Shown here: one piece after another, positions 1 through 64,000 of the stretch
Layout: each line of letters opens with the position of its first letter
Numbering within the stretch: position 1 is the first letter of the stretch
Assembly: GCA_035251445.1 (NCBI GenBank)
Contig: DATFEG010000070.1
Location: 3,563 to 67,562, forward strand
Direction: 5' to 3'
DNA from: Gemmatimonadales bacterium
Lineage (GTDB): Bacteria > Gemmatimonadota > Gemmatimonadetes > Gemmatimonadales > GWC2-71-9
DNA: 64,000 nt
Program-made: the position numbers and the translations under genes
The notes under the pieces: model-generated
Seen by the model: the letters and a program-made list of their open reading frames with translations, nothing else
The model's database searches: none
Told to the model about the DNA's origin: nothing

Positions 1-305
1 ACATTGGTCTGCTCGAAATCGGGGTGGTCGGCGTAGAGAATCAACGGCTGGCGGCCGGTGAGTTGATGGCGCAGCACGTTCGAGATACGTGTGTACCACC
101 GCTCGGCCATGCGCGCCGCCTGCGCCGCGGCCTCGGCTTCTTTCTCGTAGAAATAGACGTCGAAATGCTGTGTTTTGAGGACCTTGAAGTGGAAGGTCTC
201 GTACTGGACCGAATTGCGTCCGAAATACTGGGCCACCGCGCTGGAGGGTGCTGCAGCAAGGAGTGCCGCACCCAGCAGCAAGTTGACCCGGATGATGGTG
301 TTCAT
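1..305 (-). CDS. Secreted protein, N-terminal part only (the gene runs off the left edge of the window)
   Basis: My own reverse-strand translation from the ATG at 305..303 gives MNTIIRVNLLLGAALLAAAPSSAVAQYFGRNSVQYETFHFKVLKTQHFDVYFYEKE.... This has a clear signal peptide and a conserved-looking FGRN-VQY / HFDVYFY N-terminal motif. It is not in the supplied ORF track because no stop lies inside the window. Confidence 0.6.
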   Translation of the reverse strand, partial: MNTIIRVNLLLGAALLAAAPSSAVAQYFGRNSVQYETFHFKVLKTQHFDVYFYEKEAEAAAQAARMAERWYTRISNVLRHQLTGRQPLILYADHPDFEQTN

Positions 306-677
306 TTCTAGGAATACCCCCCTACCCACTGGCAGAGCCTATCCAATCAAAAAGACAGAACCATCGTCCTTAAGGATAGCCTGCTACAGTCTACCACAAG
401 GTTATGAGCCGATCCATCGAACTGACGTATCTACAAAGCGCCGGCGACTGCGCAGGGTTTCCGGCCGCAGTCAGGAGACGCATGTGACCACGGTCACGTT
501 AACGGGGTCCCACTCGGCTCCTCGGCGCGACAGGCGAACAGGTGTCGTGACTGGGTGTCGGGGCTCGCATCTCGGCAACGAGGATGTTGACGAGAAGCTT
601 GCAATCCGGATCGTCTTCGACTCGACCGCCGAGCACCCGGACTTGCTGTCCACAATCTCGCGCCTCAAGTTGGCAAC

Positions 678-1856
678 ATGAGCGCGCCGATTGCCGCGAC
701 CGCCGCAGCTCCCGCAGTTCAGTCCCGCGTCGCTTCGATTGATCTGATTCGGGGCGCCGTAATGGTGCTTATGGCGATCGATCACGTACGCGTGTATTCC
801 GGACTCCCCGCCGGTGGTCCCACGGCAGGGATTTTCTTTACCCGCTGGATCACGCACTTCGTGGCGCCGGCCTTCATCTTCCTCGCGGGGACGAGCGCAT
901 TCTTCTACGGACGCAAGCGCGCCGGTCTGTCGCGGTTTCTGCTCGTACGCGGTATCTGGCTTATTCTGCTCGAGCTCACCGTCATTCGCGTCGCGTGGAC
1001 CTTCAACGTCGACTTCGCCAACTATCTCCTCGCGGGCGTCATCTGGGTGATCGGCTGGTGCATGATCATCATGGCGCCCATGGTGAGAATGCGTCCCCGC
1101 GCGTTGGGGATTGTCGGTGTCGCGATCATCGCACTCCATAATTTGGTCATGGGCCCGCTGATCAACGCAATTCCTCTCGGAGAATCGTGGAAGGTGCTGT
1201 ACATCGGCTTCTTCGAGGGCCCGCTGAAGGGAACCCCGCTGATCGTGCTGTACTCGATCATCCCGTGGATCGGCGTTATGGCTGCCGGCTATGGATTCGG
1301 GACGGTCCTGACGCTGGAGCCGGCTCGGCGCGACCGGCTTTGCCTGCAGATTGGACTCGGCGCGATCGCGCTCTTTCTCGTCCTGCGCGGGTTCAACCTC
1401 TATGGGGATCCATGGCCCTGGCGCGGTGGAAGTGAGATGCCGGCGCTGCTGTCATTCCTCAACACCGCGAAGTATCCGGCATCATTGAACTTCTTACTGA
1501 TGACACTCGGTCCGACAATCGCTCTCATCCCCATACTCGAGCGCGCGGGGGGGCGGGGGCGGATGGAGCGGTGGCTGACGGTGTTCGGCCGCGTCCCCTT
1601 CTTCTACTATGTGCTGCACATCCCGCTCATCCACGCCCTGGCGCTCGTCGTATCCACGATTCGCTTGGGTGAGGTGAGTCCGTGGCTCTTCGCCAACCAT
1701 CCGATGAGCACGCCACCGCCGCCCGACGGCTACACCTGGAGCCTGGGCTTGCTCTATCTGATTTGGGCGATTGCCGTCGTGTTGCTCTATTTCCCCTGCC
1801 GCTGGTACGCCGAGCTGAAGGCCCGACGACAGGATTGGTGGCTCAAGTATCTCTAG
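678..1856 (+). CDS. DUF1624 / heparan-alpha-glucosaminide N-acetyltransferase-like polytopic membrane protein
   Basis: 392-aa ORF. The N-terminal motif RVASIDLIRGAVMVLMAIDHVRVY is typical of DUF1624, and there are many hydrophobic segments. Confidence 0.85.
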   Translation: MSAPIAATAAAPAVQSRVASIDLIRGAVMVLMAIDHVRVYSGLPAGGPTAGIFFTRWITHFVAPAFIFLAGTSAFFYGRKRAGLSRFLLVRGIWLILLELTVIRVAWTFNVDFANYLLAGVIWVIGWCMIIMAPMVRMRPRALGIVGVAIIALHNLVMGPLINAIPLGESWKVLYIGFFEGPLKGTPLIVLYSIIPWIGVMAAGYGFGTVLTLEPARRDRLCLQIGLGAIALFLVLRGFNLYGDPWPWRGGSEMPALLSFLNTAKYPASLNFLLMTLGPTIALIPILERAGGRGRMERWLTVFGRVPFFYYVLHIPLIHALALVVSTIRLGEVSPWLFANHPMSTPPPPDGYTWSLGLLYLIWAIAVVLLYFPCRWYAELKARRQDWWLKYL

Positions 1857-4096
1857 AAGGCTCCGCCGCCGCCGCCACCGCCGCCCCCTCCAGAACTACC
1901 GCCGCCTCCAAACCCGGATCCCCCTGAGCCGCGCGGTGAGGACGAGAGCGTCGTTCCTGCCACGCTCGTCAGATGCGACATGCTGCTCGAGAAGCTGCCC
2001 ACGTTGAAGTGCGTGACGCTGGGCCCCACATACCATCGCGGCGGTTCGGTGTAAATCCCCTCGAACGCGCGCGCGAACTGTTTCTCCACGCCGAAGGCCA
2101 TCGCGTACGGCAGGAACTTATCGAACAGCTCCGGATGCCCGAGGATGACGCGTTTGAAATGCTCGGCCTCGACGCGACGGAGAAACTCTTCGAAGCCGAG
2201 CACGTGTTCGAGGGCACGCGCCCCCGGTTCGGTGCGCGCCGGCATGATTTGCGCGAAGACGACGATTATGACGGCACTGAGGACGCCGGCCGCAACGAAG
2301 GGTAGCGGCGTGAAGAGCAGCGCCTTGGAGACAACAACCCCGCCGATCCCCACGAGCAGCCCGAGGCCGATCCCCAACGCCATCCACTTCTGCTTTACCT
2401 TGTCCGGCCGGTTCTTGTAGTAGCCGCTCAGCGTCAACTGATCGAACACGGCGTCGCGAATGGGAGAAAGTTTCGTATAGAACTCGTCTTTTAGCTCATC
2501 GAGGGGGACACGGTCGCCGCGGCCCGTGAAGATGCCGTCGAATACAGTCCGCTCGTGTGGCGCCAGCCCGTCGCTGGTCTTGAGCCGATGGAACGTGTAC
2601 GAAGTGCCGCCGCCGAACAGACCGAGCAGCTTCGGGCTTTGTTGCTCTTCGATGCGGAGATAGCCTTTGACCGCAAGATCCACGAGTGTCGCCGTGATGT
2701 CCCGCATGTCCGCGTTGTTGTCGAGCAAGGTGCCGGCCTCGGCTGCGGTCATGCCGCGCGGCGGCTCGTATTGCACGGCGATGGGGCGACGTCGCGGATC
2801 TGCGCCGGAGCGTCGCCATCTCCAAAACGCGAAGAAAAACACCGGAATCGGGATGAGCAGGGGCCAGTTGCTGCGCGCGGTTTCCAGCGTGCGCGCGGTG
2901 GCGCTTGGCGCCGTCACGACGCCCTTGTTCCATCCGACGACAGCCGTTAGACCTTCGCGGTAGCCGAGCGAGTGCGGCATGACGATGCGGACCGTGTCGC
3001 CGCCCGTTGTCACCCTCGCATCCTGCGCTCGCGACCCGTAAACGCCATTGAACGCAATCGCGCGAAGGCCGGGCGTGTTCGGTGGCAGCAGGATGGTCGC
3101 CGCAGCCGCCTGGATTGGAACGTCCCACTCGTCGCCCGTGACGTTCCAGTACAACTCATCATGCTCGTCGAAGAAGCGCAGCCCGTTGGTGGCCTGATAG
3201 CGCAAGACGATCGTGCGGACCGCGTTCTGGGCGCCCGGAACCCAGATCTTGTACTTGATGTAGTGCCGGACCCGGCTGGCCTCCGTGCGCAGCTCGCGCC
3301 CGGCGTCGTCCGTCGCGCTCTGCAGTGAAAGACCGAGTCGCCAGTTCAGGCCCTGCAGCGTGTGGTAGTCGACCGGAATCGTCCGGTATAGGCCGTTCCA
3401 CGATCCGACGAAGCGTGCCGTGACGGTTTCCGTGACATCGATGCTCGCATCGCGATTGATGCGAATCCGCGCATCGAAACGCTCGATGGAGTACGAGCGT
3501 TGTTGCGCCGCCAGCACCCCCCCCGTAAGCAGGAGCGTCAGCACGGCCAGCGGCACGCGCGGCACGGCGCGCTCCGCCGGATCGTCGAGGCCGAAGAACT
3601 CGCGCGGTCGTAGCCGCATGAAGCCGGCGACGATACGCGAAGGGAATTGCGCGATCGCGGTGTTGAAGTCGCGCACGACCGCGTTGTAGTAGCGCCGAGC
3701 GTTTTGCAGGTGGTTCTCGACATCGGTCAGCGTCTGCTGCAGGCCGGCAAAGCTCGCTGCGGCGCGCAGCTCCGGGTAGGATTCGGCGACCACCAAGACG
3801 CGGTGCAGGGCGCCCCCGAGGGGTTCCTCCTCGCGCGCGCGCGTGGCGGGACCGCGATCGCTCGCTTGCAGCGCTCGACCGCGCGCCGCAACCAGCGCCT
3901 CGAGTGTGCTGCGCTCGTAGCCGGCGTGACCCTGAACTACAGCGACGACGTTGGGGATGAGATCGTGCCGGCGCTTGAGCTGCACGTCGATGTCGGACCA
4001 CGCGTTGTCGCCCAGCTGCCGCAAGCGGATCAGCCGGTTGAACGTGAATACCGCCCACGCGAGCCCGGCGATGGCGCCGATCAGCGCAATCGTCAT
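1853..4096 (-). CDS. LemA-family domain fused to a DUF2207 membrane protein with a C-terminal poly-Gly tail
   Basis: 747-aa ORF. The N-terminus (FNRLIRLRQLGDNAWSDIDVQLKRRHDLIPNVV ... ESYPELRAAASF ... ARRYYNAVVRDFN) is LemA. After an internal hydrophobic segment, YSIERFDARIRINRDASIDVTETV ... YEPPRGMTAAEAGTLLD is DUF2207. It ends in GGGGSSGGGGGGGGGGAF. Confidence 0.85.
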   Translation of the reverse strand: MTIALIGAIAGLAWAVFTFNRLIRLRQLGDNAWSDIDVQLKRRHDLIPNVVAVVQGHAGYERSTLEALVAARGRALQASDRGPATRAREEEPLGGALHRVLVVAESYPELRAAASFAGLQQTLTDVENHLQNARRYYNAVVRDFNTAIAQFPSRIVAGFMRLRPREFFGLDDPAERAVPRVPLAVLTLLLTGGVLAAQQRSYSIERFDARIRINRDASIDVTETVTARFVGSWNGLYRTIPVDYHTLQGLNWRLGLSLQSATDDAGRELRTEASRVRHYIKYKIWVPGAQNAVRTIVLRYQATNGLRFFDEHDELYWNVTGDEWDVPIQAAAATILLPPNTPGLRAIAFNGVYGSRAQDARVTTGGDTVRIVMPHSLGYREGLTAVVGWNKGVVTAPSATARTLETARSNWPLLIPIPVFFFAFWRWRRSGADPRRRPIAVQYEPPRGMTAAEAGTLLDNNADMRDITATLVDLAVKGYLRIEEQQSPKLLGLFGGGTSYTFHRLKTSDGLAPHERTVFDGIFTGRGDRVPLDELKDEFYTKLSPIRDAVFDQLTLSGYYKNRPDKVKQKWMALGIGLGLLVGIGGVVVSKALLFTPLPFVAAGVLSAVIIVVFAQIMPARTEPGARALEHVLGFEEFLRRVEAEHFKRVILGHPELFDKFLPYAMAFGVEKQFARAFEGIYTEPPRWYVGPSVTHFNVGSFSSSMSHLTSVAGTTLSSSPRGSGGSGFGGGGSSGGGGGGGGGGAF

Positions 4097-4100
4097 GCGG

Positions 4101-4856
4101 CTACGCTAGCTCTTCAAAAGAACGGATGCGAGGATGCCCCCCCCCGCCCCCCGCGGCCTCGACGCGCGTCTCGGACTCGCGCACGCACAGGACCGTGCGC
4201 AGCCCCGCTTCCCGCGCCGCATCGAGCTCGGCCGGGACGTCCGAGACGAACAAGACGTCGCGCGGATCCTGATGTAACTCGCTCGCGATGAGCCGATAGC
4301 TCTGCGATTCCCGCTTCGGGCCTGTCTTGGTATCGAAATAGTCGTAAAGAAACGGGGTGAGGTCGCCGGCCGTGCTATTGGCGAACAGGTTACGCTGCGC
4401 TGGCACGCTTCCGGAAGAAAAGATCGCGATGATGATACCGTTGCGGCGCCACCGCACAAACGCGGGCCGGACGTCGTCGTAGACTTCGGCCTTGCCTTTC
4501 AGCTCACCGCCATGATAACCCTCATCCCAGATCTTCCCCTGCAGCGACTTCAATGCGGTCGACTTGCGATCGTGGTCCATCAACCAGTACACGTACGCTT
4601 CGACGGAGCCCAGCTCGTTGGCGTGGTCCCACGCCGGCAGTCCCGCCTGGCGGGGCGGTTCGGCGAGGTGCTCGGCGCGCAGCGCCGCAATGTCCGACAC
4701 GACGCCCGGATCGGTGGCGTGTTGCTCGAGATACTCACGAACACGCGCGCGCGCGTAGGGAAACAACACCTGATGGACGAACGCGACGGGCGTAGTTGTC
4801 CCCTCGATGTCCAGGAGAATTGCGCGGGGAGTGGGAGGGGTGCTCAGCGTCGGCAA
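4101..4856 (-). CDS. mtnC: Enolase-phosphatase E1 (acireductone synthase), methionine salvage
   Basis: The ILLDIEGTTTPVAFVHQVLFPYAR motif and HAD fold identify it. I place the start at the TTG at 4856, directly after the mtnD stop (TGAATTG). The longer 371-aa track ORF upstream is R/S-rich junk that overlaps mtnD. Confidence 0.8.
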   Translation of the reverse strand: MPTLSTPPTPRAILLDIEGTTTPVAFVHQVLFPYARARVREYLEQHATDPGVVSDIAALRAEHLAEPPRQAGLPAWDHANELGSVEAYVYWLMDHDRKSTALKSLQGKIWDEGYHGGELKGKAEVYDDVRPAFVRWRRNGIIIAIFSSGSVPAQRNLFANSTAGDLTPFLYDYFDTKTGPKRESQSYRLIASELHQDPRDVLFVSDVPAELDAAREAGLRTVLCVRESETRVEAAGGGGGHPRIRSFEELA

Positions 4857-4857
4857 T

Positions 4858-5421
4858 TCACGCCTTGGTGACCAAGGGGATGTACGTCGGCCCCATGCAC
4901 ACCGGCTGATAGCCCTTGTCGGTGCCGCTGTTCGTGTAATGCGGCGTCCAGCCGGTCTTGTCCTGGAACAGGCGAATCGCGCGGATATTGCGGTCGGCGC
5001 AGAGATCGAACCAGTGGTGCGTGCCGCGGGGAACGCGCAGCAAATCACCGGCTTCGACCTCGATCGCGATGACGGGCCCTTGACGCGGGTGTATATGAAA
5101 CAAGCCGCGGCCGCGAACGATGAAACGTACCTCGTCTTCGTCGTGCCAGTGCTCGATGTTGAACTTGGCGAGCATCGCATCGAGGCCCGGTGTCGCCGGC
5201 GTGACGTCGATGACATCCGCAGTCACGTAGCCACCACGCGCCTTGAGTTGCTCGATTTCCGGGGCGTAGGCTGCGAGGACCTCCTGCGGCGGCGCATCGA
5301 CGGCGACGCGCTGTTCTCCCGGCCAGTGCTCGTAATCGATTCCCAAAGTCCGGAGGTAGGCCGTCACCTCGTGCTGTTCGGTGATAGTCCTCCGCTCCGC
5401 GGGGATCCTCACTGTTGCCAT
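4858..5421 (-). CDS. mtnD: Acireductone dioxygenase (ARD, cupin)
   Basis: 187 aa, with the [22 protein letters not shown] cupin metal motif typical of ARD. It lies between mtnB and mtnC. Confidence 0.9.
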
Positions 5422-6047
5422 GTCATGCCTCGCTTTCGACCCATCGCTTCAAACAAGAACTCCAGGACCTCCATCTGCCGTTTTGCTTCGGCCAGGTCCC
5501 GGCCCCAGGTATACAGGCCGTGCCGGCGGATCAGAAGTCCGTGCGCTTTTGGATTGGCTCGCAGCAACTGCTCAACCTCCGGCGCCGCGCTCACCCAATC
5601 CTGCGTATTCTCGATGATCGGGATCCACTCGCGGTGCAGGTGCGTGCCGATCCCCGTGAGCCCCTTCAACATTTCGTAGCCTTCGATCACCAAGCCGCCG
5701 TCCTGCGCGGCGTCCGATAGAATCGTGCTCCAGATTGAGTGCGTATGCAACACCGCACCCGCTCCGACACCACGGGCCCGAACCACCGCGAGATGCAGGG
5801 TCGCCTCGGCGGATGGCTTCCCTCTGCCGCCGAGGGGGCGACTCGCGTCGTCAATCTGTAGGATCTGGCCCGGGCCGAGCAGACCCTTGTCCACCCCGCT
5901 GCACGTAATGGCGAGCCGCAAGGGCTCGCGACTCACCACAGCGCTGAAATTACCGCTGGTCCCGAGTGCCCAGCCGCGCGCATAGCATTGCCGCCCGATC
6001 TCGGCGAGCTGCTCGGCGAGGGCTTCGAACGATTCTCCGGCGAGCAT
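5409..6047 (-). CDS. mtnB: Methylthioribulose-1-phosphate dehydratase (class II aldolase/adducin family)
   Basis: 212 aa. Motifs present: [39 protein letters not shown]. Confidence 0.9.
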
Positions 6048-6084
6048 TTCCTAACATATCATCGAAGCCGGTCGAAGGCTCCGC

Positions 6085-6249
6085 CTAGTCTTTCACGAGC
6101 AACGCAACCGGGAACTGCGCAAGGAGACTGGCGATGCGCTCGCGGCCTCTATGCGTCTCCTGGGTGAAGACGTTGCGCCACCCAGCGCCGCCCGCCGGCA
6201 GCGTCAGGGTCGTCTCACCCCAGCCGCCCGGCAACGATTGCATCAAGCC
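6085..6249 (-). other. treY: Displaced C-terminal segment of TreY, encoded in a different frame
   Basis: The alternate-frame ORF 6085..6306 reads ...LPGGWGETTLTLPAGGAGWRNVFTQETHRGRERIASLLAQFPVALLVKD*. This is the usual TreY C-terminal signature (GWGDT..LP.G.W ... FPVALL). The frame switch must lie at about 6232..6250. Confidence 0.7.
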
Positions 6250-8716
6250 GGGGAACGACTGTGACGAGTCTTTCGCCGCGCGCAAATGCAACGACGTGAT
6301 CGGCATTAGCCCCCTCGGCGGAGAGCGGCTGGTAACAGTCCTCTGGTTGCGGACCGACCGCGAGCGCCCGGTGGATCAGCCAAAGCTTTGGCAATCCTTC
6401 GTCCGCGCGTGCCAGCACCTGTTCCGGCGTTGCGTTGCGGATCTCGTCGAGCAGCCGGCGTCGCGCCGCGAAGTCGACGGTGCGGCGATTGTCCGGATCC
6501 ACGAGGCTGAACGACCAGAGCTCGGTGCCTTGATAGATGTCGGGGACGCCCGGGGCCGTCAGCTTGAGCAGCGTCTGGGCGAGCGACACCACGCGGCCCG
6601 GCGCGACGATGTCATCGACGAATTGCTTGACCGAGCTGGTGAATTCGGGATCGTGGAGCGTGCGCTCGACGAACTGCTTGAGGGCGGTTTCGAACCCTTC
6701 GTGGGGCGAGGTCCATGACGTATGCGTCTTCGCCTCGCGGGTCGCCTTCTGCATGTAGGCGAGCGCGCGCTCTGCGCCGAGTGGCCAGGCCCCCACGAGC
6801 GTCTGATAGTACAAATACTCTGTGTTGCGATCCGGCAGATCACCGGTGCGATGTCGCTCGTTGTGCTCCGCCCACCGGCGCACCGCGGCAACCCAGTTGG
6901 CGGGACACTCTGTGATGACCGCCAGACGCGCGCGCACATCCTCCCCGCGCTTCGTGTCGTGTGTCGCGGTGGCGAGCATCGTCTGGGGAGAGCCGGCCTG
7001 CACGTCGGCCATGCGGGCGTGGAATTCTTCCGGACTGGTGCCAAACCGGGACGGATCGCCGCCAACCTCATTCAGCGCGACGAAGCGGTTGTAACAGTAG
7101 AACGCGGTGTCTTCGACGCCCTTGGCCATTGCGGCGGTACTGAGTTGCTGGAAACGGCGGACGAGGGTGCTCTCGAGCTCCCCACGCACCCGGAGTATCA
7201 GGATCGCGCGCAGAAAATCGAACAGCTCAGGGTCGATATCGGGTCGTCTGCGCTTCGCGCCCGCCGCGGCGGTGTCGATCGTCCGCCGATCGGCCTCACG
7301 CACCCCGTCATGGCCTGGACGAACGTACGTCCGGTATACGGGAAACGAAGCGATCAGCTCGCGTAATCCTTCTGTGAGGAGATGGCGCGTGTAATCGCGG
7401 TGGCGGCGATGCCGCTCGCAGATGCGCAGCAGCAGCTCGGCAAGCCGGTTTACGTCGCTGCCGAGACCTTCACGCAAGACGAGCAGCCGCTTGTCGTGCG
7501 CGATGTCCGCATACGCGTCCGTGATTCCGGTAAACGTCGCGTAGAACTGCGTCAGCGGTGCTTCCGCGGCTGGATCGATGAATAATCCGCCCGCCAGATT
7601 GATGAAGTCGTATCCCGTTGTGCCCTCGACGGGCCAGGTTTCGGGCAGACATTCTTGCGGCGCCAGGATTTTCTCGACGACGACATGACAGCGGCAGGTC
7701 TCGTGCAGGCGTTCCAGGTACGAGTCGGGGTCCTGCATACCGTCTACGTGATCGACGCGCAGCTGGTCCACGGCGCCCGAGCGCAACAACTCGACGACCA
7801 GACGATGTGTTTCCTCGAAGACCTCCGGCACCTCCACGCGCAATCCCACGAGTGTGTTGACGTCGAAGAAGCGGCGGTACGCCAGGTCACGTTCGGCAGC
7901 CTGCCACCAGGCGAGCCGATAGTTCTGCTGATCGAGCAATCGATCCAGCGCGTCCGGATCGTGATTGAACCGATCTACCGCGCGATCGAGCGCCGCGGCG
8001 GCCTCGGGCTCGGCGGAGATGAGCTGATCCAGCAGGTCGGTCGCCACGCGATGGTCGCGCCGCCGCCGCTCCACACTCTGCGGGTCGGCTTCCGTCGCGG
8101 CAGGGAGCAGCTCGAAGGTATCGGCGATGAACGTCAGGCGATCGGACTTGTAGAACGTCGCGGCGGTCTGCAGCAGTCCAGCGAGCGAGCGCGGATCGAC
8201 GGGAAACTGGTGATCCTGGTAATGCACCGTGAACGTCGAGCGCTCGCGGCGCAGGCTGATCTCGCCGCGCTCGAGCGCGCGGCCGTACTGGTCGGCGAGC
8301 ACGGGGAGGAGCAGGGTATTGCGGAGCCGCGCCTCTGGTGGCTCCCAGTCAATGTCGAAAAACCGGGCGTAGCGGCTCGCCAACCCGTTCTGCAGGACGT
8401 CCCACCACCAGCGGTTGTCCCTCGTGGCGATGGACATGTGGTTGGGAACGATATCGAGGAGCTGGCCCAGACCGGCTGCTTTGAGTGCCGCGATCATGCG
8501 CGCGTGCGCCTCGGAACCACCCAGCTCGTCGCTCAGCCGCGAATGATCGACGACGTCGTATCCATGCGTGCTGCCCGGCACGGCCTGGAGGTACGGCGAG
8601 GCGTACAGATGACTGACGCCGAGTGCGGCGAGATAATCCGCAACCTCGGCGACGCGATCGAATCCGAAATCCGCAGTGAGCTGAATGCGGTAGGTCGCGC
8701 GGCGCCGCACACTCAA
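6215..8716 (-). CDS. treY: Malto-oligosyltrehalose synthase, reading frame interrupted about 50 codons before the expected C-terminus
   Basis: 833 aa. The N-terminus YRIQLTADFGFDRVAEVADYLAALGVSHLYASPYLQAVPGSTHGYDVVDH is classic TreY. The ORF ends prematurely at ...VVAFARGERLVTVVPRLDAIVAGRLG*. Confidence 0.9.
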   Translation of the reverse strand: MSVRRRATYRIQLTADFGFDRVAEVADYLAALGVSHLYASPYLQAVPGSTHGYDVVDHSRLSDELGGSEAHARMIAALKAAGLGQLLDIVPNHMSIATRDNRWWWDVLQNGLASRYARFFDIDWEPPEARLRNTLLLPVLADQYGRALERGEISLRRERSTFTVHYQDHQFPVDPRSLAGLLQTAATFYKSDRLTFIADTFELLPAATEADPQSVERRRRDHRVATDLLDQLISAEPEAAAALDRAVDRFNHDPDALDRLLDQQNYRLAWWQAAERDLAYRRFFDVNTLVGLRVEVPEVFEETHRLVVELLRSGAVDQLRVDHVDGMQDPDSYLERLHETCRCHVVVEKILAPQECLPETWPVEGTTGYDFINLAGGLFIDPAAEAPLTQFYATFTGITDAYADIAHDKRLLVLREGLGSDVNRLAELLLRICERHRRHRDYTRHLLTEGLRELIASFPVYRTYVRPGHDGVREADRRTIDTAAAGAKRRRPDIDPELFDFLRAILILRVRGELESTLVRRFQQLSTAAMAKGVEDTAFYCYNRFVALNEVGGDPSRFGTSPEEFHARMADVQAGSPQTMLATATHDTKRGEDVRARLAVITECPANWVAAVRRWAEHNERHRTGDLPDRNTEYLYYQTLVGAWPLGAERALAYMQKATREAKTHTSWTSPHEGFETALKQFVERTLHDPEFTSSVKQFVDDIVAPGRVVSLAQTLLKLTAPGVPDIYQGTELWSFSLVDPDNRRTVDFAARRRLLDEIRNATPEQVLARADEGLPKLWLIHRALAVGPQPEDCYQPLSAEGANADHVVAFARGERLVTVVPRLDAIVAGRLG

Positions 8717-10656
8717 GGGGAAGCGCCTCCCCTGAGCTCGATCGCCCCCGCGCCCGACTGGACGGGCCAGAGCGGTGTCACCGAGACGCCCTGGATTGTT
8801 TCCTCAAATCCTTTTTCGCTCCGTGCCATCGTCGTGATTTCGGAACGCCAGACTTCCGCATCTGGCTGAAAACGAAGCGACCGGCTGCGGGCGAGCGACA
8901 GCTCGGGTGCGAAGATCGCATTCGCCGGCAAATCCGACGTGTCCCACTTGTAGGCGACTCCCAGACATCCGCCAGCATCGAAGGTGAGCCGTTTTTCGAG
9001 CCGGTCGTCCTGCAGGACGATTGTGAGTGAGGCAGGCTCGGTCTGCACGGTGGCACGCAAGTGCGCCGCGGCCCATGATCGCAAGGGTTTGTAATTGCCC
9101 TTCGCGTACTGCGCAGCATTTACGTCAGCACCGATGACTCGGTCAACCAGGATCGCGCGCGGCTCGGTATCCACCGGTGGCAGCGCAGTGAGCCGCGACG
9201 CCTTCTCGATGTCGTGGATGCTTTGCGTTCCGCCCGCCTGTTGGTCGTGGCCGTCCCCGTGGCCCCGGGGCAGCTCGTGATATGACTCGCGACGACGCGT
9301 GAGAACGTCCGCGAGATTCATGAGATCGTTGAAATGTGTCAGGATCTCGATTGCGCCCCCGCGGTGGGGACTTATCAAGGCCGAGAACTGCGCCGAGTGC
9401 ACCCACAGCTCGGGGTAGCCGTCGTCGTCGAAGTCGAGCTCGTCATAGGCGAGGGATTCGCCCTGGCGGAGCACACGCTCCGCGATCGCCAGCTGCCGCC
9501 AAATCGCGTTGCGTAGATGCGGGAGGTACAAACCGCCGAAGACTCCGTGCCAGTAGGCATCGTTGCATTGCGCCCGTCCGATGGCCCGCCGAGCCTCCGG
9601 CGGATCGCCGCGGCTGCGGGACAGCGTCGAGAGCGCAAGCATTGTCTTATGCATCCGGTTCGCCTCGGTGTACTTCACCAGGAAATGGTGCCAGTGTCCT
9701 CCCCGCACGAACGGTGCCGATGCCGCAAGGTGCTTGGGCCCGAGCTCTTCCTCGAGCTTCGTGAGGTCGCGCTGAGCGGCGGAGGGGAGCGACCATTTCT
9801 CCATCTCCCTGTAGGATGCCGTGCCGAGATACGCGAGTCCGGCGGATGGCACCCGGCGGAACGCCTCCTGGGCAGTGGAAAGCGTGACTTCGCCGGCGGT
9901 GGTGAGCCGTTCGATCGCCTTAAGGAAGTCGTCCAACCACCCGGAACCGTAGACCCAATCCTTGGTTCCAGGCCAGCCGCCGAACTTTTCTCCGTCGTCG
10001 GCCAGCACGGCGAGCCCGTGGCCGTGGCTCTTGAGCTGGCGCAGATACGCCGCGGTTTCGTCGGGCGGCCGGAAAGGAATCAGATACCGAAGTCGTTCAT
10101 CGATCGCGAGCAGGCCGACACGGCGGCTGTTCGACTCGGTGCGAAACGGCCGGTGCAGCTCGTCGCTGCGAAATCCGCTCACCAGGAAATGACGGTCTTC
10201 GACGAGCGCGTACTCCACCCCGGCATCCGCGAGATCTTCCGCGAGCCCGGGGTGCCACACGCGCTCTGTGAGCCAGAGCCCGGACGCCTCCACGCCAAAC
10301 CGGCGCTTCAAGTACTCGCGCATCCGGCCGATCTGCTCCAGCCGGTCGAGCCGGGGAAGCGCGGCGAGGATCGGCTCGTCGAACCCGGCGAGCAGCAGCT
10401 CGACTTTCCCATCAGCCGCCAGCCGGCCGATCATGTCGAGCCACGGGACGTCGTGCTGCTCCAGCCATTCCAACAGCGGCCCCGATACGTGTAGCGTGAG
10501 AGGAAAGAAACCGGCTGCCGTCGCGCGCTCGATGATCGGCCGGTACACGTCGCGCACGTGGTCCGCCATGACGTGATCGAAATTTCCCACAGGCTGATGC
10601 AAGTGCAGGCCAAAAACGAACCGCAGCGGAGCCTGCGGATGGGTGGGCTGTTTCAA
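8713..10656 (-). CDS. GH57-family alpha-amylase / 4-alpha-glucanotransferase-like protein
   Basis: 647 aa. FVFGLHLHQPVGNF at the N-terminus is the GH57 signature. It has 4-nt overlaps with both neighbouring genes. Confidence 0.85.
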   Translation of the reverse strand: MKQPTHPQAPLRFVFGLHLHQPVGNFDHVMADHVRDVYRPIIERATAAGFFPLTLHVSGPLLEWLEQHDVPWLDMIGRLAADGKVELLLAGFDEPILAALPRLDRLEQIGRMREYLKRRFGVEASGLWLTERVWHPGLAEDLADAGVEYALVEDRHFLVSGFRSDELHRPFRTESNSRRVGLLAIDERLRYLIPFRPPDETAAYLRQLKSHGHGLAVLADDGEKFGGWPGTKDWVYGSGWLDDFLKAIERLTTAGEVTLSTAQEAFRRVPSAGLAYLGTASYREMEKWSLPSAAQRDLTKLEEELGPKHLAASAPFVRGGHWHHFLVKYTEANRMHKTMLALSTLSRSRGDPPEARRAIGRAQCNDAYWHGVFGGLYLPHLRNAIWRQLAIAERVLRQGESLAYDELDFDDDGYPELWVHSAQFSALISPHRGGAIEILTHFNDLMNLADVLTRRRESYHELPRGHGDGHDQQAGGTQSIHDIEKASRLTALPPVDTEPRAILVDRVIGADVNAAQYAKGNYKPLRSWAAAHLRATVQTEPASLTIVLQDDRLEKRLTFDAGGCLGVAYKWDTSDLPANAIFAPELSLARSRSLRFQPDAEVWRSEITTMARSEKGFEETIQGVSVTPLWPVQSGAGAIELRGGASP

Positions 10657-12023
10657 GAGGGTGTCGGCAGCATGGTTTGGCGGAATACGTCGACCGCTGT
10701 GCCGGCCTCCGCATCATTGCTCCTGGCGTTGCCCAACTTCTCGATAAATCCGGCCTCGAGCCGCCCGCTCTCCGGACCGGCGAGGCCGATCGCATGCGCG
10801 GCATAGCGGAGGACCTGTCGTCCTTCCAGCCCGGCGAAATCATCGAAGAACCATCCGCATGACGTCATGGCGCGCAATACGCCGCGCTCCATTTCGATAA
10901 GCCGTCCCGCTTTGTCGTCACCGTTCACGGCTCCGGTGGCGCCGGCGGCATCGCGGAACGGCCAGGGACCGCCCGGCAACTGCGCGCCGTCCCGCTCGTA
11001 AATGGCATGGACCTCGCCGGCCAGCCAGTCCACAGCCGCCCGCAGCGGCGCGCGCCACTCCTGCTGCGTGTCACCGTTGATCCGGCAGCCGCAGGCCGCG
11101 CGCCACCGCTCCACGCCGTGTGCACAGCTCCACGAGGTCGGCTCGACGAGCGTGACGGCCTCGGTGGGCGGATGTGCCGCGAGCGCGGCCGCGAAGTTGC
11201 TCACCGTGACCTTGTTCGAATGCGCCGACCGGGACAGGACTGTCGCCACCGTCCTATCCGCGCCCTTGTGATGATGGCCGAACGTCTCGCCGTCCACCGC
11301 GATGCTCGCGATGCCGTCAGGTGCCGTGTGCTCGAGCACGGCGGTCCATCGGTCGGGATCTGTCTGCAGCCCGCCAAATGCGACACCGTGAGATAGTTGA
11401 CCGTTGTACGCGAACACCGCGATCGAGCGACCCCCGGTGAGCTCGACCTTGGCCGGCAGGCCGTGCGCGGGCGCTTTCGTGACCTGATGGGGAGCGAGCA
11501 CCGTGAAAGCGATCCCCTCGGCGGCAATGACCTCGAGCGTCTCGCGATCCACCGCGGTCTCAGGGAGCCAGAACCCAACGGGATCGCGACCGAAACGCTT
11601 CTGGAAGTCGCGAATACCCCATCGCACCTCCGTTGCCTTGTCTCGACGGCTCGCGAGCGGAAGTATGATGTGATGGTACGGCGTAGCGAGCGCGTTGCCA
11701 TGACCGAGGCGCTTCATGCTCGCGCGATCGGCACGGATCACGGCGCCGTGAACGTGTCGTGCTTCGCGTTCCATCCAATCGAGTAGTGTCGGCCCAAAGT
11801 CAAAGCTCATGTATTCGTAGACCGGAACGTGTACTTTCGTGCCGCCCTCGTCGATCTCGACGGAAACGAGCGGCAAGTACGTCTCCTTGGTGATCCGCAC
11901 GTTCCAGTCGTGCTCGGGGGCGGCGGAGGGTTCCGCATCGACCTGTCCTGTCCACGGGTTCTCCCGTGGCGGTTGGTAGAAGTGCCCGTGGATGACGATC
12001 AGACCGTGCTTGTGTGTAGTCAC
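10653..12023 (-). CDS. GH57 / DUF3536-family glycoside hydrolase
   Basis: 456 aa. The N-terminus is LIVIHGHFYQPPRENPW and the architecture resembles DUF3536. Confidence 0.8.
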   Translation of the reverse strand: MTTHKHGLIVIHGHFYQPPRENPWTGQVDAEPSAAPEHDWNVRITKETYLPLVSVEIDEGGTKVHVPVYEYMSFDFGPTLLDWMEREARHVHGAVIRADRASMKRLGHGNALATPYHHIILPLASRRDKATEVRWGIRDFQKRFGRDPVGFWLPETAVDRETLEVIAAEGIAFTVLAPHQVTKAPAHGLPAKVELTGGRSIAVFAYNGQLSHGVAFGGLQTDPDRWTAVLEHTAPDGIASIAVDGETFGHHHKGADRTVATVLSRSAHSNKVTVSNFAAALAAHPPTEAVTLVEPTSWSCAHGVERWRAACGCRINGDTQQEWRAPLRAAVDWLAGEVHAIYERDGAQLPGGPWPFRDAAGATGAVNGDDKAGRLIEMERGVLRAMTSCGWFFDDFAGLEGRQVLRYAAHAIGLAGPESGRLEAGFIEKLGNARSNDAEAGTAVDVFRQTMLPTPS

Positions 12024-12084
12024 GCGTTTGTCGACGCTCGGATAGTCAAGCCTTACCTTACCAGGAAGGTGCGCACCTGTGCCG

Positions 12085-13626
12085 CTACCGGCGCGCGTTC
12101 ACGCCGCGCTTTGCGGCGGTGGACCGCTTGCGAGGCCTGCGTCCGCCGGCTTCACCACGCCCCTCACCGGCCTCGGGCTCCGGGATCGCTCGGGCCGCCT
12201 GGGCGCGACGGTACACGACCGCATAGGACTCGGCGGCTTGTGCCCAGGAGAAGTCTTTCCGCATGGCGCCGCGTGCGAGCTCGGTGAACCAGTCGCGATC
12301 CTTGTAGAGAGTCACGCCCCGGTGAACGGCTTGATCGAACGCCTCCGGGCTGTACGCGTCGTAGAGGATGCCCGTGACGCCATCCTCGATCGTGTCCGCG
12401 AGCCCACCAACCCGGCGCGCGACGGGGAGGGCACCGTAGAGCTGCGCGCGCATCTGCGTAAGGCCGCACGGCTCGTACAACGAGGGCATCATGAGGAAAT
12501 CGGCGCCGGCGAGCAGCCGGTGCTCCAGCGGATCGGTGAACGCGGTGTTGATGGCGATCCGGTCGGGATAGCGCGCGGCCAGCGCGCGCAGCGCAATTTC
12601 GAATTGTGCTTCGCCGGCGCCCAAAAACAGAAACTGCGCATCGAGCTGCTGCACCGACTGCGACGCCACGATCTGATCGAGCCCCTTCTGTGCCACGAGC
12701 CGCGCGCTCATACCAAAAACCGGCACGTCGGGACGCCGCGGCAGCGCCCACTCCTCCTGCAGCGCCGCCTTGCAGCGGCGTTTGCCTGACAGATCTTCCG
12801 GCCAGAACGGCGCGGGAATATGTGGGTCGTTGCGCGGATTCCACTCCTCGACATCGATCCCATTGCGAATCCCGACCAGGCGATCGCCGAGCTGTCGGAA
12901 CGTATGCTGCAATCCGAAGCCGCCGACATCCGTCAACAGCTCGAACGCATGCGTCGGGCTCACCGTCGTGACCATGTCGGCGAAGACGAGTCCGCCTTTC
13001 AAGTAATTCAGTCGGCCGTACCACTCCATGTAGTTCGGCGACCACAGTTCGCCGGGGAGGCCGATGTCGCGCAGCACGTGAGGGGGGAAGACGCCCTGGA
13101 AACCGCCGTTGTGAACCGTCAGGACTGTGGGCAGCCGCTGCAATTCGGCCTCGTCGCGATACACGCGCCGCAAGAAGACCGGTACCAGCGAAGCGTGCCA
13201 GTCGTGCGCGTGCAGAATGAGATTGCCGTTGCCGAGGCGACGTGCGATCTCGATCGCCGCGGACGCGAACAGCGCAAACCGCCGGGCGTTGTCCGGGTAA
13301 TCGCCGTTCGCATCGCCGTAGATGCCCGGCCGATCAAACGACGCGTCGTGCTCGAGGAAGAACGTTTGGGGATAGCTCGCGTCGACCTGTCGCCAGCAGC
13401 GCACTACCTCGCGCCGGCCCGCGCTTTCGACCGTAAAGGGATCGCACATCGGCTCGAGCTGGCCGGCATGTGCGCGGGCCTCGCGATAGAGCGGTAGCAC
13501 CACGTGACTCTCCGTCCCACTGCTCGCTTGATACTTCGCGAGGCCGGCGACCGCCTGACCCAGCCCACCTGTACGAGCGTACGGCCACAGTTCGGCAGTG
13601 AGGTGGAGAACCCGGGTCTTCAACAC
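12085..13626 (-). CDS. glgA: Glycogen (starch) synthase, GT5, with a basic C-terminal extension
   Basis: 513 aa. The N-terminus is VLHLTAELWPYARTGGLGQAVAGL and it contains the PSLYEPCGLTQM motif. Confidence 0.9.
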   Translation of the reverse strand: MLKTRVLHLTAELWPYARTGGLGQAVAGLAKYQASSGTESHVVLPLYREARAHAGQLEPMCDPFTVESAGRREVVRCWRQVDASYPQTFFLEHDASFDRPGIYGDANGDYPDNARRFALFASAAIEIARRLGNGNLILHAHDWHASLVPVFLRRVYRDEAELQRLPTVLTVHNGGFQGVFPPHVLRDIGLPGELWSPNYMEWYGRLNYLKGGLVFADMVTTVSPTHAFELLTDVGGFGLQHTFRQLGDRLVGIRNGIDVEEWNPRNDPHIPAPFWPEDLSGKRRCKAALQEEWALPRRPDVPVFGMSARLVAQKGLDQIVASQSVQQLDAQFLFLGAGEAQFEIALRALAARYPDRIAINTAFTDPLEHRLLAGADFLMMPSLYEPCGLTQMRAQLYGALPVARRVGGLADTIEDGVTGILYDAYSPEAFDQAVHRGVTLYKDRDWFTELARGAMRKDFSWAQAAESYAVVYRRAQAARAIPEPEAGEGRGEAGGRRPRKRSTAAKRGVNARR

Positions 13627-13636
13627 TCCCCCTGTG

Positions 13637-15874
13637 CTACGGTGGCGGATCGTCGGGGAGCGCTTCCCCGACAGCCGCGGGAACGTAGTACCGCGTGACG
13701 TAATTCTGCAGCATCTGCCTGGTGGTGAACCGCTCGATGCTGACGGCCATCGCCGATTTCATCATATGTACCCACGCGAGGGACGCCTTTCCAGGGATTC
13801 GATCGTAAAACGTCGGAACGACTTCCTGCTCGAGGAGTCGAAACAGGTTTTCCATGTCCGACTGCTCGACGTCCGCGTCGGGCGCGGGCAGCGGAATCAC
13901 CCAGCCGTTCTCCCCGGTCGATCCCTCGGCCCACCAACCGTCCAGCGTGCTGAGCTGCGGGACGCCGTTGAGCGCCGCCTTCATTCCGCTCGTGCCGCAG
14001 GCTTCGAGGGGTACGCGTGGCAGATTGACCCACAGGTCCACGCCGGGCACCATGCGCTGCGCGAAATGCATCTCGTAATCCTCGAGGAACGCGATGCGCC
14101 CCTCGAACGAGGGATCCTGGGCGGTCATGAAGATGCGTTGCAGCACCCGCTTGCCTGGGTCGTCCGCGGGATGCGCTTTGCCGGCGAAGATGATCTGGAC
14201 GGGGCGGCGCGAATCGGTCAGCAGGCGCCGCAGCCGCTCGGGATCGCGAAACAGCAAATCGGCGCGCTTGTACGTTGCAAAACGGCGGGCAAACCCGAGG
14301 GTCAACACGTTGGGGGAGAGGAGCGCACCGGCTCCAGCCAGCTTCGCCGGGTCTTTCCAGTAATCCCGCCAACGTTGGCGCGCCTCCTCGCGGATGTAGT
14401 GCAGCAGCAGGTAGCGCAGACCTTCATGCGCAGACCACAATCGGTCGCTGTCGAGCGCCTGCACCGCGGCAACGGTCGCGGCAGAGTCGGCGCGTGATTC
14501 CCAGTCTGGACCGAGGGAGTCTGCGAGCAGATCGCGGATCGGCCGTGCCATCCAGGTCCCCAGGTGCACGCCGTTGGTGACGTGTCCGATCGGGATCTCA
14601 GCCGCCGGTTTGTTGCCCCACACCCAACGCCAGATGCGTCGCGATTCTTCGCGGTGCCGCGCCGATACGCCGTTCACGCGACCCGCGAGACGCAGCGACA
14701 GAACCGTCATCTCGTAGCGCGGATCGCTGGGCCCGCTGTTGCCCAGCGACATAAACTGGTCGCGGGTGATACCCATCGCGTTCCAGAACGGTCCTGTCAC
14801 TTGCTCGACTTGATCCGTTGTGAAAATGTCGTGGCCCGCGGGAACCGGTGTGTGGGTTGTAAACACACTCGTTGATCGGACCTGATCCTGAGCCGCATGA
14901 AGGGTGAGGCCGGTCGCGAGGAGCTCGCGGAGTCGCTCGACGTACATGAACGCGGCGTGCCCTTCATTCGCGTGCCAGATCTCCGGGTTGCTGCCGAGCG
15001 CGCGGAGCATGCGGACTCCGCCAACGCCGAGCACCCATTCCTGGCGCAATCGCCACTCGGGCGCGCCGGTGTACAATCGCGCGGTGAGCTTGCGGTCCGC
15101 GGGATCGTTGACGTCCAGGTCCGTGTCGAGCAGGTACACCGGTACGCGGCCCACCATGACGCGCCACGCGCCGATCTGCACCTCGCGGCCGGAAATCGTG
15201 AGCGACACCACATAGGGGTTGCCGTCGGGCCCCGTGACGCGGGCGACAGGATTCACGGCCGGGTCGATCGGATCGTCGGAGTCGCGTTGCCAGCCGTCGA
15301 GGCCGATCAACTGATCGAAGTACCCGCCGTGATAGTAGAGGCCGACGCCGATCAGCGGGACACCGAGATCGGACGCCTCTTTGCAGTGATCTCCGGCGAG
15401 GACGCCGAGGCCCCCGGAATAGATCGGGAGCGAGCGGTGCAGCGCGAATTCCGCGGAAAAATAGGCGATCGTGCGACCGGCCAGTTCGGGATAGCTACTC
15501 GCGAACCACGTCCCGTCGCTGGCCGAAAGCTCCTCGAAGCGCCGCATCACGGCGTCATAGCGTGCGAGAAAATCGGGATCGCGCGCGCGCTGCTCGAGCC
15601 GCTCCGGATCGACCTGCCGCAGGAACTCGACGGCGTTATGGCGTGTCCCTTCCCAGAGACGGTGGTCGATGCGGTGAAACAACTCGCGCGCATCGAGCTG
15701 CCAGCTCCACCAGAGATTCTGGGTGAGGTCGGCAAGGCGGCCGATGCGCTCGGGGAGCGGCGCGATCGGAGGCACCGGTGGCGCAGTCGTGGGACGCGCG
15801 GCAGGAGCGGGAGGCGTGCCTGGGGCGCCGGCAGCAGCGGCAGATTGTGGCATTGGGTGTGAAATATTTAACAA
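13637..15874 (-). CDS. glgP: Alpha-glucan family phosphorylase (DUF3417 N-terminus plus GT35)
   Basis: 745 aa. Motifs: NLWWSWQLDARELFHRID, SGGLGVLAGDHCKEASDLGVPLIGVGL, EACGTSGMKAALNG. The start may lie a few codons inside the track ORF. Confidence 0.9.
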   Translation of the reverse strand: MLNISHPMPQSAAAAGAPGTPPAPAARPTTAPPVPPIAPLPERIGRLADLTQNLWWSWQLDARELFHRIDHRLWEGTRHNAVEFLRQVDPERLEQRARDPDFLARYDAVMRRFEELSASDGTWFASSYPELAGRTIAYFSAEFALHRSLPIYSGGLGVLAGDHCKEASDLGVPLIGVGLYYHGGYFDQLIGLDGWQRDSDDPIDPAVNPVARVTGPDGNPYVVSLTISGREVQIGAWRVMVGRVPVYLLDTDLDVNDPADRKLTARLYTGAPEWRLRQEWVLGVGGVRMLRALGSNPEIWHANEGHAAFMYVERLRELLATGLTLHAAQDQVRSTSVFTTHTPVPAGHDIFTTDQVEQVTGPFWNAMGITRDQFMSLGNSGPSDPRYEMTVLSLRLAGRVNGVSARHREESRRIWRWVWGNKPAAEIPIGHVTNGVHLGTWMARPIRDLLADSLGPDWESRADSAATVAAVQALDSDRLWSAHEGLRYLLLHYIREEARQRWRDYWKDPAKLAGAGALLSPNVLTLGFARRFATYKRADLLFRDPERLRRLLTDSRRPVQIIFAGKAHPADDPGKRVLQRIFMTAQDPSFEGRIAFLEDYEMHFAQRMVPGVDLWVNLPRVPLEACGTSGMKAALNGVPQLSTLDGWWAEGSTGENGWVIPLPAPDADVEQSDMENLFRLLEQEVVPTFYDRIPGKASLAWVHMMKSAMAVSIERFTTRQMLQNYVTRYYVPAAVGEALPDDPPP

Positions 15875-15973
15875 ACGAACGGCCCGTACGCACGGGGTCA
15901 GTGCTTTGTAAGGCTCCGGTCAGGCGCGCAACCTTTTGTCGCCACTCGCCGTCCAAGCTGGTATCCTGGCCAA

Positions 15974-18694
15974 ATGACCGTCATCCCGAGCACGCCCGCC
16001 TGCGTCCGCGTTGCGCTGCTTCTCGCGAGTGCGCTTCCTGCTTCCTTAGTATCACAGAATATCCACTCGGTGCCCCCGCCTGAAGTCCGTGCTGTGTCCT
16101 TGCCAGGAGGAATCGATCTCGACGGCCGGCTCGCCGAGTCCATATGGCAGCTCGCGCCGGCGGCGACGGCATTCCGGCAGGCCCAGCCCAATCAGGGGGA
16201 GGCTGCGACCCAACGCACCGAGGTGCGGTTCACATTCGACGAAGCCGCCATCTACGTCGGTGCGCGCATGTACGACGATTCCGGCGCCGCCGGCGTGCGC
16301 ACGCGCCTCGCGCGACGCGATGCCGACATCAGCACCGATTACATCCAGATTATCTTCGACACCTACCACGATCATATCGGCCGTCTGTTCTTCTCGGTCA
16401 ATCCGTCCGGCGTGAAGCAGGATGCGAACGGCCTCGGTGGCGGGAGCGATCTCTCGTGGGATCCGGTCTGGGAGGTCCAGACCAACATCGATTCGCTTGG
16501 TTGGACCGCGGAGATGCGCATACCGTTTTCCCAGCTGCGCTATCCGGCGACGTCCGATGAGCAAACATGGGGTCTGCAGATCTGGCGCCAGGAAAACAGG
16601 CTGAACGAATTGTCGCAATGGGCGTGGTGGGGATTGGACGAAGCCGGTGGCCCGCCCCGCTTCGGCCATCTTCAGGGGCTGGTGATTCGTCAGGCTCCGG
16701 GCCGCGGCGAGGTCCTGCCCTATGTGCTTGGACAGGCCGCGAACGCCCCGGGCGACGCGGCTGATCCGTTCTACGATCCTAACGCCATCGACGGCCGCGT
16801 CGGCGGCGATGCGACCTTGCGGGTCACGTCGAATCTCACGTTGAACGCCACGGTCAATCCCGATTTCGGCCAGGTCGAGGTCGATCCGGCCGTCGTGAAT
16901 CTCTCGGCATACGAAACGTTTCTGCAGGAGAAGCGCCCGTTCTTCGTGGAAGGCGCCGGGTATTTCGGACTCGGTGGACTGAACTGCTACTTCTGCTCGA
17001 ATGTGTCGAGCCTCAGTATGCTCAACACCAGGCGCATCGGTCGCGCGCCGCAGATCTCGCCATGGCGTGCCGGGCTGACTATGCCCGTGGAGTACGCGGA
17101 TCCTCCACAGAACTCCACGATCGTCGGGGCAGGGAAGCTCACCGGGCGCACCCCCTCGGGCTGGTCGCTGGGTGTCCTCGAGGCCGTGACCAAGCACGAG
17201 CGCGCGCCGGTCCAGCTCGAGGATGGCACGCGCGGCACCTTTACCGTCGAGCCGCTGTCCAATTACTTCACGGCACGCGTCGCCAAGGACACACGGGGTG
17301 GCGCCACCCAGTGGCGGGCGATGGCGACGTCGCTCTATCGAAAACTCGATGACCCGTATGTGGCAAGCCGGCTGACGCGAAACGCGGAAGCCATCGGCCT
17401 GGCGACCGACAGTTGGTGGAGCAGTCGAACGTACCGATTGATGGCGCAAGTCGCCGCGACACATGTGCACGGCGACACCGCCGCGATGCGCCTGATCCGA
17501 TTCGGGTCGGCGCACTACTTCCAGCGACCCGATCGACCCGACACCGCCGACGCGCGGGCGCCGCGCACCGGAATGTCGGGACTCGGCGGCTTCGCGCGAG
17601 TCTCGAAGGAAGCTGGTCACTGGCTCTGGGAGGTCTCGACCAATTTTCGAACGCGATCATTCAACAACAACGACGTCACATTCTTTAACCGTGCCGACTA
17701 CTGGTGGATGTCCGCGAATCTCTTCCCACAGTGGACCAAGCCGAGCAGCTGGTACCGGCAGCTGTACCTGATCGGCGGCGCGCAACAGCAGTACAACTTC
17801 GACGGCGATCTCACCGACCGGCAGTATCACGCATTCGCCCAAATGCAGACACTGAGCTACTGGTGGCTGACGACGTACTGGATCCACCGGCCCGAGTTGT
17901 TCGATGACCGGCTCACCCGTGGCGGCCCGGTCGTGAGGCGGCCGGCCATCCATTACGTTTTCGCGGGCGTGAACACCGATCAGCGCAAGAAGATCGCCGC
18001 GGAATTCGGCGCGGACCGGGGCTGTAACACCGAGGGCGACTGCAACGAGTCGGTCTTCCTGCTACTGCGCTTCCAGCCGCGTCCAAACGTCGCACTCTCG
18101 TTGGGGCCGTCTGCCAACCGCCAGGAAACTGGCTTCCAATACGTCACCAGTTACGCAGATCCCACCGACGCGGTCTTCTACGGACGGCGCTACGTCTTTG
18201 CGCATTTGGACCAGCAGAATCTGTCTATGGACACGCGGTTGAACTGGACGTTCTCACCGGCCCTCACGCTCGAGCTCTTCCTGCAGCCTTTGCTCGCTTC
18301 CGGCAATTACACGCGGTACAACGTTTATGCCGCGCCGCGGTCGGCGCAGCGGCTGGAGTACGGGAAAGACTTCGGCACCGTAGAGTCGACGCCGGCCGCA
18401 GAGCCCGAGCGCGATCCCGCCTCGATCACCGTCGATGCGGATACTCTGGGCGGGGGCGCGCCGAGCAATACATTCGACGACCCGACATTCACGCTCCGCT
18501 CGCTTCGAGGGAATGCGGTGCTCCGCTGGGAATACCGGCCGGGTTCGACACTGTACGTCGTCTGGACACACACGAGCCAACTTCCCGATCTGCCGCGCGG
18601 CCAAGTCGATTTTAGCCAAGACGCGCGCGCGCTGTTTCACGGTCCGTCGGAGAACATTTTTCTCCTGAAAGTCAGTTACTGGCTGGGGTTCTAG
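15974..18694 (+). CDS. Secreted CBM9-like / DUF5916 protein
   Basis: 906 aa with a signal peptide. IDLDGRLAESIWQLAPAATAFRQAQPNQGEAATQRTEVRFTFDEAAIYVGARMYD is typical of the CBM9/DOMON-like N-terminus that precedes DUF5916. Confidence 0.75.
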   Translation: MTVIPSTPACVRVALLLASALPASLVSQNIHSVPPPEVRAVSLPGGIDLDGRLAESIWQLAPAATAFRQAQPNQGEAATQRTEVRFTFDEAAIYVGARMYDDSGAAGVRTRLARRDADISTDYIQIIFDTYHDHIGRLFFSVNPSGVKQDANGLGGGSDLSWDPVWEVQTNIDSLGWTAEMRIPFSQLRYPATSDEQTWGLQIWRQENRLNELSQWAWWGLDEAGGPPRFGHLQGLVIRQAPGRGEVLPYVLGQAANAPGDAADPFYDPNAIDGRVGGDATLRVTSNLTLNATVNPDFGQVEVDPAVVNLSAYETFLQEKRPFFVEGAGYFGLGGLNCYFCSNVSSLSMLNTRRIGRAPQISPWRAGLTMPVEYADPPQNSTIVGAGKLTGRTPSGWSLGVLEAVTKHERAPVQLEDGTRGTFTVEPLSNYFTARVAKDTRGGATQWRAMATSLYRKLDDPYVASRLTRNAEAIGLATDSWWSSRTYRLMAQVAATHVHGDTAAMRLIRFGSAHYFQRPDRPDTADARAPRTGMSGLGGFARVSKEAGHWLWEVSTNFRTRSFNNNDVTFFNRADYWWMSANLFPQWTKPSSWYRQLYLIGGAQQQYNFDGDLTDRQYHAFAQMQTLSYWWLTTYWIHRPELFDDRLTRGGPVVRRPAIHYVFAGVNTDQRKKIAAEFGADRGCNTEGDCNESVFLLLRFQPRPNVALSLGPSANRQETGFQYVTSYADPTDAVFYGRRYVFAHLDQQNLSMDTRLNWTFSPALTLELFLQPLLASGNYTRYNVYAAPRSAQRLEYGKDFGTVESTPAAEPERDPASITVDADTLGGGAPSNTFDDPTFTLRSLRGNAVLRWEYRPGSTLYVVWTHTSQLPDLPRGQVDFSQDARALFHGPSENIFLLKVSYWLGF

Positions 18695-18742
18695 GGAGCA
18701 GGGAGCAGGGAGCAGGGAGCACGGAGCAGGGAGCACGGGAGC
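18694..18742 (+). repeat. Tandem heptanucleotide array, consensus GGGAGCA: 6 good units plus 1 degenerate unit
   Basis: Read directly: GGGAGCA x4 (18694-18721), CGGAGCA, GGGAGCA, CGGGAGC. It starts on the last base of the TAG stop of the upstream gene. Confidence 0.9.
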
Positions 18743-18793
18743 GGGGAACCTGTTAGCGTTTCTACGTAGAAACTGCTCCGTGCTCCGTGCTCC
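18716..18793 (+). other. Long inverted repeat (19/20 bp arms) built from the heptamer, enclosing a perfect 16-bp palindrome
   Basis: The left arm GGAGCACGGAGCAGGGAGCA (18716-18735) pairs with the right arm TGCTCCGTGCTCCGTGCTCC (18774-18793) with one mismatch. The loop contains GTTTCTACGTAGAAAC (18758-18773). The structure ends 3 nt before the GAGG Shine-Dalgarno of pirin. Confidence 0.8.
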
Positions 18794-18805
18794 TTTGAGG
18801 TGATA

Positions 18806-19720
18806 ATGTCGATCCGTGCCGTCAAATCAATCTCGCAGTCCCAGCTTACCCTCGAAGGCGCGGGCGTCCGTCTCCGCCGGGCGTTCGGGTTTGGACGCAC
18901 CAACGACTTCGATCCGTTCCTGCTCCTCGACGATTTCCGCAACGAGCATCCTGAGGACTATCTCCCGGGATTCCCCTGGCATCCGCATCGTGGCATCGAG
19001 ACGATTACCTACGTCCTGGCTGGCAGCGTCCAGCACGGCGATAGCCTCGGTAATCGCGGCACCATGGGTGCCGGTGACGTGCAGTGGATGACCGCGGGGA
19101 GTGGGATTCTCCATCAGGAAATGCCGAGAGGGGACGACCGGGGCCGCATGCACGGCTTCCAGCTCTGGGCCAACCTGCCGCGCTCGCTCAAGATGACGGA
19201 CCCTCGCTACCAGGACATCCACGCCACGGATATTCCCGAAGTTGTAGATGACGACGGCACACGCGTGCGCGTCGTCGCCGGGGACTTCTGGGGGAAGACG
19301 GGCCCTGTCGAAGGAGTCGCGGCCGACCCCCGCTACCTCGACATCTCGATTCCGCCGCACGTGCGCAAGACGATTCCGGTCGAGGCGTCGCGCCATGCGT
19401 TCGCCTACATCTTCGAGGGCGGCGGCACCTTCCGCGATGCGTCGGCGGCGCAGGGTGTGCAGACCGATCGCGTGTCCGCGGGCGGCCGCGACGCGGGAAG
19501 CGAGAGCGCGACGGAAACCGGGAATCGGTCGCTGGTGCTGTTCGACTCGGGCGATGAAATCACGGTGCAAGCGGGCGAACAGGGTATGCGCTTCCTGCTC
19601 GTGTCGGGCAAACCGCTCGAGGAGCCGGTGGCCTGGCAGGGGCCGATCGTCATGAACACGCCGGACGAGCTGCGTCAGGCCTACGACGAACTGCGCCGCG
19701 GAACTTTTATTAGGCGTTAA
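18806..19720 (+). CDS. Pirin-family protein
   Basis: Motifs FPWHPHRGIETITYVLAGSVQHGDSLGN and WMTAGSGILHQEMP. I prefer the ATG at 18806, preceded by GAGG; the track gives a GTG at 18800. Confidence 0.9.
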   Translation: MSIRAVKSISQSQLTLEGAGVRLRRAFGFGRTNDFDPFLLLDDFRNEHPEDYLPGFPWHPHRGIETITYVLAGSVQHGDSLGNRGTMGAGDVQWMTAGSGILHQEMPRGDDRGRMHGFQLWANLPRSLKMTDPRYQDIHATDIPEVVDDDGTRVRVVAGDFWGKTGPVEGVAADPRYLDISIPPHVRKTIPVEASRHAFAYIFEGGGTFRDASAAQGVQTDRVSAGGRDAGSESATETGNRSLVLFDSGDEITVQAGEQGMRFLLVSGKPLEEPVAWQGPIVMNTPDELRQAYDELRRGTFIRR

Positions 19721-19928
19721 GGTCGGGGTGGTTGCGGACCTTGGCGCTCGCCACCATCAAATCGCCCCCGCGCGCTTCGACTTCCTTCTCGAAGCCCTCC
19801 ACGGCAGCCAGTAGATCGGCCAGCTCCTCGGGTCGCTCGTCGTCGCTTACGAGGATCCCGCGCCGGCGGAGGCGGTCTGCGAAGCCATGAATTGAGAGTA
19901 GTCGACGGACCACCCCGGCACGACCCAT
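19710..19928 (-). CDS. Hypothetical small protein (72 aa)
   Basis: This is the only protein-like ORF in this gap. I recognise no family. Confidence 0.35.
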   Translation of the reverse strand: MGRAGVVRRLLSIHGFADRLRRRGILVSDDERPEELADLLAAVEGFEKEVEARGGDLMVASAKVRNHPDLNA

Positions 19929-19985
19929 CCAGAGAGCTACGCCAAGAGATGCAAATGCGCCGGGACGGGTGGGGTAGGATTACCC

Positions 19986-20324
19986 ATGGCCATCCAACTG
20001 AGATCAGATCGGGATCGCTCGCTGGGGCAGGTCCTGAGCGACATTCGCACCGACGCGAGCCTGCTCGTGCGCCAGGAAATAGCGCTTGCCAAAGCCGAGT
20101 TGAAGCAGAAGGCAGGGGACGTCGCGAAGCGGGCCGCGCTGTTTGCCGGCGTCGGGCTGCTGGCCTACAGCGGCCTGCTCATCCTCCTCGCCGCCCTGGT
20201 TCTTGGCCTGATCGCGATCGGCGTTGTCGCCTGGCTGGCGGCGCTGAGCGTCGGGATCGTCGTGCTATTGGGAGCCTGGCTCCTCGTACAGCGGGCCCGA
20301 GGGCCAAAGAAGGACGACGCGTGA
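19986..20324 (+). CDS. Holin-X / phage_holin_3_6-family small membrane protein
   Basis: 112 aa. SLGQVLSDIRTDASLLVRQEIALAKAELKQKAGDVAKRAALFAG is followed by two transmembrane helices. Confidence 0.75.
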   Translation: MAIQLRSDRDRSLGQVLSDIRTDASLLVRQEIALAKAELKQKAGDVAKRAALFAGVGLLAYSGLLILLAALVLGLIAIGVVAWLAALSVGIVVLLGAWLLVQRARGPKKDDA

Positions 20325-20560
20325 GCATCACGGTTCCAGGCCGGATCGTCACCCGGCCCGATTACGGCTGGAGCGCCGAAGGTAAGAGTCTCGCCGAGAT
20401 CTCCAGCGACATTCGGCAGACCCGCTACCGGCTGGAGTCCGACCTACAGGAGCTTCGATTGATGCTCGCACCCCGGCGCCTGCTCCCGGCTGCCATCGTG
20501 ACCGGCGGCCTGGCCGCATTGTCCTTGCTGATCCGCCGTATGCGTCGTCGCAAGCGCTAG
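20321..20560 (+). CDS. DUF3618-like small membrane-anchored protein
   Basis: A GTG start overlaps the upstream stop (GTGA). It has an AEISSDIRQTRYRLESDLQELRLML helix, a C-terminal transmembrane segment and a basic tail. Confidence 0.6.
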   Translation: MSITVPGRIVTRPDYGWSAEGKSLAEISSDIRQTRYRLESDLQELRLMLAPRRLLPAAIVTGGLAALSLLIRRMRRRKR

Positions 20561-20598
20561 CGGTCGTTGTTCAGGGGCGGTTATCGTTACGCCGCCCT

Positions 20599-21855
20599 AT
20601 GTGGACTTTTCTCAAGCGCATCAGTCTGACGCAGTGGATTCTGATCGGCATGGCTCTGGGCACGCTGGTCGGCTGGGCGTGGCCGGACTTTGCCCAATCG
20701 TTGCGTCCCCTTTCCACCACGTTCCTACGGATGATCAAGTCGATCATCGTGCCGATCATTTTCGGGACGTTGGTGATCGGCATCGCCGGACATGGTGACG
20801 ACATGAAGCGCGTCGGCCGGCTCGCGTTCAAGTCACTCGTGTATTTCGAAATCGTCACGACGCTTGCGCTGTTCATTGGCCTGATGGCGGTGAACCTGGT
20901 GAAGCCGGGAGTCGGGGTGGACTTGCCGCCGCCGGCCGCGGGCTCGCCGGCCCCCGGAACGGGACAACCGACGTTCTCGAGCGTCCTCGAGCACATCGTG
21001 CCACAGAGCTTTTTTGAAGCCGCGGTCACCAATCAGGTGCTGCAGATCGTCTTCTTCTCCGTGCTCTTCGGGGTGGGCTTGTCGCAGGTTCGGGGGCGGC
21101 CCAAAGAAGCCATGCTGGGATTCTGTGAGGGCCTCGCCGAAACGATGTTCAAGTTCACTGCGATCGTGATGAAGTTCGCCCCGATCGGGATCGGCGCCGC
21201 GATCGCGGTCACCGTGGGCCACAGCGGGCTCGAGGTTCTGAAGAATCTCGGCCTGCTTGTGCTGACACTCTACGGGGCGCTGGTCGTATTCGGTCTCATC
21301 GTGCTGCTTCCGGTGGCGCGCCTGGCCCGCGTCCCGTTGCGACCCTTCCTCAGCGCCGTCAAAGAGCCGGCGCTCATCGCGTTCTCGACCACCTCTTCGG
21401 AGGCGGCGTTGCCCAAAGCGATGGAGCGAATGGAAGCGATCGGCGTCCCGCGCCGCATCGTGGCGTTTGTAATGCCGACCGGCTACTCGTTCAACCTCGA
21501 CGGCAGCACGCTCTATCTGGCGGTCGCCTCCATCTTCGCGGCGCAAGCCGCTGGAGTGCACCTCTCGCTGGCCCAGCAGCTGCTCATGATGCTGACCCTG
21601 ATGGTGACGACCAAAGGTGTGGCGGCCGTGCCGCGTGCGTCACTCGTCATCCTCGCGGGTACACTCACGTCGTTCAATCTCCCACTCGAAGCGATCGCGG
21701 TCATACTCGGCGTGGACGAGCTGATGGACATGGCACGGACGACGGTGAACCTCGTCGGCAATTGCCTCGCGACAGTCGTGATGGGGCGCTGGGAAGGCGA
21801 ATTCGACGACCGCAAAGCCGAAGCCTATTTGCAGCAGCCCGCGATCGCCGCGTAG
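20599..21855 (+). CDS. Dicarboxylate/amino acid:cation symporter (DAACS family, GltP/DctA-like)
   Basis: 418 aa, polytopic, with STTSSEAALPKAMERME (the SSEAALP motif). Confidence 0.9.
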   Translation: MWTFLKRISLTQWILIGMALGTLVGWAWPDFAQSLRPLSTTFLRMIKSIIVPIIFGTLVIGIAGHGDDMKRVGRLAFKSLVYFEIVTTLALFIGLMAVNLVKPGVGVDLPPPAAGSPAPGTGQPTFSSVLEHIVPQSFFEAAVTNQVLQIVFFSVLFGVGLSQVRGRPKEAMLGFCEGLAETMFKFTAIVMKFAPIGIGAAIAVTVGHSGLEVLKNLGLLVLTLYGALVVFGLIVLLPVARLARVPLRPFLSAVKEPALIAFSTTSSEAALPKAMERMEAIGVPRRIVAFVMPTGYSFNLDGSTLYLAVASIFAAQAAGVHLSLAQQLLMMLTLMVTTKGVAAVPRASLVILAGTLTSFNLPLEAIAVILGVDELMDMARTTVNLVGNCLATVVMGRWEGEFDDRKAEAYLQQPAIAA

Positions 21856-21864
21856 CTTGTCCGC

Positions 21865-23466
21865 GTGGAACAGACGTCACTCGACATCCCGCCCGATCTC
21901 CAGGCTGCACTCGCGGACCGCTACACCCTGCGTCGCATACTCGGCCGGGGCGGGATGGCGACGGTATACCTCGCCGACGACAAGAAGCACCATCGCGCGG
22001 TTGCGCTGAAGGTCCTGCTCCCCGGGCTCGCCGCCTACCTCGGTGTCGAGCGATTTCTCAAGGAAATCCAGATCGCCGCGCGGCTGACCCACCCGCACAT
22101 TCTCGCGCTCCACGACTCCGGCGAGGCGGGCGGCTTCCTCTATTACGTCATGCCCTACATCGAGGGCGCATCGCTGCGCCAGCAGCTCGAGGCCAGGGAT
22201 GAGCGGCGGCTCTCCCAGCACGAGGTCTTTGCGATCGCCGAGCCGGTCGCCGATGCACTCGCGTACGCGCATCGCATGGGTGTCCTGCATCGGGACATCA
22301 AGCCGGAGAACATTCTCTTCTCGCAGGGCCACCCGATCGTCGGTGACTTCGGCATTGCCAAGGCGGTCAGCACTGCCGGTGGCGCGAACCTGACGCGCAC
22401 CGGCTTTCCGATCGGTACGCCCGGGTACATGAGCCCAGAGCAGGCGGCCGGCTTGATGGAGCTGGACGAACGCACGGATGTCTACAGCCTCGCGGTCGTC
22501 GTCTACGAGATGCTGGTCGGCGAAGTCCCGGGGCGCTGGCCGACCGAAGATGCCGTGCGCGCCGGCCGGTTCCTCGAGGCGACTCCCCGGCATCGAACAC
22601 GGCTCACCTCGGTGGGGTCGCGAATTGAAGCGGCGCTGGTACGCGGATTGGCGATACGGCACGATCAACGCACGGCGACGCCCGGTTCCCTCATGGATGA
22701 GCTCATCCGTGGCGTCTCAGCCCCGCGCCGCCGCTACGACGAGAACGAAGTGCAGGAGATCGTCAAACGCGCCACCGAGTTGGAAGCGACCAACAAGACC
22801 GCCTCTGGAGCAATGACCATCGGCGGCGTGCAGGCTCTGGGAGAGGAGGTGGGCGTCGCGCCCGAGCTCGTGCGCGCGGCCGCGGAGTCGCTGCGCCGGC
22901 CCACCACAGCGCCGACGGCGGGACCAGCCAACAAGGTCAATCCGTGGATTTCGGGTCCGACACGGCTCATGTTCGAGCGCATCGTGGACGGAGAGCTGCC
23001 CGAGTCGGAGTACGAGACGCTGGTCGATGAGATCCGGCAGATGTTGCAGGACGCCGGTCAGGTCAGTCAGTTCGGTCGGTCGTTCACGTGGGCGATGGTA
23101 CGCGGTGGACCGAACACCGGTGTGCGGCGCAACCTGGAGATTACGGTCTCCATCCGTGCCGGTCGCACCCGGATTACGGTGCACGAAAACCTTGCCCAGG
23201 TGATCGGCGGCGTATTCGGTGGGATCGGCGGGGAAATGGGCGGCGGGGGCATGGGGCCGGTGCTCGGCATCTTCGCCGGCGCGCTCGAGCTCGAGCTCGC
23301 TGCGATTGCGGTTGTTCCCATCTGGCTCGGCCTCACCTACGCGACGGCTCGGTACGTCTACCGGCGCATGACGCGAAAGAAAGCCGCGGAGCTTACGGCG
23401 CTTGTCGACCGACTCGCCGAAGTCACCGCCGGTCTCGTCGTGTTTCCACAGAAGCTCAACCCCTGA
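21865..23466 (+). CDS. Ser/Thr protein kinase with a C-terminal uncharacterised domain and a Gly-rich transmembrane region
   Basis: Motifs GRGGMATVY, AVALKVL, HRDIKPENILF, DFGIAK, GTPGYMSPEQ. Confidence 0.9.
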   Translation: MEQTSLDIPPDLQAALADRYTLRRILGRGGMATVYLADDKKHHRAVALKVLLPGLAAYLGVERFLKEIQIAARLTHPHILALHDSGEAGGFLYYVMPYIEGASLRQQLEARDERRLSQHEVFAIAEPVADALAYAHRMGVLHRDIKPENILFSQGHPIVGDFGIAKAVSTAGGANLTRTGFPIGTPGYMSPEQAAGLMELDERTDVYSLAVVVYEMLVGEVPGRWPTEDAVRAGRFLEATPRHRTRLTSVGSRIEAALVRGLAIRHDQRTATPGSLMDELIRGVSAPRRRYDENEVQEIVKRATELEATNKTASGAMTIGGVQALGEEVGVAPELVRAAAESLRRPTTAPTAGPANKVNPWISGPTRLMFERIVDGELPESEYETLVDEIRQMLQDAGQVSQFGRSFTWAMVRGGPNTGVRRNLEITVSIRAGRTRITVHENLAQVIGGVFGGIGGEMGGGGMGPVLGIFAGALELELAAIAVVPIWLGLTYATARYVYRRMTRKKAAELTALVDRLAEVTAGLVVFPQKLNP

Positions 23467-23587
23467 AGGGTCTACGCTGAGGGGTTAAACCCCGAAGGGT
23501 TAAGCTCACTCCAGCGTGCGGGCGATCCAATGCGGAGCGGTTCACGAATACACTTCGTGAGCAACCCGAACCCCCGAGGAGTGAACC

Positions 23588-24586
23588 ATGCTGTCACTAC
23601 TGCTAATCACCGCGCTCGCGGTGCAGTACCCGCCGCCCGCGCCTCAGGCCACATCGACGACTCGCGCGCAGTCAAGCCAAAAGGATACCGCGACCGCAAC
23701 CAGTCGTTCGGCCCCCGTCAGTCGACAGGTATTCCATGACCGCATGCGCCAACTGTGGTCTGATCATATCGTGTACACGCGCAGCTTCATCGTGAGTGCG
23801 TCCGCCGGTCTGCCGGACACTGCTGAAGTGCTCCAGCGTCTCCTCCGAAACCAGGATGAATTGGGTGAAGCCATCAAGCCGTATTACGGCGATGCCGCCA
23901 GCACCCAGCTGGCGTCGTTGCTTCGCAGCCATATCCAGCATGCCGGGAAGGCGTTGGTCGCCGCAAAGGGCAACCGCATGGCAACACAGACTGGCATGAA
24001 TCCAGAAGCTCAGTATCAGTCAAATCAGTATGGCCAGAACCGGATGGGTGACACCACGAAGTCCAATTCCCAGTATCCCGGGAACAACAGCGCGCGGATG
24101 ACCGACACGACGAAGTCCCGCCAACCGGGGTCCCCGTCTGCGACTCAGCGCACCAACGACACCACACGTGCCAACGCGCGCGTCACGGGCGACACGATCA
24201 GTCAGCGTCTCCCCAGCAATCAGTATGGGCAGCAGGCCCAACCAGGCCAGCAGGCGCAGTTCCAGACGGCCCAGGTTGACTCGGTTCAGCTGAACCAGGC
24301 GGTCGCCGCGCTGAAGGCGAATGGCGACAGCATCGCCACGTTCCTGGCCCAGGCGAATCCGCGCAACTTCTCGCGCGAAAGCCTCAAGAACGGGTTCGGC
24401 CAGCATATCACGCTGCTGTTGCAGGAAGTCACTGCGCACCTGAAGGGGGACTGGTCCGGCAGCATTACAGCGGTCGATGAAAGCCACCGTCAGGCAATGC
24501 AGATGGCCGACATGCTGAGCGAGGGGATCATGAAGCAGTACCCCGGTCGCTTCACCAACCGGTCGACGAGTGTTTCTTCGCGGTAA
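23588..24586 (+). CDS. Secreted helical protein split by a Q/N/T-rich low-complexity insert
   Basis: It has a signal peptide and a GGAGG-like ribosome-binding site. The conserved-looking halves (WSDHIVYTRSFIV...YYGDAAS...LLRSHI and ANGDSIATFLAQANP...HITLLLQEV...MADMLSEGIMKQYP) flank about 100 aa of QYQSNQYGQN/TTKS repeats. Confidence 0.65.
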   Translation: MLSLLLITALAVQYPPPAPQATSTTRAQSSQKDTATATSRSAPVSRQVFHDRMRQLWSDHIVYTRSFIVSASAGLPDTAEVLQRLLRNQDELGEAIKPYYGDAASTQLASLLRSHIQHAGKALVAAKGNRMATQTGMNPEAQYQSNQYGQNRMGDTTKSNSQYPGNNSARMTDTTKSRQPGSPSATQRTNDTTRANARVTGDTISQRLPSNQYGQQAQPGQQAQFQTAQVDSVQLNQAVAALKANGDSIATFLAQANPRNFSRESLKNGFGQHITLLLQEVTAHLKGDWSGSITAVDESHRQAMQMADMLSEGIMKQYPGRFTNRSTSVSSR

Positions 24587-24613
24587 GTCTGATCACGAAG
24601 TCTGATCAACATG

Positions 24614-24657
24614 GAGCGACCCCGAGCCTTTAAGGCTTAGGGGTCGCTCTCGTTTTT
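24614..24657. terminator. Bidirectional intrinsic terminator
   Basis: A perfect 10-bp stem GAGCGACCCC / GGGGTCGCTC has an inner AGCC/GGCT stem and is followed by TCGTTTTT. It lies between convergent genes. Confidence 0.8.
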
Positions 24658-25234
24658 AGGAGAGCGCGGCAAACGCGCCAATGGCCGCGATTACGAGGCC
24701 GAGAGCGATCTTCATGGCGCCGGCAGCCGCGCGACCGACGACGGCGCCCCATCCCGCGCGCGTCGCCACGCCGGCCTGCCGGGACGCACTATACTCGAAC
24801 AGCGCGGCCCCGATGAACGAGCCGAGGAATGCTCCAACGACGCTACCGATAAGCGCGATCGGAACGCCGATGACAGCCCCGATCAAGCCGCCGATCAACG
24901 CTCCCCACCCCGATCGGCGCGATCCACCGTACCGCTTCGCGAAGCGAAATCCGAGCCAACTCTCGATGATCTCGCCGAGCACTGCGATGGCGAGGACGAC
25001 GCCGATGACGAGCGCGCTCACGGTGCGAAAGTCCGTCAGCCAGCCATAGGCGAGAATGCCGAGCACCATCACCCACAGGCCGGGAAGGCCGAGCGGGATC
25101 AGGCACAAACCGATCACGCTGAGGCCAATGAGCAGGATCAACGCGAGAGCATCCACGACGCGTCCTTTCGACTGGCAATCTCCGGCAGTTTCTGTATTGT
25201 TTCCTCCCCTCCCTGAAAAGGGACTATCATCCAT
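24656..25234 (-). CDS. DUF456-family membrane protein
   Basis: Four hydrophobic segments, LGLPGLWVMVLGILAYGWL and a Gly-rich C-terminus. I prefer the internal ATG at 25234 (MDDSPF...) over the basic 45-aa extension in the track ORF. Confidence 0.75.
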   Translation of the reverse strand: MDDSPFSGRGGNNTETAGDCQSKGRVVDALALILLIGLSVIGLCLIPLGLPGLWVMVLGILAYGWLTDFRTVSALVIGVVLAIAVLGEIIESWLGFRFAKRYGGSRRSGWGALIGGLIGAVIGVPIALIGSVVGAFLGSFIGAALFEYSASRQAGVATRAGWGAVVGRAAAGAMKIALGLVIAAIGAFAALS

Positions 25235-25548
25235 TGCCTGGATCTGACGAGAAACTGCCTCGGTTGCCTCAACTTGGCGAGCCACTGATCCTTGCGGATG
25301 GCCGCCGATTTGCGTTTGCCGAGGTTCACAACGGCGTTCGCGGTTGGTGGTTTGTCGCCACAGCACACGACGGGAACAGCACGCTGCAGGGGAATCTGCG
25401 ACTTGACTGGGACCCGCAAGTCGATGCGTGGCGCCCCCTCGGCTGGCGTGTGCCGATCCCTCCGTCCCTGCGAAAGTCCGCTCAACCGAGATTGCGACAG
25501 GTCGATTAGGGTCATTACAAGGTAAGTCCTCAGCGGTAGATTGACATC

Positions 25549-28500
25549 ATGGCTTCGGCGCGCAGGAAGGGAGACGCGAAGGGAAGTGCGAAGGGAGACG
25601 GGCGGACCTCAACGCCCGTGCCACGCGAGCCGATCGCCCCGCCTGCCGGTGCCCCCACCCCCAGTCAGCCTTTCGAGAACGTCGCCCCGGACGGGCTGCG
25701 CCAGCCGTCGCTGCCATTCCCGGTCGTGTGCGTAGGCGCCTCGGCGGGGGGCCTCGAGGCTTTCACGCAGCTGCTCGAGGCCACGCCCACGAACACCGGC
25801 ATGGCGTTCGTACTCGTCTCCCACCTTTCCCCTTCCCACGCCAGTCATCTCGCGGAGATCCTGTCGCGGGCCACGCGCATGCCCGTGAACGAAGTCAAGG
25901 ACGAGCCCAAGGTCCAGCCGAACCGGGTCTATGTCATCCCTCCCGATCGCAGCATGATCATTTCGGGCGGTGTGCTCAAGCTGCTGCCGCGACGCGAGGT
26001 CCGGGGTCAGCACCATCCCATCGATCTCTTCCTCGAATCCCTCGCCGAGGACCAGCAGAACAAATCGATCGCGGTGATCCTGTCCGGAACCGGGAGCGAT
26101 GGGACAGCGGGACTCGACGAGATCAAGGCCGCCGGCGGCATCACCTTCGCGCAGGACCAGACCGCAGCCTACGAGGGCATGCCGCGGAGCGCGACGATGG
26201 CGGGATCGGTGGATTTCGTCCTTCCGCCGGCCGGGATCGCGATGGAGCTGGCGAACATCGCGCGGCACGCCTACGTGTCGCCGGAAGGGCCGCTCGCGCA
26301 GCCGCCGCCGGCCGAGACGGCGCACTTCACGCAGATCCTGAATCTGCTGCACCAAACGATGGGTGTGGATTTCCACCACTACAAGACCACGACACTCATT
26401 CGCCGCATCGTGCGGCGCATGGCGCTTCACAAGCTCGACGCGCTCGCCGAATACGCCGAGTTTCTGCGCTCCCGCCCCGCCGAGATCGAAGCGCTGTTTC
26501 AGGATATCCTCATCAGCGTCACGTCGTTTTTCCGCGATCCGGAGTCGTTCGAGCTGCTGAAGACCAAGATATTTCCGCGCGTCACAGCCGAGCGTTCGAT
26601 TGGCGACGCGATCCGCATGTGGGTAGTGGGCTGCGCGACGGGCGAAGAGGCGTACTCGGTCGCGATCGCCTTCTCGGAGTTCATGGAGCGCGAAGGGCGG
26701 GTCTGGCCCGTGCAGATCTTTGCCACCGACTTGAACGGCGCCGGCGTCGAGCGCGCGCGAGGCGGACTCTATCCCAAGAGCATCTCCGAGCGTGTGTCAC
26801 CGGAGCGGCTGCGGCGCTATTTCTACGAGGTGGACGGCAAGTATCGAGTAGCGAAGTCCATTCGCGACATGTGCGTCTTTGCCAAGCATAACATCGTCGC
26901 CGACTCACCGTTTTCGCGCATGGATCTGATCAGCTGTCGCAACCTGCTCATCTATCTCGAGCCCGTGCTGCAGCAGCACCTGATGCCGATCCTCCATTAT
27001 GCCCTGAAGCCGAGCGGCTTTCTGTGGCTCGGCGCATCGGAGACGACCGGGAAATTTCGCGACCTGTTCGACGCCGATGACGCCAAGCATCGTTTCTACA
27101 TCAAGAAGCCGAACGCCGCACGCATGCCTGTGCCGCTGCCCATCCGCGGGCCCAGCGAGCGGGGCACGCAGGCGGAACTGCCGGTCAGTCAGGGACGGCG
27201 CGGCGAGGAGGTGCAGCGCGAGGCGGATCGCATTCTGCTGTCGCGCTATACCCCGCCAGGTGTGCTGGTGACCGACGATCTGGACATCCTGCAGTTCCGG
27301 GGTGATACAGGGCCCTACCTCGCTCCGGCGTCCGGACGCGCGTCGCTCAACTTGCTCAAGATGTTGCGGGAAGGTTTGCTGCTGCCGGTGCGCACCGCGA
27401 TAGCGCGCGCCAAGCGGGAAGGGAGCGCGATCCGGACAGACGACGTCCGTGTGAAATCCAACGGCGGCTGGCGACTCGTCGACCTCGAGGTCGTTCCGGT
27501 CAAAGTGTCCGGGACCGAGCGCAGCTGTTACCTGCTCCTGTTTCACGAGCCGCAGATCCAGCCCGAGCGTCTTCCGAAACCCGAGTCGGTCACCAACGCC
27601 GAGGTGGAGCAGGAGACGACGCAGCTCAAGCAGGAGCTGACCGCCACCAAGGAATACCTGCAATCGGTCATCGAGCAGCAGGAGGCGGCCACCGAGGAGC
27701 TGCAGGCGGCCAATGAGGAGGTCCAGTCGGCCAACGAAGAGCTGCAGAGTATCAATGAAGAGATCGAGACGTCCAAGGAAGAGATCCAATCGAGTAACGA
27801 AGAGCTGGCGACGGTCAACGAGGAGCTCCAGACCCGCAATGCCGAGCTGGGGCAGAGCAACAACGACCTCATGAATCTCCTCGCCAGCGTGCAGATGGCG
27901 ATCGTGATGCTCGGCGCCGATCTCCGCATCCGCCGCTTCACCCCGATGGCGGAGAAGATGCTGAACCTCATCGCGACGGACGTCGGGCGGCCGCTCACCG
28001 ACATCAGGCTCAATTTCGATGTCCCCGATCTCGAGAAGATCCTCGGGGAAGTCCTCGAGACGATCCAGCCCTACCAGCGGGATGTGCAGGACAGGAACGG
28101 ACGCTGGCACTCGCTGCGGGTGCGCCCATACCGCACGCTCGAAAACCGCATCGACGGCGTGGTGATCGTCCTGGTGGACATCGATTCGGTGAAGTCGACA
28201 GCCGAATCGCTGCGCGTCAGCGCCGAGCGGCTGCGAATCATGTACGACCGCGCGCCCGTGGGGATTTTCGAAACCGATCTCGAGGGACGGTTCACCCGAG
28301 TCAACGATATGTTCTGCCGTCTGACCGGCCGCTCGCGCGAAACGCTGCTCGCGCTGCGATCGGAAGACATCACCCATCCCGACGATATCCTTGCGGAACG
28401 CGAGGATTACCATCGAATTCGGAACGGCGCGACGGCCTCCGTGCGCCGGGAGAAGCGCTACCTGCGCGAAGGGGGCGAGCCGGTCTGGGTCGAGGTGCAC

Positions 28501-30102
28501 CGCTTCAGCATTCTGGACGCGCAGGGACGAGCCGAATTCATGGTTGGCATCGCCCAGGATATCGGGGAGCGCAAGGAAACGGAGACGACCCTGCGCCGTC
28601 GCGAGGCGCGCTTCCGCGCCTTGATGAACAGCACGCCGGTGCTCATCTGGGCCAGCGGCGTCGAGGGGATGGAGTACGTGAATCAGGCATTCCTCGAATT
28701 CCTCGGCGTCGAGTCACAGGAGGTGCTGGGCGACGCGTGGACTTACTACCTGCATCCCGATGACCGCGAGGCCGCTCTCGCGGCCTACGACCGCGCGCGG
28801 GCGACGTTGCAGCCGTTCGAGCAGCAATTCCGCTTCCGCCGGGTGGACGGGGAATACCGCTGGATGATGGCGGTTGCCCTGCCGCAGTTCGGCGCGGCTG
28901 GAAAGTTTTCGGGCTACGCGGGTGCCACCTTCGACATCACCACCCTCAAGGAGGCCGAAGAGAGCTTACGCACGGCGGACCAGCGGAAGGACGAGTTCAT
29001 CGCGATGCTTGCCCACGAGCTGCGAAACCCGCTCGCGCCGATCACGAACGTGGTCCAGATGCTCAAGTCATCCAATCTCGATACGTCGACGCTCGATTGG
29101 GCCCATCAGGTGCTGGAGCGACAACTCCGCAATCTGGGACGCATGGTGAATGATTTGCTGGACGTTTCTCGTATCAGCCATGGGAAGATTCAGCTCCAAC
29201 GCGAGCGCGTGGAGCTCAACGAGCTCATTGACCGTGTCATCGATACGGTCCGTCCCGCGATCGAGGCAGGACAAAAGCAGGTCACCATCGAGTTTCCCAC
29301 CGCGCCCGTCGTCCTTTTTGCCGATCCGGTGCGGCTCGAACAGGCAATCGGGAACCTGGTGCACAACGCCCTCAAGTTCACGGCGCAGGGCGGGCATATC
29401 GCCGTCCGCGCGACGACCGACGGGGCCGCGGGCAAGGCCGGGGAAGTCATCATCACCGTTCGGGACGACGGTGACGGTATATCGGCCGACGCGCTGCCGC
29501 GCGTATTCGATCTCTTTATGCAGGTCAACACGTCGCTGGACCGGGCGCAGGGGGGATTGGGGATCGGCCTCAGCCTGGTGCGTGGGCTCGTGGAATTGCA
29601 CGGCGGCACCGTCGAGGCAAAGAGCGACGGAAACGGGTTGGGCAGTCAGTTCACTGTGCGGTTACCGCTGGTCGAGATCCCGGCGACCCCCCCCCGGCAG
29701 CCCGTGAAGCGGGGCGACAATGGTCCTAAAAGCATTCTCGTTATCGACGACAACATGGATGCCGCGAATGCGCTCGCGGCGCTGCTGCGACACGACAAGC
29801 ATACCGTGAGCGTGGCCCATTCGGGCGTGCAAGGCTTGGAGATCGCGAATCGACTGCGTCCCGATGTCGCGTTGGTCGACCTGGGGATGCCCGGCATGAA
29901 TGGCTTCGTGGTCGCGGAGCGGCTCCGTGCCGCCGGTCACACCGAGACGCTCCTTGTCGCAGTCAGCGGCTACAGCGGCGAAGAGCCGCGCAAACGCGCC
30001 CGCGATGCCGGCTTCGACGAATACGTCATCAAACCGTTCGACGCGCAGGCCTTCGAAGAGCTCCTGAGCCGCCAGGCTAGCAGTCCTCGCGCGTCCCGCT
30101 GA
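25549..30102 (+). CDS. CheB-methylesterase / CheR-methyltransferase fusion linked to coiled coil, PAS domains, HisKA-HATPase and a receiver (hybrid sensor kinase)
   Basis: 1517 aa. Order of elements: VVCVGASAGGLEAF (CheB); TSFFRDPESFELL and CATGEEAYS (CheR); an EELQAANEEVQSANEELQSINEEIE coiled coil; PAS; FIAMLAHELRNPL (H-box); GGLGIGLSLV (G2 box); ILVIDDN...LVDLGMPGMNG (REC). Confidence 0.9.
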   Translation: MASARRKGDAKGSAKGDGRTSTPVPREPIAPPAGAPTPSQPFENVAPDGLRQPSLPFPVVCVGASAGGLEAFTQLLEATPTNTGMAFVLVSHLSPSHASHLAEILSRATRMPVNEVKDEPKVQPNRVYVIPPDRSMIISGGVLKLLPRREVRGQHHPIDLFLESLAEDQQNKSIAVILSGTGSDGTAGLDEIKAAGGITFAQDQTAAYEGMPRSATMAGSVDFVLPPAGIAMELANIARHAYVSPEGPLAQPPPAETAHFTQILNLLHQTMGVDFHHYKTTTLIRRIVRRMALHKLDALAEYAEFLRSRPAEIEALFQDILISVTSFFRDPESFELLKTKIFPRVTAERSIGDAIRMWVVGCATGEEAYSVAIAFSEFMEREGRVWPVQIFATDLNGAGVERARGGLYPKSISERVSPERLRRYFYEVDGKYRVAKSIRDMCVFAKHNIVADSPFSRMDLISCRNLLIYLEPVLQQHLMPILHYALKPSGFLWLGASETTGKFRDLFDADDAKHRFYIKKPNAARMPVPLPIRGPSERGTQAELPVSQGRRGEEVQREADRILLSRYTPPGVLVTDDLDILQFRGDTGPYLAPASGRASLNLLKMLREGLLLPVRTAIARAKREGSAIRTDDVRVKSNGGWRLVDLEVVPVKVSGTERSCYLLLFHEPQIQPERLPKPESVTNAEVEQETTQLKQELTATKEYLQSVIEQQEAATEELQAANEEVQSANEELQSINEEIETSKEEIQSSNEELATVNEELQTRNAELGQSNNDLMNLLASVQMAIVMLGADLRIRRFTPMAEKMLNLIATDVGRPLTDIRLNFDVPDLEKILGEVLETIQPYQRDVQDRNGRWHSLRVRPYRTLENRIDGVVIVLVDIDSVKSTAESLRVSAERLRIMYDRAPVGIFETDLEGRFTRVNDMFCRLTGRSRETLLALRSEDITHPDDILAEREDYHRIRNGATASVRREKRYLREGGEPVWVEVHRFSILDAQGRAEFMVGIAQDIGERKETETTLRRREARFRALMNSTPVLIWASGVEGMEYVNQAFLEFLGVESQEVLGDAWTYYLHPDDREAALAAYDRARATLQPFEQQFRFRRVDGEYRWMMAVALPQFGAAGKFSGYAGATFDITTLKEAEESLRTADQRKDEFIAMLAHELRNPLAPITNVVQMLKSSNLDTSTLDWAHQVLERQLRNLGRMVNDLLDVSRISHGKIQLQRERVELNELIDRVIDTVRPAIEAGQKQVTIEFPTAPVVLFADPVRLEQAIGNLVHNALKFTAQGGHIAVRATTDGAAGKAGEVIITVRDDGDGISADALPRVFDLFMQVNTSLDRAQGGLGIGLSLVRGLVELHGGTVEAKSDGNGLGSQFTVRLPLVEIPATPPRQPVKRGDNGPKSILVIDDNMDAANALAALLRHDKHTVSVAHSGVQGLEIANRLRPDVALVDLGMPGMNGFVVAERLRAAGHTETLLVAVSGYSGEEPRKRARDAGFDEYVIKPFDAQAFEELLSRQASSPRASR

Positions 30103-30108
30103 AGCGGG

Positions 30109-30873
30109 ATGCTCGCCCTGATCGTGGTCCTCGCCCAGGTGGCGATTCCACCGCCGCGCGGCTTCGTCAACGATTTCGCCGGCGTGCTCGACTCCGCATC
30201 GATCGCGCGCATGGACCGGGTCTTGGCGGAAGTACGAAGCGCCACGCGGGGCGAAATCGCGGTCGTCACCCTTCCCGATATCGGGGGACGTGCAGCGAGC
30301 GACGTGGCGGTGCGGATCGGCCGCCAGTGGGGCGTCGGGGCAGCGGCGGAAGCGGGCGATCCCGCCAAGAACCTGGGCGTCGTCGTGCTCCTGGTGCCGC
30401 GCAAGGATCACCAGCCGGGCACGGGCGACATCTTCATCGCGACGGGGCGGGGTGCCGAAGGCTTTCTCACCGACGCAGCCGTAGGACGCATTCGCGACGC
30501 GATGCTGCCACTCCTGGCGCAGGAACAGTACGGCGCCGGGTTGTCGCTGGCCGTCGATCTCATCGCCCAGGCGTTCGGGCAGGAGTTCGGCGTGACGCTC
30601 ACCACTCCAGAGTACGTGCGACCGCCGCCCACCGCGCGTCCCAGCGCTCCGATCCCGATCGGATTCATCATCATCGTTGTCGTGCTGCTGATCATTCTGA
30701 CTCGCGGCCGGATCTTCTTGCTACCGCTCCTGCTCAGTGGCCGGAGCGGCGGCTGGAGCAGCGGCCGAGGTTGGGGCGGAGGAGGGTGGGGCGGTGGGAG
30801 AGGTGGCGGCGGATTTGGTGGCTTTGGCGGGGGCGGTGGCTTCTCAGGAGGCGGGGCTGGGGGGAGATTCTGA
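30109..30873 (+). CDS. TPM-domain (YgcG-like) protein with a transmembrane segment and Gly/Trp-rich tail
   Basis: Contains PPPRGFVNDFAGVLDSASIARMDRVLAEVRSATRGEIAVVTLPDIGG, and the C-terminus is GGGWGGGRGGGGFGGFGGGGGF. Confidence 0.85.
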   Translation: MLALIVVLAQVAIPPPRGFVNDFAGVLDSASIARMDRVLAEVRSATRGEIAVVTLPDIGGRAASDVAVRIGRQWGVGAAAEAGDPAKNLGVVVLLVPRKDHQPGTGDIFIATGRGAEGFLTDAAVGRIRDAMLPLLAQEQYGAGLSLAVDLIAQAFGQEFGVTLTTPEYVRPPPTARPSAPIPIGFIIIVVVLLIILTRGRIFLLPLLLSGRSGGWSSGRGWGGGGWGGGRGGGGFGGFGGGGGFSGGGAGGRF

Positions 30874-30874
30874 T

Positions 30875-31546
30875 ATGGCGCGAATCTCGGCGGACCAATT
30901 CGGGGAACGGCTCAGTGCGGCTCTCGGCGGCCGGCTGGTGACGCTGGTGCTCTATGGCTCGGCTGCGAGAGAGCACGGAGCACGGAGCACGGAGCAGACG
31001 GGCGTCAACACATTGCTCATTGTCGACCGGATTGACGCCGACGTCTTTGACCAGATCGTCGCAACCGTGGGCGAGTGGATGAGCGCCAAGCACCCGGCGC
31101 CGTTGGTGATGACGGAACAGGAGTGGCGGGCCTCGGCGGACGCCTTTCCCATCGAATACGACGACATTCGCGCGTATCATCGCGTGCTGGCCGGCAGGGA
31201 TCCGTGGGACGGCATCCGGGTCAAGCGCGAGCATGTGCGCCGCCAGCTCGAGCACGAGCTCAAGGGCAAGCTGATGCACCTGCGGCAGGCCTACGCAGCC
31301 GAGTGGAAGAGTCCCAAGCGCCTGACCGAAGTGGTGCGCGGCACCTGGGCGGGGTTCCTCACGATGTTGCGGGCCGTGCTGCGGCTCGCCGGGCGCGACG
31401 TGCCGGCTTCCGCCGATGCGCTGGTGCGAGACGCCGCCGCACTGATAGGATTTTCCGTGGGGCGATTGAACGAGCCGGTAAGCTACCTCGACGCGGTGAC
31501 GCGCACGGCGCAGTACGTCGACCGCATGGAAAGGACTGCTTTGTGA
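30875..31546 (+). CDS. Nucleotidyltransferase-fold (Pol-beta-like) protein with a helical C-terminal domain. The catalytic loop carries the heptamer array.
   Basis: The ATG lies 1 nt after the TPM stop. It has the LVLYGSAAR...GVNTLLIVD NTase-like core and overlaps lemA as GTGA. The acidic D-x-D motif is not evident. Confidence 0.65.
   Translation: MARISADQFGERLSAALGGRLVTLVLYGSAAREHGARSTEQTGVNTLLIVDRIDADVFDQIVATVGEWMSAKHPAPLVMTEQEWRASADAFPIEYDDIRAYHRVLAGRDPWDGIRVKREHVRRQLEHELKGKLMHLRQAYAAEWKSPKRLTEVVRGTWAGFLTMLRAVLRLAGRDVPASADALVRDAAALIGFSVGRLNEPVSYLDAVTRTAQYVDRMERTAL
30970..30997 (+). repeat. Tandem heptanucleotide array GAGCACG x3 plus GAGCAGA, inside a CDS
   Basis: Read directly. It is the same heptamer family (GGAGCAC/GGAGCAG) as at 18694-18793, and it encodes EHGARSTEQ. 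Confidence 0.85.
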
Positions 31547-32118
31547 ACGCGCAAACACCTCGCGTTGGCCCACTGCTCAGCATGGCGCTCGCGCTGGTCG
31601 CGGGCTGTGGCTACAACACGATTCAGACGCTCGACGAGAAGGTCAATTCGGCCGAGTCACAGATCAAGGTTCAGCTGCAGCGGCGCGCCGATCTCATTCC
31701 GAATCTCGTCGAGACCGTCAAAGCGTATGCCCGGCAGGAGGAGACGATCTTTACGCAGGTCGCGGAAGCGCGCGCGAAGCTGGCAGGTGCGGTCCAAAGT
31801 GGAAACCTCGACTCCATGGCGGCCGCCAATGCGGCTCTCACCGCGCCATTGGGCCGTCTGCTTGCCATCGCGGAAAACTATCCGCAGCTCAAGTCGAATG
31901 AGAACTTCCGGGCTCTTCAGGATCAGCTCGAAGGAACGGAGAATCGCATCGCGGTAGCCCGACAGGATTACAACGAAACGGTGAACACGTACAACGCCTA
32001 CATTCGGCGTTTTCCACAGGTGCTCACGGCCAAGGTTCTCGGAAAAAAGGCGCGATCCTACTTCGAATTGCAGACACCGGGAGCGGCGGAAGCGCCGCGA
32101 GTCGACTTCTCGCGCTAG
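31543..32118 (+). CDS. LemA-family lipoprotein
   Basis: The GTG overlaps the upstream TGA. It has the lipobox LVAGC, then NTIQTLDEKVNSAESQIKVQLQRRADLIPNLVETVK, ENYPQLKSNENF and ARQDYNETVNTYN. Confidence 0.9.
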   Translation: MNAQTPRVGPLLSMALALVAGCGYNTIQTLDEKVNSAESQIKVQLQRRADLIPNLVETVKAYARQEETIFTQVAEARAKLAGAVQSGNLDSMAAANAALTAPLGRLLAIAENYPQLKSNENFRALQDQLEGTENRIAVARQDYNETVNTYNAYIRRFPQVLTAKVLGKKARSYFELQTPGAAEAPRVDFSR

Positions 32119-32120
32119 CA

Positions 32121-32154
32121 GGTTAGATTTCAGCGAACTAGATTTCAACTAACC
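32121..32154 (+). promoter_or_regulatory. AT-rich element: direct repeat TAGATTTCA (15-bp period) bracketed by GGTTAG/CTAACC
   Basis: GGTTAGATTTCAGCGAACTAGATTTCAACTAACC lies immediately upstream of the response-regulator ATG (32157). Its function is unknown. Confidence 0.3.
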
Positions 32155-32156
32155 GC

Positions 32157-32585
32157 ATGCCACGAATTGAAGCGAGCCCACTCGAGCGACACCGTGCCGC
32201 CAGCGCGGTCTCGGAACGGGACGCAGCCAAGCGCTGTCTCGTTGCCATCATCGAGGATGATACCGAGTTCCGGAATATGCTGCGCGAGCTGCTCGAAGAG
32301 GAGCAGTACCGCGTCGTCGCGGTATCCAATGGTGCCGAAGCCCTCGAAACGCTCCGCGGCAACACGGTGCCCAATGTCATTTTGCTCGACGTGTCGATGC
32401 CCGTGATGGACGGCTTCGATTTTCTTCGCATCCGAAACGATGATCCGCGCCTCGCGCAGGTTCCCGTCGTGCTCGTGACGAACGCCAAGCCGCACGAGCG
32501 CCCGACTGTCGGCGTCAACGATGTCGTCCGCAAGCCGATCGACATCGACGAGATTCTGTTCGCAATCAAGCGCTACTGCGACTGA
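32157..32585 (+). CDS. Stand-alone receiver-domain response regulator
   Basis: 142 aa, with VAIIEDDTEFRNML and ILLDVSMPVMDGFDFL. It has no output domain. Confidence 0.85.
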   Translation: MPRIEASPLERHRAASAVSERDAAKRCLVAIIEDDTEFRNMLRELLEEEQYRVVAVSNGAEALETLRGNTVPNVILLDVSMPVMDGFDFLRIRNDDPRLAQVPVVLVTNAKPHERPTVGVNDVVRKPIDIDEILFAIKRYCD

Positions 32586-32631
32586 TCGTTGATCATCGAT
32601 CATTGATCATTGATTAATGATCATTGATCAT
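32583..32631. repeat. Seven tandem heptamers, consensus TGATCAT (palindromic core TGATCA, six GATC sites), followed by T6
   Basis: Read directly: TGATCGT TGATCAT CGATCAT TGATCAT TGATTAA TGATCAT TGATCAT, then TGTTTTTTG. The array begins at the TGA of the response-regulator gene and supplies the last codons (MINDH*) of the convergent kinase gene. Confidence 0.9.
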
Positions 32632-33846
32632 TGTTTTTTGCGGGCCTCGCGGCAGCGTAAAGAAGAATGTCGTGCCCTCCCCGGATCGACTCTCGACCCA
32701 GATCCGGCCACCCAGTGCCTCGACTACTCCCTTTGCAATCGTCAGCCCCAGGCCGCTGCCGAGTCGCGCTTTTGGCGTGGCCTGCCAGAAGCGATCGAAT
32801 ACGTGGGGCAGCTGCTCGGACGAAATGCCGATGCCGCTGTCCCGGACGGAGAACACCACCTCGTCGTCGAGTCGCTGCGCCGTAACCTGCACCGATCCAC
32901 CGTCCGGCGTGAACTTGATCGCGTTGCCGATCAGATTACCCAGCACCTGGAGGACGCGCTCGCGGTCGCACACGACATCGATCCCGTCTGCCACGTTCTG
33001 CTCGATACGCAGCGACCTGTCGCCCGCCTGAACCTGACAGGCCGCCACGGCCTCCTCGATGATCGGCCGGACGGGCTCGCGGAGCGGCTCCACAAAGAGC
33101 CGTCCCGCTTCGATGCTCGCGACATCGAGCAAGTCGCCGATCAGCCGGTTCATCCGCTCGGCAGAACGGCGAATCGCTTCGACGTGGCGGCGGTCGCGGC
33201 GGCCTTCGTCATCGGGGGGTAGGCTGCGCAGCAGCAGGCCGACCGCCGTAAGAACGGTGTTCAGGCCGTTCCGGAGATCGTGCGAAATGGCGGCGAGCGT
33301 GTCGTCGCGCGCGCGACTCGCCTGTCGCGCCTGTTGGTACAGGCGGGCGTTGTCGGCGCCCAACGCGGTCCGTTGTGCGATGTCCTCGAGCTTTGACAGA
33401 TCGCTGCGCGAGAACGTGCGGTCGGGCCGAGTCATTGCGAGCGTCAATACACCGAGCAGGCGCCCTCGTCCAATCAGTGGGAGCAGGACGAGCGAGCGGA
33501 TGCCCGCGGCGCGAATGGCTGCCTGGCCGGAGGGATCTGTCGTGATGGCGCCGAGCGTTGAGGCCGTGAGATCGGGAATGAGCAGCGTCTCGCCGGCACG
33601 AAGGCTGGGCGTCGGCACCAGGTGCCAGTCGTCTAGCGAGTTATCCACGCGTTGCACGGATCCGTCGTCGTCGATGACATCGACGAGACAGACGTCACCC
33701 AGGCGGGGCACCACCAGACGCGCGACCCCTGAGAGCATCGCCCGCTCGTCCAGCGCCGAGGCGAGTATCTCGGCGAGGTTCGACAGGAAGCGTTGCTCTT
33801 CGGCATCGGCTTTCGCGACCCTTGGCGTGCTGCTCTTTACTTTCAC
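32614..33846 (-). CDS. GAF-domain sensor histidine kinase
   Basis: 410 aa with an N-terminal GAF-like region, [13 protein letters not shown] (H-box), [11 protein letters not shown] (N-box) and [13 protein letters not shown] (G2). Confidence 0.9.
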
Positions 33847-33932
33847 TCCACCGCATCCTCGCCAACTTCAATTCATCTCACCTGAGGCTGGCGCGCGACC
33901 TGCAAGCACCTCCGCACTCCGGACACCGGCGA

Positions 33933-34208
33933 TTACGTCAGCAATATGATCAACAGTACAGCGATGACGACCAAGCCTAAAGTGGTAATCGTAATTGTCG
34001 TTGTTTCCGCGGTGGCCGCCGTCGTGACCTTCTCGTGCTGCAACGTCGGCCGATAGCTCGGAAACACAGGTTGCAGCCGCGGGCCTCCACGCTGCTCCCG
34101 CTGGAGTTCCGTGGGGATACCTGCTGGGGGCGGCGAGGCCGCTGGCTGTTGTGCAGCCAGCGGCGCCGCGGCCAGACATCCAAACAGCGTCAGGACGGCC
34201 AACCTCAC
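33933..34208 (-). CDS. Small secreted / C-terminally anchored protein (91 aa)
   Basis: It has a signal peptide (MRLAVLTLFGCLAAAPLAAQ) and a C-terminal transmembrane segment. Its GTG start overlaps the upstream stop (GTGA), which suggests translational coupling. Confidence 0.5.
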   Translation of the reverse strand: MRLAVLTLFGCLAAAPLAAQQPAASPPPAGIPTELQREQRGGPRLQPVFPSYRPTLQHEKVTTAATAETTTITITTLGLVVIAVLLIILLT

Positions 34209-34351
34209 ACGACTCGCCGTCCCTGAATCGCGCGGATGACGATGACTACGAGCGCGACGACCAGCAAGAGGTGAAGCAGGCCACCGAAGGTGTACGACGA
34301 AATCAACCCCAGCAGCCAGAGAACGATGAGGATAATCGCGAGTGTTACCAT
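34205..34351 (-). CDS. lmo0937-family tiny membrane protein (48 aa)
   Basis: MVTLAIILIVLWLLGLISSYTFGGLLHLLLVVALVVIVIRAIQGRR matches the family pattern. An AGGAGG ribosome-binding site lies upstream. Confidence 0.75.
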   Translation of the reverse strand: MVTLAIILIVLWLLGLISSYTFGGLLHLLLVVALVVIVIRAIQGRRVV

Positions 34352-34368
34352 AAGTCGGTTTTCCCCTC

Positions 34369-35808
34369 CTAGGGTGTCACGGGCAGCTGCGGGCCAACTA
34401 CCCATTTCACGATGCGCCCGGGCTCGAGCGTCGTGTTTTCTTCCACCTGGTTGATCAGCGCCAGCGTCGACACGGGCACGGGCGACGGCCGCTGCCGCGC
34501 CAGTTCGGCAATGGTGGTGCGTCGGTCCAACGTGAACACGTCGAGATGCTGCGGCTGCACATTGAGCATGGCCGGATCTGTCAGCGGCGCGAAGCTCGTC
34601 AGCGCCCGCTGCGCGACGCCCTGATTATTCGCCCAGCTCGCCTCCGGTCCGTATGCGAGCAGCCGGTATACATGAGAGCCGTATTCGACGAAGACGGCAT
34701 TTCCGCGCAGCGTCCCCTGCTCGGTAGCCGCCGCGAAGGGCGCGGCCGTGGCCGTGAGTCCATTGACGTTGCCCCGTGTCGGCGTCCCCGCCTGGACTCC
34801 CTGCTGCGACAGGAACGCGCGTGCGGCCTGGTCGGCGCTCGAGCCCTGCGCGAGGCTGAGCTCGATGACGGCGTCCTGTTGCGGACTCTGCGCCGCAACC
34901 GCCTGCTTGGTGTTGGCCGTCCGCCAACCGCCCGGCATCGAGATGCGGAACTTGAGGTCGGGATGGTAGAACTCGGTTCCTTTAAAGAACCCTTCGCGCG
35001 GATTGACGCCGAAAACCATGCCGTCCAGCCGCCGCGCGTAGCCTTCGCGGTTCACCGTCGCGCTCGCGAAATCGACCTGGGCCCGTTCCACGAGCGTCTT
35101 AATGTGCGCGACACGGTTGCCAGGATTCGGATGCGTCGCCAACCATTCCGGCAGCTTGCCGCCGTTGCGCGTGTCGAGTTGATCGAGCATCTGCATGACG
35201 TTGATCATCTGGCGCGCATCGTAGTTGGCCCGGCCCGCGTAGCGCACGCCGAGCTCATCGGCCTGGTTTTCGTCATCCCGGGAGAATTTCAGGAACAGGA
35301 CTTGAAGCGCTTGACTCGCGACGCCGGCATACTGCGCGATGGTCGAGCTGGCGATGCTGCCGATCGCGAGCCCTAATCCGGCAAGCTGCTGCTGCGTCAT
35401 CTGCTGCGCCGTGTGCCGCGCGGTGACGTGGCCGATCTCGTGGCCCATTACTCCGGCGAGCTCCGCTTCGTTCGTCATGTGCGCCAGGATGCCGCGCGTC
35501 ACGTAGACGTGGCCGCCCGGAATCGCGAACGCATTGACGCTCGGATCATCGACGACGCGGAATGTCCACGGAAGGTTGGGGCGCTCCGACGTTGCCGCCA
35601 GTTTCTTGCCGAGTTCGGCGACGTAGCTCTGGAGGCCCGGATCGGGATACAGGCCGATCGCGACGACCACTTGGCTGTCGTAGGCCGCGCCCATCTGTAT
35701 CTCCTGTCCCTCGCCCACCAGCATCAGCTCGTTTTTTCCGGTCGCGGGATTGCGCGCGCAACCGGCCAGGACCAGTCCCAATCCCGCGATCAGCGTGAGC
35801 CGCCTCAT
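34369..35808 (-). CDS. M48-family zinc metalloprotease, lipoprotein
   Basis: Lipobox LVLAGC, HEIGHVTARH (HEXXH) and DENQADELG. Confidence 0.9.
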   Translation of the reverse strand: MRRLTLIAGLGLVLAGCARNPATGKNELMLVGEGQEIQMGAAYDSQVVVAIGLYPDPGLQSYVAELGKKLAATSERPNLPWTFRVVDDPSVNAFAIPGGHVYVTRGILAHMTNEAELAGVMGHEIGHVTARHTAQQMTQQQLAGLGLAIGSIASSTIAQYAGVASQALQVLFLKFSRDDENQADELGVRYAGRANYDARQMINVMQMLDQLDTRNGGKLPEWLATHPNPGNRVAHIKTLVERAQVDFASATVNREGYARRLDGMVFGVNPREGFFKGTEFYHPDLKFRISMPGGWRTANTKQAVAAQSPQQDAVIELSLAQGSSADQAARAFLSQQGVQAGTPTRGNVNGLTATAAPFAAATEQGTLRGNAVFVEYGSHVYRLLAYGPEASWANNQGVAQRALTSFAPLTDPAMLNVQPQHLDVFTLDRRTTIAELARQRPSPVPVSTLALINQVEENTTLEPGRIVKWVVGPQLPVTP

Positions 35809-35987
35809 GACTCCTCCAGGCCCTTCTGGATCTTTCCGCCGAGCTCCTGCATGGTGCCGGTGATTTGATCGCCGAGGCCTTCGGCCTCGAGCCGCGCGTC
35901 ACCGCGCGCCCGACCAGCCGTCTCCTTCGCCTTTCCCTTCAACTGGCGAATCTTGCCGCGAACTCTCGTCTTCGTGCTGCGCTTCAT
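35805..35987 (-). CDS. CsbD-family stress protein
   Basis: MKRSTKTRVRGKIRQLKGKAKETAGRARGDARLEAEGLGDQITGTMQELGGKIQKG. The stop overlaps the M48 start. Confidence 0.8.
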   Translation of the reverse strand: MKRSTKTRVRGKIRQLKGKAKETAGRARGDARLEAEGLGDQITGTMQELGGKIQKGLEES

Positions 35988-36097
35988 GGGAGCTACTCCC
36001 GTCGTAAGGGTCTCTCCTAAAATTTCCACTCCAAGCAGCGTTCCCGACATCCCTCGGCGGGACGAAAAATGAGGTAGGTCGGAGTAGTTGAAGGGAG

Positions 36098-36484
36098 CTA
36101 ACCCTCGGATGGGGAGTAACTCGCTGCGGTCCCATCGTGGGTTGCGGGGGCGGGGGCGGCACCGGCGGGTCCACCGATCGCCACTGGATCGGTCAGCCGA
36201 TAGTCGGCGTGGAGTCGCTGCAGCGCAGATTCCAGGCGGCGGTTCACTGCGCGGTTCTGCCCGGGACTATCCGAAACAACCAGGATCTGCGTACTCCGCT
36301 GCTCGAGTATCAGCTGCGCAGCCCAGGCGCGCGCCTGCTGGAAGGCGATGGCGTTCTCATTGTCGAGCAGGCACCGCAGGTCGGTCAATCCGGCGGCGGG
36401 CGGAGGAGGAACCACGCGGTACGCGTACGCCCAGAGCTGCTGCACGAAAAAAGGTTCGCCCCGTGTCGTCCGGGGCGGAATCAA
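36098..36484 (-). CDS. Hypothetical protein (128 aa)
   Basis: This is the most protein-like of three overlapping ORFs. I recognise no family. Confidence 0.4.
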   Translation of the reverse strand: MIPPRTTRGEPFFVQQLWAYAYRVVPPPPAAGLTDLRCLLDNENAIAFQQARAWAAQLILEQRSTQILVVSDSPGQNRAVNRRLESALQRLHADYRLTDPVAIGGPAGAAPAPATHDGTAASYSPSEG

Positions 36485-36524
36485 CCGTAAGGACGAATGG
36501 CGGGTTACAGCGACGGGACTAGAC

Positions 36525-37214
36525 CTAGCGAACGAATTTGCGGCGATCGCCCTTCGGCGGCGTCTTTTTATGCGCGTGTGCGGCGATTTGCAGCCGGCTG
36601 TGCAACGCGAGTTTCTCCAGGATGTTATGCACGTGACTTTTGACTGTATACGTCGCGATGTTGAGCCGCTGCGCGATCTCCTTGTTGCTCAGTCCCTCGG
36701 CGATCAGGTCCGTGATCTGCTGCTCGCGCTTGGTCATCCGTACCGACGCCATCATCGGCGTGTTTCGCAGCACCGACGCCTGTTTTGCGATGTGTGAGAG
36801 CAGCGTGCCGGTCAGGGCGGAGGGTACGACATCGCCGCCGTTGGCGACCTGGCGGATGGTGTTGACGAGATCTTCGAGGGCCGCGTCTTTCGAAATGAAA
36901 CCGTTGGCGCCGCGTTTGATGAAATCAATGACGTCTTCTTCCTCGGGTTGCACGTCCATCATGATGACGCGCGAATGCGGCGCGGCTTCCTTGATGCTCT
37001 CGACCAGGCGTTGGCTGCGGTTACGACCGAGCGCCGCATCCACGAGCACGACGTTGGGTTTGTGCTCCTGCAGGCGCTGCAACGCGGCGGACGCGCCCTC
37101 GGCGGAAGCCACGACCTTGAACTCGCCCTGTGAGTCCAGCAGCGCGGCAAGTCCATCGCGCAACAACCGATTGTCTTCAATAACGAGGATCTGAATTCTT
37201 CTATGGGTAGTCAT
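36525..37214 (-). CDS. NarL/FixJ-type response regulator (REC plus LuxR helix-turn-helix)
   Basis: Contains IQILVIEDNRLLRDGL and LTKREQQITDLIAEGLSNKEIAQRLNIATYTVKSHVHNILEKL. The start is uncertain; the track gives 37280. Confidence 0.85.
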   Translation of the reverse strand: MTTHRRIQILVIEDNRLLRDGLAALLDSQGEFKVVASAEGASAALQRLQEHKPNVVLVDAALGRNRSQRLVESIKEAAPHSRVIMMDVQPEEEDVIDFIKRGANGFISKDAALEDLVNTIRQVANGGDVVPSALTGTLLSHIAKQASVLRNTPMMASVRMTKREQQITDLIAEGLSNKEIAQRLNIATYTVKSHVHNILEKLALHSRLQIAAHAHKKTPPKGDRRKFVR

Positions 37215-37390
37215 TGGAGCGACGGCCCTCGTGCTAGGGACGAGGTGGGCAGCGAGGTTAGTCATAGTGTTCAATTTCACAGGTATTAGTCAAACCACGT
37301 TAGAAGGTTCCGGGCATCATCCTTTAGGATGAGTCGCTAAAATTACCGTCTAACCCTGCGAAAGCCATGCCGCGGCGTTTCGGCGTCCCC

Positions 37391-37428
37391 AAAAACGACC
37401 ACGGCGCTCCTCGCGGAGCGCCGTGTCG
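37391..37428 (-). terminator. Intrinsic terminator downstream of cspA
   Basis: On the minus strand, CGACACGGCGCTCC-GCGA-GGAGCGCCGTGGTCG is followed by TTTTT. Confidence 0.8.
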
Positions 37429-37447
37429 CTTCAGGTGCCGTGGGTGG

Positions 37448-37657
37448 TTACAGCTTGACGACGTTCTGCGCCGCCGGGCCCTTTTGCGCCTGTACGATCT
37501 CGAACTCGACCCGCTGGCCCTCGGCCAGCGACTTGAACCCGTCACCCTGAATCGCGGTGTGATGCACGAAGCAGTCCTTGCCGCCGTTCTCGGGCGTAAT
37601 GAAGCCAAAACCCTTGGCGTCGTTGAACCACTTCACGGTACCAGTGATACGTGCCAT
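37448..37657 (-). CDS. cspA: Cold-shock protein (CSD)
   Basis: [54 protein letters not shown] carries the RNP1/RNP2 motifs. Confidence 0.95.
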
Positions 37658-37900
37658 CTGTTCGTTGCTCCCTAGCTAGATGCGGTTTCAGCGTCGGGCA
37701 GCCTGGCGCGACGCCGTTGAACGAGGGGGACTCTCGGAGAGAGCTCTAACCAGAAACACGACGAGGACCGCAGGCGATAGCCCAGGTCCTCGGTCAGTCC
37801 GCTGGTGTCCAGCGCACGGCACCGTGCCGTGGCCCCTTCGCTCGCCCGAAGCATCACCAGAGGGCAGAACGAAGTCAACGGTTGTACGAACGGGGGGCGC
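37658..37900 (-). promoter_or_regulatory. Probable long cspA 5-prime leader and promoter region
   Basis: A gap of about 260 nt with no convincing ORF lies upstream of cspA. Long structured leaders are typical of csp genes. The transcription start is unknown. Confidence 0.4.
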
Positions 37901-37918
37901 GTTGCAACTTAGTCGCCC

Positions 37919-38644
37919 ATGCGGCCCTTCCTTATATTATTCGCCCTCCTGGGCGTTGCTTGCCGCAACCCTGCCCCCGGAACTGCACCGCCCGTCCGTT
38001 CGACGCGCGATTCGGTTCGCGCGACCGGCCGCGACACGGTGCTCGAAGCGCGCGCGGCGCGTCTCGAGCTGCGGGTTCTCGAACGGGAGGCCCAGGTCGA
38101 CGAGCTCCAGACGCGGCTCGACGATGCCCGCCGAGAGGTGGTGCGCGCGATGGCGAAACTCCAGTCTCTCGCGACACGCGCTGAGGCCGCGTCGGGAATG
38201 GCGGAGGCGGAAATCGCCTTGCAGTCCCTGCGGCCCCCCCCCACGAGTGGCGCGACTGATCCGCCACCGGAGCTGACTGAGGGCACGCAACTCCTGCAGC
38301 TCGCCACGGTCGAATTCAACAAGCAGAACTACGGCGGCGCGCTGTATCTCGCCACGGAGGCAAAGACGGAGGCGGCCGCGGGTCAGGGCCGACTGGCGAG
38401 CGACGATCAGACTAAGCCGCGCCGCGGCGAAGTTCCGTTCGAACTACCGCTTCATTTGCTGACCACCGGACGGGCCAATGTGCGCGAAGGTCCCGGGGCG
38501 AGCTTCCGCGTCTCGTACACGCTGGATGCCGGCGCGGCCTTGACCGCCTATTCCTATGTCGACCAGTGGGTTCGTATCAGCGATGACGGCAAGCGGCCAG
38601 GCTGGATTCACCAGGGGTTGATCGCGCGGCGTCCTGTTCGCTAA
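37919..38644 (+). CDS. Lipoprotein with a coiled-coil region and a C-terminal bacterial SH3 domain
   Basis: Lipobox LLGVAC, and ANVREGPGASFRVSYTLDAGAALTAYSYVDQWVRISDDGKRPGWIHQGLI. Confidence 0.7.
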   Translation: MRPFLILFALLGVACRNPAPGTAPPVRSTRDSVRATGRDTVLEARAARLELRVLEREAQVDELQTRLDDARREVVRAMAKLQSLATRAEAASGMAEAEIALQSLRPPPTSGATDPPPELTEGTQLLQLATVEFNKQNYGGALYLATEAKTEAAAGQGRLASDDQTKPRRGEVPFELPLHLLTTGRANVREGPGASFRVSYTLDAGAALTAYSYVDQWVRISDDGKRPGWIHQGLIARRPVR

Positions 38645-40413
38645 GGGGCCTTTCGGGCGGGAACGCGCGTGCGTGCGCGGGGGCGCGCCGCGGCGATCAC
38701 GCGATTACCTCCCGCGTGTTTCGCTTCATAGAGGGCGGCATCCGCCGCGGCGATGAGTGCCTCGGGGCTATCGCCGTTAACCGGGAAGGCGGCAACGCCC
38801 ACGCTGATACTGATCGAGCCTGCGGGCAGGCTGTCACCTTCGATTTTCTTGCGAATGCGCTCGGCCGCCTCGATGGCGCCCTCGATCTCCGTTTCCGGCA
38901 TCATCAGGAGAAACTCCTCGCCACCGTAGCGCGCCAGGAAATCGACGTCGCGACTCGCTTCCCGCATGATCGCGCCGATGCGCTTGAGGAGGGCATCGCC
39001 TGCCGGATGTCCGTACGCGTCGTTGTACTTCTTGAAGAGATCGAGATCCGCCATGAGCACGGCAAAGGGGTGGCGGAGCCGGCGGGAGCGCCGCACTTCG
39101 TTTTCCAACACTTCCATCATACGCAGCCGATTGTACAGGCCGGTGAGCGGATCAGTGACCGACAGGCGCTCGAGCTCAACGCGGCTCTCGCGCAGGCGGA
39201 CCACCATGTGGTTGAACACCTGCGTCAAATAGCCGACCTCGCCGCCGTCAGTGACCGGCAGGCCGATGTCGAGGTCGCCGCCGGCCACGCGACTCGCGGC
39301 TCGCGTGAGCCGGGTGAGCGGCCGGACGATGAGGAGGCTGAGCAGGTAAGCAAATGCACCGACCACGGCCAGCAGGAACGTGACGATGGTCAGTGTCATG
39401 TTGCGCAGCCGGGCGACCTGGCGGAACGCTTCCACCGATGGAATCTCCGAGATGACGACCCAGTCGAGCGCTGGAACCACGCGCACGCTGCCGACGACGT
39501 GGTCGTCGGTGAAGCTCGTGAACTGGACCGCGTGGTCCTGGCGGTCGAGTAGCCAACGCGCGGACTGCGGTTTATACCGCTCCTCGCTCAGCGATGCCGT
39601 CGTGCCGCCCGAACTGATGACGATCTTGCCCTCGCGGGTCATGACGTAAATCTGGCCCGACTCACCCGGCGTGAAGCGGCGCAGCATGCCGGCGGCCGTC
39701 CGCAGGTTGACGCGCGCGGCGAACGCGCCCAGGACCGGTCCTCCTGTCATGCGATGCGTGGTGCGGCTCACGCGACCCACCGCGCCCGAGTGAATCGGCA
39801 CCGCAACGAGAATCGTCGCCTGTGCATCTTTGGACGCCCAATACGGCGAGCTCTGCGTCCACCCGTTCCTCCGCAAATCGCTCGCCCAATCGGCGGGCAG
39901 GGCGACCTGCCGCGGCCGGTCGGAGCTTGTCGCGACCAGATGTCCGTGCGTGTCCAGCACCAACAGCTCGGTGTAATCGCGAAACTTGTCGCGCACGGAG
40001 TTGAGGTAGTCCGTCAGGCGCTTGTGGTAGATACCTGACTGGACGGGCTCGCCGCCCTGCTGCGGGATGCGCTCGAGGTTTTCCGTGACCTCGTAGGAAC
40101 TCGAGAAGACACGCAGATCGTAGCGCAGTTCTTTAGTCCAGAGATCGAGCTCGCGGACGGCCTGTGCGGTCACCCCCTGCAGCTCTTCCGAGGCCTTGCC
40201 GGTGAGAGCGCGCTTGTTCTCGATGTAAGAAATCCACACCGTCGTCAGCGACGGCACCAGCGTCGCGACGACGGCGAACATCAGCATCTTGGCGCGGATG
40301 CTGGACAGGCGGAAAAAACGCAGCACGCTCAACGCGCGTCTCGCTGCGCGGGGTGGCACAAGATCCATCCAGGAAAGATTGCGCAAGAGCCGGGGTTGAG
40401 ACCGTGCCCGCAA
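38641..40413 (-). CDS. Membrane sensor diguanylate cyclase (Cache-like periplasmic domain, HAMP, GGDEF)
   Basis: Contains TDPLTGLYNR and RYGGEEFLLMM, with two transmembrane segments around a sensor domain. The exact start is uncertain. Confidence 0.9.
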   Translation of the reverse strand: MRARSQPRLLRNLSWMDLVPPRAARRALSVLRFFRLSSIRAKMLMFAVVATLVPSLTTVWISYIENKRALTGKASEELQGVTAQAVRELDLWTKELRYDLRVFSSSYEVTENLERIPQQGGEPVQSGIYHKRLTDYLNSVRDKFRDYTELLVLDTHGHLVATSSDRPRQVALPADWASDLRRNGWTQSSPYWASKDAQATILVAVPIHSGAVGRVSRTTHRMTGGPVLGAFAARVNLRTAAGMLRRFTPGESGQIYVMTREGKIVISSGGTTASLSEERYKPQSARWLLDRQDHAVQFTSFTDDHVVGSVRVVPALDWVVISEIPSVEAFRQVARLRNMTLTIVTFLLAVVGAFAYLLSLLIVRPLTRLTRAASRVAGGDLDIGLPVTDGGEVGYLTQVFNHMVVRLRESRVELERLSVTDPLTGLYNRLRMMEVLENEVRRSRRLRHPFAVLMADLDLFKKYNDAYGHPAGDALLKRIGAIMREASRDVDFLARYGGEEFLLMMPETEIEGAIEAAERIRKKIEGDSLPAGSISISVGVAAFPVNGDSPEALIAAADAALYEAKHAGGNRVIAAARPRARTRVPARKAP

Positions 40414-40496
40414 TCACGTGATCTGGCGCACATTCCTTACATGAAGGTCATTCTCCGGGGCGCCCCTACCGGAGCTCCCAGAGCCTTCACGGTTTC

Positions 40497-41708
40497 CTAC
40501 CGCAATGGCGCCCCGAGTTGAATCCACCGCGCTAGGATGCTCCGCTCCTGATCGGTCATGCCGGTCTTGTTGGCGATCGGCATCGTCCTCGTTTCGATTG
40601 CGCGTATCCTGATTCGCTCGGCTTGCCTGGCGATGCTTTCAGGCGTGTCGAAGGTAACCCCGCCCGGAGCCGGCCCGAATGTGCGATCGGTCTGGTATTG
40701 GGAGTGGCAGGGCTGACACCGCTGCGCGATCACTGACCGCACTGCCGCGAAACCCACAGTGTCGCCTGCCGCGCCTGCCCCGTCTGCCCCGTCTGCCCCG
40801 TCTGTCCCGCCCCTCATGCCCGTGGTCGAGAAGAACATCGCGCCAGCCAGCCCGAGTGCCGCCGGCAGGATTGCCCAGCGGCTCGACGACCCTCGACCGA
40901 TCATGGCGTGCCGCATCGCCGCGCCGGCGACAAAGAGAAATAGAAACACGAGCCAGTTCAGCCGGCTGGCGTACGTGGACGGGTAGTGATTCGACAGCAT
41001 GATGAAGAGCAGCGGAAAGGTCATGTAGCTGTTGTGCACGGAGCGCAGCTTCGCCCGCTCGCCCAATGTGAAGTCGGCAGCCCGGCCCGCGCGTGTCGCC
41101 GCCAACATCTCGCGCTGTGCGGGTAAGATCCGCAGCCAGACGTTGAGAACCATTATGGTGCCGAGGAGGGAGCCGACGTGCATGAACGCCGCGCGGCCCG
41201 AGAGAAGCCGGCAGACCAAATACGTCACGACAGCGAGCAACACCAGCGCAAGGGTGGTTGCCGCGCCCGGCCCGCGGCGCGCCAGGGACGACGACCACAG
41301 CCAGTCGTAAACCAGCCACCCCCCAACCAGGATTCCGACCCCGATTGCCGTCGCAGCACCGCGGCTGATGCGCGAGTCACCAGGATCCAGTAGGTAAGCG
41401 TTGCTCAGGTAATAGACGAGAATGAGCAACGCCACCCCCGAGATCCACGTAAACAGCGCTTCCCACTTGAACCAATGGAGGACGGGCGGCACCTCACCGG
41501 GGCCGGGTTTGCGCTTCTCGACTTGATAGAACCCGCCGCTGTGCACCATCCAGAGGTCGCCTTCGACGCCGGGGCGCGGCGCCGCCGGGGCCGTGAGCGT
41601 GCGGTCCAACCATATGAAATAGAAGGAGCTGCCAATCCAGGCGATGCCCGCAACGAAGTGTGTCCAGCGGAGAAGGAGATTCGCCCAGTCAGCGAGCCAG
41701 CTCGTCAT
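40497..41708 (-). CDS. puuD: PuuD-like (urate hydroxylase family) membrane protein with a C-terminal cytochrome c domain
   Basis: Contains WANLLLRWTHFVAGIAWIGSSFYFIWLD, GDLWMVHSGGFYQVEK and the heme motif CQPCH. The family name is recalled from memory. Confidence 0.75.
   Translation of the reverse strand: MTSWLADWANLLLRWTHFVAGIAWIGSSFYFIWLDRTLTAPAAPRPGVEGDLWMVHSGGFYQVEKRKPGPGEVPPVLHWFKWEALFTWISGVALLILVYYLSNAYLLDPGDSRISRGAATAIGVGILVGGWLVYDWLWSSSLARRGPGAATTLALVLLAVVTYLVCRLLSGRAAFMHVGSLLGTIMVLNVWLRILPAQREMLAATRAGRAADFTLGERAKLRSVHNSYMTFPLLFIMLSNHYPSTYASRLNWLVFLFLFVAGAAMRHAMIGRGSSSRWAILPAALGLAGAMFFSTTGMRGGTDGADGADGAGAAGDTVGFAAVRSVIAQRCQPCHSQYQTDRTFGPAPGGVTFDTPESIARQAERIRIRAIETRTMPIANKTGMTDQERSILARWIQLGAPLR
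40775..40810. repeat. In-frame 9-nt tandem repeat (CTGCCCCGT x3 plus 1 degenerate unit)
   Basis: Read directly. It encodes the DGADGADGAG linker between the membrane and cytochrome c parts of the PuuD-like protein. Confidence 0.85.
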
Positions 41709-41818
41709 GGGGACGTTAATTTCACCTTGAAACCGGGTCTGGCCAGTCCCCGTCCGTTTACGAGCACTCCCTTTAGAGTGTCAATTACGATCGCGTCTCC
41801 TCTCTGGGAGTCTGGTTC

Positions 41819-42940
41819 ATGAACCGAGCGCTTGTCCTCCTCGCGTCTTTTCTTCCCATCACCGCGTGCAACAAAGCCGACGCCAATGATGGCTCCACGC
41901 GCCCGTACAAAGTGGGCGCCGTCGACCGTGGCGAAGTTCGGGTCGTCGTCGAAGAGACGGGCGTGGTCTCACCGGAGCGCAGCATCGTGGTGAAGTCGCC
42001 GATCTCAGGCGTCGTCCAGCAGCTCTACGTCCGGGAAGGCGATCGCGTGCAGACGGGGCAGGCATTGGCGCGCGTCATGCCCGACATCGCGCAGGCGAAC
42101 AGTCTCGCGCAGCTCCGCAGCGAGATCGCGAAAGCGCGGATCGCGCGCGACAACGCCAAACGCGACTACGACCGCGGCCAGCAGCTGTCCGCGATCGGTG
42201 GGATCACACAGGCGGATCTCGACGTGCGGCGTGTGACCTACGAGCAGGCGGAGAACCAATGGCGCACCGCCCAGGATCAGCTGCGGCTCGTGCAGCGCTC
42301 GGGCGTATCGGCGGGTGATTCCACCGGGAGCACGGCGCAATGGGCGCGCATTACCGCGCCCGCTACTGGTGTGATCATCGGTCGGGGGGTAGAAGAAGGC
42401 GAGACGGTGGTGGGTGGGACGAGTGCGTTCGGAGGCGGCACCGAGCTGTTCACGATAGCCGATCTGTCGACGCTGCTCGTCAAGGCGGCCATCAACGAAG
42501 TCGATATCGGCAAGGTGCAGAAGGGCGATCGCGTGGCGCTGACCGTTGACGCCTTCCCCGGTGACACGGCGCAAGGAGTCGTTCGTCTCGTTCCGCCGGC
42601 CGCGAGGTTGCAGGATCGCGTGCGCGTGTTCGACGTCGAGGTCGTGGTAACAGGGGGCGCACACGTGCTGCGCCCCGGGATGACCGCCAACGTGCGCATC
42701 TCCGGACCGGTGCGGTCAGAGACCGTGCGGGTACCGGTCGAAGCTGTTCTGCTGAAGGAAGGCAAGCCGGTCGTCTATAAGCTCGGTGGCGGTGGTCCCC
42801 AGCCCGTCCCCGTCACCCTGGGCCTGTCCGACCTCTATTACGTCGAAATCCTCAACGGGCTCGCGCCCGGTGATTCGATCGCGCTCGAGGACCCGGTCGC
42901 AGCCGCGGAGCGCGCCCGTAATCCCGCGCGGCGTCGCTGA
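41819..42940 (+). CDS. Efflux periplasmic adaptor (HlyD/MacA-like membrane fusion protein)
   Basis: 373 aa with a lipoprotein-like N-terminus, a coiled-coil hairpin and a beta-barrel region (ITAPATGVIIGRGVEEGE). Confidence 0.9.
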   Translation: MNRALVLLASFLPITACNKADANDGSTRPYKVGAVDRGEVRVVVEETGVVSPERSIVVKSPISGVVQQLYVREGDRVQTGQALARVMPDIAQANSLAQLRSEIAKARIARDNAKRDYDRGQQLSAIGGITQADLDVRRVTYEQAENQWRTAQDQLRLVQRSGVSAGDSTGSTAQWARITAPATGVIIGRGVEEGETVVGGTSAFGGGTELFTIADLSTLLVKAAINEVDIGKVQKGDRVALTVDAFPGDTAQGVVRLVPPAARLQDRVRVFDVEVVVTGGAHVLRPGMTANVRISGPVRSETVRVPVEAVLLKEGKPVVYKLGGGGPQPVPVTLGLSDLYYVEILNGLAPGDSIALEDPVAAAERARNPARRR

Positions 42941-43626
42941 TGCCGGGGGCAGTGGGCGGTGCCCTGATCGAGGCACGCGGCCTCGCGAAGACGTATCGGC
43001 TCGGCCAGGTCGATGTGCAGGCATTGCGCGGCGTCGACGCGGATGTGGCTGCCGGCGAGTACGTGGCGATCACCGGTCCATCCGGCTCGGGCAAAAGCAC
43101 ACTGATGCACATCCTCGGTTGCCTGGACTCGCCTACCTCCGGCACCTATCACCTTGATGGCGAAGACGTCAGTACGCTTTCCGGCAAGCGATTGGCGCAG
43201 GTGCGCAACCGCAAAGTGGGGTTCGTGTTTCAGACCTTTAACCTGATGCCGCGACTCAGCGTCGAGGAAAACGTGGCGCTGCCGCTCAAGTATCGTGGCG
43301 GGATCCCCCGCGCGCAGCGGCGGGCCCGCGCGCTGCGGCTGCTCGACCGGCTCGGGCTATCGCACCGGATCGGCCACCGACCCGACGAGCTGTCCGGCGG
43401 TGAGCGCCAGCGCGTCGCGATTGCGCGCGCGCTCGTGGGCGAGCCGGCGATTCTCATGGCGGACGAACCCACCGGCAACCTCGATTCCAAGTCCGGAGCC
43501 GAAGTGCTCGCCACTTTCGCCGAGCTGCATCAGGCGGGGCATACCATCGTGCTGGTGACCCATGATGCAAGCGTGGCCGCCCGCGCGCAGCGGGTCATTC
43601 AGATGAGCGACGGGCTGGTCGTCTGA
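42940..43626 (+). CDS. ABC transporter ATP-binding protein (MacB/LolD type)
   Basis: Contains GPSGSGKST, LSGGERQRVAIARAL and ILMADEPTGNLD. Confidence 0.95.
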   Translation: MPGAVGGALIEARGLAKTYRLGQVDVQALRGVDADVAAGEYVAITGPSGSGKSTLMHILGCLDSPTSGTYHLDGEDVSTLSGKRLAQVRNRKVGFVFQTFNLMPRLSVEENVALPLKYRGGIPRAQRRARALRLLDRLGLSHRIGHRPDELSGGERQRVAIARALVGEPAILMADEPTGNLDSKSGAEVLATFAELHQAGHTIVLVTHDASVAARAQRVIQMSDGLVV

Positions 43627-44849
43627 ATCTCATCGAATCGCTGCTCACGGGGCTCGACGAGGCACGTCGTCACTGGGGGCAGACCCTCCTGTCGCTGCTC
43701 GGACTCGTGCTCGGCACGGCAAGTATCGTCACCGTCCTGGCGCTCTTCGGCGGCCAGACCGCGCTGACCGAGCAATTCCTCAACGAGGTCGGCGGCCGTG
43801 GAACGATCATCGTGTCCGACCGCGAAGTGTCCGCTCATCCCGGCGCGCGCGAGCTGGCGTCGAAGCGCCTGACGTTTAAGGACGCGCAGTACCTCCGCGA
43901 TCACGCCACGACCCTCGCCGCGGTCAGTCCGGGATGGGCACGACAGCTGCCCTATCGCGCCGGCAATACGAGCTTCGAGGGACAGGTCATCGGCACCGTT
44001 CCGGATTACATGGTCATCAACGACATCAAGCCGCTCATCGGCCGCTACCTCAGCGAGCTCGACGTCCGGCAGCAGTCACGTGTGGCCGTGTTGGGATGGA
44101 AGTACGCCGACTCGCTGTACGGCACGCCCGCCAATGCGCTCGGCAAGGTGGTGAGCCTCGGTGGTAAGAGCTATCGCGTGGTCGGCGTATTGGAGCGCGA
44201 AGAGTTCTACTTTGCCGCCTGGGAAGACAACGCGCTCGAGTATCGCAATGAGCGCGCCTACATCCCGATCTCTACCGCAATCACGCAGTACAGCGCCACC
44301 GACAATCTCGGCTTCCTGACGCTCAAGGCGCGACCGGCAGTCGGGGCGACGGCCGCCCAGGCGCAAGTCCGCAGCCTGCTGTATGCGCGCCACGGTGTGG
44401 AGGACTTTGACATCAGGGCATCGGGACAGGGGGCTGGGGCCGACAGCGGGCAGTTCCTCATGCTGTTCAATTTCATTTTTCTCGTGGTCGGAGTCGTTTC
44501 ACTCGTCACGGGCGGCATCGTGATCGCGAACATCCTGCTCGCGTCGGTGGTCGAGCGCGTGCGCGAGTTCGGTACTCGGATGGCCCTGGGCGCGACGGCC
44601 GGCAGCATCTTCGCGCACGTGTTGGCGGAAGTCCTCGTGGTCACGCTGATCGGCGGGTTGCTGGGACTGGGGCTGGGGACGGCGTTGACCGGCCTCGTCG
44701 CGGTCGTCATGCAGATGCCGGCTGTCGTGAGTCCGTTCATTGCCACCATTGCGATCGTAACTGCGACGAGTGTGGGCCTGATTGCCGGATTGTTCCCTGC
44801 GTTGCGCGCCGCGCGGTTGGCCCCGGTCGAGGCGTTGCGGTATGCGTGA
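43623..44849 (+). CDS. ABC transporter permease (MacB_PCD plus FtsX), probable non-canonical start
   Basis: The conserved N-terminal helix ...RRHWGQTLLSLLGLVLGTASIV begins upstream of the first ATG/GTG/TTG (GTG at 43707). A CTG at 43623 overlaps the upstream TGA. Confidence 0.8.
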   Translation: MNLIESLLTGLDEARRHWGQTLLSLLGLVLGTASIVTVLALFGGQTALTEQFLNEVGGRGTIIVSDREVSAHPGARELASKRLTFKDAQYLRDHATTLAAVSPGWARQLPYRAGNTSFEGQVIGTVPDYMVINDIKPLIGRYLSELDVRQQSRVAVLGWKYADSLYGTPANALGKVVSLGGKSYRVVGVLEREEFYFAAWEDNALEYRNERAYIPISTAITQYSATDNLGFLTLKARPAVGATAAQAQVRSLLYARHGVEDFDIRASGQGAGADSGQFLMLFNFIFLVVGVVSLVTGGIVIANILLASVVERVREFGTRMALGATAGSIFAHVLAEVLVVTLIGGLLGLGLGTALTGLVAVVMQMPAVVSPFIATIAIVTATSVGLIAGLFPALRAARLAPVEALRYA

Positions 44850-46086
44850 TTGGGTTGAGCTGATCTGGGATGCGCTGCGGGAGATCCGCGCGCATAAACT
44901 GCGTTCGCTCCTGACGCTCTCCGGGATCGTATTCGGGGCTGCCTCCGTCGTCTCCATGACGTCCCTCGCCGCGGCGATGAAGACGCTGGTTTACGAGGAC
45001 CTCATCGCCATGGGGTTGTCGCGGAGTTTCTTCATTCGTGATGAGGGACCGCGCTCGGACGCGAAGGGCGCCACGGCGCTGCGCTATACGGGATTGCGAA
45101 TCGCCGATCTCGATGCGCTCCGCGCGCTGCCCGGCGTGGCGAGCGTGCATGGACGGAATTGGGGCGACGAGAAAGTCGTCAACGCCCCGGCCGATCGGCG
45201 CCGCGTCCGGATCGACGGCGTGGATGCGGGCTACCTGGAGTTGCGCAACTGGCGCATCGTTGCCGGTCGCAGTATCCGGCCCCTCGATGTCGAAAACCGC
45301 TCGCGCGTCGCCGTCGTCGGCGCCGAAATGGCCGAGAATCTGTTCGGCACCGTGAACCCCGTCGGCCGGACGATCACCATCGACGGAGTGCGGTTTCTCG
45401 TAATCGGCATCGTGGCGCCGATCGAGTTCGATATCATTCCTGCCGATTTCAGTTTCGTCGGGCGGCGCATCTACATCCCATATTCCTATCTCACCCGATA
45501 CGCAAAGGGCGAAGCGCGGCTGGACGAGGCGCTCGTGACCGCCCGCGAGTCCGCCGAGTTCGGGGACGTGCTGCGCCGTGGCAGCGCCCTGGTGCGACAG
45601 CGGCACGGGGGGACCGTTGACTTCAACATCGAGAACGAGGCCGCCGAAGTGCTGTCCAATCTGGCGATGGCGGACAACATCCTCGGCGGTTGGAACGCGG
45701 TGATGTTCACCATCGCCGGCGTGACATTGGTGGTCGGTGGCATTGGGCTGTTCAGCGTGCTGCTCATTGCGGTGCGCGAGCGCGTCCACGAGATCGGGAT
45801 CCGCAAGGCGCTCGGCGCGGACGATAGCGCCATCCTGCGCCTGTTCCTTGCCGAGTCGCTCACGCTCGCGTTCCTCGGCGCGATACTCGGGATCGCCGGC
45901 GGCGCGGGACTCACCGTGATCACCGAGCTCATCGGCCGGCAGTTCGGCAAGCCCTTCGCCATTCCGGTGAGCATGCCCGGCGTGACGCTCGCCGTACTGT
46001 TCGCGCTGATTGTCGGGTTCCTGTTCGGCTGGTACCCCGCGCGCCGGGCGGCCCGTCTCGATCCCATCGAGGCTATTATTGGGTGA
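44842..46086 (+). CDS. Second ABC transporter permease (MacB_PCD plus FtsX)
   Basis: MRDWVELIWDALREIRAHKLRSLLTLSGIVFGAASVV. There is an 8-nt overlap with the upstream gene. Confidence 0.85.
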   Translation: MRDWVELIWDALREIRAHKLRSLLTLSGIVFGAASVVSMTSLAAAMKTLVYEDLIAMGLSRSFFIRDEGPRSDAKGATALRYTGLRIADLDALRALPGVASVHGRNWGDEKVVNAPADRRRVRIDGVDAGYLELRNWRIVAGRSIRPLDVENRSRVAVVGAEMAENLFGTVNPVGRTITIDGVRFLVIGIVAPIEFDIIPADFSFVGRRIYIPYSYLTRYAKGEARLDEALVTARESAEFGDVLRRGSALVRQRHGGTVDFNIENEAAEVLSNLAMADNILGGWNAVMFTIAGVTLVVGGIGLFSVLLIAVRERVHEIGIRKALGADDSAILRLFLAESLTLAFLGAILGIAGGAGLTVITELIGRQFGKPFAIPVSMPGVTLAVLFALIVGFLFGWYPARRAARLDPIEAIIG

Positions 46087-48215
46087 TGATCGGCTCAGCG
46101 GTCGCGTTACTTGCTCTCCAAGCCACTCCTCCCCCTCCCCCCACTCCCCCAGACACCGTCGTTCTGCAGCCCGTCAGCGTCACCGCGACCCGCCAAACGC
46201 TGAGTCTGTTCGCGGTGCCATTGGCCGTGACGCAACTCAAGAAGAGCGAGTGGTTTGGCATAACGGGCTATGGCCTCGATGATGCCCTGACGCTGGTTCC
46301 CGGCGTTGTCGCCCAGTCCCGCTACGGCAATCAGGACGTGCGCATCACGATCCGCGGCTATGGCGCGCGGGGTGCGGGCGATCGCTCGAATGCCGGCACG
46401 ACGCGCGGCATTCGCATCCTGCTCGACGGATTCCCGGAGACCGAGCCGGATGGCCGCACGTCCCTGGATGGTGTGGATCTCGCCGCGGCGCACGACGTCG
46501 AGATCGTGCGCTCCAACGCGTCGGCTGTGTGGGGAAACGCCGCGGGCGGCGTGGTGAGCATTTCCACCCTGCCCGGAGTCAGCGACCCACGGGCCAGCTT
46601 CGAGCCGATGGCGGGATCGTTTGGCCTGCAGCGCTATGCCGTGCGGGGCAGCATGCTCATGGGGTCCGGGATTCTGGGCGCGAGCTTCGTGCACAGCGTT
46701 GCCGATGGATGGCGCGCGCACTCGGCTAGTACGCGGTCGGTGCTCAACATGTCCATGCTGGCGCCCGTGAGCGACGAGACGCAGCTCGGCGTGTACGTGG
46801 TGGGGTCGCACAATCTGTTTCGCATCCCGGGACCGCTCACCGAGGCGCAGGCTGCCGTCGAGCCCCAACAAGCAAACTCCACCTACGTGGAGCGGGACGA
46901 ACGCCGCGACAATCGGGTGGCGCGACTGGGACTGGCGCTCGAGCATCGGGCCAGCCAGAAGGTCGGGATCTCGGCGATGCTGTACGCGAATCCCAAGGCG
47001 TTGCAGCGATCAGAACGGGGCACGTTCCGCGACTTTACGCGCTACCACCTCGGCGGCAACGGCGTCGTCCGAGTCGCCACACCGTTCGGAGCGGGCGTAC
47101 GAGGCGCGCTGGTTGTGGGAGCGGATTACGCGCTTCAGGATGGCGCGATTCTCTTCTATAGTCTCACGCCCCAGGGGACACGCGGAGATACGCTGCGCGA
47201 CAACAAGGCCGAAGCGGCCCGCAATGCCGGGATGTTTGTCGCCGAAGATCTGACGTTCGGGGCGAATGAGCGGTGGAATGTGTCCGTGGGGGCCCGCTAT
47301 GATGACATTACGTACGACTATCGCAGTTACATCAATCCCTCGCTGAACGATAAGAAATCCTTTACGGGCGTGACGCCGAAGCTTGGCGTGAGTTACCGCT
47401 TCACGTCGCAGCACAGCGTGTACGCTTCAATGGGTGGCGGCATCGAGGTCCCCGCGGGCAATGAGACGGATCCAGTGAGCACGTTCGGGCAGGATACCGT
47501 CTTTGGCATCAATCCGCTGCTCGAGCCGATTCGGTCCCTCACGGTTGAAATCGGGACGAAGCGACTGTGGGTGATCGGCACGAGCTCATTTGTTCGGGAG
47601 CTGAGCTACGATGTGGCGCTTTACCAAACGAACGTCAAAAATGAGATCATCCCGTATCGCGGGGGACAATTTTACTTCACCGCCGGCAGTGCGCGCCGGC
47701 GCGGTGCCGAGCTGGGGGTCCGTGTGGCAACCAGCGCCGGACTGTCAGTGCAGGCGGCGCTCACCTGGAACTCACACCGGTACACCGAATACCTGGTTGA
47801 TTCGGTCCATTACGACACGACCAAGCCGGGTGTCTTTGCCGACTATAGCGGCAACCACGTCGTGGGGGTCCCGGCATTCACCGGATCACTCGCACTCGAT
47901 GTCACGCCCGCCGCACTCAAGCCCGTTCGCCTGCGGGTCGGCGTGGAGAACATCGGATCCTTCTATACCGATGACGCCAATCAGGTGAACGTGCCTTCGT
48001 ACCGCATCGCCAACGCATCGCTGGGGACGGACCAGCCGTTCGCGTTGGGGGCTCGACTCGGGATTAACGCGTTCGTCACGGTGAACAATCTGTTCGACAG
48101 CCGCTATATCGCCTCGGCCTTCCTCAATCCGGATGTCGTTGGAGGGGAGCCCGTCGCGTTCGAGCCGGGACTCGCGCGCAACGTCGTCGTCGGCGTGTCG
48201 CTCGTGGCGCGCTAG
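46083..48215 (+). CDS. TonB-dependent outer-membrane receptor
   Basis: 710 aa with a signal peptide and plug motifs (VLQPVSVTATR, DVRITIRGYG, EIVRSNASAVWGNAAGGVVSI), then beta-barrel periodicity. Its start overlaps the permease stop. Confidence 0.85.
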   Translation: MMIGSAVALLALQATPPPPPTPPDTVVLQPVSVTATRQTLSLFAVPLAVTQLKKSEWFGITGYGLDDALTLVPGVVAQSRYGNQDVRITIRGYGARGAGDRSNAGTTRGIRILLDGFPETEPDGRTSLDGVDLAAAHDVEIVRSNASAVWGNAAGGVVSISTLPGVSDPRASFEPMAGSFGLQRYAVRGSMLMGSGILGASFVHSVADGWRAHSASTRSVLNMSMLAPVSDETQLGVYVVGSHNLFRIPGPLTEAQAAVEPQQANSTYVERDERRDNRVARLGLALEHRASQKVGISAMLYANPKALQRSERGTFRDFTRYHLGGNGVVRVATPFGAGVRGALVVGADYALQDGAILFYSLTPQGTRGDTLRDNKAEAARNAGMFVAEDLTFGANERWNVSVGARYDDITYDYRSYINPSLNDKKSFTGVTPKLGVSYRFTSQHSVYASMGGGIEVPAGNETDPVSTFGQDTVFGINPLLEPIRSLTVEIGTKRLWVIGTSSFVRELSYDVALYQTNVKNEIIPYRGGQFYFTAGSARRRGAELGVRVATSAGLSVQAALTWNSHRYTEYLVDSVHYDTTKPGVFADYSGNHVVGVPAFTGSLALDVTPAALKPVRLRVGVENIGSFYTDDANQVNVPSYRIANASLGTDQPFALGARLGINAFVTVNNLFDSRYIASAFLNPDVVGGEPVAFEPGLARNVVVGVSLVAR

Positions 48216-49633
48216 CGGCGCGCCGCCCCCCTCCCCAACGCCGCGTTCGTCGCTTCGTCCAGGATGCTCCAGATTCGGTCCACCCACTCGCGGTGCTCCG
48301 GTTTCATCATGACGGAGCGCAGGCAGACAATCGTGTCGCGATCCCTGCGCATGGGACCAACCTCGACCAGGTGCAGGGGGAGAGACACTAGTGCCAGGTG
48401 GAGCTGGCGATTCGCCGCTTCGGCAAAGACTCGTTTCGACAGATTCGATGCTTCCGATGCGCTCGAGGCGCGCGGGGCCCACACGAGAATGTCGAGCTCC
48501 GGCGCCGCCGCAGTGACGAAGCGGCCATCCTGCCGCAGCCGCGTGTGTAGCGCGAGCGCGGCGGCACGGCCGCTCTCCAGTCCTTTCGCAAATCCCCCAC
48601 CACGAACCAGGGGCAACAGCCGTTGCGTGGCCCACAGTGCAACCGCGGCGGCTCCGGGCCGGGAGCATTCGAGCGCGATCTCGCCGAGGTGGAGATCAGT
48701 GGACGTGTAATAGGTGTACGGTGACTCGTGGCGATAGAGCTGCCCGACCGCCGGTTCCTTGAAGAGCACGCAGCCACAGCCGTACGGTTGTAATCCATGC
48801 TTGTGGGGATCGATCACGACGGACGCTGCCTCCGCGATATGATCGAAGGCGCGTCGCGTCTCCGGTTCGAGATTGTCGGCAAGCAGGAAGTAGCCCCCAT
48901 AGGCGGCGTCGGCATGCACGCGGAAGTGATGGTGCCGCTCCCGCCGTAGCGCGACTATCGCATCGAGCGGGTCGACCGCCCCGGTCGCGGTCGTCCCAAG
49001 CGTCGCGACGACTGTGCCCACTCCACCCGCGGCGAGGCGCCGCTCGAGCGCGTGCACATCCATCCGCCCGCGGCGATCGCATGGAATCGTCTCGAACGGC
49101 AGTCCGAGCACGCCGGCGATGCGTTGATGTGTATAGTGTGCCTGAGTCGACGCGAGGATCGTTTGTCCCGGGTGCAGCTGGCTCGCGATCCACAGCGCTT
49201 CGAGATTCGCCATCGTGCCGCCGCCGCAGAGATGACCGAGATGCGTCGGCCACCCGATCATCCTGGCCAGCTCGGCAACAGCCTCCTTCTCCATCGCGGA
49301 GCTGGCGCGGCCGCCGTCGAGCGCATGGTTGTTGGGATTGAGCTGCAATGCCAGCTCATAGGCAAGCCGCGCGACAGGGTGCGGGGGCTTGAGCATCTGG
49401 CCGGCGTAGAGCGGATGGAAGTAGGGATAATTGTCGTGAAGACGATACGCGACTTCGGTCAACACTCCCTCGATGGCAGCCAGATTTGTTGATGGATCCA
49501 TGGGAGGCAGATGGACGAAGCCTCTGCTGAGACGTTCGAGGGCGTTGGCGAGGAGATGGAGCGTACCTGGTGGCCCGAGTGCATTCTCGAGCGCGTTCTC
49601 GCGGAGCGGCTCGAGGCTACCGCTGTTCTTCAA
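48212..49633 (-). CDS. PLP-dependent group II decarboxylase-like enzyme
   Basis: 473 aa, with GGTMANLEALW and the DPHKHGLQPYGCG lysine motif. Confidence 0.8.
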   Translation of the reverse strand: MKNSGSLEPLRENALENALGPPGTLHLLANALERLSRGFVHLPPMDPSTNLAAIEGVLTEVAYRLHDNYPYFHPLYAGQMLKPPHPVARLAYELALQLNPNNHALDGGRASSAMEKEAVAELARMIGWPTHLGHLCGGGTMANLEALWIASQLHPGQTILASTQAHYTHQRIAGVLGLPFETIPCDRRGRMDVHALERRLAAGGVGTVVATLGTTATGAVDPLDAIVALRRERHHHFRVHADAAYGGYFLLADNLEPETRRAFDHIAEAASVVIDPHKHGLQPYGCGCVLFKEPAVGQLYRHESPYTYYTSTDLHLGEIALECSRPGAAAVALWATQRLLPLVRGGGFAKGLESGRAAALALHTRLRQDGRFVTAAAPELDILVWAPRASSASEASNLSKRVFAEAANRQLHLALVSLPLHLVEVGPMRRDRDTIVCLRSVMMKPEHREWVDRIWSILDEATNAALGRGAARR

Positions 49634-50735
49634 ACGCCCTCAGGTACATCCGGTCCCACGCCGCCGGAATACTCTCGCGTGGCGAGTACGGCCCTGGCTG
49701 GTAGATGCGGGAGCTGACGCCCAGCTGGCTCCGCTCGCAGATGTGCCAGTCCTGACGGTTGGTGCGATCCCAAAACTCTTCAGCGTCCTGGATGTTGTAG
49801 CCCGCGGCCGCCGGCGCGTCGGGATGCACCATCCATTCGCAGATCACGCGGGACTGCGCGGGGCCGACCGGCCAGACCGTGTAAAACACCGCGTAGTCGG
49901 GATGCAGGCTCAACATCATCGTGGGGAACAACGCGTAGTAGAACGCGCGCCGCTGGTCTTCCGCGGGAAGCTGACCCAGCGGCAGCGCGCACGCCCGCCC
50001 GCTCATGGTCGCGCTTTCGTTCGGGGCCTTGATCTCCATGTATCCGCCGAGGAATGGTCCCTCGATCAGGTCGTTCGCCCCGCTCGTGTACGGTAGCTTG
50101 GTCGTCAGCTCCGGATGGATAGTGGGGCAGTGGAGGCACTCGTTGTAGTTCTGGAGAATCAGCTTCCAGTTCGCGCGGACGTCGTACTCGATGTGCCGCA
50201 CCGCGCGCAACCGGGGCAGGTTGTAGAGAGTGAATCGGTCGTTGAGCGGCGCGAACCACTGCGCCGCATTCGCCGCGGGGTCGAGACTCAAGAATAGGAA
50301 GCCTTCCCACTCGGCCAGCGCCACTCGGTGCAACGGGTACGCTGTCTTGTCAAAGCCTTCCACCTCGTTCATGTGCGGCGCACCGATCAAACGGCCGTCG
50401 AGCGCGTACGTCCATGCGTGGTAGGGGCACTGGATAGTTTCGGAAAGCTTGCCGCTGGTTGATTCGCAAATCCGCGTTCCGCGATGGCGGCAGACGTTGT
50501 AATAGGCCCGCCGCTCGCCAGACTGATCCCGCAGCACGATGATGCTTTCGCCCGCGATCTCCACAAGGAAGTAATCACCCGGAGCCGAGAGTCCCGCGTC
50601 GCGGCCGACGCAGATCCAGTGACGGGCGAAGATGCGCTCTTGCTCCTCTGCGAACACCGCCGGCGCCGTGTAATAACGGCCCGGCAGTGTGCGCGCTCCC
50701 TGGCGATAGCTCTCGACGGTCCTCAGGAACGTCAT
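49617..50735 (-). CDS. Rieske [2Fe-2S] non-heme-iron oxygenase alpha-subunit-like protein
   Basis: CRHRGTRIC...CPYHAW Rieske motif and an SRPBCC-like C-terminal domain. The ATG at 50735 overlaps the upstream stop (ATGA). Confidence 0.85.
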   Translation of the reverse strand: MTFLRTVESYRQGARTLPGRYYTAPAVFAEEQERIFARHWICVGRDAGLSAPGDYFLVEIAGESIIVLRDQSGERRAYYNVCRHRGTRICESTSGKLSETIQCPYHAWTYALDGRLIGAPHMNEVEGFDKTAYPLHRVALAEWEGFLFLSLDPAANAAQWFAPLNDRFTLYNLPRLRAVRHIEYDVRANWKLILQNYNECLHCPTIHPELTTKLPYTSGANDLIEGPFLGGYMEIKAPNESATMSGRACALPLGQLPAEDQRRAFYYALFPTMMLSLHPDYAVFYTVWPVGPAQSRVICEWMVHPDAPAAAGYNIQDAEEFWDRTNRQDWHICERSQLGVSSRIYQPGPYSPRESIPAAWDRMYLRAFEEQR

Positions 50736-52135
50736 AGGATCTCCCGCGCCGCGTTGCGCCCCGCTGCTCCTGGAATCCCGCCGCCCGGGTGCGTCCCGGA
50801 GCCGCACAGGTACAGCCCCTCGATCGGCGTGCGATAGCGGCTCCAGCCGGGGACGGGGCGCATGAACAGAATCTGGTCGAGAGTGAGCTCTCCGTGGTAG
50901 AGGTGGCCTCCACTGGCGCCACGCTGCGTGTGGTCCTCATCCGGCGACTGCAGCTTCACCTGGCCGGGCTGCGCCCCGAGCAACCGCGCGACGTTCTGTT
51001 GAAGGGCCTGGTGTCGCGACGCGCTTACCGTCCCATCCGTGAAGGGGACGTATTGCACATGCAGCTCGAGACGATTCCCGTCGGTGCGCTGCACTTCGAC
51101 GTACGGAGAGGCCGAGTCTTTGCCGTACTTGGCATCGTCATACGCGCGCTCCAGGTAGTCGAGCGAGGGCGCAATACAGAGATTCGCATAACTCGGCGCG
51201 CGCTCGAGCGTGAGCGTCCCGCGTGCAACCACACCACGCAGCTTGATGTTGTCCACGGCGCGAACGAATTCCGGGTCGAGCTCGATGGCGACAGGGTCCA
51301 GCGTCGCGCGCGGATCGGCGCTCGACATGACCCATGGCGCGAGCAGCGTATCACCGCTGGGCTTCAACACAACGCCGGTCGCCCGGCCGTTCGGGGCGAG
51401 CACGGTGGCGCGGTTGCCCCGACGTATTTCCACCCGCTTCATCCCGTCCAATACCTGCGTCACGTTCGAATGTACCGGACGGAACACGCCCGCCGGGCTG
51501 CCGGCGTGATGATGCAGGAAGCTGAAGGCCGTCCCCCCCGATCGGGGTCCCTGCTTCAAGTGCCAGATCCCGAGCGCGCCGAGCGCTCCCTTCAACACGT
51601 CGCTCTCGAACCAGTCGTCGAGCAGTTCCGCGATGGACATCGGCAGCACGCGAGCGAGGTCGATGACCGCCTGCTTACCGAGCCGTCGGACGTAGAGACC
51701 CAGGCCGCCGAGACGCGCCAGCTCACGCGGGTCGCGGGTCTCGATGTCGGGGGGCGGCGCGAGGTAGAGCCTTTCGAGAACACCCGCGAGCGTTCGCATG
51801 CGGCGGCAGAACTCCGGCCATTTCGACGCGTCGGGGGGACTGATACGGCGGATCGCCTCGACGGATCGTTGCAGGTTCCGAGACAGCTCGAGCGTGCCGC
51901 CGCCGTCGAGCGGGACGGTGAGCCACGGGTCTGGTTGCTCGAGCCGTAGCTGACTCAATCCCAAATCGCGAATGACCTCGGCTGGCACCCAGCCGATATC
52001 GGCGGAGTCGTCAGCCGATGCACGCTGTTCCACGACGACGACGCGTTTGCCGGCCCGGGCGAGGTAATGTGCGGTGACGAGGCCGTTGGCGCCGGCGCCG
52101 ATCACGATCGCGTCGTAACCGTCTCGCCGGTTCAT
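50732..52135 (-). CDS. FAD-dependent oxidoreductase, phytoene-desaturase (CrtI)/PYROXD2-like family, copy B
   Basis: YDAIVIGAGANGLVTAHYLARAGKRVVVVEQR at the N-terminus and GSGTHPGGGIPG at the C-terminus. The ATG at 52135 overlaps the upstream stop. Confidence 0.85.
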   Translation of the reverse strand: MNRRDGYDAIVIGAGANGLVTAHYLARAGKRVVVVEQRASADDSADIGWVPAEVIRDLGLSQLRLEQPDPWLTVPLDGGGTLELSRNLQRSVEAIRRISPPDASKWPEFCRRMRTLAGVLERLYLAPPPDIETRDPRELARLGGLGLYVRRLGKQAVIDLARVLPMSIAELLDDWFESDVLKGALGALGIWHLKQGPRSGGTAFSFLHHHAGSPAGVFRPVHSNVTQVLDGMKRVEIRRGNRATVLAPNGRATGVVLKPSGDTLLAPWVMSSADPRATLDPVAIELDPEFVRAVDNIKLRGVVARGTLTLERAPSYANLCIAPSLDYLERAYDDAKYGKDSASPYVEVQRTDGNRLELHVQYVPFTDGTVSASRHQALQQNVARLLGAQPGQVKLQSPDEDHTQRGASGGHLYHGELTLDQILFMRPVPGWSRYRTPIEGLYLCGSGTHPGGGIPGAAGRNAAREIL

Positions 52136-53760
52136 CGACTCCCAACCCCCCGGTCCTTCAGAATACGCATCGCGGCGAGCCGTCCCGAGGCGCCCATGAT
52201 GCCGCCGCCCGGGTGCGTGCCCGACCCGGATTGGTAGAAGCCGCGGATCGGCGTTGCGAATTTGGCCCATCCCGGGGCGGGGCGTAGAAAGAACAGCTGA
52301 TGCAGCGCCAATTCTCCCGCGAAGATGTTGCCCTCGCTGAGCCCGGTGATGCGCTCGATATCAACCGGTGTAATCACCTGCCGGTGCAGGATCTTCGACT
52401 TGAACCCTGGAGCGAAGCTCTCGACTGTATTCACCACCGCATCACCGAACGCTTCGCGTTTAGCGTCATTCCAACCGCCATTCAGGTGATACGGAGCGTA
52501 CTGTACGAAAATCGACATGACGTGTTTGCCCGGCGGCGCCATACCGGGATCGATCACGGATGGGAAGACGATGTCCATGTACGGACGCCGCGAAAACTCG
52601 CCGTATTTCGCGTCGTCGTAGGCACGCTCTACATAGTCGAGACTGGGACTGATCGAGACGGCGCCGCGATGCAGCCTGCCACCGGCGCCGTCGGGCAGGC
52701 AGGTGAACGTGGGGAGCGAATCGAGCGCGATGTTCACCTTGCCCGATGACCCACGAAACTTGAAGCGCTTGATGTCCGACACGAATTCGGGCGGCAGCTG
52801 ATCGGTATCGAGCAACTGCAAGAAGGTGCGGCGCGGGTCGAGGCTCGACACCACGGTCGCGGCGTCGATCTCGTCTCCGTTTTCCAGCACCACGCCGGTG
52901 GCCTTGCCGTTCCGGACGACCACTTTCGACACCCCGGCGTCGCACCGGATATCGGCCCCGAACGAGCGCGCCGCGGAGGCGATCGCTTCGCTGACAGCGC
53001 CCGTACCTCCTTTGGCGAATCCCCAGGCGCGGAACACGCCGTCCAGCTCACCCATGTAATGATGAAGGAGAACGTAGGCCGTTCCCGGCGAGCGTGGACC
53101 AAGGAAGGTGCCGATGATCCCGCTGGCAGACTTCGTGGCCTTGAGCACGTCGGTCTCGAACCACTCATCGAGAAAGTCGGCGGAGCTCATCGTCATCAAC
53201 TTGACGAGCGCGTGCAAACGCTCGCCGCCGAGGCCACGAAAGTGCTTGCCGAGCCGCAGCAGTGCGGCCAGATCGCCCGGTGCGAAAGACGTGGGATCCG
53301 GCGGAACCATGCTCAGGATCGGCTTCACGGCCTGCGCCATGAAGTGCATGAGCCGGCCGTACTCGTCGTACGCCTCGGCATCGCGGGGCGAGTGGCGATA
53401 CAGCTCGCGTCGCGTCTCATCGTGGTCGGCCCATGCCGCGAAGTAATCGCCGTTTTCCATCGGCGTAACCGTGCTCTCGAGCGGCAGGATGTGCAGACCA
53501 TGCCGCGGCAAATCGAGATCGCGGATGATCTCGGGCCTGAGCAAGCTGACGACATAAGAGAACATGGAGAACTTGAAGCCCGGGAAGATCTCTTCGGTGA
53601 CCGCGGCGCCACCCACGCGCGGCCGTCGCTCCAGCACCAGCACCCGCTTTCCCGCGCGCGCGAGATAGGCGGCAGTCACCAGACCATTGTGGCCGCCCCC
53701 AATGACGATGACGTCGTAGCGCGTGGCCCGCGTGGCCCCCGCATCCGCGATTCGCGCCAT
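52132..53760 (-). CDS. FAD-dependent oxidoreductase, phytoene-desaturase (CrtI)/PYROXD2-like family, copy A
   Basis: YDVIVIGGGHNGLVTAAYLARAGKRVLVLERR, FPGFKFSMFSYVVSLLRP and GSGTHPGGGIMG. The upstream 300 aa of the 850-aa track ORF is an alternate-frame artefact over the GcvT-like gene. Confidence 0.85.
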   Translation of the reverse strand: MARIADAGATRATRYDVIVIGGGHNGLVTAAYLARAGKRVLVLERRPRVGGAAVTEEIFPGFKFSMFSYVVSLLRPEIIRDLDLPRHGLHILPLESTVTPMENGDYFAAWADHDETRRELYRHSPRDAEAYDEYGRLMHFMAQAVKPILSMVPPDPTSFAPGDLAALLRLGKHFRGLGGERLHALVKLMTMSSADFLDEWFETDVLKATKSASGIIGTFLGPRSPGTAYVLLHHYMGELDGVFRAWGFAKGGTGAVSEAIASAARSFGADIRCDAGVSKVVVRNGKATGVVLENGDEIDAATVVSSLDPRRTFLQLLDTDQLPPEFVSDIKRFKFRGSSGKVNIALDSLPTFTCLPDGAGGRLHRGAVSISPSLDYVERAYDDAKYGEFSRRPYMDIVFPSVIDPGMAPPGKHVMSIFVQYAPYHLNGGWNDAKREAFGDAVVNTVESFAPGFKSKILHRQVITPVDIERITGLSEGNIFAGELALHQLFFLRPAPGWAKFATPIRGFYQSGSGTHPGGGIMGASGRLAAMRILKDRGVGSR

Positions 53761-54953
53761 CAGGCTCGCTTCCGCTCGGGATTGAAGAATGGCAGCGTAG
53801 TCACGTGGGCGGTGGCTTGCTTGCGCCGGTGCTCCACCGTGATTTCCATGCGCAACTGCGTGCCGGGCGCGGCGCTCGGCGACTCGAGATGCGCGAGCGC
53901 CATGTATTGCTTGAGAAGCGGCGACCAGCCGCCACTCGTCGCATAACCCACCTGGCGACCGCCGGGATCGTAAACCGGGACGCTCATGCGCCAGGCTTGG
54001 GTTGGCACGCGCGGTGGAAGCCCTACTTCGGCGTAGAGCTTCTCGAGCGAGTCCCAATCCACCGCCAGGCCGGTGAACTGCCACGCGGGCCCGCGGCGCC
54101 GCTCGGCCTCGAGCGCGCCCCGCCCATTGTAGCGCTCCTTGTCCGTTGCCACGGTCCACCCGAGTCCTAGCTCGAGCGGCGATGACTTCTGCGCCTCGAT
54201 GAGCGCGTGACGGGAAGAGAAGTAGTCGACTTCGATGAGGAGCAAGCCTGCTTCGATGCGCGCGACGTCGAGCGCCAGCATACCGGCAGGCGTGACGCCG
54301 TACGGCGCGCCCGTTTCGATCAGCGCGTCCCACAGCGGGACCGCTTGCGCCGCGTCCACCCAGATCTCGTAGCCAAGGTCGCCGGTGTAGCCGGTTCGGG
54401 AGATCGTGACCGGGATGCCGCGGATCTGCGCGCTGGTGAGCCTGAAGTACTTCAGTCCCCCGAGGTCGCGTTCGGCCGCGATCTGGAGAATCGCGCGAGA
54501 GTTGGGGCCTTGGAGCGACAACGCCGCGGTGCGCTCCGAGACGTCTTCGATCGAGACATCGAGGCCCGAGCCATTCAGGTGCAGCCACCGCAGGGTCGGA
54601 TCGGCGGCCGTCATGCGGAACCGGTGCTCCTCCAACACCGAGATGGTCCCGTCGTCGATCTGCTTGCCCTCGGCATCGCACCATGGCGTGTAGAGCACCT
54701 GCCCGACCTTCGCCTTGCCGACGTTACGCGTCACGACGTGATCGAGCAGGCGCGCGGCGTCGCGGCCGGTGACCAAATACTTGTACAACGGCGAGACGTC
54801 GAACAGCGCGGCTGCGTTGCGGATCGCGTGATATTCGCGCTCGTGCGACAGCTCGTATGCGCTGGCGACGACGTAGCCTGCCCAGCGCCGCCAGGCTTGG
54901 CCCTGGGAGAGCGGCCCGGTGCGCGCGTGAAACGGGGTGGTGCGGAGACTCAC
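53760..54953 (-). CDS. Aminomethyltransferase (GcvT) family protein
   Basis: 397 aa. TPFHARTGPL...EYHAIRNAAALFDVSPLYKYLVTGRDAARLLDHVVTRNV is typical of the GcvT/DmdA/sarcosine-oxidase-type folate-binding fold. Confidence 0.85.
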   Translation of the reverse strand: MSLRTTPFHARTGPLSQGQAWRRWAGYVVASAYELSHEREYHAIRNAAALFDVSPLYKYLVTGRDAARLLDHVVTRNVGKAKVGQVLYTPWCDAEGKQIDDGTISVLEEHRFRMTAADPTLRWLHLNGSGLDVSIEDVSERTAALSLQGPNSRAILQIAAERDLGGLKYFRLTSAQIRGIPVTISRTGYTGDLGYEIWVDAAQAVPLWDALIETGAPYGVTPAGMLALDVARIEAGLLLIEVDYFSSRHALIEAQKSSPLELGLGWTVATDKERYNGRGALEAERRRGPAWQFTGLAVDWDSLEKLYAEVGLPPRVPTQAWRMSVPVYDPGGRQVGYATSGGWSPLLKQYMALAHLESPSAAPGTQLRMEITVEHRRKQATAHVTTLPFFNPERKRA

Positions 54954-55354
54954 GACGAGACGTGCGTCTCGGCCGGGGCGAAGATGACCAGCACTTGCAG
55001 CTGTGCGGTGATCGAATGGAAATGGTGCTCGACCCCCGCGGGCACAAACACCGCCGAACCGGCTGCGACGGGCCGATCCTCGGTGCCGACACGGATCGTC
55101 GCCCGGCCATTCACGACGTAGTACAGCTCGTCTTCCTTGTGGGGCCCCTGGCGATCGGGTTCGCCGGGCTGCAACACGTACAGTCCCGCCGACATGGCAG
55201 GGACTCGGATCAATTCGAAGTAGTTGTGACCGGCCGGGCGTTCGGCAAAGAGCCGCGGGAGCTCGAAGTTTTCCATATCCGGGCGCGAAATCTCACGCCG
55301 CCGGGCCGTTCGTGCAAATTTCGCGTGATGCGCCTGCACCTGGTCGAGGTTCAT
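54950..55354 (-). CDS. Cupin-domain protein (134 aa)
   Basis: GPHKEDELYYVVNGRATIRVGTEDRPVAAGSAVFVPAGVEHHFHSI. I use the internal ATG at 55354. The stop overlaps the GTG of the next gene. Confidence 0.7.
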   Translation of the reverse strand: MNLDQVQAHHAKFARTARRREISRPDMENFELPRLFAERPAGHNYFELIRVPAMSAGLYVLQPGEPDRQGPHKEDELYYVVNGRATIRVGTEDRPVAAGSAVFVPAGVEHHFHSITAQLQVLVIFAPAETHVSS

Positions 55355-56068
55355 GATTTGCCGTCGTGTCCGCCGTCGTTGCGGGACGCGCTCACCGATT
55401 TTTTGGCATTCGCGCTCAATCTGTCTCGGGCCTATCAACCGGCTGTGCCGCTCCTGCGCCGCGCGCTCGCGCGTACCGGTGCGCGGCGGGTTGTGGATCT
55501 GTGCGCCGGCGCGGGCGGCCCCTGGAGCTGGCTCGCGGGGGAGATTGACGTGCCGGTCTTGCTCACGGACCTCTATCCACACCAGAGCGGCACACCGAGC
55601 CTCCCGTATCACCCCGAGCCGGTGGACGCGCGGGCGGTGCGGCCCGAGCTTGATGGATTTCGAACGTTGTTCACGTCATTCCATCACTTCCGTCCTGCGG
55701 AGGCGCGCGCGATACTCGCGGACGCCGTCGCCAAGCGGCAGGGGATCGCCGTCTTCGAGGTCGCGCGCCGAGCTCCCTGGGAGCTTCTGGTCGTATCGCT
55801 CACGTGGATCGGGGCCCTGCTCGCGGAACCGTTCATCCAACCCTGGCGCTGGTCTCGCTTTCTATGGACATATCTGCCTCCGGTCCTGCCCTTGGTGGGC
55901 ACGTTCGATGGTGTGGTCTCGTGCCTGCGGGCGTACTCACCCGGAGAGCTGCGGGACCTGGTGCGGGGGCTCGACACGTACGAGTGGCAAATTGGCGACA
56001 TGCGCGGCGGCTGGTCGCCGCTGCGGGGGACCTACCTGATTGGCGTCCCAAAGGTTCTCTTTGAGTGA
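55328..56068 (+). CDS. Class I SAM-dependent methyltransferase-like protein
   Basis: VVDLCAGAGGPW resembles motif I. The start is uncertain: ATG at 55328 (overlapping the divergent cupin start) or TTG at 55361. Confidence 0.55.
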   Translation: MRLHLVEVHDLPSCPPSLRDALTDFLAFALNLSRAYQPAVPLLRRALARTGARRVVDLCAGAGGPWSWLAGEIDVPVLLTDLYPHQSGTPSLPYHPEPVDARAVRPELDGFRTLFTSFHHFRPAEARAILADAVAKRQGIAVFEVARRAPWELLVVSLTWIGALLAEPFIQPWRWSRFLWTYLPPVLPLVGTFDGVVSCLRAYSPGELRDLVRGLDTYEWQIGDMRGGWSPLRGTYLIGVPKVLFE

Positions 56069-57363
56069 CGATGCGCCGAATGCTCTGCTTGGCACTTCTG
56101 CTTGTCGCCTGCGCGGAACTTCCCCCAATTCCCACAGTCACCGAACTCCAGCCGTTTCGCGCAACCACAGACGTTTGGAGCGGAAGCTCGGTCAGGATTA
56201 CCTCAGCAGCCTTTGCGGGTGCCGCCTCGCCTCCTGCCGTGTTGCTCGATCAGTTGCCGCTCGAAGCGCGTCGCGTTGACGACACGACACTCATCGCGTC
56301 GATTCCCGAAGCTCCAGGGCCGCACTACCTCCGTGTCGTCGCCAAGAATGTCGATACTGCTTCCATCATCGTCTATTTGCGCGGATTCGTGCAGCACGTC
56401 GAAGGACCCTTCCTCAGCGGTCGGGTCGAATCGGGCCGCGATCCACGCCATGTCTTCGGCAATGGCCCCACCAGCCTGCGCCGCTGGAATATCGCGACGA
56501 ACAAAGCGATCGATTATGCCGACAGTCTGCACGCGGTCACTTGCACGCGTGGCGTTGGACCCAGTCCGACCGCCGGCGATCTCGCACTTCTGACCGGGGG
56601 CTGTACCGCCGGCACCTGGATGGTCTGGCATCCCGAGCCGTTAGCTGCAACCGATACGACGTCGGTCGCCGTCACAGACTTCGTCGCGGTCTTGCGAACG
56701 GACCGCTGGATCGTGCTCAACAACGGCTTGTTCTCGCTCGTGGCGTGCGAGTCGGCGACGGTCTGTACCTCGGAAGCCATCGCCGGTCTTGTGGGCACCG
56801 ACGTGATGCGCTCACCGCGCGGTGATCGCGCCGCGCTACTCGGGCGCCGTGCCGGCCCGGGCGGCCCGGGCGGCCCGGGGCCGACAAATGTCATACCCGT
56901 CGTCGATGTCGCTGGCGGCGCGATCGCGTATCACGTGCCGCCGCTCTCTGGAGTGCAGGGTGCGGCTTTCACTCCCGAAGGCGACACGCTCTTTCTCGCG
57001 GGCGACTCCGCGGGAGCACCGGCACTCGCAGCCGTCCTCGCGGCCGATGGCGCACGGCTCGCGACGCGCACGCTTGCCCTTTCGCCGTGCGCGGTGGCGG
57101 CCGACGGCGCGCAACGCTGGCTGTACGTCGCCGGCCTGGTGACACTGGCCGCGGACACGACATCGGTGTTGCAAGTCCTCGATCGTGCAACGCTGAACGT
57201 GATCACGACCCTGCAGGTTACGGGAGCCGACGGGTACGACGGCAAGCGCTGCCGCATCGTGCAGAATCCGATCGAAAGTCGAGTCTACGTGGTGGCCACC
57301 TGGGCGGGAGAACACAACCCCGCCGTTCACGCGCAATTGTACAGCTTCGAGACTCCCCGCTAG
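56065..57363 (+). CDS. Lipoprotein, probably beta-propeller-like
   Basis: Lipobox LLLVAC and repeated strand-rich segments. The start overlaps the upstream stop. I recognise no firm family. Confidence 0.6.
   Translation: MTMRRMLCLALLLVACAELPPIPTVTELQPFRATTDVWSGSSVRITSAAFAGAASPPAVLLDQLPLEARRVDDTTLIASIPEAPGPHYLRVVAKNVDTASIIVYLRGFVQHVEGPFLSGRVESGRDPRHVFGNGPTSLRRWNIATNKAIDYADSLHAVTCTRGVGPSPTAGDLALLTGGCTAGTWMVWHPEPLAATDTTSVAVTDFVAVLRTDRWIVLNNGLFSLVACESATVCTSEAIAGLVGTDVMRSPRGDRAALLGRRAGPGGPGGPGPTNVIPVVDVAGGAIAYHVPPLSGVQGAAFTPEGDTLFLAGDSAGAPALAAVLAADGARLATRTLALSPCAVAADGAQRWLYVAGLVTLAADTTSVLQVLDRATLNVITTLQVTGADGYDGKRCRIVQNPIESRVYVVATWAGEHNPAVHAQLYSFETPR
56853..56879. repeat. In-frame 9-nt tandem repeat CGGCCCGGG x3
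   Basis: Read directly. It encodes GPGGPGGPG inside the lipoprotein. Confidence 0.85.
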
Positions 57364-57371
57364 GAGGACGC

Positions 57372-59429
57372 ATGCGTTCCCTGATATTGGTCGCGTTACT
57401 CGCCGTTCCCACCGCAGCCCGCGGTCAAGAAACCGCCTCCGATACGCTGCTCACCGTCAACCACTATCTCGACTGGGAACAGGTCGCTGATCCGCAGATT
57501 TCGCCCGATGGCTCGCAGATCGTTTACACCCGACGCTGGGTGAACAAGATCGAGGATCGGTGGGATGCGGGCTTGTGGATCATGAATGCCGATGGTTCGA
57601 AGAACCGGTTCCTCGTGAAGGGCTCGAACGCGCGCTGGTCGCCCGATGGGACGCGGATCGCCTACTTCGCCGATGGCGAGCCCAGGGGAACGCAGGTGTT
57701 TGTGCGCTGGATGGATGCGGCGGGCGCCGCCTCGCAGGTCACGCGAGTCAGCGAAAACCCGACAAATTTGAGCTGGGCGCCCGACGGCCGGTCGCTGGCG
57801 TTTACGATGCTCGTGAAGAGCGAAACGCCCTGGAAGATCAGCATGCCGCCCGCGCCTGAAGGCGCGAAGTGGACGCCCTCGCCGCGCGTCGTGGATCGCC
57901 TGCACTATCGGCGCGACCAGCGTGGTTTCATCGAGCAAGGCACTACACACCTTTTCCTCGTGTCCGCCGATGGCGGCACCCCGCGGCAGCTCACGAGCGG
58001 CCAATTCGGCGCCAGCGAATTGGCCTCGAGCCTCAATTACGACTGGACTCCCGACGGGCGGACGGTCGTCTTCGATGGTCTGCGGGAGGCCGATGCCGAC
58101 TATCGTTATCGTGAGTCCTACCTGTACAGCGTGAACGTCGCGAATGGCGACATCCGTGCGCTGGTCACGACAAAAGGCTTCTGGTCGAATCCGGAGATCT
58201 CGCCGGACGGCCGGACGGTCGTGTTCACCGGTCGCGAGGACGGACGGTTTTCCTATCGCGCGAATGAGGTGTGGGTAGTCGGCATTGACGGCAGCGGCAT
58301 GCGCGCGCTGACGACGTACGATCGCGATCCCGGAAACCTCGAGTGGGCACCGGACGGCAGTGGCGTGTACTTCACCCTCGGCGACCGCGGCACCAGCAAC
58401 GTCCATTTCGCCGGCCTGCGAGGTGGCTCGCGCAAGGTTACCGACGGCGTCCAGATGCTGGGGCTCAGCTCGATCGCTCGTGATTTCACCGCGGTCGGGA
58501 TACGCACCGATGTCGACGAGCCACCGGATGTCGTGCGGTACAGCCTCCGGACCAACAAGCCGGCGACCAAGCTTACGAATGTGAACGCCGATGTATTGGA
58601 GCGTATCAAGCTCGGTCAGGTCGAGGAGGTTTGGTACACCTCGACCAACGGGGCGCGCGTGCAGGGCTGGATCGTGAAGCCGCCAGGATTCGATCCCAGC
58701 AAGAAATACCCGCTCGTGATGGAGATTCATGGCGGGCCGCACGCGATGTACAACGTGTCGTTCAGTTATCAGTTCCAGAACTTCGCGGCCAACGGCTACG
58801 TCGTCCTGTACACCAATCCGCGCGGCTCCACCGGCTACGGTAGCCCGTTCGGCAACGCGATCGAGCGCGCCTATCCCAGCGTCGATTACGACGATCTCAT
58901 CTCCGGCGTCGATACCGTCGTCGCGCGCGGATACATCGACAGCCAGCGCATGTACGTAGGCGGCTGCTCGGGCGGTGGCGTGCTGTCGAGCTGGGTGATC
59001 GGGCATACGACCCGCTTCGCCGCAGCCGCGGTGCGGTGTCCGGTAATCAACTGGCTGAGCATGGCCGGCCAGACCGACGTGCCGCTGTTCACGTACAACT
59101 TCTTCGACGCCCCGTTCTGGGAGAAACCGGAGCAGTGGATCAAGCAGTCGTCACTAGCCTATGTCGGTAACGTCAAGACGCCGACGCTGCTCATGACGGG
59201 CGAGCTCGACCTGCGCACGCCGATGCCGCAGACCGAGGAGTACTATGCGGCGTTGAAATACCTCAAAGTGCCCGTTGTGATGCTCCGCTTCAACGGCGAG
59301 TACCACGGCACGAGCTCGAAGCCATCGAACTTCTTGCGGACTCAGCTCTACATGCTGAGCTGGTATCAGAAGCACCGCTTGGGGAGCGATGCTGCGGCGA
59401 ATGTGGGAGGCGACGCGCCGAAGCGTTAA
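57372..59429 (+). CDS. S9-family serine peptidase (prolyl oligopeptidase / acylaminoacyl-peptidase type) with an N-terminal beta-propeller
   Basis: An AGGAGG lies 5 nt upstream of the ATG at 57372. It has a signal peptide, repeated W.PDG motifs, the GGCSGGG nucleophile elbow and the ...GEYHG catalytic His region. Confidence 0.9.
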   Translation: MRSLILVALLAVPTAARGQETASDTLLTVNHYLDWEQVADPQISPDGSQIVYTRRWVNKIEDRWDAGLWIMNADGSKNRFLVKGSNARWSPDGTRIAYFADGEPRGTQVFVRWMDAAGAASQVTRVSENPTNLSWAPDGRSLAFTMLVKSETPWKISMPPAPEGAKWTPSPRVVDRLHYRRDQRGFIEQGTTHLFLVSADGGTPRQLTSGQFGASELASSLNYDWTPDGRTVVFDGLREADADYRYRESYLYSVNVANGDIRALVTTKGFWSNPEISPDGRTVVFTGREDGRFSYRANEVWVVGIDGSGMRALTTYDRDPGNLEWAPDGSGVYFTLGDRGTSNVHFAGLRGGSRKVTDGVQMLGLSSIARDFTAVGIRTDVDEPPDVVRYSLRTNKPATKLTNVNADVLERIKLGQVEEVWYTSTNGARVQGWIVKPPGFDPSKKYPLVMEIHGGPHAMYNVSFSYQFQNFAANGYVVLYTNPRGSTGYGSPFGNAIERAYPSVDYDDLISGVDTVVARGYIDSQRMYVGGCSGGGVLSSWVIGHTTRFAAAAVRCPVINWLSMAGQTDVPLFTYNFFDAPFWEKPEQWIKQSSLAYVGNVKTPTLLMTGELDLRTPMPQTEEYYAALKYLKVPVVMLRFNGEYHGTSSKPSNFLRTQLYMLSWYQKHRLGSDAAANVGGDAPKR

Positions 59430-62341
59430 GGTCTCCGCAACGTTTGGTCGAACACCTGCAATGCGCGGGGATCCTCGCTCTCCGCCAGACGACGCAGCGC
59501 GTCCGCCCGAACCTCGCGGTTCGGGTGTGACCGCGCTGCGTCGATGAGCGCCGGGATCCCCGCGCCGCCCTCCAGCTGCTCGAGCGTCTCCAGCACCCTC
59601 GAGTAGATGTCTTCCGGCGCGTCCGCGGCGAGGAGGCTCTTCAGGAGTGCCAGCGCCGAGTCAGGCGACGCGGCTTCTCCGTACGTCTCGATTGCCCTAC
59701 GGCGGACATCGGTGTTCCCGGGCGCGCGGGCGATGCTTGCCACGAGCGCAAGGGCGCGCGCATCGTGCAGCTCGCCCAATGCTTCAACGGCCTTCCGGGC
59801 GACGTCGGGATTCGGGTCGCGACGCGCGATCTGGCTGAGCAGGTCGAGCGCCTGCGCCGGCGGCGCGTGTTCGCCGATCGTCTCGATCGCTTTGCGACGC
59901 ACGTCGCCGTTGGGGTGCGTGCGGGCGACGTCGATCACGGCGGGGAGGCCCAACTCCCCGATTTCACCCAACGTTTCGACCGCCCGTCGTTGGACGTCTT
60001 CATTGCGGTCGCCTGCAGCGATCGACGACAGCAGTCGAACCGTCTCCGCCGTCGGAGCGAGATGCCCTACCGTCTCGATCGCCGAGCGGCGTACGTCGGA
60101 GTTGGGATGCGTGCGGGCGAATTCCGTCAGCGCGGCCAACGCCGCGCCGCGGTCGCCGTGCACGTCGACGAGCGTCTCGATCGCTTTCCGCTGCACGTCG
60201 GGATCGGGATCGCCGGTCGCGATCGCTTTGAGCGTCGGGACCGCATCGGCAGCCTTCAGGTTCTCCCCGAGGGTCTCGACCGCCTCGCGGCGTACGTCGG
60301 AACGCGCATGACGACGGGCGATGTCGCGCACCGCGTCCAGCCCGCGGCCGTCCGGCACCTCGCCCAATGTTTCCACGGCCTCGCGCTGGACATCCACATC
60401 GGGATCGCTCTGCGCGATCGCCACCAGGGCGGTGACGGCTCGGTCGTTTTCCTTTTGTCCTAGTCCTTCGACCGCTTCCCGCCTGGCGTCGGGGTCGGTG
60501 GCCGTCCGGGCCACCGCGATGGCGGAGTCGGTCGCGGCCGGCAGCGTGTTATCGCCCAGCCCTTCGGCCGCTTCGCGACGCACATCCCTGGCCGGGTCGT
60601 TGCGGGCCGCCCGGCTCAGAGCGAGGACGGCCGCGGCGCGCGGGTGAAACCCGAGCCACTCCGCTGCCTGTGAGCGGACATCGGTCGGCTCCCGGCTCGT
60701 GAGCCAGCGGATCAAGATCGGAACGACCGCGTCGCTCGTGCCGTGAATCCCCACGGCTGCGACGATGTCTTGGCGCAGGTCGGGCTGCGCCGATGCAAAC
60801 AGGCCTTCGACAAGCGGGAGACTCTGCGCATCCGTTGCGCGCCCCAACCAGAGCAGGGTCCGGCCCCGGAAATCGACGGGGAGATACATGCTGGCGACGT
60901 GGACCTGCGTGACCTTCCCGCCCTGGTCGACGCCGAACAGGATGGCGATATCGTCGGAGTCAGCTGAGCCGGTGAGCGGCGCGAGACGCACGCCACGGAA
61001 CATGAGCCCCTGAAAGTCGCCGAACAGCCGCCCGCTGAGCGTGATGTTATGACCGATGACTTCGGTGCCGCGATCGATGTAGACCGAATGCTCGAGCCAT
61101 TCGGGCCGCGAGATCTGGTACCCAATCCAGTAGTTTCGCTTGCCCAGTTGCCGTGCCTGCGTGCGTGCCCACTCCCAGCGTTGGGCGAGCGGTTGCGTGG
61201 GGTCGGGGTGGCGCAGGACCGTGTCGGGGGCGGAGCGCGTCGTATCCGCCGCGGCGGCTGCCGACTCCACTGGTTCCGCCGTCAACCTATCGCTGCGCGT
61301 GGCGAGCAACGCGATGGTTACCGCCACGACCCCGGCGGCGGCTGCGGCCCAGCGTGGAAAGAGCTCCACGCGCGCCGTGGGAGGCATCAGGAGACGCTTG
61401 ACGCGGGATAGCAACGCGCCGTCAGTTGCGGCGAGCGCCAGGCGAGGCGTCGCTGAGCGAAGCCGTTCCATGGTCACGAGCGCGGTGGCGTACAGGTGCC
61501 GGTCGCCGCACAGCTGTACGACGAGGTCGTCACAGCAATGTTCGCGCTCCGCGCGCACGCGCCGCGAGACCCACCACACCGCGGGGTGATAGAAGAGCAA
61601 AGTCTCGATCACGCACTGTGCAACATTCACGACGTAGTCATAGCGGCGCACGTGAGCCAGCTCGTGCGCGAGCAGGACTTCGAGTTGCTGAGGCGTGAGC
61701 CCCGTGAGCGCGCTGGCCGGCATGAGAATGACAGGGCGCAACCAACCTAGAACCGCCGGCACTTCGACGAGCAGCGACTCGAGCAACTGCACCGGCCGGG
61801 TCACCCGCATGCGCGCGGCGAGACGCGCAAGCACCTGCTGCAACGATTGCTCGGTCGGGCACGTCCCCCGAGTCCGGAGCCGCCGTGTTGCGATCCACCC
61901 GTGTGCCAGTCGAATCGACAAGAGGACCACCCCTGCGGCCCAGACCACGACGAGCCAAGGGAGCGCCGGGGTCAGCAGACCCTGCAGCCAGGCGACGCTG
62001 GATGCGGGCGCAACGGATCGATCCCGCGTCGATGTGGCGGGAGAGCCCGTTGGTAGGGCGGGGGACTCGGAGTCTATCGCTGGTTGCGTCCCGACATCAG
62101 AGCGCAGTAGATCGTTTGTGCTGACCGAGGTTGGCGTCGCCCGCCCCGACCGGTGGAGTCGCAGACCCGTTGCTACGGGTGCCACCAACATGGCCGCCAG
62201 GGTCAGGAGCGAAAGCGTGTAGCGAGTACGGGAGGCGGTGGCGCGCATGAGCGTGAGCGCGATGCCCAGCAGAATAGCAAGAGCGGCACCCTGCCACAGA
62301 AAGTGCACGAGAGCCCAGCCCAACGCATGGGTGGCGTTCAT
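59426..62341 (-). CDS. BlaR1/MecR1-like M56 metallopeptidase signal transducer with a large C-terminal HEAT-repeat domain
   Basis: 971 aa. The N-terminus is LVHFLWQGAALAILL and HELAHVRRYD is the HEXXH at residues 226-230. A transmembrane segment lies near residue 335, followed by an unknown domain of about 170 aa and HEAT repeats. Confidence 0.85.
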   Translation of the reverse strand: MNATHALGWALVHFLWQGAALAILLGIALTLMRATASRTRYTLSLLTLAAMLVAPVATGLRLHRSGRATPTSVSTNDLLRSDVGTQPAIDSESPALPTGSPATSTRDRSVAPASSVAWLQGLLTPALPWLVVVWAAGVVLLSIRLAHGWIATRRLRTRGTCPTEQSLQQVLARLAARMRVTRPVQLLESLLVEVPAVLGWLRPVILMPASALTGLTPQQLEVLLAHELAHVRRYDYVVNVAQCVIETLLFYHPAVWWVSRRVRAEREHCCDDLVVQLCGDRHLYATALVTMERLRSATPRLALAATDGALLSRVKRLLMPPTARVELFPRWAAAAAGVVAVTIALLATRSDRLTAEPVESAAAAADTTRSAPDTVLRHPDPTQPLAQRWEWARTQARQLGKRNYWIGYQISRPEWLEHSVYIDRGTEVIGHNITLSGRLFGDFQGLMFRGVRLAPLTGSADSDDIAILFGVDQGGKVTQVHVASMYLPVDFRGRTLLWLGRATDAQSLPLVEGLFASAQPDLRQDIVAAVGIHGTSDAVVPILIRWLTSREPTDVRSQAAEWLGFHPRAAAVLALSRAARNDPARDVRREAAEGLGDNTLPAATDSAIAVARTATDPDARREAVEGLGQKENDRAVTALVAIAQSDPDVDVQREAVETLGEVPDGRGLDAVRDIARRHARSDVRREAVETLGENLKAADAVPTLKAIATGDPDPDVQRKAIETLVDVHGDRGAALAALTEFARTHPNSDVRRSAIETVGHLAPTAETVRLLSSIAAGDRNEDVQRRAVETLGEIGELGLPAVIDVARTHPNGDVRRKAIETIGEHAPPAQALDLLSQIARRDPNPDVARKAVEALGELHDARALALVASIARAPGNTDVRRRAIETYGEAASPDSALALLKSLLAADAPEDIYSRVLETLEQLEGGAGIPALIDAARSHPNREVRADALRRLAESEDPRALQVFDQTLRRP
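59447..60769 (-). repeat. About 13 tandem HEAT-like repeats (31-34 aa period) at protein level
   Basis: The motif D-V-R/Q-R-x-A-V/I-E-T-L-G recurs at residues 554, 586, 618, 649, 682, 715, 749, 782, 813, 846, 878, 911 and 943. Confidence 0.8.
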
Positions 62342-62736
62342 CAGGATTCTCCAATCCGTTCATCGAGCAGTCGTCGAATCTGGTCGAGCTCAGCGGGTGT
62401 CGCGCGGGTCGTGGAGAGAGCCTGGAGGACGAGCGCAAGCGACGACCCTCCGAACGCGCGATCCACAAGATCAGACAAGAGATGCCGGCGGGTGGTTGCT
62501 TCCGAGACCGCAGGCGCATACACGTGCGTGCGGGCGCGGGTGTCACGCTTTACCAGGCGTTTCTCGGTCATGATCTGGAGCAACTTCAGAATTGTCGTGT
62601 ACCCGACGGCCTCGCTCCGGGGGCGGGGTGCGGCGAGCGCCGCGTGCACCTCGCGTACCGTGCTGGGACCACGCTCCCAAAGCACCCTCAGAATCGCCAG
62701 TTCGGCGTTTGTGGGACGGACCATGCTGGTCAACAT
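62341..62736 (-). CDS. BlaI/MecI/CopY-family winged-helix repressor
   Basis: Contains PTNAELAILRVLWERGPSTVREVHAAL and TTILKLLQIMTEKRLVKRD. The stop overlaps the BlaR1-like ATG. The start is either 62736 or 62724. Confidence 0.85.
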   Translation of the reverse strand: MLTSMVRPTNAELAILRVLWERGPSTVREVHAALAAPRPRSEAVGYTTILKLLQIMTEKRLVKRDTRARTHVYAPAVSEATTRRHLLSDLVDRAFGGSSLALVLQALSTTRATPAELDQIRRLLDERIGES

Positions 62737-62774
62737 ACGAAGGCCTTCGTAGTTGTCAAGACGAAGCGCTTCGT
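62736..62774. promoter_or_regulatory. Two dyad-symmetric candidate BlaI operators
   Basis: TACGAAGGCCTTCGTA (62736-62751, a perfect 16-bp palindrome) and ACGAAGCGCTTCGT (62761-62774, a perfect 14-bp palindrome) have centres 24 bp apart and lie immediately upstream of the repressor gene. The TAC...GTA ends resemble BlaI/CopY boxes. Confidence 0.55.
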
Positions 62775-62849
62775 AGATCGACGGCGCGTAAACTCGCGGC
62801 TCGGCATCTGTCGGTTATCCGACGTAGGACCACCGCCTGGCGGTAGATG

Positions 62850-62897
62850 CCGAGCCGCGGCTTCAGCCGCGCTCCGAGCCGCGGCTTCAGCCGCGCT
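62850..62897. repeat. Perfect 24-nt tandem duplication
   Basis: CCGAGCCGCGGCTTCAGCCGCGCT occurs twice, read directly. Each unit contains the palindrome AGCCGCGGCT. Confidence 0.9.
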
Positions 62898-62916
62898 CGC
62901 CGTCCTGCCTAAACCC

Positions 62917-64000
62917 CTACGGTGCCGTGGTCGGTGGCACCGCGGCGCGCTCGATGTCTGTCCAGGCCGCGACCCTACCGTGCCCACCCGCCATCCGCTC
63001 CACCGCGAGGCCCCGGGCTTTCACAAACTTGATCAGCTCGGCGCTTCCGGCAGCGGGCGGGTTCGGGTTGGCCGACACGACATCGCTCTGAAACAGGATC
63101 TTCGCCGCGGGGACGTAGATCGCCAGCAGTCCCTCGGCATGTGCCGTCGGCAGCTGGTAGGCGACGACGCGGGTTTCACCCGAGCCGACGACCAGGCTGT
63201 CCTCGACGCTGGTGATTGTGCTGCGCGAGGGCTTGCCCGAGCGCGACAGCGCATCGGGACGCACGGTCTTTCGCGCTGTCCCGATGGAGCGCACGAAGCT
63301 CACGTTGCGCGCGTGGGTCACGATCGGAACGTTGGCCGCAAGCACCGTCCTGAGCCCGCCGGCATGGTCCCAGTGGTGGTGCGTATTGATGACCGAACCC
63401 ACCGGCTTGCCGGGGAAGCGCGATCGCAGCGTGTCCAACACGGCTTGCATGCGCTGTGCGCTCTGCGGCGCCTCGACAACGAGGAGTCGCGCGCCCTGAT
63501 CCACGATCAACGAGTGATGAGAACCGCCCTCGGCGCGCCACACGTTGGGCGCGAGCTCAGCGAGCGTGACGGTGATCGGCGGCGGCGTGGGATTGCTGGG
63601 CTGCGCCTTTGCCTTGATCGAGTCGGTTATGACGAACATGGAATCGGCGATCGTACTATTGAACGTTACCGCCGTGAAAACCCAAGCGGTCTGCAGCCGG
63701 CCGTTCACGTCCACGTCCCACTGTCGCGGGGACAGAACTCCGCCGCCATCCTGCCAGCGGGTATACGCGATGAGGGTGCGGCGATCGCCAAGGATCGGAT
63801 CATCAGTGATAGTCTCGATCAGCACCGGCAGTCCGGAGCGGCGATCGAAGTACACATCGAGGGTGTCCAAGCCACCGACATAGTGCACGCCATCGAGCGA
63901 CTCGCCGCGCCACGTGCGCGCCGGCAGGCTGGTCAGCGTCGTTGGATTGTCGAACGCCGCGAGGAGCACGCGATCGGGCAAGCGGCGCTGGTTCCGCTCG
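62917..64000 (-). CDS. MBL-fold metallo-hydrolase with an N-terminal extra domain (5-prime end probably outside the window)
   Basis: It has the INTHHHWDHAGG (HxHxDH) motif. The reading frame stays open to the right edge of the window. Confidence 0.8.
   Translation of the reverse strand, partial: ERNQRRLPDRVLLAAFDNPTTLTSLPARTWRGESLDGVHYVGGLDTLDVYFDRRSGLPVLIETITDDPILGDRRTLIAYTRWQDGGGVLSPRQWDVDVNGRLQTAWVFTAVTFNSTIADSMFVITDSIKAKAQPSNPTPPPITVTLAELAPNVWRAEGGSHHSLIVDQGARLLVVEAPQSAQRMQAVLDTLRSRFPGKPVGSVINTHHHWDHAGGLRTVLAANVPIVTHARNVSFVRSIGTARKTVRPDALSRSGKPSRSTITSVEDSLVVGSGETRVVAYQLPTAHAEGLLAIYVPAAKILFQSDVVSANPNPPAAGSAELIKFVKARGLAVERMAGGHGRVAAWTDIERAAVPPTTAP

Follow-up and report, generated by a model that had tools for sequence, protein, structure and literature searches.

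Bacterial tandem heptamers were first recognised in 1990, and their origin and function are still unexplained. Cyanobacterial heptamers of the STRR type were reportedly described by Mazel et al. in 1990. Other dispersed extragenic hairpins, namely REP/REPIN sequences and intercistronic stem-loops, stabilise the upstream mRNA. The 2007 work of Mrazek reportedly showed heptamers to be the dominant long simple repeat of bacteria. Rehm et al. (2015, PMC4692102) described GGGGAYT repeats in Nostoc and GGGAATC repeats in Xanthomonas, the latter being G3N4 heptamers of about four units that overlap stop codons and form convergent pairs, and found transcript starts or stops to be more frequent at repeats of this kind than at controls. 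In Haemophilus influenzae, the heptamer simple-sequence repeat (SSR) of hmw1A is transcribed, forms a long hairpin in the 5'-UTR and is cut by RNase III (PMC12721329), and the TAACTGA repeats of other bacteria lie near start codons, with function unknown (MacGregor 2015, PMC4679880). Here, we show that the spacer between a DUF5916 gene and a pirin gene of a soil Gemmatimonadales bacterium is a case of a described class, that of stop-proximal 7-base tandem repeats in inverted hairpin pairs, to which it adds a new phylum (Gemmatimonadota) and a new unit. The original prediction knew of no such repeats in a high-GC diderm of this kind, but the class had already been described in Xanthomonas, which is also a high-GC diderm (PMC4692102). 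Our best reading, to which we assign a probability of about 0.5, is a slippage-generated repeat pair that would make a long intercistronic RNA hairpin with a putative function.

The two flanking genes both lie on the + strand of the window, by which we mean the whole 64-kb stretch of DNA that was analysed, and the array stands between these co-oriented genes (Table 1). Pfam identified DUF5916 (6e-48) and CBM9_1 (1.5e-5) in the upstream gene, and Pirin and Pirin_C in the downstream one. The TAG stop codon of the DUF5916 gene occupies 18692-18694, and the array opens with its final G; relatives keep both the C-terminus YWLGF* and the position of the stop. Pirin translation from ATG 18806 gives MSIRAVKS, the same start as in relatives, and over 304 aa from this ATG the protein is 92% identical to that of L204, the closest relative. 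The right arm of the repeat pair ends at 18793 and is followed by TTT, the GAGG and the ATG, and a GAGG stands at the equivalent position in all orthologous spacers. Relatives with different upstream genes (L118, L119/L120) carry no array. In the gene list of the closest pirin contig (P0005), DUF5916 and pirin are separated by an additional gene of 849 aa.

Table 1 Features of the DUF5916-pirin spacer and its flanking genes, in positions of the window
Feature	Position	Strand	Basis
DUF5916 gene with CBM9-like domain	15974..18694	+	Pfam; conserved C-terminus and stop
Direct heptamer array	18694..18742	+	Sequence read, TRF, repeat scans
Canonical G4 motif, first four units	18694..18717	+	Regex; motif in sequence only
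Inverted-repeat left arm GGAGCAC GGAGCAG GGAGCA	18716..18735	+	95% complementary; paired in MFE structure
Conserved spacer core GGGGAACCTGTTAGCGTTTCTACGTAGAAAC	18743..18773	+	Ortholog alignment and upstream-region listing
Perfect 16-bp palindrome GTTTCTACGTAGAAAC inside core	18758..18773	.	Sequence searches
Inverted array TGCTCCG x2.9, reverse complement of GGAGCAC, hairpin right arm	18774..18793	+	TRF, inverted-repeat search
Pirin ribosome-binding site GAGG, 3 nt 3' of hairpin	18797..18800	+	Sequence read
Pirin gene (bicupin)	18806..19720	+	Pfam Pirin, Pirin_C; L204 alignment

Starting on the last base of the stop codon, as had been claimed, the + strand reads GGGAGCA x4, CGGAGCA, GGGAGCA, CGGGAGC. 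TRF reports period 7 at 18693-18747 (7.7 copies, 89% matches) and TGCTCCG x2.9 at 18774-18793 (100% matches). The heptamer array exceeds chance, with 11 window matches to a two-unit pattern against 0.32 expected and none of 100 shuffles reaching 11. Under one uniform criterion, the 64-kb window holds 3 arrays of period 7 and 1 of period 9, and none of the other periods from 4 to 12. The array thus has the marks of heptanucleotide long simple-sequence repeats, i.e., a tandem 7-nt unit in at least 3 copies, an excess of period 7 and dispersal, which supports its earlier assignment to the STRR or heptamer-SSR type. The inverted repeat that ends 3 nt before the pirin ribosome-binding site was likewise confirmed (18716-18735 and 18774-18793; 20 nt, 19/20 or 95% complementary, 38 nt between arms). 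Because the same heptamer is present in both orientations, this complementarity is automatic and hence no independent evidence. The perfect 16-bp palindrome reported in the 38-nt loop is present, but it is specific to the window lineage, relatives show only quasi-palindromes at that site, and 64 kb contain 3 perfect 16-bp palindromes, so they are not rare in this DNA.

We compared eight orthologous DUF5916-pirin spacers (the window, L204, L126, L122, L121, L124, L127 and L123), which form an evolutionary series from a repeat-free core to two-sided arrays of differing copy number. GGAACC (18745-18750 in the window) and GTT are invariant in the alignment of all eight. Three spacers (L124, L127, L123) have the GGAACC...GTTCT core without arrays, L121 has an unrelated heptamer hairpin (TGGTGCG) 5' of the core, and in the remaining four GGAGCN arrays flank the core on both sides. 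In line with the slippage-prone repeat that the original prediction had considered, repeat copy number differs between relatives: regex counts of GGAGCN and NGCTCC motifs are 7+3 in the window, 3+4 in L204, 4+4 in L126 and 3+2 in L122, the last being about 4-5 + 4 imperfect GGAGCTN-type units by eye. The left arrays of L204, L126 and L122 are in register with the invariant GGAACC of the core, as GGAACC(G/T). Furthermore, variants of the unit are mirrored between the arms, with GGAGCA matched by TGCTCC in the window, L204 and L126, and GGAGCTG by CAGCTCC and GGAGCCA by TGGCTCC in L122.

The invariance of GGAACC and GTT in 8/8 spacers would also be expected if the core were the pirin promoter or operator and the flanking arrays acted on DNA, by cruciform extrusion, by spacing or helical phase, or by protein binding. 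In line with this, GGAAC-N16-18-(C/T)GTT, a pattern of the ECF-sigma type, precedes pirin at 12 of 78 distinct loci, where shuffles give 0.19. In addition, the unselected pirin loci of relatives hold 4 heptamer arrays in 409 kb, without a clear period-7 excess, and all four sit upstream of pirin genes. However, the two boxes are only 7-8 nt apart in the window and its 7 orthologs, not 16-18 nt, and GGAACC as the -35 element of an ECF-type pirin promoter was rejected. GGAAC/GTTCC is also simply an inverted repeat, the region scan found no sigma-70-like promoter, and we know of no protein that binds the arrays. We therefore regard a DNA-level element as improbable.

The RNA from stop codon to ATG of the window is predicted to fold at -57.1 kcal/mol (z = -5.6) with a stem of about 22 bp, in agreement with the long hairpin proposed earlier. 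Six of the eight spacers fold far better than their shuffles (z = -5.6, -7.6, -9.2, -4.6, -6.9 and -6.0). With z about -0.7 and -0.6, the repeat-free L124 and L123 have no folding advantage over shuffles, and a strong hairpin is therefore dispensable at this locus. Where arrays are present the predicted hairpin stops 0-3 nt before the GAGG, and in several repeat-free spacers the predicted stem overlaps it. As at hmw1A, the repeats are predicted to be one arm of a long stable hairpin just 5' of a gene. An Rfam scan of 18300-19200 returned sub-threshold matches to miRNA precursors only, i.e., a generic hairpin. We also considered an intrinsic (Rho-independent) terminator and rejected it, since a scan of the region gave no match, the loop is 38 nt long and no U-tract beyond TTT follows the stem.

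The original prediction further held that the array can switch between a G-quadruplex (G4) and the hairpin, two mutually exclusive structures that could control termination or pirin translation. Four perfect G3N4 units on the sense strand, followed by three further G-tracts, do invite this reading, and the motif at 18694-18717 has the at least four uninterrupted G-tracts of a G3+N4 heptamer. Similar heptamers form G4 in vitro, with competition from a stem-loop noted by Rehm et al. (PMC4692102), and a 2016 paper proposes a switch between G4 and hairpin for E. coli (PMC5100583). The latter resembles the window in that a G-rich motif also folds as a hairpin, but it is a conserved single motif and not an SSR. 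The spacing in the first four units stands as described. G4 capacity, however, is not conserved at the orthologous site, the canonical motif being present in 2/8 spacers and absent from L204. In L126 every G-tract lies within the stem, and many members of the repeat family are built of GGAGCAC or CGGAGCA units without a G3 tract. Moreover, the G4 of units 1-4 and the core hairpin (18716-18793) have no more than 2 nt in common and hence hardly exclude each other. The energies predicted by ViennaRNA are about -8 (-8.4) kcal/mol for the G4 and -49 to -57 for the hairpin, and allowing G4 in the folding does not alter the MFE structure, which remains the hairpin. G4 motifs form 9 clusters in the window and are thus not rare. 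The comparison suggests that relatives keep the hairpin rather than the G4, and we consider a G4-hairpin switch very improbable. It also advises caution, as G4 function is not readable from spacing alone.

Identical units occur well beyond this spacer. GGAGCA(G/C) recurs in the window at 30970-30996, inside a gene, and among the first 117 genome hits there are at least 13 further loci of Gemmatimonadales with arrays of it. These 117 loci, each selected for one heptamer array, contain 232 arrays of period 7 against at most 8 of any other period. Arrays begin 0-25 nt past stop codons in L057, L069, L048 and L110, and inverted pairs are found in L082 (15+8 units), L110, L101 and L105. GGAGCAS arrays are also present in Nostoc, Calothrix, Moorena and Fischerella. 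The locus is thus very probably one member of a dispersed Gemmatimonadales family of GGAGCA(G/C) heptamer SSRs, with direct and inverted arrays around a conserved core, and a counterpart of the GGGAATC inverted pairs of Xanthomonas.

Since similar hairpin pairs occur at many loci, and two of them lie in frame within ORFs (those of uvrA and a LigD-like gene), a placement shared with Rickettsia palindromic elements, one might ask whether array, loop and inverted array were inserted together as a mobile palindromic unit of the REPIN, MITE or RPE kind. The loops of separate copies, however, are unrelated to one another, and the arms differ in length by single units, the pattern expected of slippage. 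The loop at this locus is the ancestral spacer core, found at the DUF5916-pirin locus only, and neither the core nor the palindrome has a second copy in the window or in 203 loci, so that REP/REPIN or MITE elements in the sense of full-length copies were rejected. Nor is the array at 30970-30996 a recent 21-nt insertion, as all homologs have an ExGAxSxEQ segment of equal length there, in L204 with the array too. Because repeat-free orthologs carry the same core, a mobile element at this locus appears largely refuted, and we rate it extremely improbable.

A neutral by-product deserves more weight. Here the repeats would simply be slippage-prone, their complementarity would come from template switching, and neither gene would be affected, the spacer being unconstrained outside the core. 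Close relatives differ freely in whether they have the arrays and in copy number, a weak hairpin suffices in two orthologs, and the GGAGCA(G/C) unit also lies in coding regions, including uvrA and the LigD-like ORF. Mrazek (2007) is reported to have proposed a polymerase-slippage origin of heptamers, and no regulatory role of the repeats emerged from the Xanthomonas work of Rehm et al. (PMC4692102). Against neutrality, inverted pairing recurs at independent loci with different units (the window, L121, L145, L082, L110), arrays sit on the sense strand at stop codons, as they do in Xanthomonas, and very stable stems persist across lineages that are 8-12% apart in pirin protein sequence. Weighing both sides, we find a purely neutral origin somewhat unlikely.

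Returning to our preferred reading of a slippage-generated pair that makes an RNA hairpin, both arrays would have grown by 7-nt replication slippage beside the conserved GGAACC...GTTCT core, which most repeat-free relatives close with a short stem. Complementarity of the arms could be kept either by selection or by intrastrand template switching, and array copy number would drift among lineages. With read-through from the DUF5916 gene, the transcript would carry a stem of about 22 bp that fills the gap between stop codon and ribosome-binding site. This stem may act post-transcriptionally in one or more ways, as a barrier shielding the 3' end of the upstream message, as a pause or partial-termination site, or as a target of a double-strand RNase like RNase III; through any such action, pirin expression would no longer be coupled to the upstream gene. 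The G4 potential of the four surplus left-hand units would be incidental. We put forward this stem-based mechanism tentatively, as a model. Mirrored unit variants can also come from templated mutation without selection, and if the core were the pirin promoter, the left arm would be missing from the pirin transcript, which would then be unable to fold into the hairpin. Of the sampled Gemmatimonadales arrays, about half fall within ORFs, as one would expect of a mutational process more than of a dedicated RNA signal. We also considered a phase-variable contingency SSR, as the original prediction had allowed for, and rejected it, because the repeat, flanked by the stop codon on one side and a ribosome-binding site on the other, is in neither an ORF nor a promoter spacer, and the downstream gene, pirin, encodes a cytoplasmic enzyme.

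Close relatives with no, few or many repeats, arrays in register with the core and mirrored changes in the arms make this set of spacers a concrete system in which to test slippage against templating and selection, and the action of such pairs as RNA hairpins. A bolder and rather unlikely extension is a self-propagating Gemmatimonadales repeat system, in which arrays would nucleate on the arms of pre-existing stop-proximal hairpins, the arms would copy each other by intrastrand templating, and pairs could settle in frame in genes such as uvrA and the LigD-like gene. If this were true, the spacer series (no array, 3+4, 4+4, 7+3) would be a rare natural time-course of the birth of a heptamer repeat, and the question why 7-nt units dominate the long SSRs of bacteria would become directly testable.

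How does the locus compare with known systems? The cyanobacterial STRR repeats share with it genome-dispersed tandem heptamers that are mostly intergenic and have lineage-typical units. In contrast, the units of STRR1-3 differ, the host is by best protein hits a member of the Gemmatimonadales and not a cyanobacterium, and the inverted-pair hairpin is the main feature here. The TAACTGA repeats of marine Beggiatoaceae, cyanobacteria and Bacteroidetes (MacGregor 2015, PMC4679880) are also a lineage-typical tandem heptamer of many intergenic regions, but they are A/T-rich, usually have 2-6 copies, are almost never inverted and lie just 5' of start codons, not at stop codons. REP/REPIN elements offer a plausible model for the action of the element, as they too are extragenic hairpin repeats between co-oriented genes. 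They are, however, conserved imperfect palindromes moved by RAYT transposases, and not heptamers varying by whole units. The (ATCTTTC)n repeat of hmw1A comes closer in form, being a heptamer SSR directly 5' of a gene that makes the left arm of a hairpin whose stem length depends on repeat number. The hmw1A locus encodes an adhesin, its phase variation has been shown experimentally and its right arm is G-rich and non-repeat, whereas the right arm in the window is itself a repeat, the gene encodes a cytoplasmic pirin and the hairpin is a prediction from sequence.

The closest match is the class of Rehm et al. Both have a G3 tract followed by 4 nt, four perfect units, overlap with the stop codon, co-oriented genes, a convergent partner that makes a stem-loop, and a high-GC diderm genome. 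In both, repeat number varies among relatives, and the singular or paired type is usually kept. They differ in that the unit of the window, GGAGCA(G/C), carries C at position 6, where the described units have a conserved T, and in many cases is without the third G, so that GGGAGCA does not match the consensus of Xanthomonas (GGGANTN) or Nostoc (GGGGAYT), and in that the phylum is Gemmatimonadota and G4 capacity is not kept in orthologs. What sets the window apart from the class is that its arrays flank, in register, a core that repeat-free relatives carry as well.

The spacer between the stop codon of the DUF5916 gene, which encodes a DUF5916/CBM9 protein, and the ATG of the pirin gene carries a direct heptamer array, a core and an inverted array. 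The original prediction described this array and its inverted partner accurately: their coordinates and the arm complementarity were reproduced. The 19/20 match between the arms results from one heptamer being iterated in both orientations. The heptamer repeat is far in excess of chance, with 11 pattern matches in the window against 0.32 expected. We found three period-7 arrays, one period-9 array and none for the remaining periods tested, making period 7 the sole clearly favoured repeat period within the window. Perfect 16-bp palindromes occur three times in the window. Three further tandem repeats are probably coding repeats, since their periods (21/42, 9/18 and 24 nt) are divisible by three.

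Coordinates of repeats and associated features (window positions, or locus:positions for loci from other genomes)
Feature	Position	Strand	Detail
DUF5916 stop codon	18692-18694	+	TAG, context ttcTAG
Direct array	from 18694	+	GGGAGCA x4, CGGAGCA, GGGAGCA, CGGGAGC; then GGGGAACCTGTTAGC
TRF call, direct array	18693-18747		period 7, 7.7 copies
Palindrome	18758-18773		GTTTCTACGTAGAAAC, perfect, 16 bp
Inverted array	18774-18793		TGCTCCG TGCTCCG TGCTCC, then TTT; TRF 2.9 copies, 100%
Arms	18716-18735 / 18774-18793		95% complementarity across 20 nt
GAGG	18797-18800		ahead of pirin ATG
Pirin ATG	18806	+	protein begins MSIRAVKS, matching relatives' start
Second array	32583-32633		(TGATCAT)x7.3
Third array	30970-30996		(GGAGCAC)x3.9, in frame in 223-aa gene (30875-31546, +)
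Tandem repeat	27658-27833		period 21/42 nt
Tandem repeat	40763-40811		period 9/18 nt
Tandem repeat	62850-62898		period 24 nt
Quasi-palindromes	L204:4323-4336; L121:362-378		
Period-7 arrays upstream of pirin	L126:2897-2930; L145:13-39; L182:2833-2878; L190:2562-2606		
Array pair in uvrA ORF	L105:1022-1100		GGAGCAG/GGAGCAC, in frame
Array pair in LigD-like ORF	L101:1970-2050		GGAGCAG/GGAGCAC, in frame

We recovered eight distinct DUF5916-pirin spacers, the window included. In all of them the stop codon has the same position, GGAACC is invariant, and a GTT and a GAGG ahead of the ATG are present. The 60-nt spacer of L127/L128 (pirin identity 89%) is essentially one 12-bp hairpin, GGGGAACCGGTT…AACCGGTTCCCC, and L123 (88%) and L124/L125 (90%) have the core alone with a weaker closing stem. 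In L121 (90%) the core is intact and a separate hairpin of a different heptamer (TGGTGCG x3 plus its inverse) lies 5' of it. L122 (89%) has imperfect GGAGCTN-type units and mirrored CAGCTCC and TGGCTCC around the core (3+2 matches counted), L126 (88%) has four GGGAGCA-type units and four inverted ones, the closest relative, L204 (92%), has three direct and four inverted units, and the window has seven and three. Four of the eight spacers (window, L204, L126 and L122) carry the GGAGCN array pair as an orthologous feature, and the pair is not an assembly artefact. Heptamer copy number differs among the relatives, the left arrays of L204, L126 and L122 are in register with GGAACC(G/T), and in place of the GGTTCC right arm there are TGCTCC or AGCTCC units, complementary to the new units on the left. 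Together these features are consistent with arrays growing by 7-nt duplications next to a conserved core, and they do not fit a foreign element having been inserted.

Of the eight spacers, only those of the window and L126 contain a canonical G4 motif, and in L126 every G-tract lies inside the stem. The stop-to-ATG RNA of the window has a predicted fold of -57.1 kcal/mol (z = -5.6 versus shuffles), and for six of the eight spacers the predicted fold is much more stable than in shuffles (z -4.6 to -9.2), while the repeat-free L124 and L123 spacers show no such gain (z about -0.7 and -0.6). With G-quadruplexes allowed in ViennaRNA, the hairpin was still the minimum free energy (MFE) structure in all eight; the predicted energy of a G4 formed by the first four units is -8.4 kcal/mol, compared with -49 kcal/mol for the core hairpin, and only 2 nt are common to both. 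Given the six stable folds, the two G4 motifs and the hairpin MFE, the conserved physical property is predicted to be the long stem rather than a quadruplex, a stem absent from two repeat-free relatives. Hence the G4 spacing highlighted by the original prediction is present in the window but scarcely conserved. Likewise, the palindrome it noted is perfect but not shared; L204 has GTTCTCTTAGTAAC at that position. Compared with the quasi-palindromes of L204 and L121, the window palindrome shows clustered changes, which may be the signature expected of template-switch correction of a quasi-palindrome. These two most eye-catching aspects are the least conserved.

The arrays may have arisen by slippage, and either selection or template switching would maintain the pairing of the arms. 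A read-through transcript would form a stem of ~22 bp that fills the spacer and could serve post-transcriptionally as a barrier at the 3' end, a site of pausing or a target for a double-strand RNase. We hold this post-transcriptional role only tentatively (probability about 0.35). A purely neutral origin of the repeat pair is rated almost as probable, and readings that invoke a DNA-level role, a G4 or a mobile element each rank below both. The value of the locus is its comparative spacer series, which could help in studying the origin of heptamer repeat pairs.

Other pirin genes have upstream features of their own. Of 78 distinct pirin upstream regions, 12 contain GGAAC-N16-18-(C/T)GTT at a distance of 40-120 nt from the gene (including L129, L132, L135, L137, L139, L144, L165, L174, L179, L119 and others), compared with a mean of 0.19 (maximum 2) in shuffles and 0.003 per 150 nt elsewhere in the loci. 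The pattern could represent an ECF-sigma-type promoter or, alternatively, an inverted repeat of GGAAC/GTTCC; both boxes are retained in the window group, spaced 10 nt closer. All four period-7 arrays in 409 kb around pirin homologues lie upstream of a pirin gene, which suggests, albeit from small numbers (n = 4), a pirin-specific predisposition to heptamer arrays. Among them, L145 has (GCTGGTA)n with an inverted copy that reaches the start codon (ATG) of its pirin, which shares 73% identity with that of the window, and L190 has (GGGAATA)x6. Gene order around pirin differs between the window and L204. In P0005, a contig whose pirin is 89% identical (JGI 3300056388), an 849-aa DUF3857/transglutaminase gene lies between DUF5916 and pirin, in the gene list at the exact place of the window repeat pair.

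The TGATCAT array of the window lies between a response-regulator gene (end 32585, +) and a convergent histidine-kinase gene (end 32614, -). It is nearly self-complementary because its unit contains the palindrome TGATCA, and has six GATC sites spaced 7 nt. Its predicted fold (-30.6 kcal/mol), followed by TTGTTTTTTG, has the shape of an intrinsic terminator. No TGATCAT-type array was detected in 20.5 kb of L204, where gene order differs downstream. The in-gene GGAGCAC array, also carried by L204, has a unit identical to that of the pirin-side arm and encodes REHGARSTEQ; homologues of the gene have no Pfam domain recorded. Its origin as an insertion is ruled out, as ExGAxSxEQ is kept at equal length in all homologues.

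The best pirin homologues are 89-90% identical to the window pirin and come, where a source is given, from Gemmatimonadales. Searching three GGAGCA(G/C) units in one genome per species gave listed matches that include heterocystous cyanobacteria, Planctomycetes, Verrucomicrobia, Bacteroidetes and others, with Gemmatimonadales accounting for 13 of 117 loci among the matches listed. These first 117 listed loci hold 232 period-7 arrays versus at most 8 for any other period; therefore, a genome with one heptamer array tends to contain many of them, of varied unit. Several listed Gemmatimonadales loci have inverted pairs (L082, with 15+8 units, L110, L101 and L105), about half of the listed Gemmatimonadales arrays lie within ORFs, mostly with 3-4 units, and many units are GGAGCAC, without a G3 tract. 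Relative to solved UvrA structures, the array segment of the L105 uvrA has ~15 extra residues, and this in-frame pair and that of the L101 LigD-like ORF recall the in-frame palindromic elements of Rickettsia.

The element is not something new for a high-GC diderm: its class was already described in Xanthomonas (PMC4692102). Rehm et al. (2015) reported repeats of GGGAATC in Xanthomonas and of GGGGAYT in Nostoc that are over-represented in intergenic regions; each Xanthomonas genome has 70-75 inverted pairs in convergent arrangement (PMC4692102). Repeat length varies between species while the singular or paired type is usually kept, G4s form in vitro, most repeats are transcribed, and transcripts start or stop at G4-capable repeats more often than at others, although no function was identified (PMC4692102). 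Mrazek (2007), as cited by Rehm et al. (PMC4692102) and MacGregor (2015; PMC4679880), found that among genomes rich in 5-11-nt repeats most have heptamers as their most abundant class of long repeat, and proposed slippage linked to the polymerase footprint as their cause. In E. coli, one motif has been proposed to switch between G4 and hairpin (PMC5100583). For a heptamer array serving as a hairpin arm there is a functional precedent in H. influenzae: in the hmw1A 5'-UTR, RNase III cuts a long RNA hairpin that has the array as one of its arms (PMC12721329). Overall, the window element agrees with the class of Rehm et al. on every positional feature, but differs in its unit, its phylum and the poor conservation of its G4 capacity.

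Follow-up and report, generated by a model that had tools for sequence, protein, structure and literature searches.

A perfect heptanucleotide array in a nucleotidyltransferase-like gene of Gemmatimonadales, probably the homogenised copy of an old coding microsatellite

Does a perfect tandem repeat of a seven-nucleotide unit, lying inside a coding sequence of a Gemmatimonadales bacterium, switch its gene on and off? The repeat occupies positions 30971-30996 on the forward strand of the 64,000-nucleotide stretch of DNA analysed here (hereafter the window) and reads GAGCACG GAGCACG GAGCACG GAGCA. Tandem Repeats Finder describes it as 3.7 copies of the unit GAGCACG with a period of 7 and 100% matches. 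In the register used by the gene family, the array becomes GGAGCAC GGAGCAC GGAGCAG, and its residues, Glu33 to Gln41, are EHGARSTEQ, in the context LYGSAAR-EHGARSTEQ-TGVNTLLIVD. Our translation of the surrounding stretch, LYGSAAREHGARSTEQTGVNTLLIVD, agrees with that given in the initial annotation, which had been made from the letters of the sequence.

Short low-complexity tracts are numerous in GC-rich genomes, and the array might be taken for an artefact of chance or codon usage, in which a Gly/Ala/Ser/Glu-rich peptide from a high-GC genome only looks periodic. That reading is already refuted, and we leave it next to no probability. None of 300 third-order Markov simulations of the window attained a perfect period-7 tract of at least 21 nt, the longest being 20 nt, and the codons of the array, AGG, GGA and GGG, are the non-preferred ones. 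The window itself contains two perfect period-7 tracts of at least 26 nt, namely the coding array and an intergenic array at 18694 whose unit it matches. GGAGCA[CG] dimers are restricted in the window to 18695-18736 (forward strand), 18773-18793 (reverse strand) and 30970-30997 (forward strand), amounting to 10 matches against 0.2 expected. The heptamer repeat recognised at the outset is therefore real, and so is its kinship with the element at 18694-18793.

Phase variation had been proposed for this array on the grounds that gain or loss of one unit would shift the reading frame. The frameshift itself is borne out by simulated alleles: two units lead to a 66-aa product and four units to a 55-aa product, while alleles with 0 or 6 units, which have three units fewer or more, keep the frame. 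Such an arrangement recalls neuO of E. coli K1, an O-acetyltransferase gene of the CUS-3 prophage with a heptanucleotide AAGACTC repeat in its 5' coding region. The two are alike in that a 7-nt unit lies within the coding sequence and permits read-through only at a frame-keeping unit number, and in that translation of the unit in its three frames yields a peptide repeat of 7 residues. If the Gemmatimonadales array were a contingency locus of this kind, slipped-strand mispairing of the heptamers would switch the gene on and off, and through translational coupling it would switch the downstream lemA gene as well.

The gene that carries the array begins at the ATG at 30875, which is its true start, and ends with the stop at 31546 on the forward strand. 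According to the open reading frame list, the homologues, the structural model and Foldseek, it encodes a 223-aa protein with a nucleotidyltransferase (NTase) fold and a C-terminal helical domain. Upstream lies a gene for a TPM-domain protein (30109-30873, forward strand), whose TGA stop precedes the NTase-like ATG by 1 nt, and downstream lies lemA (31543-32118, forward strand), whose GTG start overlaps the NTase-like stop in the sequence GTGA. The family can be split into a close clade at 61-100% identity and a distant, or sister, clade at 46-61% identity. The TPM-domain gene adjoins the NTase-like gene in 81 of 81 close-clade and 35 of 41 distant-clade loci, and lemA does so in 105 of 105 and 40 of 46, respectively. 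A literature search for LemA together with the TPM domain found no relevant paper, and the TPM, NTase-like and LemA genes constitute an uncharacterised, strictly conserved trio in Gemmatimonadales. Other repeats are found in the genes that precede the trio's central member: overlapping repeats of 12 and 15 nt encode a Gly-rich tail, GGWGGGRGGGGFGGFGGGGGFSGGGAGG, at the C-terminus of the TPM-domain protein (30735-30870). At 25549-30102, with the pirin region on one side and the TPM gene on the other, lies the gene for a 1517-aa CheB-CheR-PAS-histidine-kinase-receiver fusion with 21/42-nt units at 27658-27833 that specify an (EELQxxNEE)n coiled coil; this gene is missing from its window position in two related loci, L002 and L167.

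More than 1100 homologues of the 223-aa protein exist, mostly of about the same length, and those with names come from Gemmatimonadales and bear the annotation hypothetical protein. The window protein had no hit in Pfam and no meaningful one in NCBIfam. It remains below the gathering score of PF01909 (NTP_transf_2), while distant homologues score 14.7-20.5 bits against that family's threshold of 21 bits, over the region from G-S to D-x-D. A profile search of PDB sequences with the protein returned no match, and the fold search alone was informative. From 44 homologues, AlphaFold gave a confident model (pLDDT 89.4, pTM 0.80) that comprises an N-terminal alpha/beta domain (strand 21-27, helix 29-32, strand 45-50) followed by a C-terminal helical bundle. 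Foldseek matched this model to PDB structures of ANT(9), AadA, Hailong HalB and MNT antitoxins with a probability of 1.0 and E-values from 2.5e-5 to 1e-3, and the elements of the NTase fold (beta1, the G-S turn, the helix and beta2) are all present in it. These matches, together with the sub-threshold PF01909 hits over the same region, show that the NTase-like label and the placement of the loop are right.

Within the model, array residues 33-41 form a coil between the Gly28-Ser29 turn with its helix (29-32) and strand beta2 (45-50), and residues 35-41 are the sole internal segment with a pLDDT below 50. The repeat thus occupies the loop between the G-S motif and beta2, in the position of the catalytic loop, as had been deduced initially. 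The hG[GS] motif is present, with Tyr27, Gly28 and Ser29 (codons of the latter two at 30956-30961) invariant among the 44 aligned homologues, and so are Asn45 (31007-31009), Thr46 and Leu47. The acidic residues of NTases had been reported as absent, and indeed no canonical D-x-D or [DE]-h-[DE] was found on beta2 of the window protein, where G-V-N stands instead; the corresponding position reads x-x-M/V-N in the close clade and S-D-V-N in the sister clade. Glu83, also invariant among the 44 homologues, is a candidate for the third catalytic carboxylate, which NTases carry on a later strand and which in AadA, for example, is Glu87. Catalysis by the NTase-like subunit is probably altered or lost. 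Its array loop is predicted to be structurally unconstrained, given the low pLDDT and a length that varies by whole codons only.

Compared with ANT(9)/AadA, HalB and the MNT proteins, the window protein shares the predicted fold and the invariant hG-S motif, and its repeat lies in the loop that leads into the strand normally bearing D-x-D. It differs from them, however, in having no D-x-D, no Pfam hit and no sequence-level match in the PDB, and it is encoded in a TPM-X-LemA context and not among resistance, defence or toxin-antitoxin genes.

The proposed switch was then confronted with orthologous loci, 80 from species-representative genomes and 80 from metagenomes, to which more were added by exact-protein look-ups. 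Loci were retrieved by peptide patterns downstream of the loop, so that frameshifted alleles would still have been retrieved, and the loop was mapped by tblastn. No out-of-frame allele was seen at any of the 160 loop-spanning loci, each of which has one frame and a single tblastn HSP; two homologous loci that do not span the loop start at a contig end. Unit number does not vary among the close relatives either (window, L001-L004, L083 and L163-L166). L002, L003 and L083, at 93-95% identity, read GAGCACG GAGCACG GAACACG GAGCAGA and keep four units, and L004, at 92% identity, keeps four units with two substitutions. Likewise, neither unit-number nor out-of-frame variants occur among the listed members of the 22-member cluster at 90% identity, one member of which is present on 21 contigs. 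The members listed are 223 aa long except for P0123 (180 aa) and P0127, a 261-aa call designated 'partial' by NCBI that extends upstream of the start.

Two 180-aa proteins, P0123 and P0094, were considered as OFF alleles that restart at Met44. They were rejected as such, both being due to contig ends with the array intact and in frame: the contigs behind P0123 begin 15-30 nt upstream of the array, and that of P0094 begins inside the gene. Positions 1-60 of L163-L166 belong to four independent sister-strain metagenome contigs that all start 15-30 nt upstream of an intact array, which suggests assembly breaks near it. Two irregularities were noted elsewhere in the family: at 10001-10639 of L081, two overlapping matches (residues 4-108 and 41-151) indicate a partial tandem duplication or a misassembly, and L033 has a frameshift at about 4638-4650, near residue 184 and far from the loop.

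The notion of phase variation is therefore not supported, as there is no sign of an on/off switch among the assembled loci compared: the 160 orthologous loci and the few more are all in frame, with a constant number of units. We now regard a contingency locus as quite improbable, even though the geometry fits, in that one unit leads to a 55-66-aa product and three units restore the frame, and even though the tract is perfect over 26 nt. It is also true that the same unit has proved unstable in an intergenic array, and that homogenised units specific to single lineages reveal turnover of the coding array on an evolutionary time scale. The benchmark for a real heptanucleotide coding switch is neuO. 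Its array has 3-53 units, with numbers that vary both between and within strains, and 65.6% of 64 complete genomes carry the gene in the OFF state (PMC13001214), whereas the Gemmatimonadales array has a mere 3.7 units in the window, is the same in close relatives and is out of frame in none of about 160 loci. The nearest relatives and sister genomes display decay by interrupting substitutions, not changes of length, no variation is seen in the listed members of the 90% cluster, and the gene is the middle one of three that lie close together in a strictly conserved order.

For slippage, the intergenic array of the same unit provides an internal control. Its unit number varies among the same genomes, and slippage therefore does operate in the lineage on this time scale, although its products are unseen in the coding sequence. 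To call phase variation it does not suffice that a perfect repeat in a 'catalytic loop' is frame-sensitive, and a tempting false positive is removed.

Most of what the initial annotation had named as refuting a switch is indeed observed. The loops of homologues resemble that of the window in sequence and are equal or nearly equal to it in length, with the consensus RE-x-GAGS-x-E-x-x-x-MNTLL. In one respect they depart from that test, for the homologues do carry a repeat at the nucleotide level, so that the array is both ancestral coding sequence and a microsatellite. It is no insertion peculiar to the window genome.

How old, then, is the array? Clades were ordered by UPGMA, which makes statements about them approximate. 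The distant clade has a near-canonical loop, L-Y-G-S-A-A-R-G-T-H-V-P-D-R-S-D-V-N-T-L-L, with at most one GGAGC-type core in each of the 50 distinct loop DNAs. The close clade has lost the Asp that precedes V-N in that loop as well. In its 89 distinct loop DNAs, G[GA]AGC cores number two or more in 51 and three or more in 30, and the motif is entirely lost in 24; the loops measure 11-18 residues between G-S and the invariant Asn and vary by whole codons only. About half of these loops contain a degenerate array of three to four GGGAGCN units that gives E-x-G-A-G-S-x-E. The array of L032, for instance, reads A GGGAGCA GGGAGCC GGGAGCA GGGAGCA GACG, those of L018 and L106 both read GGGAGCA GGGAGCG GGGAGCA GGGAGCC, that of L098 reads GGGAGCA GGGAGCA GGGAGCG GGGAGCA, and L168 has 3.9 copies of GGGAGCG, perfect over 27 nt. 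The consensus peptide, E-Q-G-A-G-S-R/G-E, corresponds to the three frames of the heptamer: because three units make 21 nt, the unit is read in each of its three frames, as E-Q, G-A and G-S-R.

On this evidence the array either is ancestral to the subclade or, at the least, has a very long history there. In the UPGMA order, lineages that bear heptamers are interspersed with lineages in which it has decayed. The unit itself differs from lineage to lineage: it is GGGAGCG in L168, L021 and L167, GGGAGCC in L017, L142 and L114, GGGAGCA in L098, AGGAGCC in L013 and CGGAGCA in the clade of the window. The units evolve in concert, and homogenisation has happened repeatedly. Between the window and L167, which are 88% identical over the gene, 5 of 28 array positions differ, and each difference makes the window units identical to one another.

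The intergenic counterpart of the array lies 12 kb upstream, between the genes for a DUF5916 protein and pirin. According to Tandem Repeats Finder and folding, it is a hairpin with a left arm of 7.7 units of GGGAGCA/GGAGCAC (18693-18747, forward strand) and a right arm of three units of TGCTCCG (18773-18793, forward strand), and the element folds at -60.1 kcal/mol (z = -6.0). The reverse complement of the right arm, GGAGCACGGAGCACGGAGCAG, is identical to positions 30977-30997 of the coding sequence at 21 of 21 nt. Unit numbers of the left and right arms are about 7 and 3 in the window, about 3.5 and 4 in L002, and 4 and 3 in both L003 and L167. The heptamers flank a conserved core hairpin, GGGAACCGGTTAGTGTTCT.GTAGCAACTGGTTCC, in the DUF5916-pirin spacer. 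As they resemble the arms of this core (GGGAACC and TGGTTCC), they probably arose by duplication of its stem.

The core hairpin (18748-18806 in the window, between the DUF5916 stop and the pirin start) is shared by many Gemmatimonadales, among them L011, L019, L022, L026, L030, L089, L101 and L160, and in a few lineages heptamer arrays lengthen its stem. It could be a terminator, or an operator that serves pirin; no family was matched when the whole window, the core hairpin included, was scanned against Rfam.

A dispersed repeat family had been suspected from the two occurrences in the window, and the part of this claim that holds is that the heptamer occurs in tandem at two loci. Across the window and related loci of about 2 Mb in total, all of which sample one neighbourhood, arrays of at least three units are confined to just two syntenic sites, the loop (23 loci) and the DUF5916-pirin spacer (the window, L002, L003, L026, L048 and L142, and also L167). 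The two kinds of array are not co-distributed, since many genomes have the loop array only, and L026 and L048 have the hairpin array only. The sequences thus lend a dispersed heptamer family weak support. The STRR heptamers of cyanobacteria are an example of a dispersed heptamer repeat family. Direct repeats of the heptamer TAACTGA are known from marine Beggiatoaceae and cyanobacteria, with 169 sets in the BOGUAY genome (PMC4679880). Common to the TAACTGA and STRR families and the present case is that one heptamer stands in tandem at more than one locus, for the most part between genes, and that slippage explains copy-number differences among relatives. Those families, however, number tens to hundreds of sets per genome, whereas the window heptamer has two sites in 64 kb, one of which is coding and fixed in length.

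How did the window array come to match the hairpin arm? L167, at 87% identity, has C-variant units in its hairpin while its loop is still of the G type. Taken together with the 21 of 21 match in the window, this makes conversion from the hairpin into the coding sequence the most economical account, and suggests, for this one clade, an ectopic gene conversion.

Overall, the array is a coding simple-sequence repeat in a degenerate NTase-fold protein, of an ordinary kind with an unusual history. We consider it probable that it is an old coding microsatellite in the form to which the window lineage has homogenised it, with its frame fixed and without an on/off switch. Extrapolating from present-day sequences, at the base of one Gemmatimonadales subclade the canonical catalytic loop would have been replaced. 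The old loop presumably resembled R-G-T-H-V-P-D-R-S-D-V-N, in which the second Asp had already been lost to Asn, and about four tandem GGGAGCN units would have taken its place, the outcome being a loop rich in Gly, Ala, Ser and Glu, for which the model predicts disorder. The tract would now be ordinary coding sequence in the NTase-like subunit of the conserved TPM-X-LemA cluster. Selection would remove gains and losses of units and so keep its length fixed, while point substitutions would slowly degrade it and occasional homogenisation would restore perfect runs. Such homogenisation could come from the array itself, through slippage or conversion, or from the similar hairpin in the intergenic spacer, through conversion. 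G-type units would in this way have become CGGAGCA units in the lineage of the window, most parsimoniously by conversion from the right arm of the hairpin.

A point against this account of an old, homogenised microsatellite is that homogenising at constant length requires either conversion or transient frameshifted intermediates, and the latter would amount to a slow form of switching. If the account is correct, the locus is a clear instance of a non-triplet microsatellite that became a protein loop and has persisted there, still recognisable as DNA across species that are 30-35% apart in protein sequence.

The codons of the loop raise the further question as to whether the repeat is maintained as protein sequence or as nucleic acid. 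Codon usage was assessed in 33 distinct loops, chosen only by their peptide motif, against the gene-wide background. Arg32 is encoded by AGG or AGA in 19 of 33 (background 2%), the first Gly by GGA in 27 of 33 (background 23%) and the second Gly by GGG in 20 of 24 (background 20%). By contrast, the synonymous N position, which is the third base of the Ala codon, drifts (17 G, 7 C and 5 A), as do other invariant Gly and Arg codons in the 33 sequences; Gly107, for example, is GGC in 11, GGG in 8, GGT in 7 and GGA in 6. The only other fixed AGG codon of the gene is that of Arg220, a rare codon found in 32 of 32 orthologues (31532-31546 in the window comprises it together with the lemA start), and its purine-rich surroundings, immediately before that start, are, in our reading, the expected site of the lemA Shine-Dalgarno sequence. 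The GGA codon of Gly192 (31448-31450), present in 30 of 32 orthologues, has no obvious reason.

The synonymous sites of the GGGAGC core are thus far more conserved than neutral coding sequence would be expected to be, and the view that the array is just a loop leaves this unexplained unless homogenisation is frequent. The conservation could reflect homogenisation alone or a function at the nucleic-acid level. Under the latter alternative, the GGGAGC repeats would be kept for their nucleic-acid function and merely tolerated by the coding loop. Candidates for such a function are a run of Shine-Dalgarno-like GGAG motifs that causes ribosome pausing or initiation at a following ATG, a G-quadruplex, a protein-binding site, and a pairing partner for the complementary arm of the hairpin RNA upstream of pirin.

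The drift of the N position and of other invariant Gly and Arg codons speaks for this alternative, as does the fixed AGG of Arg220 at the expected lemA Shine-Dalgarno site. Moreover, the codon after the array is ATG in 74 of 89 close-clade loops, a canonical G4 motif is present in 22 of 89, and the complementarity between loop and hairpin arm extends over 21 of 21 nt. We nevertheless find a nucleic-acid role unlikely. RNAalifold detected no conserved structure among 21 heptamer-bearing orthologues (-7.9 kcal/mol, with a covariation term of about 0), the single-sequence fold of the window is unexceptional (z = -1.8), most genomes with a heptamer loop have no hairpin array, and the close-clade loops that have lost the motif entirely (24 of 89) do without it. 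Recurrent homogenisation could, in addition, mimic such constraint.

Two of the candidates were rejected for the window itself. An internal start after the array is disfavoured there, the codon being GTC, which is not a start codon, despite the ATG of most relatives, and the window loop is not a G4 motif, despite those relatives in which it is.

A fuller version of the same idea holds that the array is a conserved cis-acting nucleic-acid element in a loop freed from catalysis, with ectopic conversion keeping its intergenic twin alike. It may act by tandem Shine-Dalgarno-like pausing or internal initiation, as an RNA or DNA G-quadruplex, or as a partner of the hairpin in pairing or recombination. 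We give this version a similarly low chance. If it were true, one short motif would be under dual selection, as protein and as nucleic acid, across many Gemmatimonadales species; and should the conservation at synonymous sites reflect function and not homogenisation, the locus would exemplify a protein code and a nucleic-acid code that overlap.

The window contains a further heptamer array with another unit. At 32583-32639, directly after the stop of a response-regulator gene and followed by T6, 7.3 copies of TCATTGA/TGATCAT with palindromic TGATCA cores stand between convergent genes and fold as a hairpin of -32 kcal/mol (z = -4.2). It resembles an intrinsic terminator, built here of a heptamer repeat. 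Perfect short tandem repeats are also present at 62850-62898, where a 24-nt unit occurs twice, and at 56853-56879, where CGGCCCGGG occurs three times.

Follow-up and report, generated by a model that had tools for sequence, protein, structure and literature searches.

A candidate N-demethylation operon in a Gemmatimonadales bacterium contains a conserved core of a stand-alone GcvT-like protein and a PYROXD2-type flavoprotein

Introduction

Several described enzymes, including dimethylglycine oxidase (PDB 1pj5), DMGDH/SARDH, the heterotetrameric sarcosine oxidase SoxBDAG, and 4-methylaminobutyrate oxidase, combine flavin-dependent amine oxidation with a GcvT-fold tetrahydrofolate (THF) site that traps the one-carbon (C1) unit. 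The TMAO demethylase Tdm consists of a catalytic N-terminal half and a C-terminal GcvT-like domain, which binds THF and channels formaldehyde (PDB 9q5a; PMC13619132). A Cys-X-X-Cys pair is a feature of Group V Rieske oxygenases (PMC10952381), to which Stc2, GbcA, and CntA belong.

Human PYROXD2 is an orphan enzyme; the animal protein is a mitochondrial flavoprotein. The missense SNP rs2147896 in its gene explains 50% of the plasma variance of N6-methyl-lysine and 48% of that of N6,N6-dimethyl-lysine (PMC8109053). The same SNP is also associated with trimethyl-lysine and N-methylpipecolate (PMC8109053; PMC13352909). In humans, the tie to methyl-lysines is purely genetic.

Here, we describe an operon of a soil-derived Gemmatimonadales bacterium, which encodes relatives of several of these proteins. 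No pathway for this gene combination was found in the published literature; an earlier note on this DNA had likewise matched the combination to no described pathway.

Operon organization

The operon is located in a stretch of 64,000 nucleotides that was analysed as a whole (the window). It comprises six ORFs:

54950..55354, minus strand: cupin, 134 aa, first gene (PF07883, Cupin_2, 48.9 bits, E=5.5e-13)
53760..54953, minus strand: stand-alone GcvT-fold, THF-binding protein, 397 aa (PF01571, GCV_T, 209.7 bits; PF08669, GCV_T_C, 42.6 bits)
52132..53760, minus strand: fl1, PYROXD2-type FAD flavoprotein of the CrtI/MAO fold, 542 aa (Amino_oxidase, 75.5 bits; NAD_binding_8)
50732..52135, minus strand: fl2, divergent paralogue of fl1, 467 aa (Amino_oxidase/NAD_binding_8)
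49617..50735, minus strand: Group V (quaternary-ammonium type) Rieske non-haem iron oxygenase, alpha subunit, 372 aa (Rieske, 69.6 bits; Ring_hydroxyl_A, 163.9 bits)
48212..49633, minus strand: group II PLP-dependent amino-acid decarboxylase, 473 aa from a TTG start, last gene (PF00282, Pyridoxal_deC, 95.9 bits)

ORF coordinates and Pfam matches were checked, and the junctions were read directly. They bear out the earlier note, which had placed six minus-strand genes at these coordinates and described them as chained by start/stop overlaps; its domain calls are also correct, with Pfam scores well above the cut-offs for the six gene products. The cupin stop and the GTG start of the GcvT-like gene share GTGA (54950-54953), the latter gene and fl1 overlap by 1 nt in TGATG at 53760, and ATGA forms the junctions of fl1 with fl2 (52132-52135) and of fl2 with the Rieske gene (50732-50735). 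The 17-nt overlap between the Rieske and decarboxylase genes (49617-49633) is conditional on the TTG start of the decarboxylase at 49633. This is the sole canonical start upstream of residues 31-44, which are kept in the orthologue from locus L005. Since many gene callers place the start of related decarboxylases 20-55 codons later, this overlap is probable, short of proof.

The arrangement is beyond chance: each of the 13 contigs of sufficient length from this genus shows the same compact five-gene order, GcvT-fl1-fl2-Rieske-decarboxylase, with the decarboxylase directly after the Rieske gene. A two-gene insertion interrupts the order in the L005 relative. In scans of the operon, internal terminators did not exceed chance, and neither a sigma-70-type promoter nor an Rfam element was found. 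The cupin gene, with its ATG at 55354, overlaps the ATG of a divergent gene at 55328. Genes for PurU, FolD, or a transporter that would belong to the operon were not found in the window, which counts against the demethylation reading.

Conserved core and its neighbours

To assess conservation, we compared 63 well-flanked loci, which represent at least eight phyla (Acidobacteriota, Chloroflexota, Gemmatimonadota, Actinomycetota, Planctomycetota, Myxococcota, Pseudomonadota, and Dormiibacterota). The conserved core consists of the stand-alone GcvT-like protein and PYROXD2-type fl1, usually accompanied by the fl2 paralogue. The GcvT-like gene and the fl1 homologue are no more than 4 kb apart in 59 loci and no more than 500 nt apart in 52, and the identity of the GcvT-like protein follows that of fl1 across loci (r=0.95). 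In 46 loci, the fl1 homologue is directly followed by a gene for a second flavoprotein.

The other three genes are less constant. A Rieske gene is present in 16 of the 63 loci, none of the 80 loci from other lineages contains the decarboxylase gene, and the cupin is sporadic. The six genes thus do not form the single stoichiometric unit that had been proposed; what is co-inherited is the pair of GcvT and fl1, to which fl2 may or may not be added. The adjacent TonB-receptor/MacAB genes, also pointed out previously, do not share the operon's conservation: the receptor adjoins it in 3 of 20 loci from relatives' genomes.

Among 140 ORFs immediately next to the core, the most frequent products are Rieske alpha subunits (11), amino-acid permeases (10), and PurU (9). 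The latter, a formyl-THF deformylase, was identified by an equivalog match above the cut-off (401 bits) and follows the core in about 9-10 loci; sarcosine-oxidase operons also carry PurU. The adjacent Rieske proteins fall into three sequence lineages, for all of which GbcA is the best family. Rieske genes occur in 15 of the 46 two-flavoprotein loci versus 1 of the 17 single-flavoprotein loci, which fits a scheme with one enzyme per methyl group. Further core partners include aminotransferases and aldehyde dehydrogenases. An equivalog of P5C (L-glutamate gamma-semialdehyde) dehydrogenase is encoded near the core in five loci, a threonine-aldolase-like, glycine-forming gene follows it in three, a prolyl oligopeptidase gene adjoins it in L042, and the core of L019 is situated amid polyamine/GABA-type genes. 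Carotenoid genes were found in none of the core neighbourhoods. Gene contexts thus vary by lineage. The PYROXD2-type family probably acts on more than one substrate, and the bacterial data do not point to lysine in particular.

Proteins encoded by the operon

The GcvT-like protein scores highest against the C-terminal THF domain of TMAO demethylase (PDB 9q5a, 1e-52), followed by GcvT, dimethylglycine oxidase, and sarcosine oxidase alpha; the THF domains of DMGDH/SARDH and SoxBDAG also match. The DD and GYTGD motifs are retained. In contrast to Tdm, the N-terminal catalytic half is missing, and the NCBIfam score is 271 bits versus a cut-off of 1100. The operon also differs from folate-coupled demethylases in that its GcvT is a separate polypeptide, its flavoprotein has the CrtI/MAO (PYROXD2) fold instead of the DAO type, and a second, paralogous flavoprotein is present. 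A canonical gcvT, with 29% identity to the operon protein, is located on a separate contig and has the housekeeping role, so the operon copy is dedicated. These two were the only GcvT-fold genes revealed by tblastn in the genome with the operon protein as query; hence, no DAO-GcvT fusion or SoxA showed up.

The suspected resemblance of fl1 to PYROXD2 was confirmed. The protein shares 42.5% identity over its full length with oyster PYROXD2, which ranked in the top 25 of 1.84 billion representatives, has near-identical N-terminal FAD motifs, and falls into one clade with eukaryote PYROXD2 (support 100/99). Animal PYROXD2 differs in having neither an adjacent or fused GcvT partner nor a Rieske partner. 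The AlphaFold model of fl1 (pLDDT 86.8) is closest to carotenoid desaturase 4rep (TM 0.73) and then to NicA2, MAO, and putrescine oxidase. That a carotenoid desaturase, not an amine oxidase, is the best structural match counts against a demethylating function, while the fold shared with these amine-oxidising enzymes counts in favour of it. Sequence similarity to the CrtI/CrtO desaturases/ketolases is at the family level, and fl1 scores far under all their equivalog cut-offs (CrtO, 302 vs 1000; crtI_fam, 120 vs 238). Also counted in favour of demethylation is a single ORF on one eukaryote-like contig, in which a glutathione-dependent formaldehyde-activating (GFA) domain is fused to a PYROXD2-like protein. 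We propose fl1 as a candidate N-methyl amine dehydrogenase or oxidase.

The second flavoprotein, fl2, is 36-41% identical to fl1 and belongs to a separate clade of second flavoproteins (support 100/99). Within the genus it evolves faster than fl1 (60-86% vs 85-94% identity) and has lost the RxGG FAD motif; in the window protein, which is shortened, a 16-residue deletion takes out the GG motif that second flavoproteins of other phyla keep. Judged by these changes, fl2 may serve here as a partner subunit that is altered or not catalytic, and the scheme of one flavoprotein per methyl group may not hold in this genus.

The Rieske protein displays the motifs CRHRG-x16-CPYH and ECLHCPTIH, the latter with the Group V iron-site signature E-C-x-H-C. 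It shares the Rieske and mononuclear-iron motifs, the bridging Glu, and the Cys-X-X-Cys pair with Stc2, GbcA, and CntA but scores under every equivalog cut-off. The best PDB matches are Stc2 (3vca/4qup, 3e-53), with modest identity and an alignment in two stretches, and CntA (2e-42); the top NCBIfam match is GbcA (236 bits, cut-off 670). Unlike in described Group V systems, a GbcB/CntB-type reductase is not evident anywhere in this genus, which counts against the demethylation reading. Namely, no reductase gene was found near the Rieske gene, FNR-type reductases (PF00175) are absent from this genome and from four genus genomes at least 99% complete, and no ferredoxin or reductase gene adjoins any Rieske-containing locus.

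The decarboxylase carries the DPHK motif with the PLP-lysine and scores under every equivalog cut-off, the closest families being tyrosine, aspartate, and diaminobutyrate decarboxylases. The cupin is a variable accessory protein with one Cupin_2 domain and a partial metal-binding motif (PHKEDE ... PAGVEH). Its gene was found in about 8 of 19 genus loci and, among distant loci, immediately before GcvT in L029 and at a distance of 5.7-6.4 kb in L035 and L066. Family scores, best matches, and homologue names, those of the decarboxylase being uninformative, gave no substrate-specificity signal for either protein.

Proposed pathway and alternative explanations

The earlier reading of the operon as an N-demethylation system fits the closest relatives of its products: the THF half of TMAO demethylase for the GcvT-like protein, and Stc2/CntA, with the Group V signature, for the Rieske protein. 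Based on gene context and homology, we consider it reasonably probable that the operon serves a catabolic (salvage) route, in which an amine or amino acid is N-demethylated by stepwise oxidation and the carbon is passed to folate. The Rieske oxygenase would hydroxylate one methyl group of a quaternary (trimethyl) nitrogen, with release of formaldehyde. The remaining tertiary or secondary N-methyl C-N bonds would be oxidised to iminium by fl1, with fl2 as partner or second catalyst, as in MAO-fold flavoenzymes. The GcvT-like protein would trap the C1 unit on THF as 5,10-methylene-THF, a step modelled on the fused GcvT domains of dimethylglycine oxidase, sarcosine oxidase, and TMAO demethylase. 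In this genus only, the decarboxylase would then act on an amino acid with a free alpha-amino group; the cupin would be optional.

Glycine or proline betaines and other N-methyl amines are also candidate substrates. In the case of glycine betaine, a GbcA-like Rieske enzyme would take the first methyl group, and the PYROXD2-type pair with GcvT would replace DgcAB/SoxBDAG or DMGDH/SARDH non-orthologously on the way through dimethylglycine and sarcosine to glycine. The top NCBIfam family of the Rieske protein, the tblastn result on DAO-GcvT fusions and SoxA, PurU following the core as in sarcosine-oxidase operons, and the glycine-forming gene in three loci agree with this route. It is nevertheless unlikely: the GbcA score is far under the cut-off, Stc2 is structurally closer to the Rieske protein, BCCT/ABC betaine transporter and choline genes were not found nearby, and a group II decarboxylase has no role once glycine is formed. 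Moreover, DMGDH and SARDH coexist with PYROXD2 in animals, and it is methyl-lysines with which the human PYROXD2 variants are associated, rather than sarcosine or dimethylglycine. A substrate of the proline-betaine type, whether stachydrine itself, N-methylproline, or another related cyclic N-methyl amino acid (for example N-methylpipecolate), is quite improbable, since stachydrine has two methyl groups versus three candidate demethylating enzymes in the operon, proline dehydrogenase was not seen adjoining the core, the decarboxylase is left without an obvious role, and the match to Stc2, the stachydrine demethylase, is modest and split. That Stc2 is the best solved relative, that P5C dehydrogenase or prolyl oligopeptidase is encoded beside some cores, and that N-methylpipecolate is among the PYROXD2-associated metabolites speak for such a substrate.

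The missing reductases and the closest fold of fl1 would also agree with flavoproteins that supply electrons to the Rieske enzyme or desaturate or oxidise carbon skeletons, with GcvT only mopping up formaldehyde from the Rieske reaction. This is very doubtful, because GcvT and the flavoprotein occur without a Rieske gene in 47 of the 63 loci; the core function is thus independent of a Rieske partner, which is not the sole formaldehyde source. Also, animals possess PYROXD2 but, to our knowledge, no Rieske oxygenase of this kind. A biosynthetic cluster tailoring a specialised amine or alkaloid-like metabolite is highly implausible. A PLP decarboxylase, oxidative tailoring enzymes, and a cupin are a common biosynthetic mix, and the module of L006 has a lanthipeptide cluster in its vicinity; however, scaffold-forming enzymes (NRPS, PKS, an in-operon methyltransferase) are absent, the conserved partners are catabolic or C1-recycling (PurU, permeases, aminotransferases, aldehyde dehydrogenases), and the decarboxylase linkage is limited to one genus.

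For the preferred demethylation route, our leading guess at the substrate, a tentative one, is side-chain methylated lysine, with tri-, di-, and mono-methyl-lysine converted to lysine and then to cadaverine. PLP decarboxylases require a free alpha-amino group, which fits side-chain methylation and not alpha-N betaines. N6-methyl-lysines are favoured because about 50% of the variance of N6-methyl-lysine in plasma is accounted for by the human PYROXD2 variant (PMC8109053). As fl1 is a bacterial counterpart of human PYROXD2, its gene context offers a testable guess at the role of the human enzyme. Peptidase genes (S9, M61, S58, DUF4344) recur around the core, and an S9 peptidase gene is syntenic at the window locus, which was counted as fitting a lysine substrate.

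Operon organization

The window lies within contig C19 of a Gemmatimonadales metagenome-assembled genome (MAG; 3.08 Mb, 85% complete). The operon examined here comprises six minus-strand genes in head-to-tail order.

Genes of the six-gene operon
54950-55354, minus strand: cupin ORF, first of the six
53760-54953, minus strand: GcvT-like protein (PF01571, 209.7 bits)
52132-53760, minus strand: flavoprotein fl1, CrtI/MAO-type fold
50732-52135, minus strand: flavoprotein fl2, a paralogue of fl1
49617-50735, minus strand: Rieske oxygenase with Group V motifs
48212-49633, minus strand: PLP decarboxylase (PF00282, 95.9 bits; cut-off 27)

The start/stop overlaps on which the earlier note had based the operon (GTGA, TGATG, ATGA, ATGA, and a 17-nt overlap) could all be read at the junctions. 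The 17-nt overlap between the Rieske and decarboxylase genes holds if a TTG start is used, but many homologues are called with later starts; TTG is the sole canonical decarboxylase start that retains residues 31-44, a stretch also conserved in a relative. The domain assignments proposed from the sequence were confirmed, with all six proteins scoring far over the Pfam cut-offs. None of the six reached an NCBIfam equivalog cut-off and, therefore, none is a named, characterised enzyme. An Rfam scan of the whole window revealed no riboswitches, including those for glycine and THF, and a scan of positions 47800-56200 detected no promoters or terminators above chance.

At 48212-48215, the minus-strand decarboxylase gene meets a convergent TonB-dependent receptor gene on the plus strand; both terminate in one palindrome, CTAG, with overlapping TAG stop codons and with neither intergenic space nor a terminator between them. 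The receptor gene belongs to a plus-strand run converging on the operon (41819-48215), which also encodes an HlyD adaptor, an ABC ATPase, and two MacB-type permeases. The TonB receptor and MacAB genes were rejected as pathway members, being not syntenic in most relatives; the receptor adjoins the operon in only 3 of 20 loci from relatives' genomes. At the opposite end (55328-55354), the best start of the cupin gene (ATG at 55354, minus strand) overlaps the ATG of a divergent methyltransferase-like gene (55328, plus strand) by 27 nt, which leaves no room for an intergenic promoter region. In cupin-less members of the genus, the GcvT gene itself is directly divergent from the methyltransferase-like gene.

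Affiliation of the two flavoproteins

A search with fl1 against 1.84 billion cluster representatives yielded 3,062 relatives at E ≤ 1e-30. Proteins named PYROXD2 in their sources, from an oyster and a mayfly, together with a choanoflagellate homologue, ranked among the best 25-45 matches. The oyster protein (P0144) matched fl1 with E = 2.7e-133 (462 bits) and shares 42.5% identity with it over the full length (BLASTP). In a midpoint-rooted maximum likelihood tree calculated without an outgroup, fl1, the primary flavoproteins encoded next to GcvT genes, and three eukaryotic PYROXD2 proteins formed one side (support 100/99), and fl2 grouped with the 'second' flavoproteins of other loci (support 100/99). 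The N-terminal 90 residues of fl1 and animal PYROXD2 are nearly superimposable. Search rank, identity, tree, and N-terminus thus support, for fl1, the resemblance to PYROXD2 proposed in the earlier note.

The two flavoproteins of the operon are paralogues with 36-41% identity. The FAD motifs GxGxxG, RxGG, and the C-terminal THPGGG are all present in fl1 and invariant over 40 homologues. In fl2 of the window, GxGxxG and THPGGG are retained, but RxGG is gone via a 16-residue deletion; this motif is kept by the second flavoproteins of other phyla and lost in fl2 of the window's genus. Identity of fl2 within the genus is 60-86%, and the protein diverges faster than its neighbours, including fl1. 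Judging from these sequence features, fl2 of this genus may be a degenerate, non-catalytic subunit.

The likeness of fl1 and fl2 to CrtI/CrtO is at the family level only. The AlphaFold model of fl1 (pLDDT 86.8) was closest to the carotenoid desaturase 4rep (TM 0.73), followed by numerous flavin amine oxidoreductases, including NicA2, MAO-A/B, and putrescine oxidase, and a sequence search of the PDB with fl1 returned nothing nearer than CrtI (1e-18). A carotenoid function was rejected because the scores were below the cut-offs for CrtO (NF045689, 302 versus 1000) and the CrtI family (TIGR02734, 120 versus 238), and no crt genes occurred among the neighbours in the window or in the 80 loci of relatives considered below.

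One further arrangement was observed on a eukaryote-like contig (locus L108), which also carries the eukaryote-type genes VMP1 and RTC. Here, a glutathione-dependent formaldehyde-activating (GFA) domain and a PYROXD2-like flavoprotein are joined in a single 816-aa ORF (1437-3887). A search with its N-terminal part returned only that protein and, therefore, the GFA-PYROXD2 fusion is a single observation.

The GcvT-like protein

The best score of the GcvT-like protein was to the C-terminal, THF-binding half of trimethylamine N-oxide (TMAO) demethylase, Tdm (271 bits; PDB 9q5a, 1e-52), followed by true T-proteins, dimethylglycine oxidase (DMGO), and the alpha subunit of sarcosine oxidase. The THF domains matched were those of 1pj5, 2gag, and 9q5a. 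Unlike full-length Tdm, which has two domains, the operon protein covers profile positions 386-761 only, with 271 bits versus a cut-off of 1100. It also misses the equivalog cut-offs for GcvT proper (TIGR00528, 163 versus 236; NF001567, 225 versus 300). The canonical gcvT of this genome is located on contig C22 and shares 29% identity with the operon copy; the latter was, therefore, rejected as the housekeeping T protein.

The cut-offs of carotenoid enzymes, T proteins, and Tdm were thus missed and their architectures are lacking; accordingly, at the sequence level, the operon is none of these. The GcvT-fold, THF-binding module is common to the operon and to DMGO, SARDH, and SoxBDAG. However, the flavoprotein of these systems is of the DAO type, whereas that of the operon has a CrtI/MAO-type fold; PF01266 matched the operon flavoprotein in the first ~40 residues only (the Rossmann motif). 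The operon system would work in the manner of the folate-coupled flavoprotein demethylases, but is split into separate polypeptides.

Co-occurrence of GcvT-like and PYROXD2-type genes

One genome per species was scanned with a profile, which revealed at least 590 relatives; 80 loci were retained, and co-occurrence was counted in the 63 flanked by at least 2.5 kb on each side. In 59 of these, the fl1 homologue had a GcvT-like gene within 4 kb, and in 52 within 500 nt. These 59 loci represent the Acidobacteriota, Chloroflexota, Gemmatimonadota, Actinomycetota, Planctomycetota, Myxococcota, Pseudomonadota, and Dormiibacterota. Identity of the GcvT-like protein tracks that of fl1 across loci (r = 0.95), as expected of a co-inherited pair. 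The pairing between the PYROXD2-type flavoprotein and a dedicated GcvT-fold protein that binds THF is near-obligate.

Two architectures of this core were recognized. GcvT with a single flavoprotein was present in 17 loci (47-55% fl1 identity in the main group), while a second flavoprotein directly downstream of the fl1 homologue was present in 46 of the 63. A Rieske oxygenase gene occurred within 6 kb in 16/63 loci, namely in 15 of the 46 two-flavoprotein loci versus one of the 17 with a single flavoprotein. As regards the six-gene set of the earlier note, its GcvT/fl1 core recurs, but a cupin gene was found in only three of the 63 loci and the decarboxylase gene in none. Within the order, fl1 was present in 33 of 36 genomes of the window's genus versus 5 of 24 from other genera. 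The gene order GcvT-fl1-fl2-Rieske-decarboxylase is kept in every contig of the genus of sufficient length, with two genes inserted ahead of the decarboxylase in one relative; the cupin gene occurs in about 8 of 19 loci of the genus.

For the neighbour tally, ORFs were called de novo and clustered, and Pfam was run on the 140 that fell within ~2 kb of the core. Rieske alpha subunits were the most frequent family (11), ahead of amino-acid permeases (10) and Formyl_trans_N + ACT proteins, i.e. PurU (9). The latter scored over the equivalog cut-off (401 bits); its gene follows the second flavoprotein directly in acidobacterial loci and stands immediately after the core in 9-10 of them, but is absent from the window. 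The core-adjacent Rieske proteins comprise three sequence lineages, with GbcA as the best family in each. PurU, permeases, and betaine-type Rieske oxygenases are enriched near the core. Rarer neighbours included class-III aminotransferases, P5C dehydrogenase, a threonine-aldolase-like PLP enzyme, and peptidases (S9/M61/S58/DUF4344).

Rieske oxygenase and PLP decarboxylase

The nearest solved relatives of the Rieske protein are the stachydrine demethylase Stc2 (3e-53) and the carnitine oxygenase CntA. Its score for GbcA is below the equivalog level (236 bits versus a cut-off of 670). As in Group V Rieske oxygenases, the Rieske CxH...CxxH motif, the His-x4-His iron site, the bridging Glu, and Cys-X-X-Cys are all present (CRHRGTRIC...CPYH at residue 82; ECLHCPTIH at residue 199); the Group V iron-site signature, E-C-L-H-C in the window protein, has been described (PMC10952381).

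No FNR-type NAD-binding domain (PF00175) was detected in this incomplete MAG or in four genomes of the genus that are at least 99% complete (G011, G014, G016, G017), and 11 of 14 control genomes contained it. An FNR-type reductase is the usual partner of Group V Rieske oxygenases, examples being GbcB and CntB. No ferredoxin or reductase gene adjoins any Rieske-containing locus; four Fer2-domain ORFs are located elsewhere in the genome, unlinked to the operon. The electron donor is either an unrelated ferredoxin system or the flavoproteins passing electrons on. For this genus, it is conceivable that the flavoprotein pair also supplies electrons to the reductase-less Rieske oxygenase, which would make for a self-powered three-step demethylation. 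Serving as a reductase cannot be the whole role of the flavoproteins, since the GcvT-flavoprotein core occurs without a Rieske gene in 47 of the 63 loci.

The decarboxylase belongs to group II and carries the PLP-binding lysine motif DPHK at residue 275. Its PDB and NCBIfam matches are scattered among tyrosine, aspartate, diaminobutyrate, and cysteine-sulfinate decarboxylases, and all its homologues carry generic names; for these reasons, no specificity could be inferred.

Proposed function and possible substrates

Based on homology and gene context, the Rieske enzyme would take one methyl group off a quaternary nitrogen. In the tertiary or secondary amine, the N-methyl C-N bond would be oxidised by fl1 (and fl2), and the one-carbon unit arising from this oxidation would be trapped on THF by the GcvT-like protein. 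The last step is proposed by analogy with the GcvT-like fused domains that trap C1 units on THF in dimethylglycine oxidase, sarcosine oxidase, and Tdm (PMC13619132). The folate could be recycled by PurU and related enzymes. Association of Rieske genes with the two-flavoprotein form suggests, as a hypothesis only, one enzyme per methyl group; in this genus the idea is tempered by fl2, which is devoid of RxGG and evolves faster than fl1. The earlier note had matched the operon to no described pathway, and our literature searches likewise found none. In the literature searched, no paper reported a catalytic activity for a PYROXD2 family member or identified the reaction of PYROXD2, and none connected this protein or CrtI-like ones with GcvT, THF, or demethylation.

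The family is probably multi-substrate, and the bacterial context singles out no one compound. Methyl-lysines are a tentative candidate, favoured by the human variant described below, by the free alpha-amino group that PLP decarboxylases require, and by the recurrent amino-acid permeases and peptidases. Set against them is a betaine, to which the GbcA/Stc2-like Rieske proteins point, as do the P5C dehydrogenase and the glycine-forming aldolase-like enzyme in some loci. With regard to methyl-lysines, animal PYROXD2 is a mitochondrial flavoprotein, and a common missense variant of it is, to our knowledge, among the strongest metabolite QTLs, with no reaction assigned to the protein. This SNP, rs2147896, explains 50% of the variance of plasma N6-methyl-lysine and 48% of that of N6,N6-dimethyl-lysine, and is also associated with trimethyl-lysine and N-methylpipecolate (PMC8109053; PMC13352909). 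Biallelic PYROXD2 variants cause a severe infantile disorder (PMC8777681).

Taken together, the GcvT-like protein and the PYROXD2-type flavoprotein could represent a bacterial prototype of unrecognised folate-coupled demethylases acting on free N6-methylated lysines and related N-methyl amines, with animal PYROXD2 as the gene for 'epsilon-alkyllysinase' (N6-methyl-lysine oxidase); we regard this joint reading as possible rather than probable. Epsilon-alkyllysinase activity was reported from rat kidney in 1963-64, and the source equates it with LSD1 (PMC3936616); PYROXD2 is a candidate for this activity. If true, this would account for the control of about half of the human plasma methyl-lysine variance by one PYROXD2 variant.

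A bacterial PYROXD2 orthologue that occurs in at least eight phyla, almost always beside a dedicated folate-binding one-carbon catcher, is an unbiased functional lead, and the PurU and betaine-type Rieske demethylase often found beside it point to oxidative N-demethylation. The main value of this association is that it makes PYROXD2 function directly testable by ordinary enzymology. If correct, the proposal would add a third flavoprotein scaffold, the CrtI/MAO fold, for folate-coupled demethylation, and a widespread route of methylated-nitrogen recycling in soil Acidobacteriota, Chloroflexota, Gemmatimonadota, and Actinomycetota.

Other gene contexts of the core

In one Chloroflexota locus (L019, 3000-19100), genes for three GABA-type aminotransferases surround those for GcvT and a single flavoprotein, along with genes for a polyamine-type solute-binding protein, a separate amine oxidase, an aldehyde dehydrogenase, and a CN-hydrolase. 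This polyamine/GABA-type context suggests a different N-methyl amine as the predicted substrate there. In the window and its genus, an S9 peptidase gene (57087-59429 in the window) and the unassigned methyltransferase-like gene are syntenic on the opposite strand. In a locus from Terriglobia (L042, 2252-8592), genes for an S9 prolyl oligopeptidase, an M61 peptidase, a second S9 peptidase, and a DUF4344 protein are clustered beside the core. A locus from another member of the Gemmatimonadota (L006, 1-7070) contains a class I lanthipeptide cluster, with a LanC-like protein, a lanthionine dehydratase, and an S8 peptidase, just upstream of an IclR-GcvT-fl1-fl2 module.
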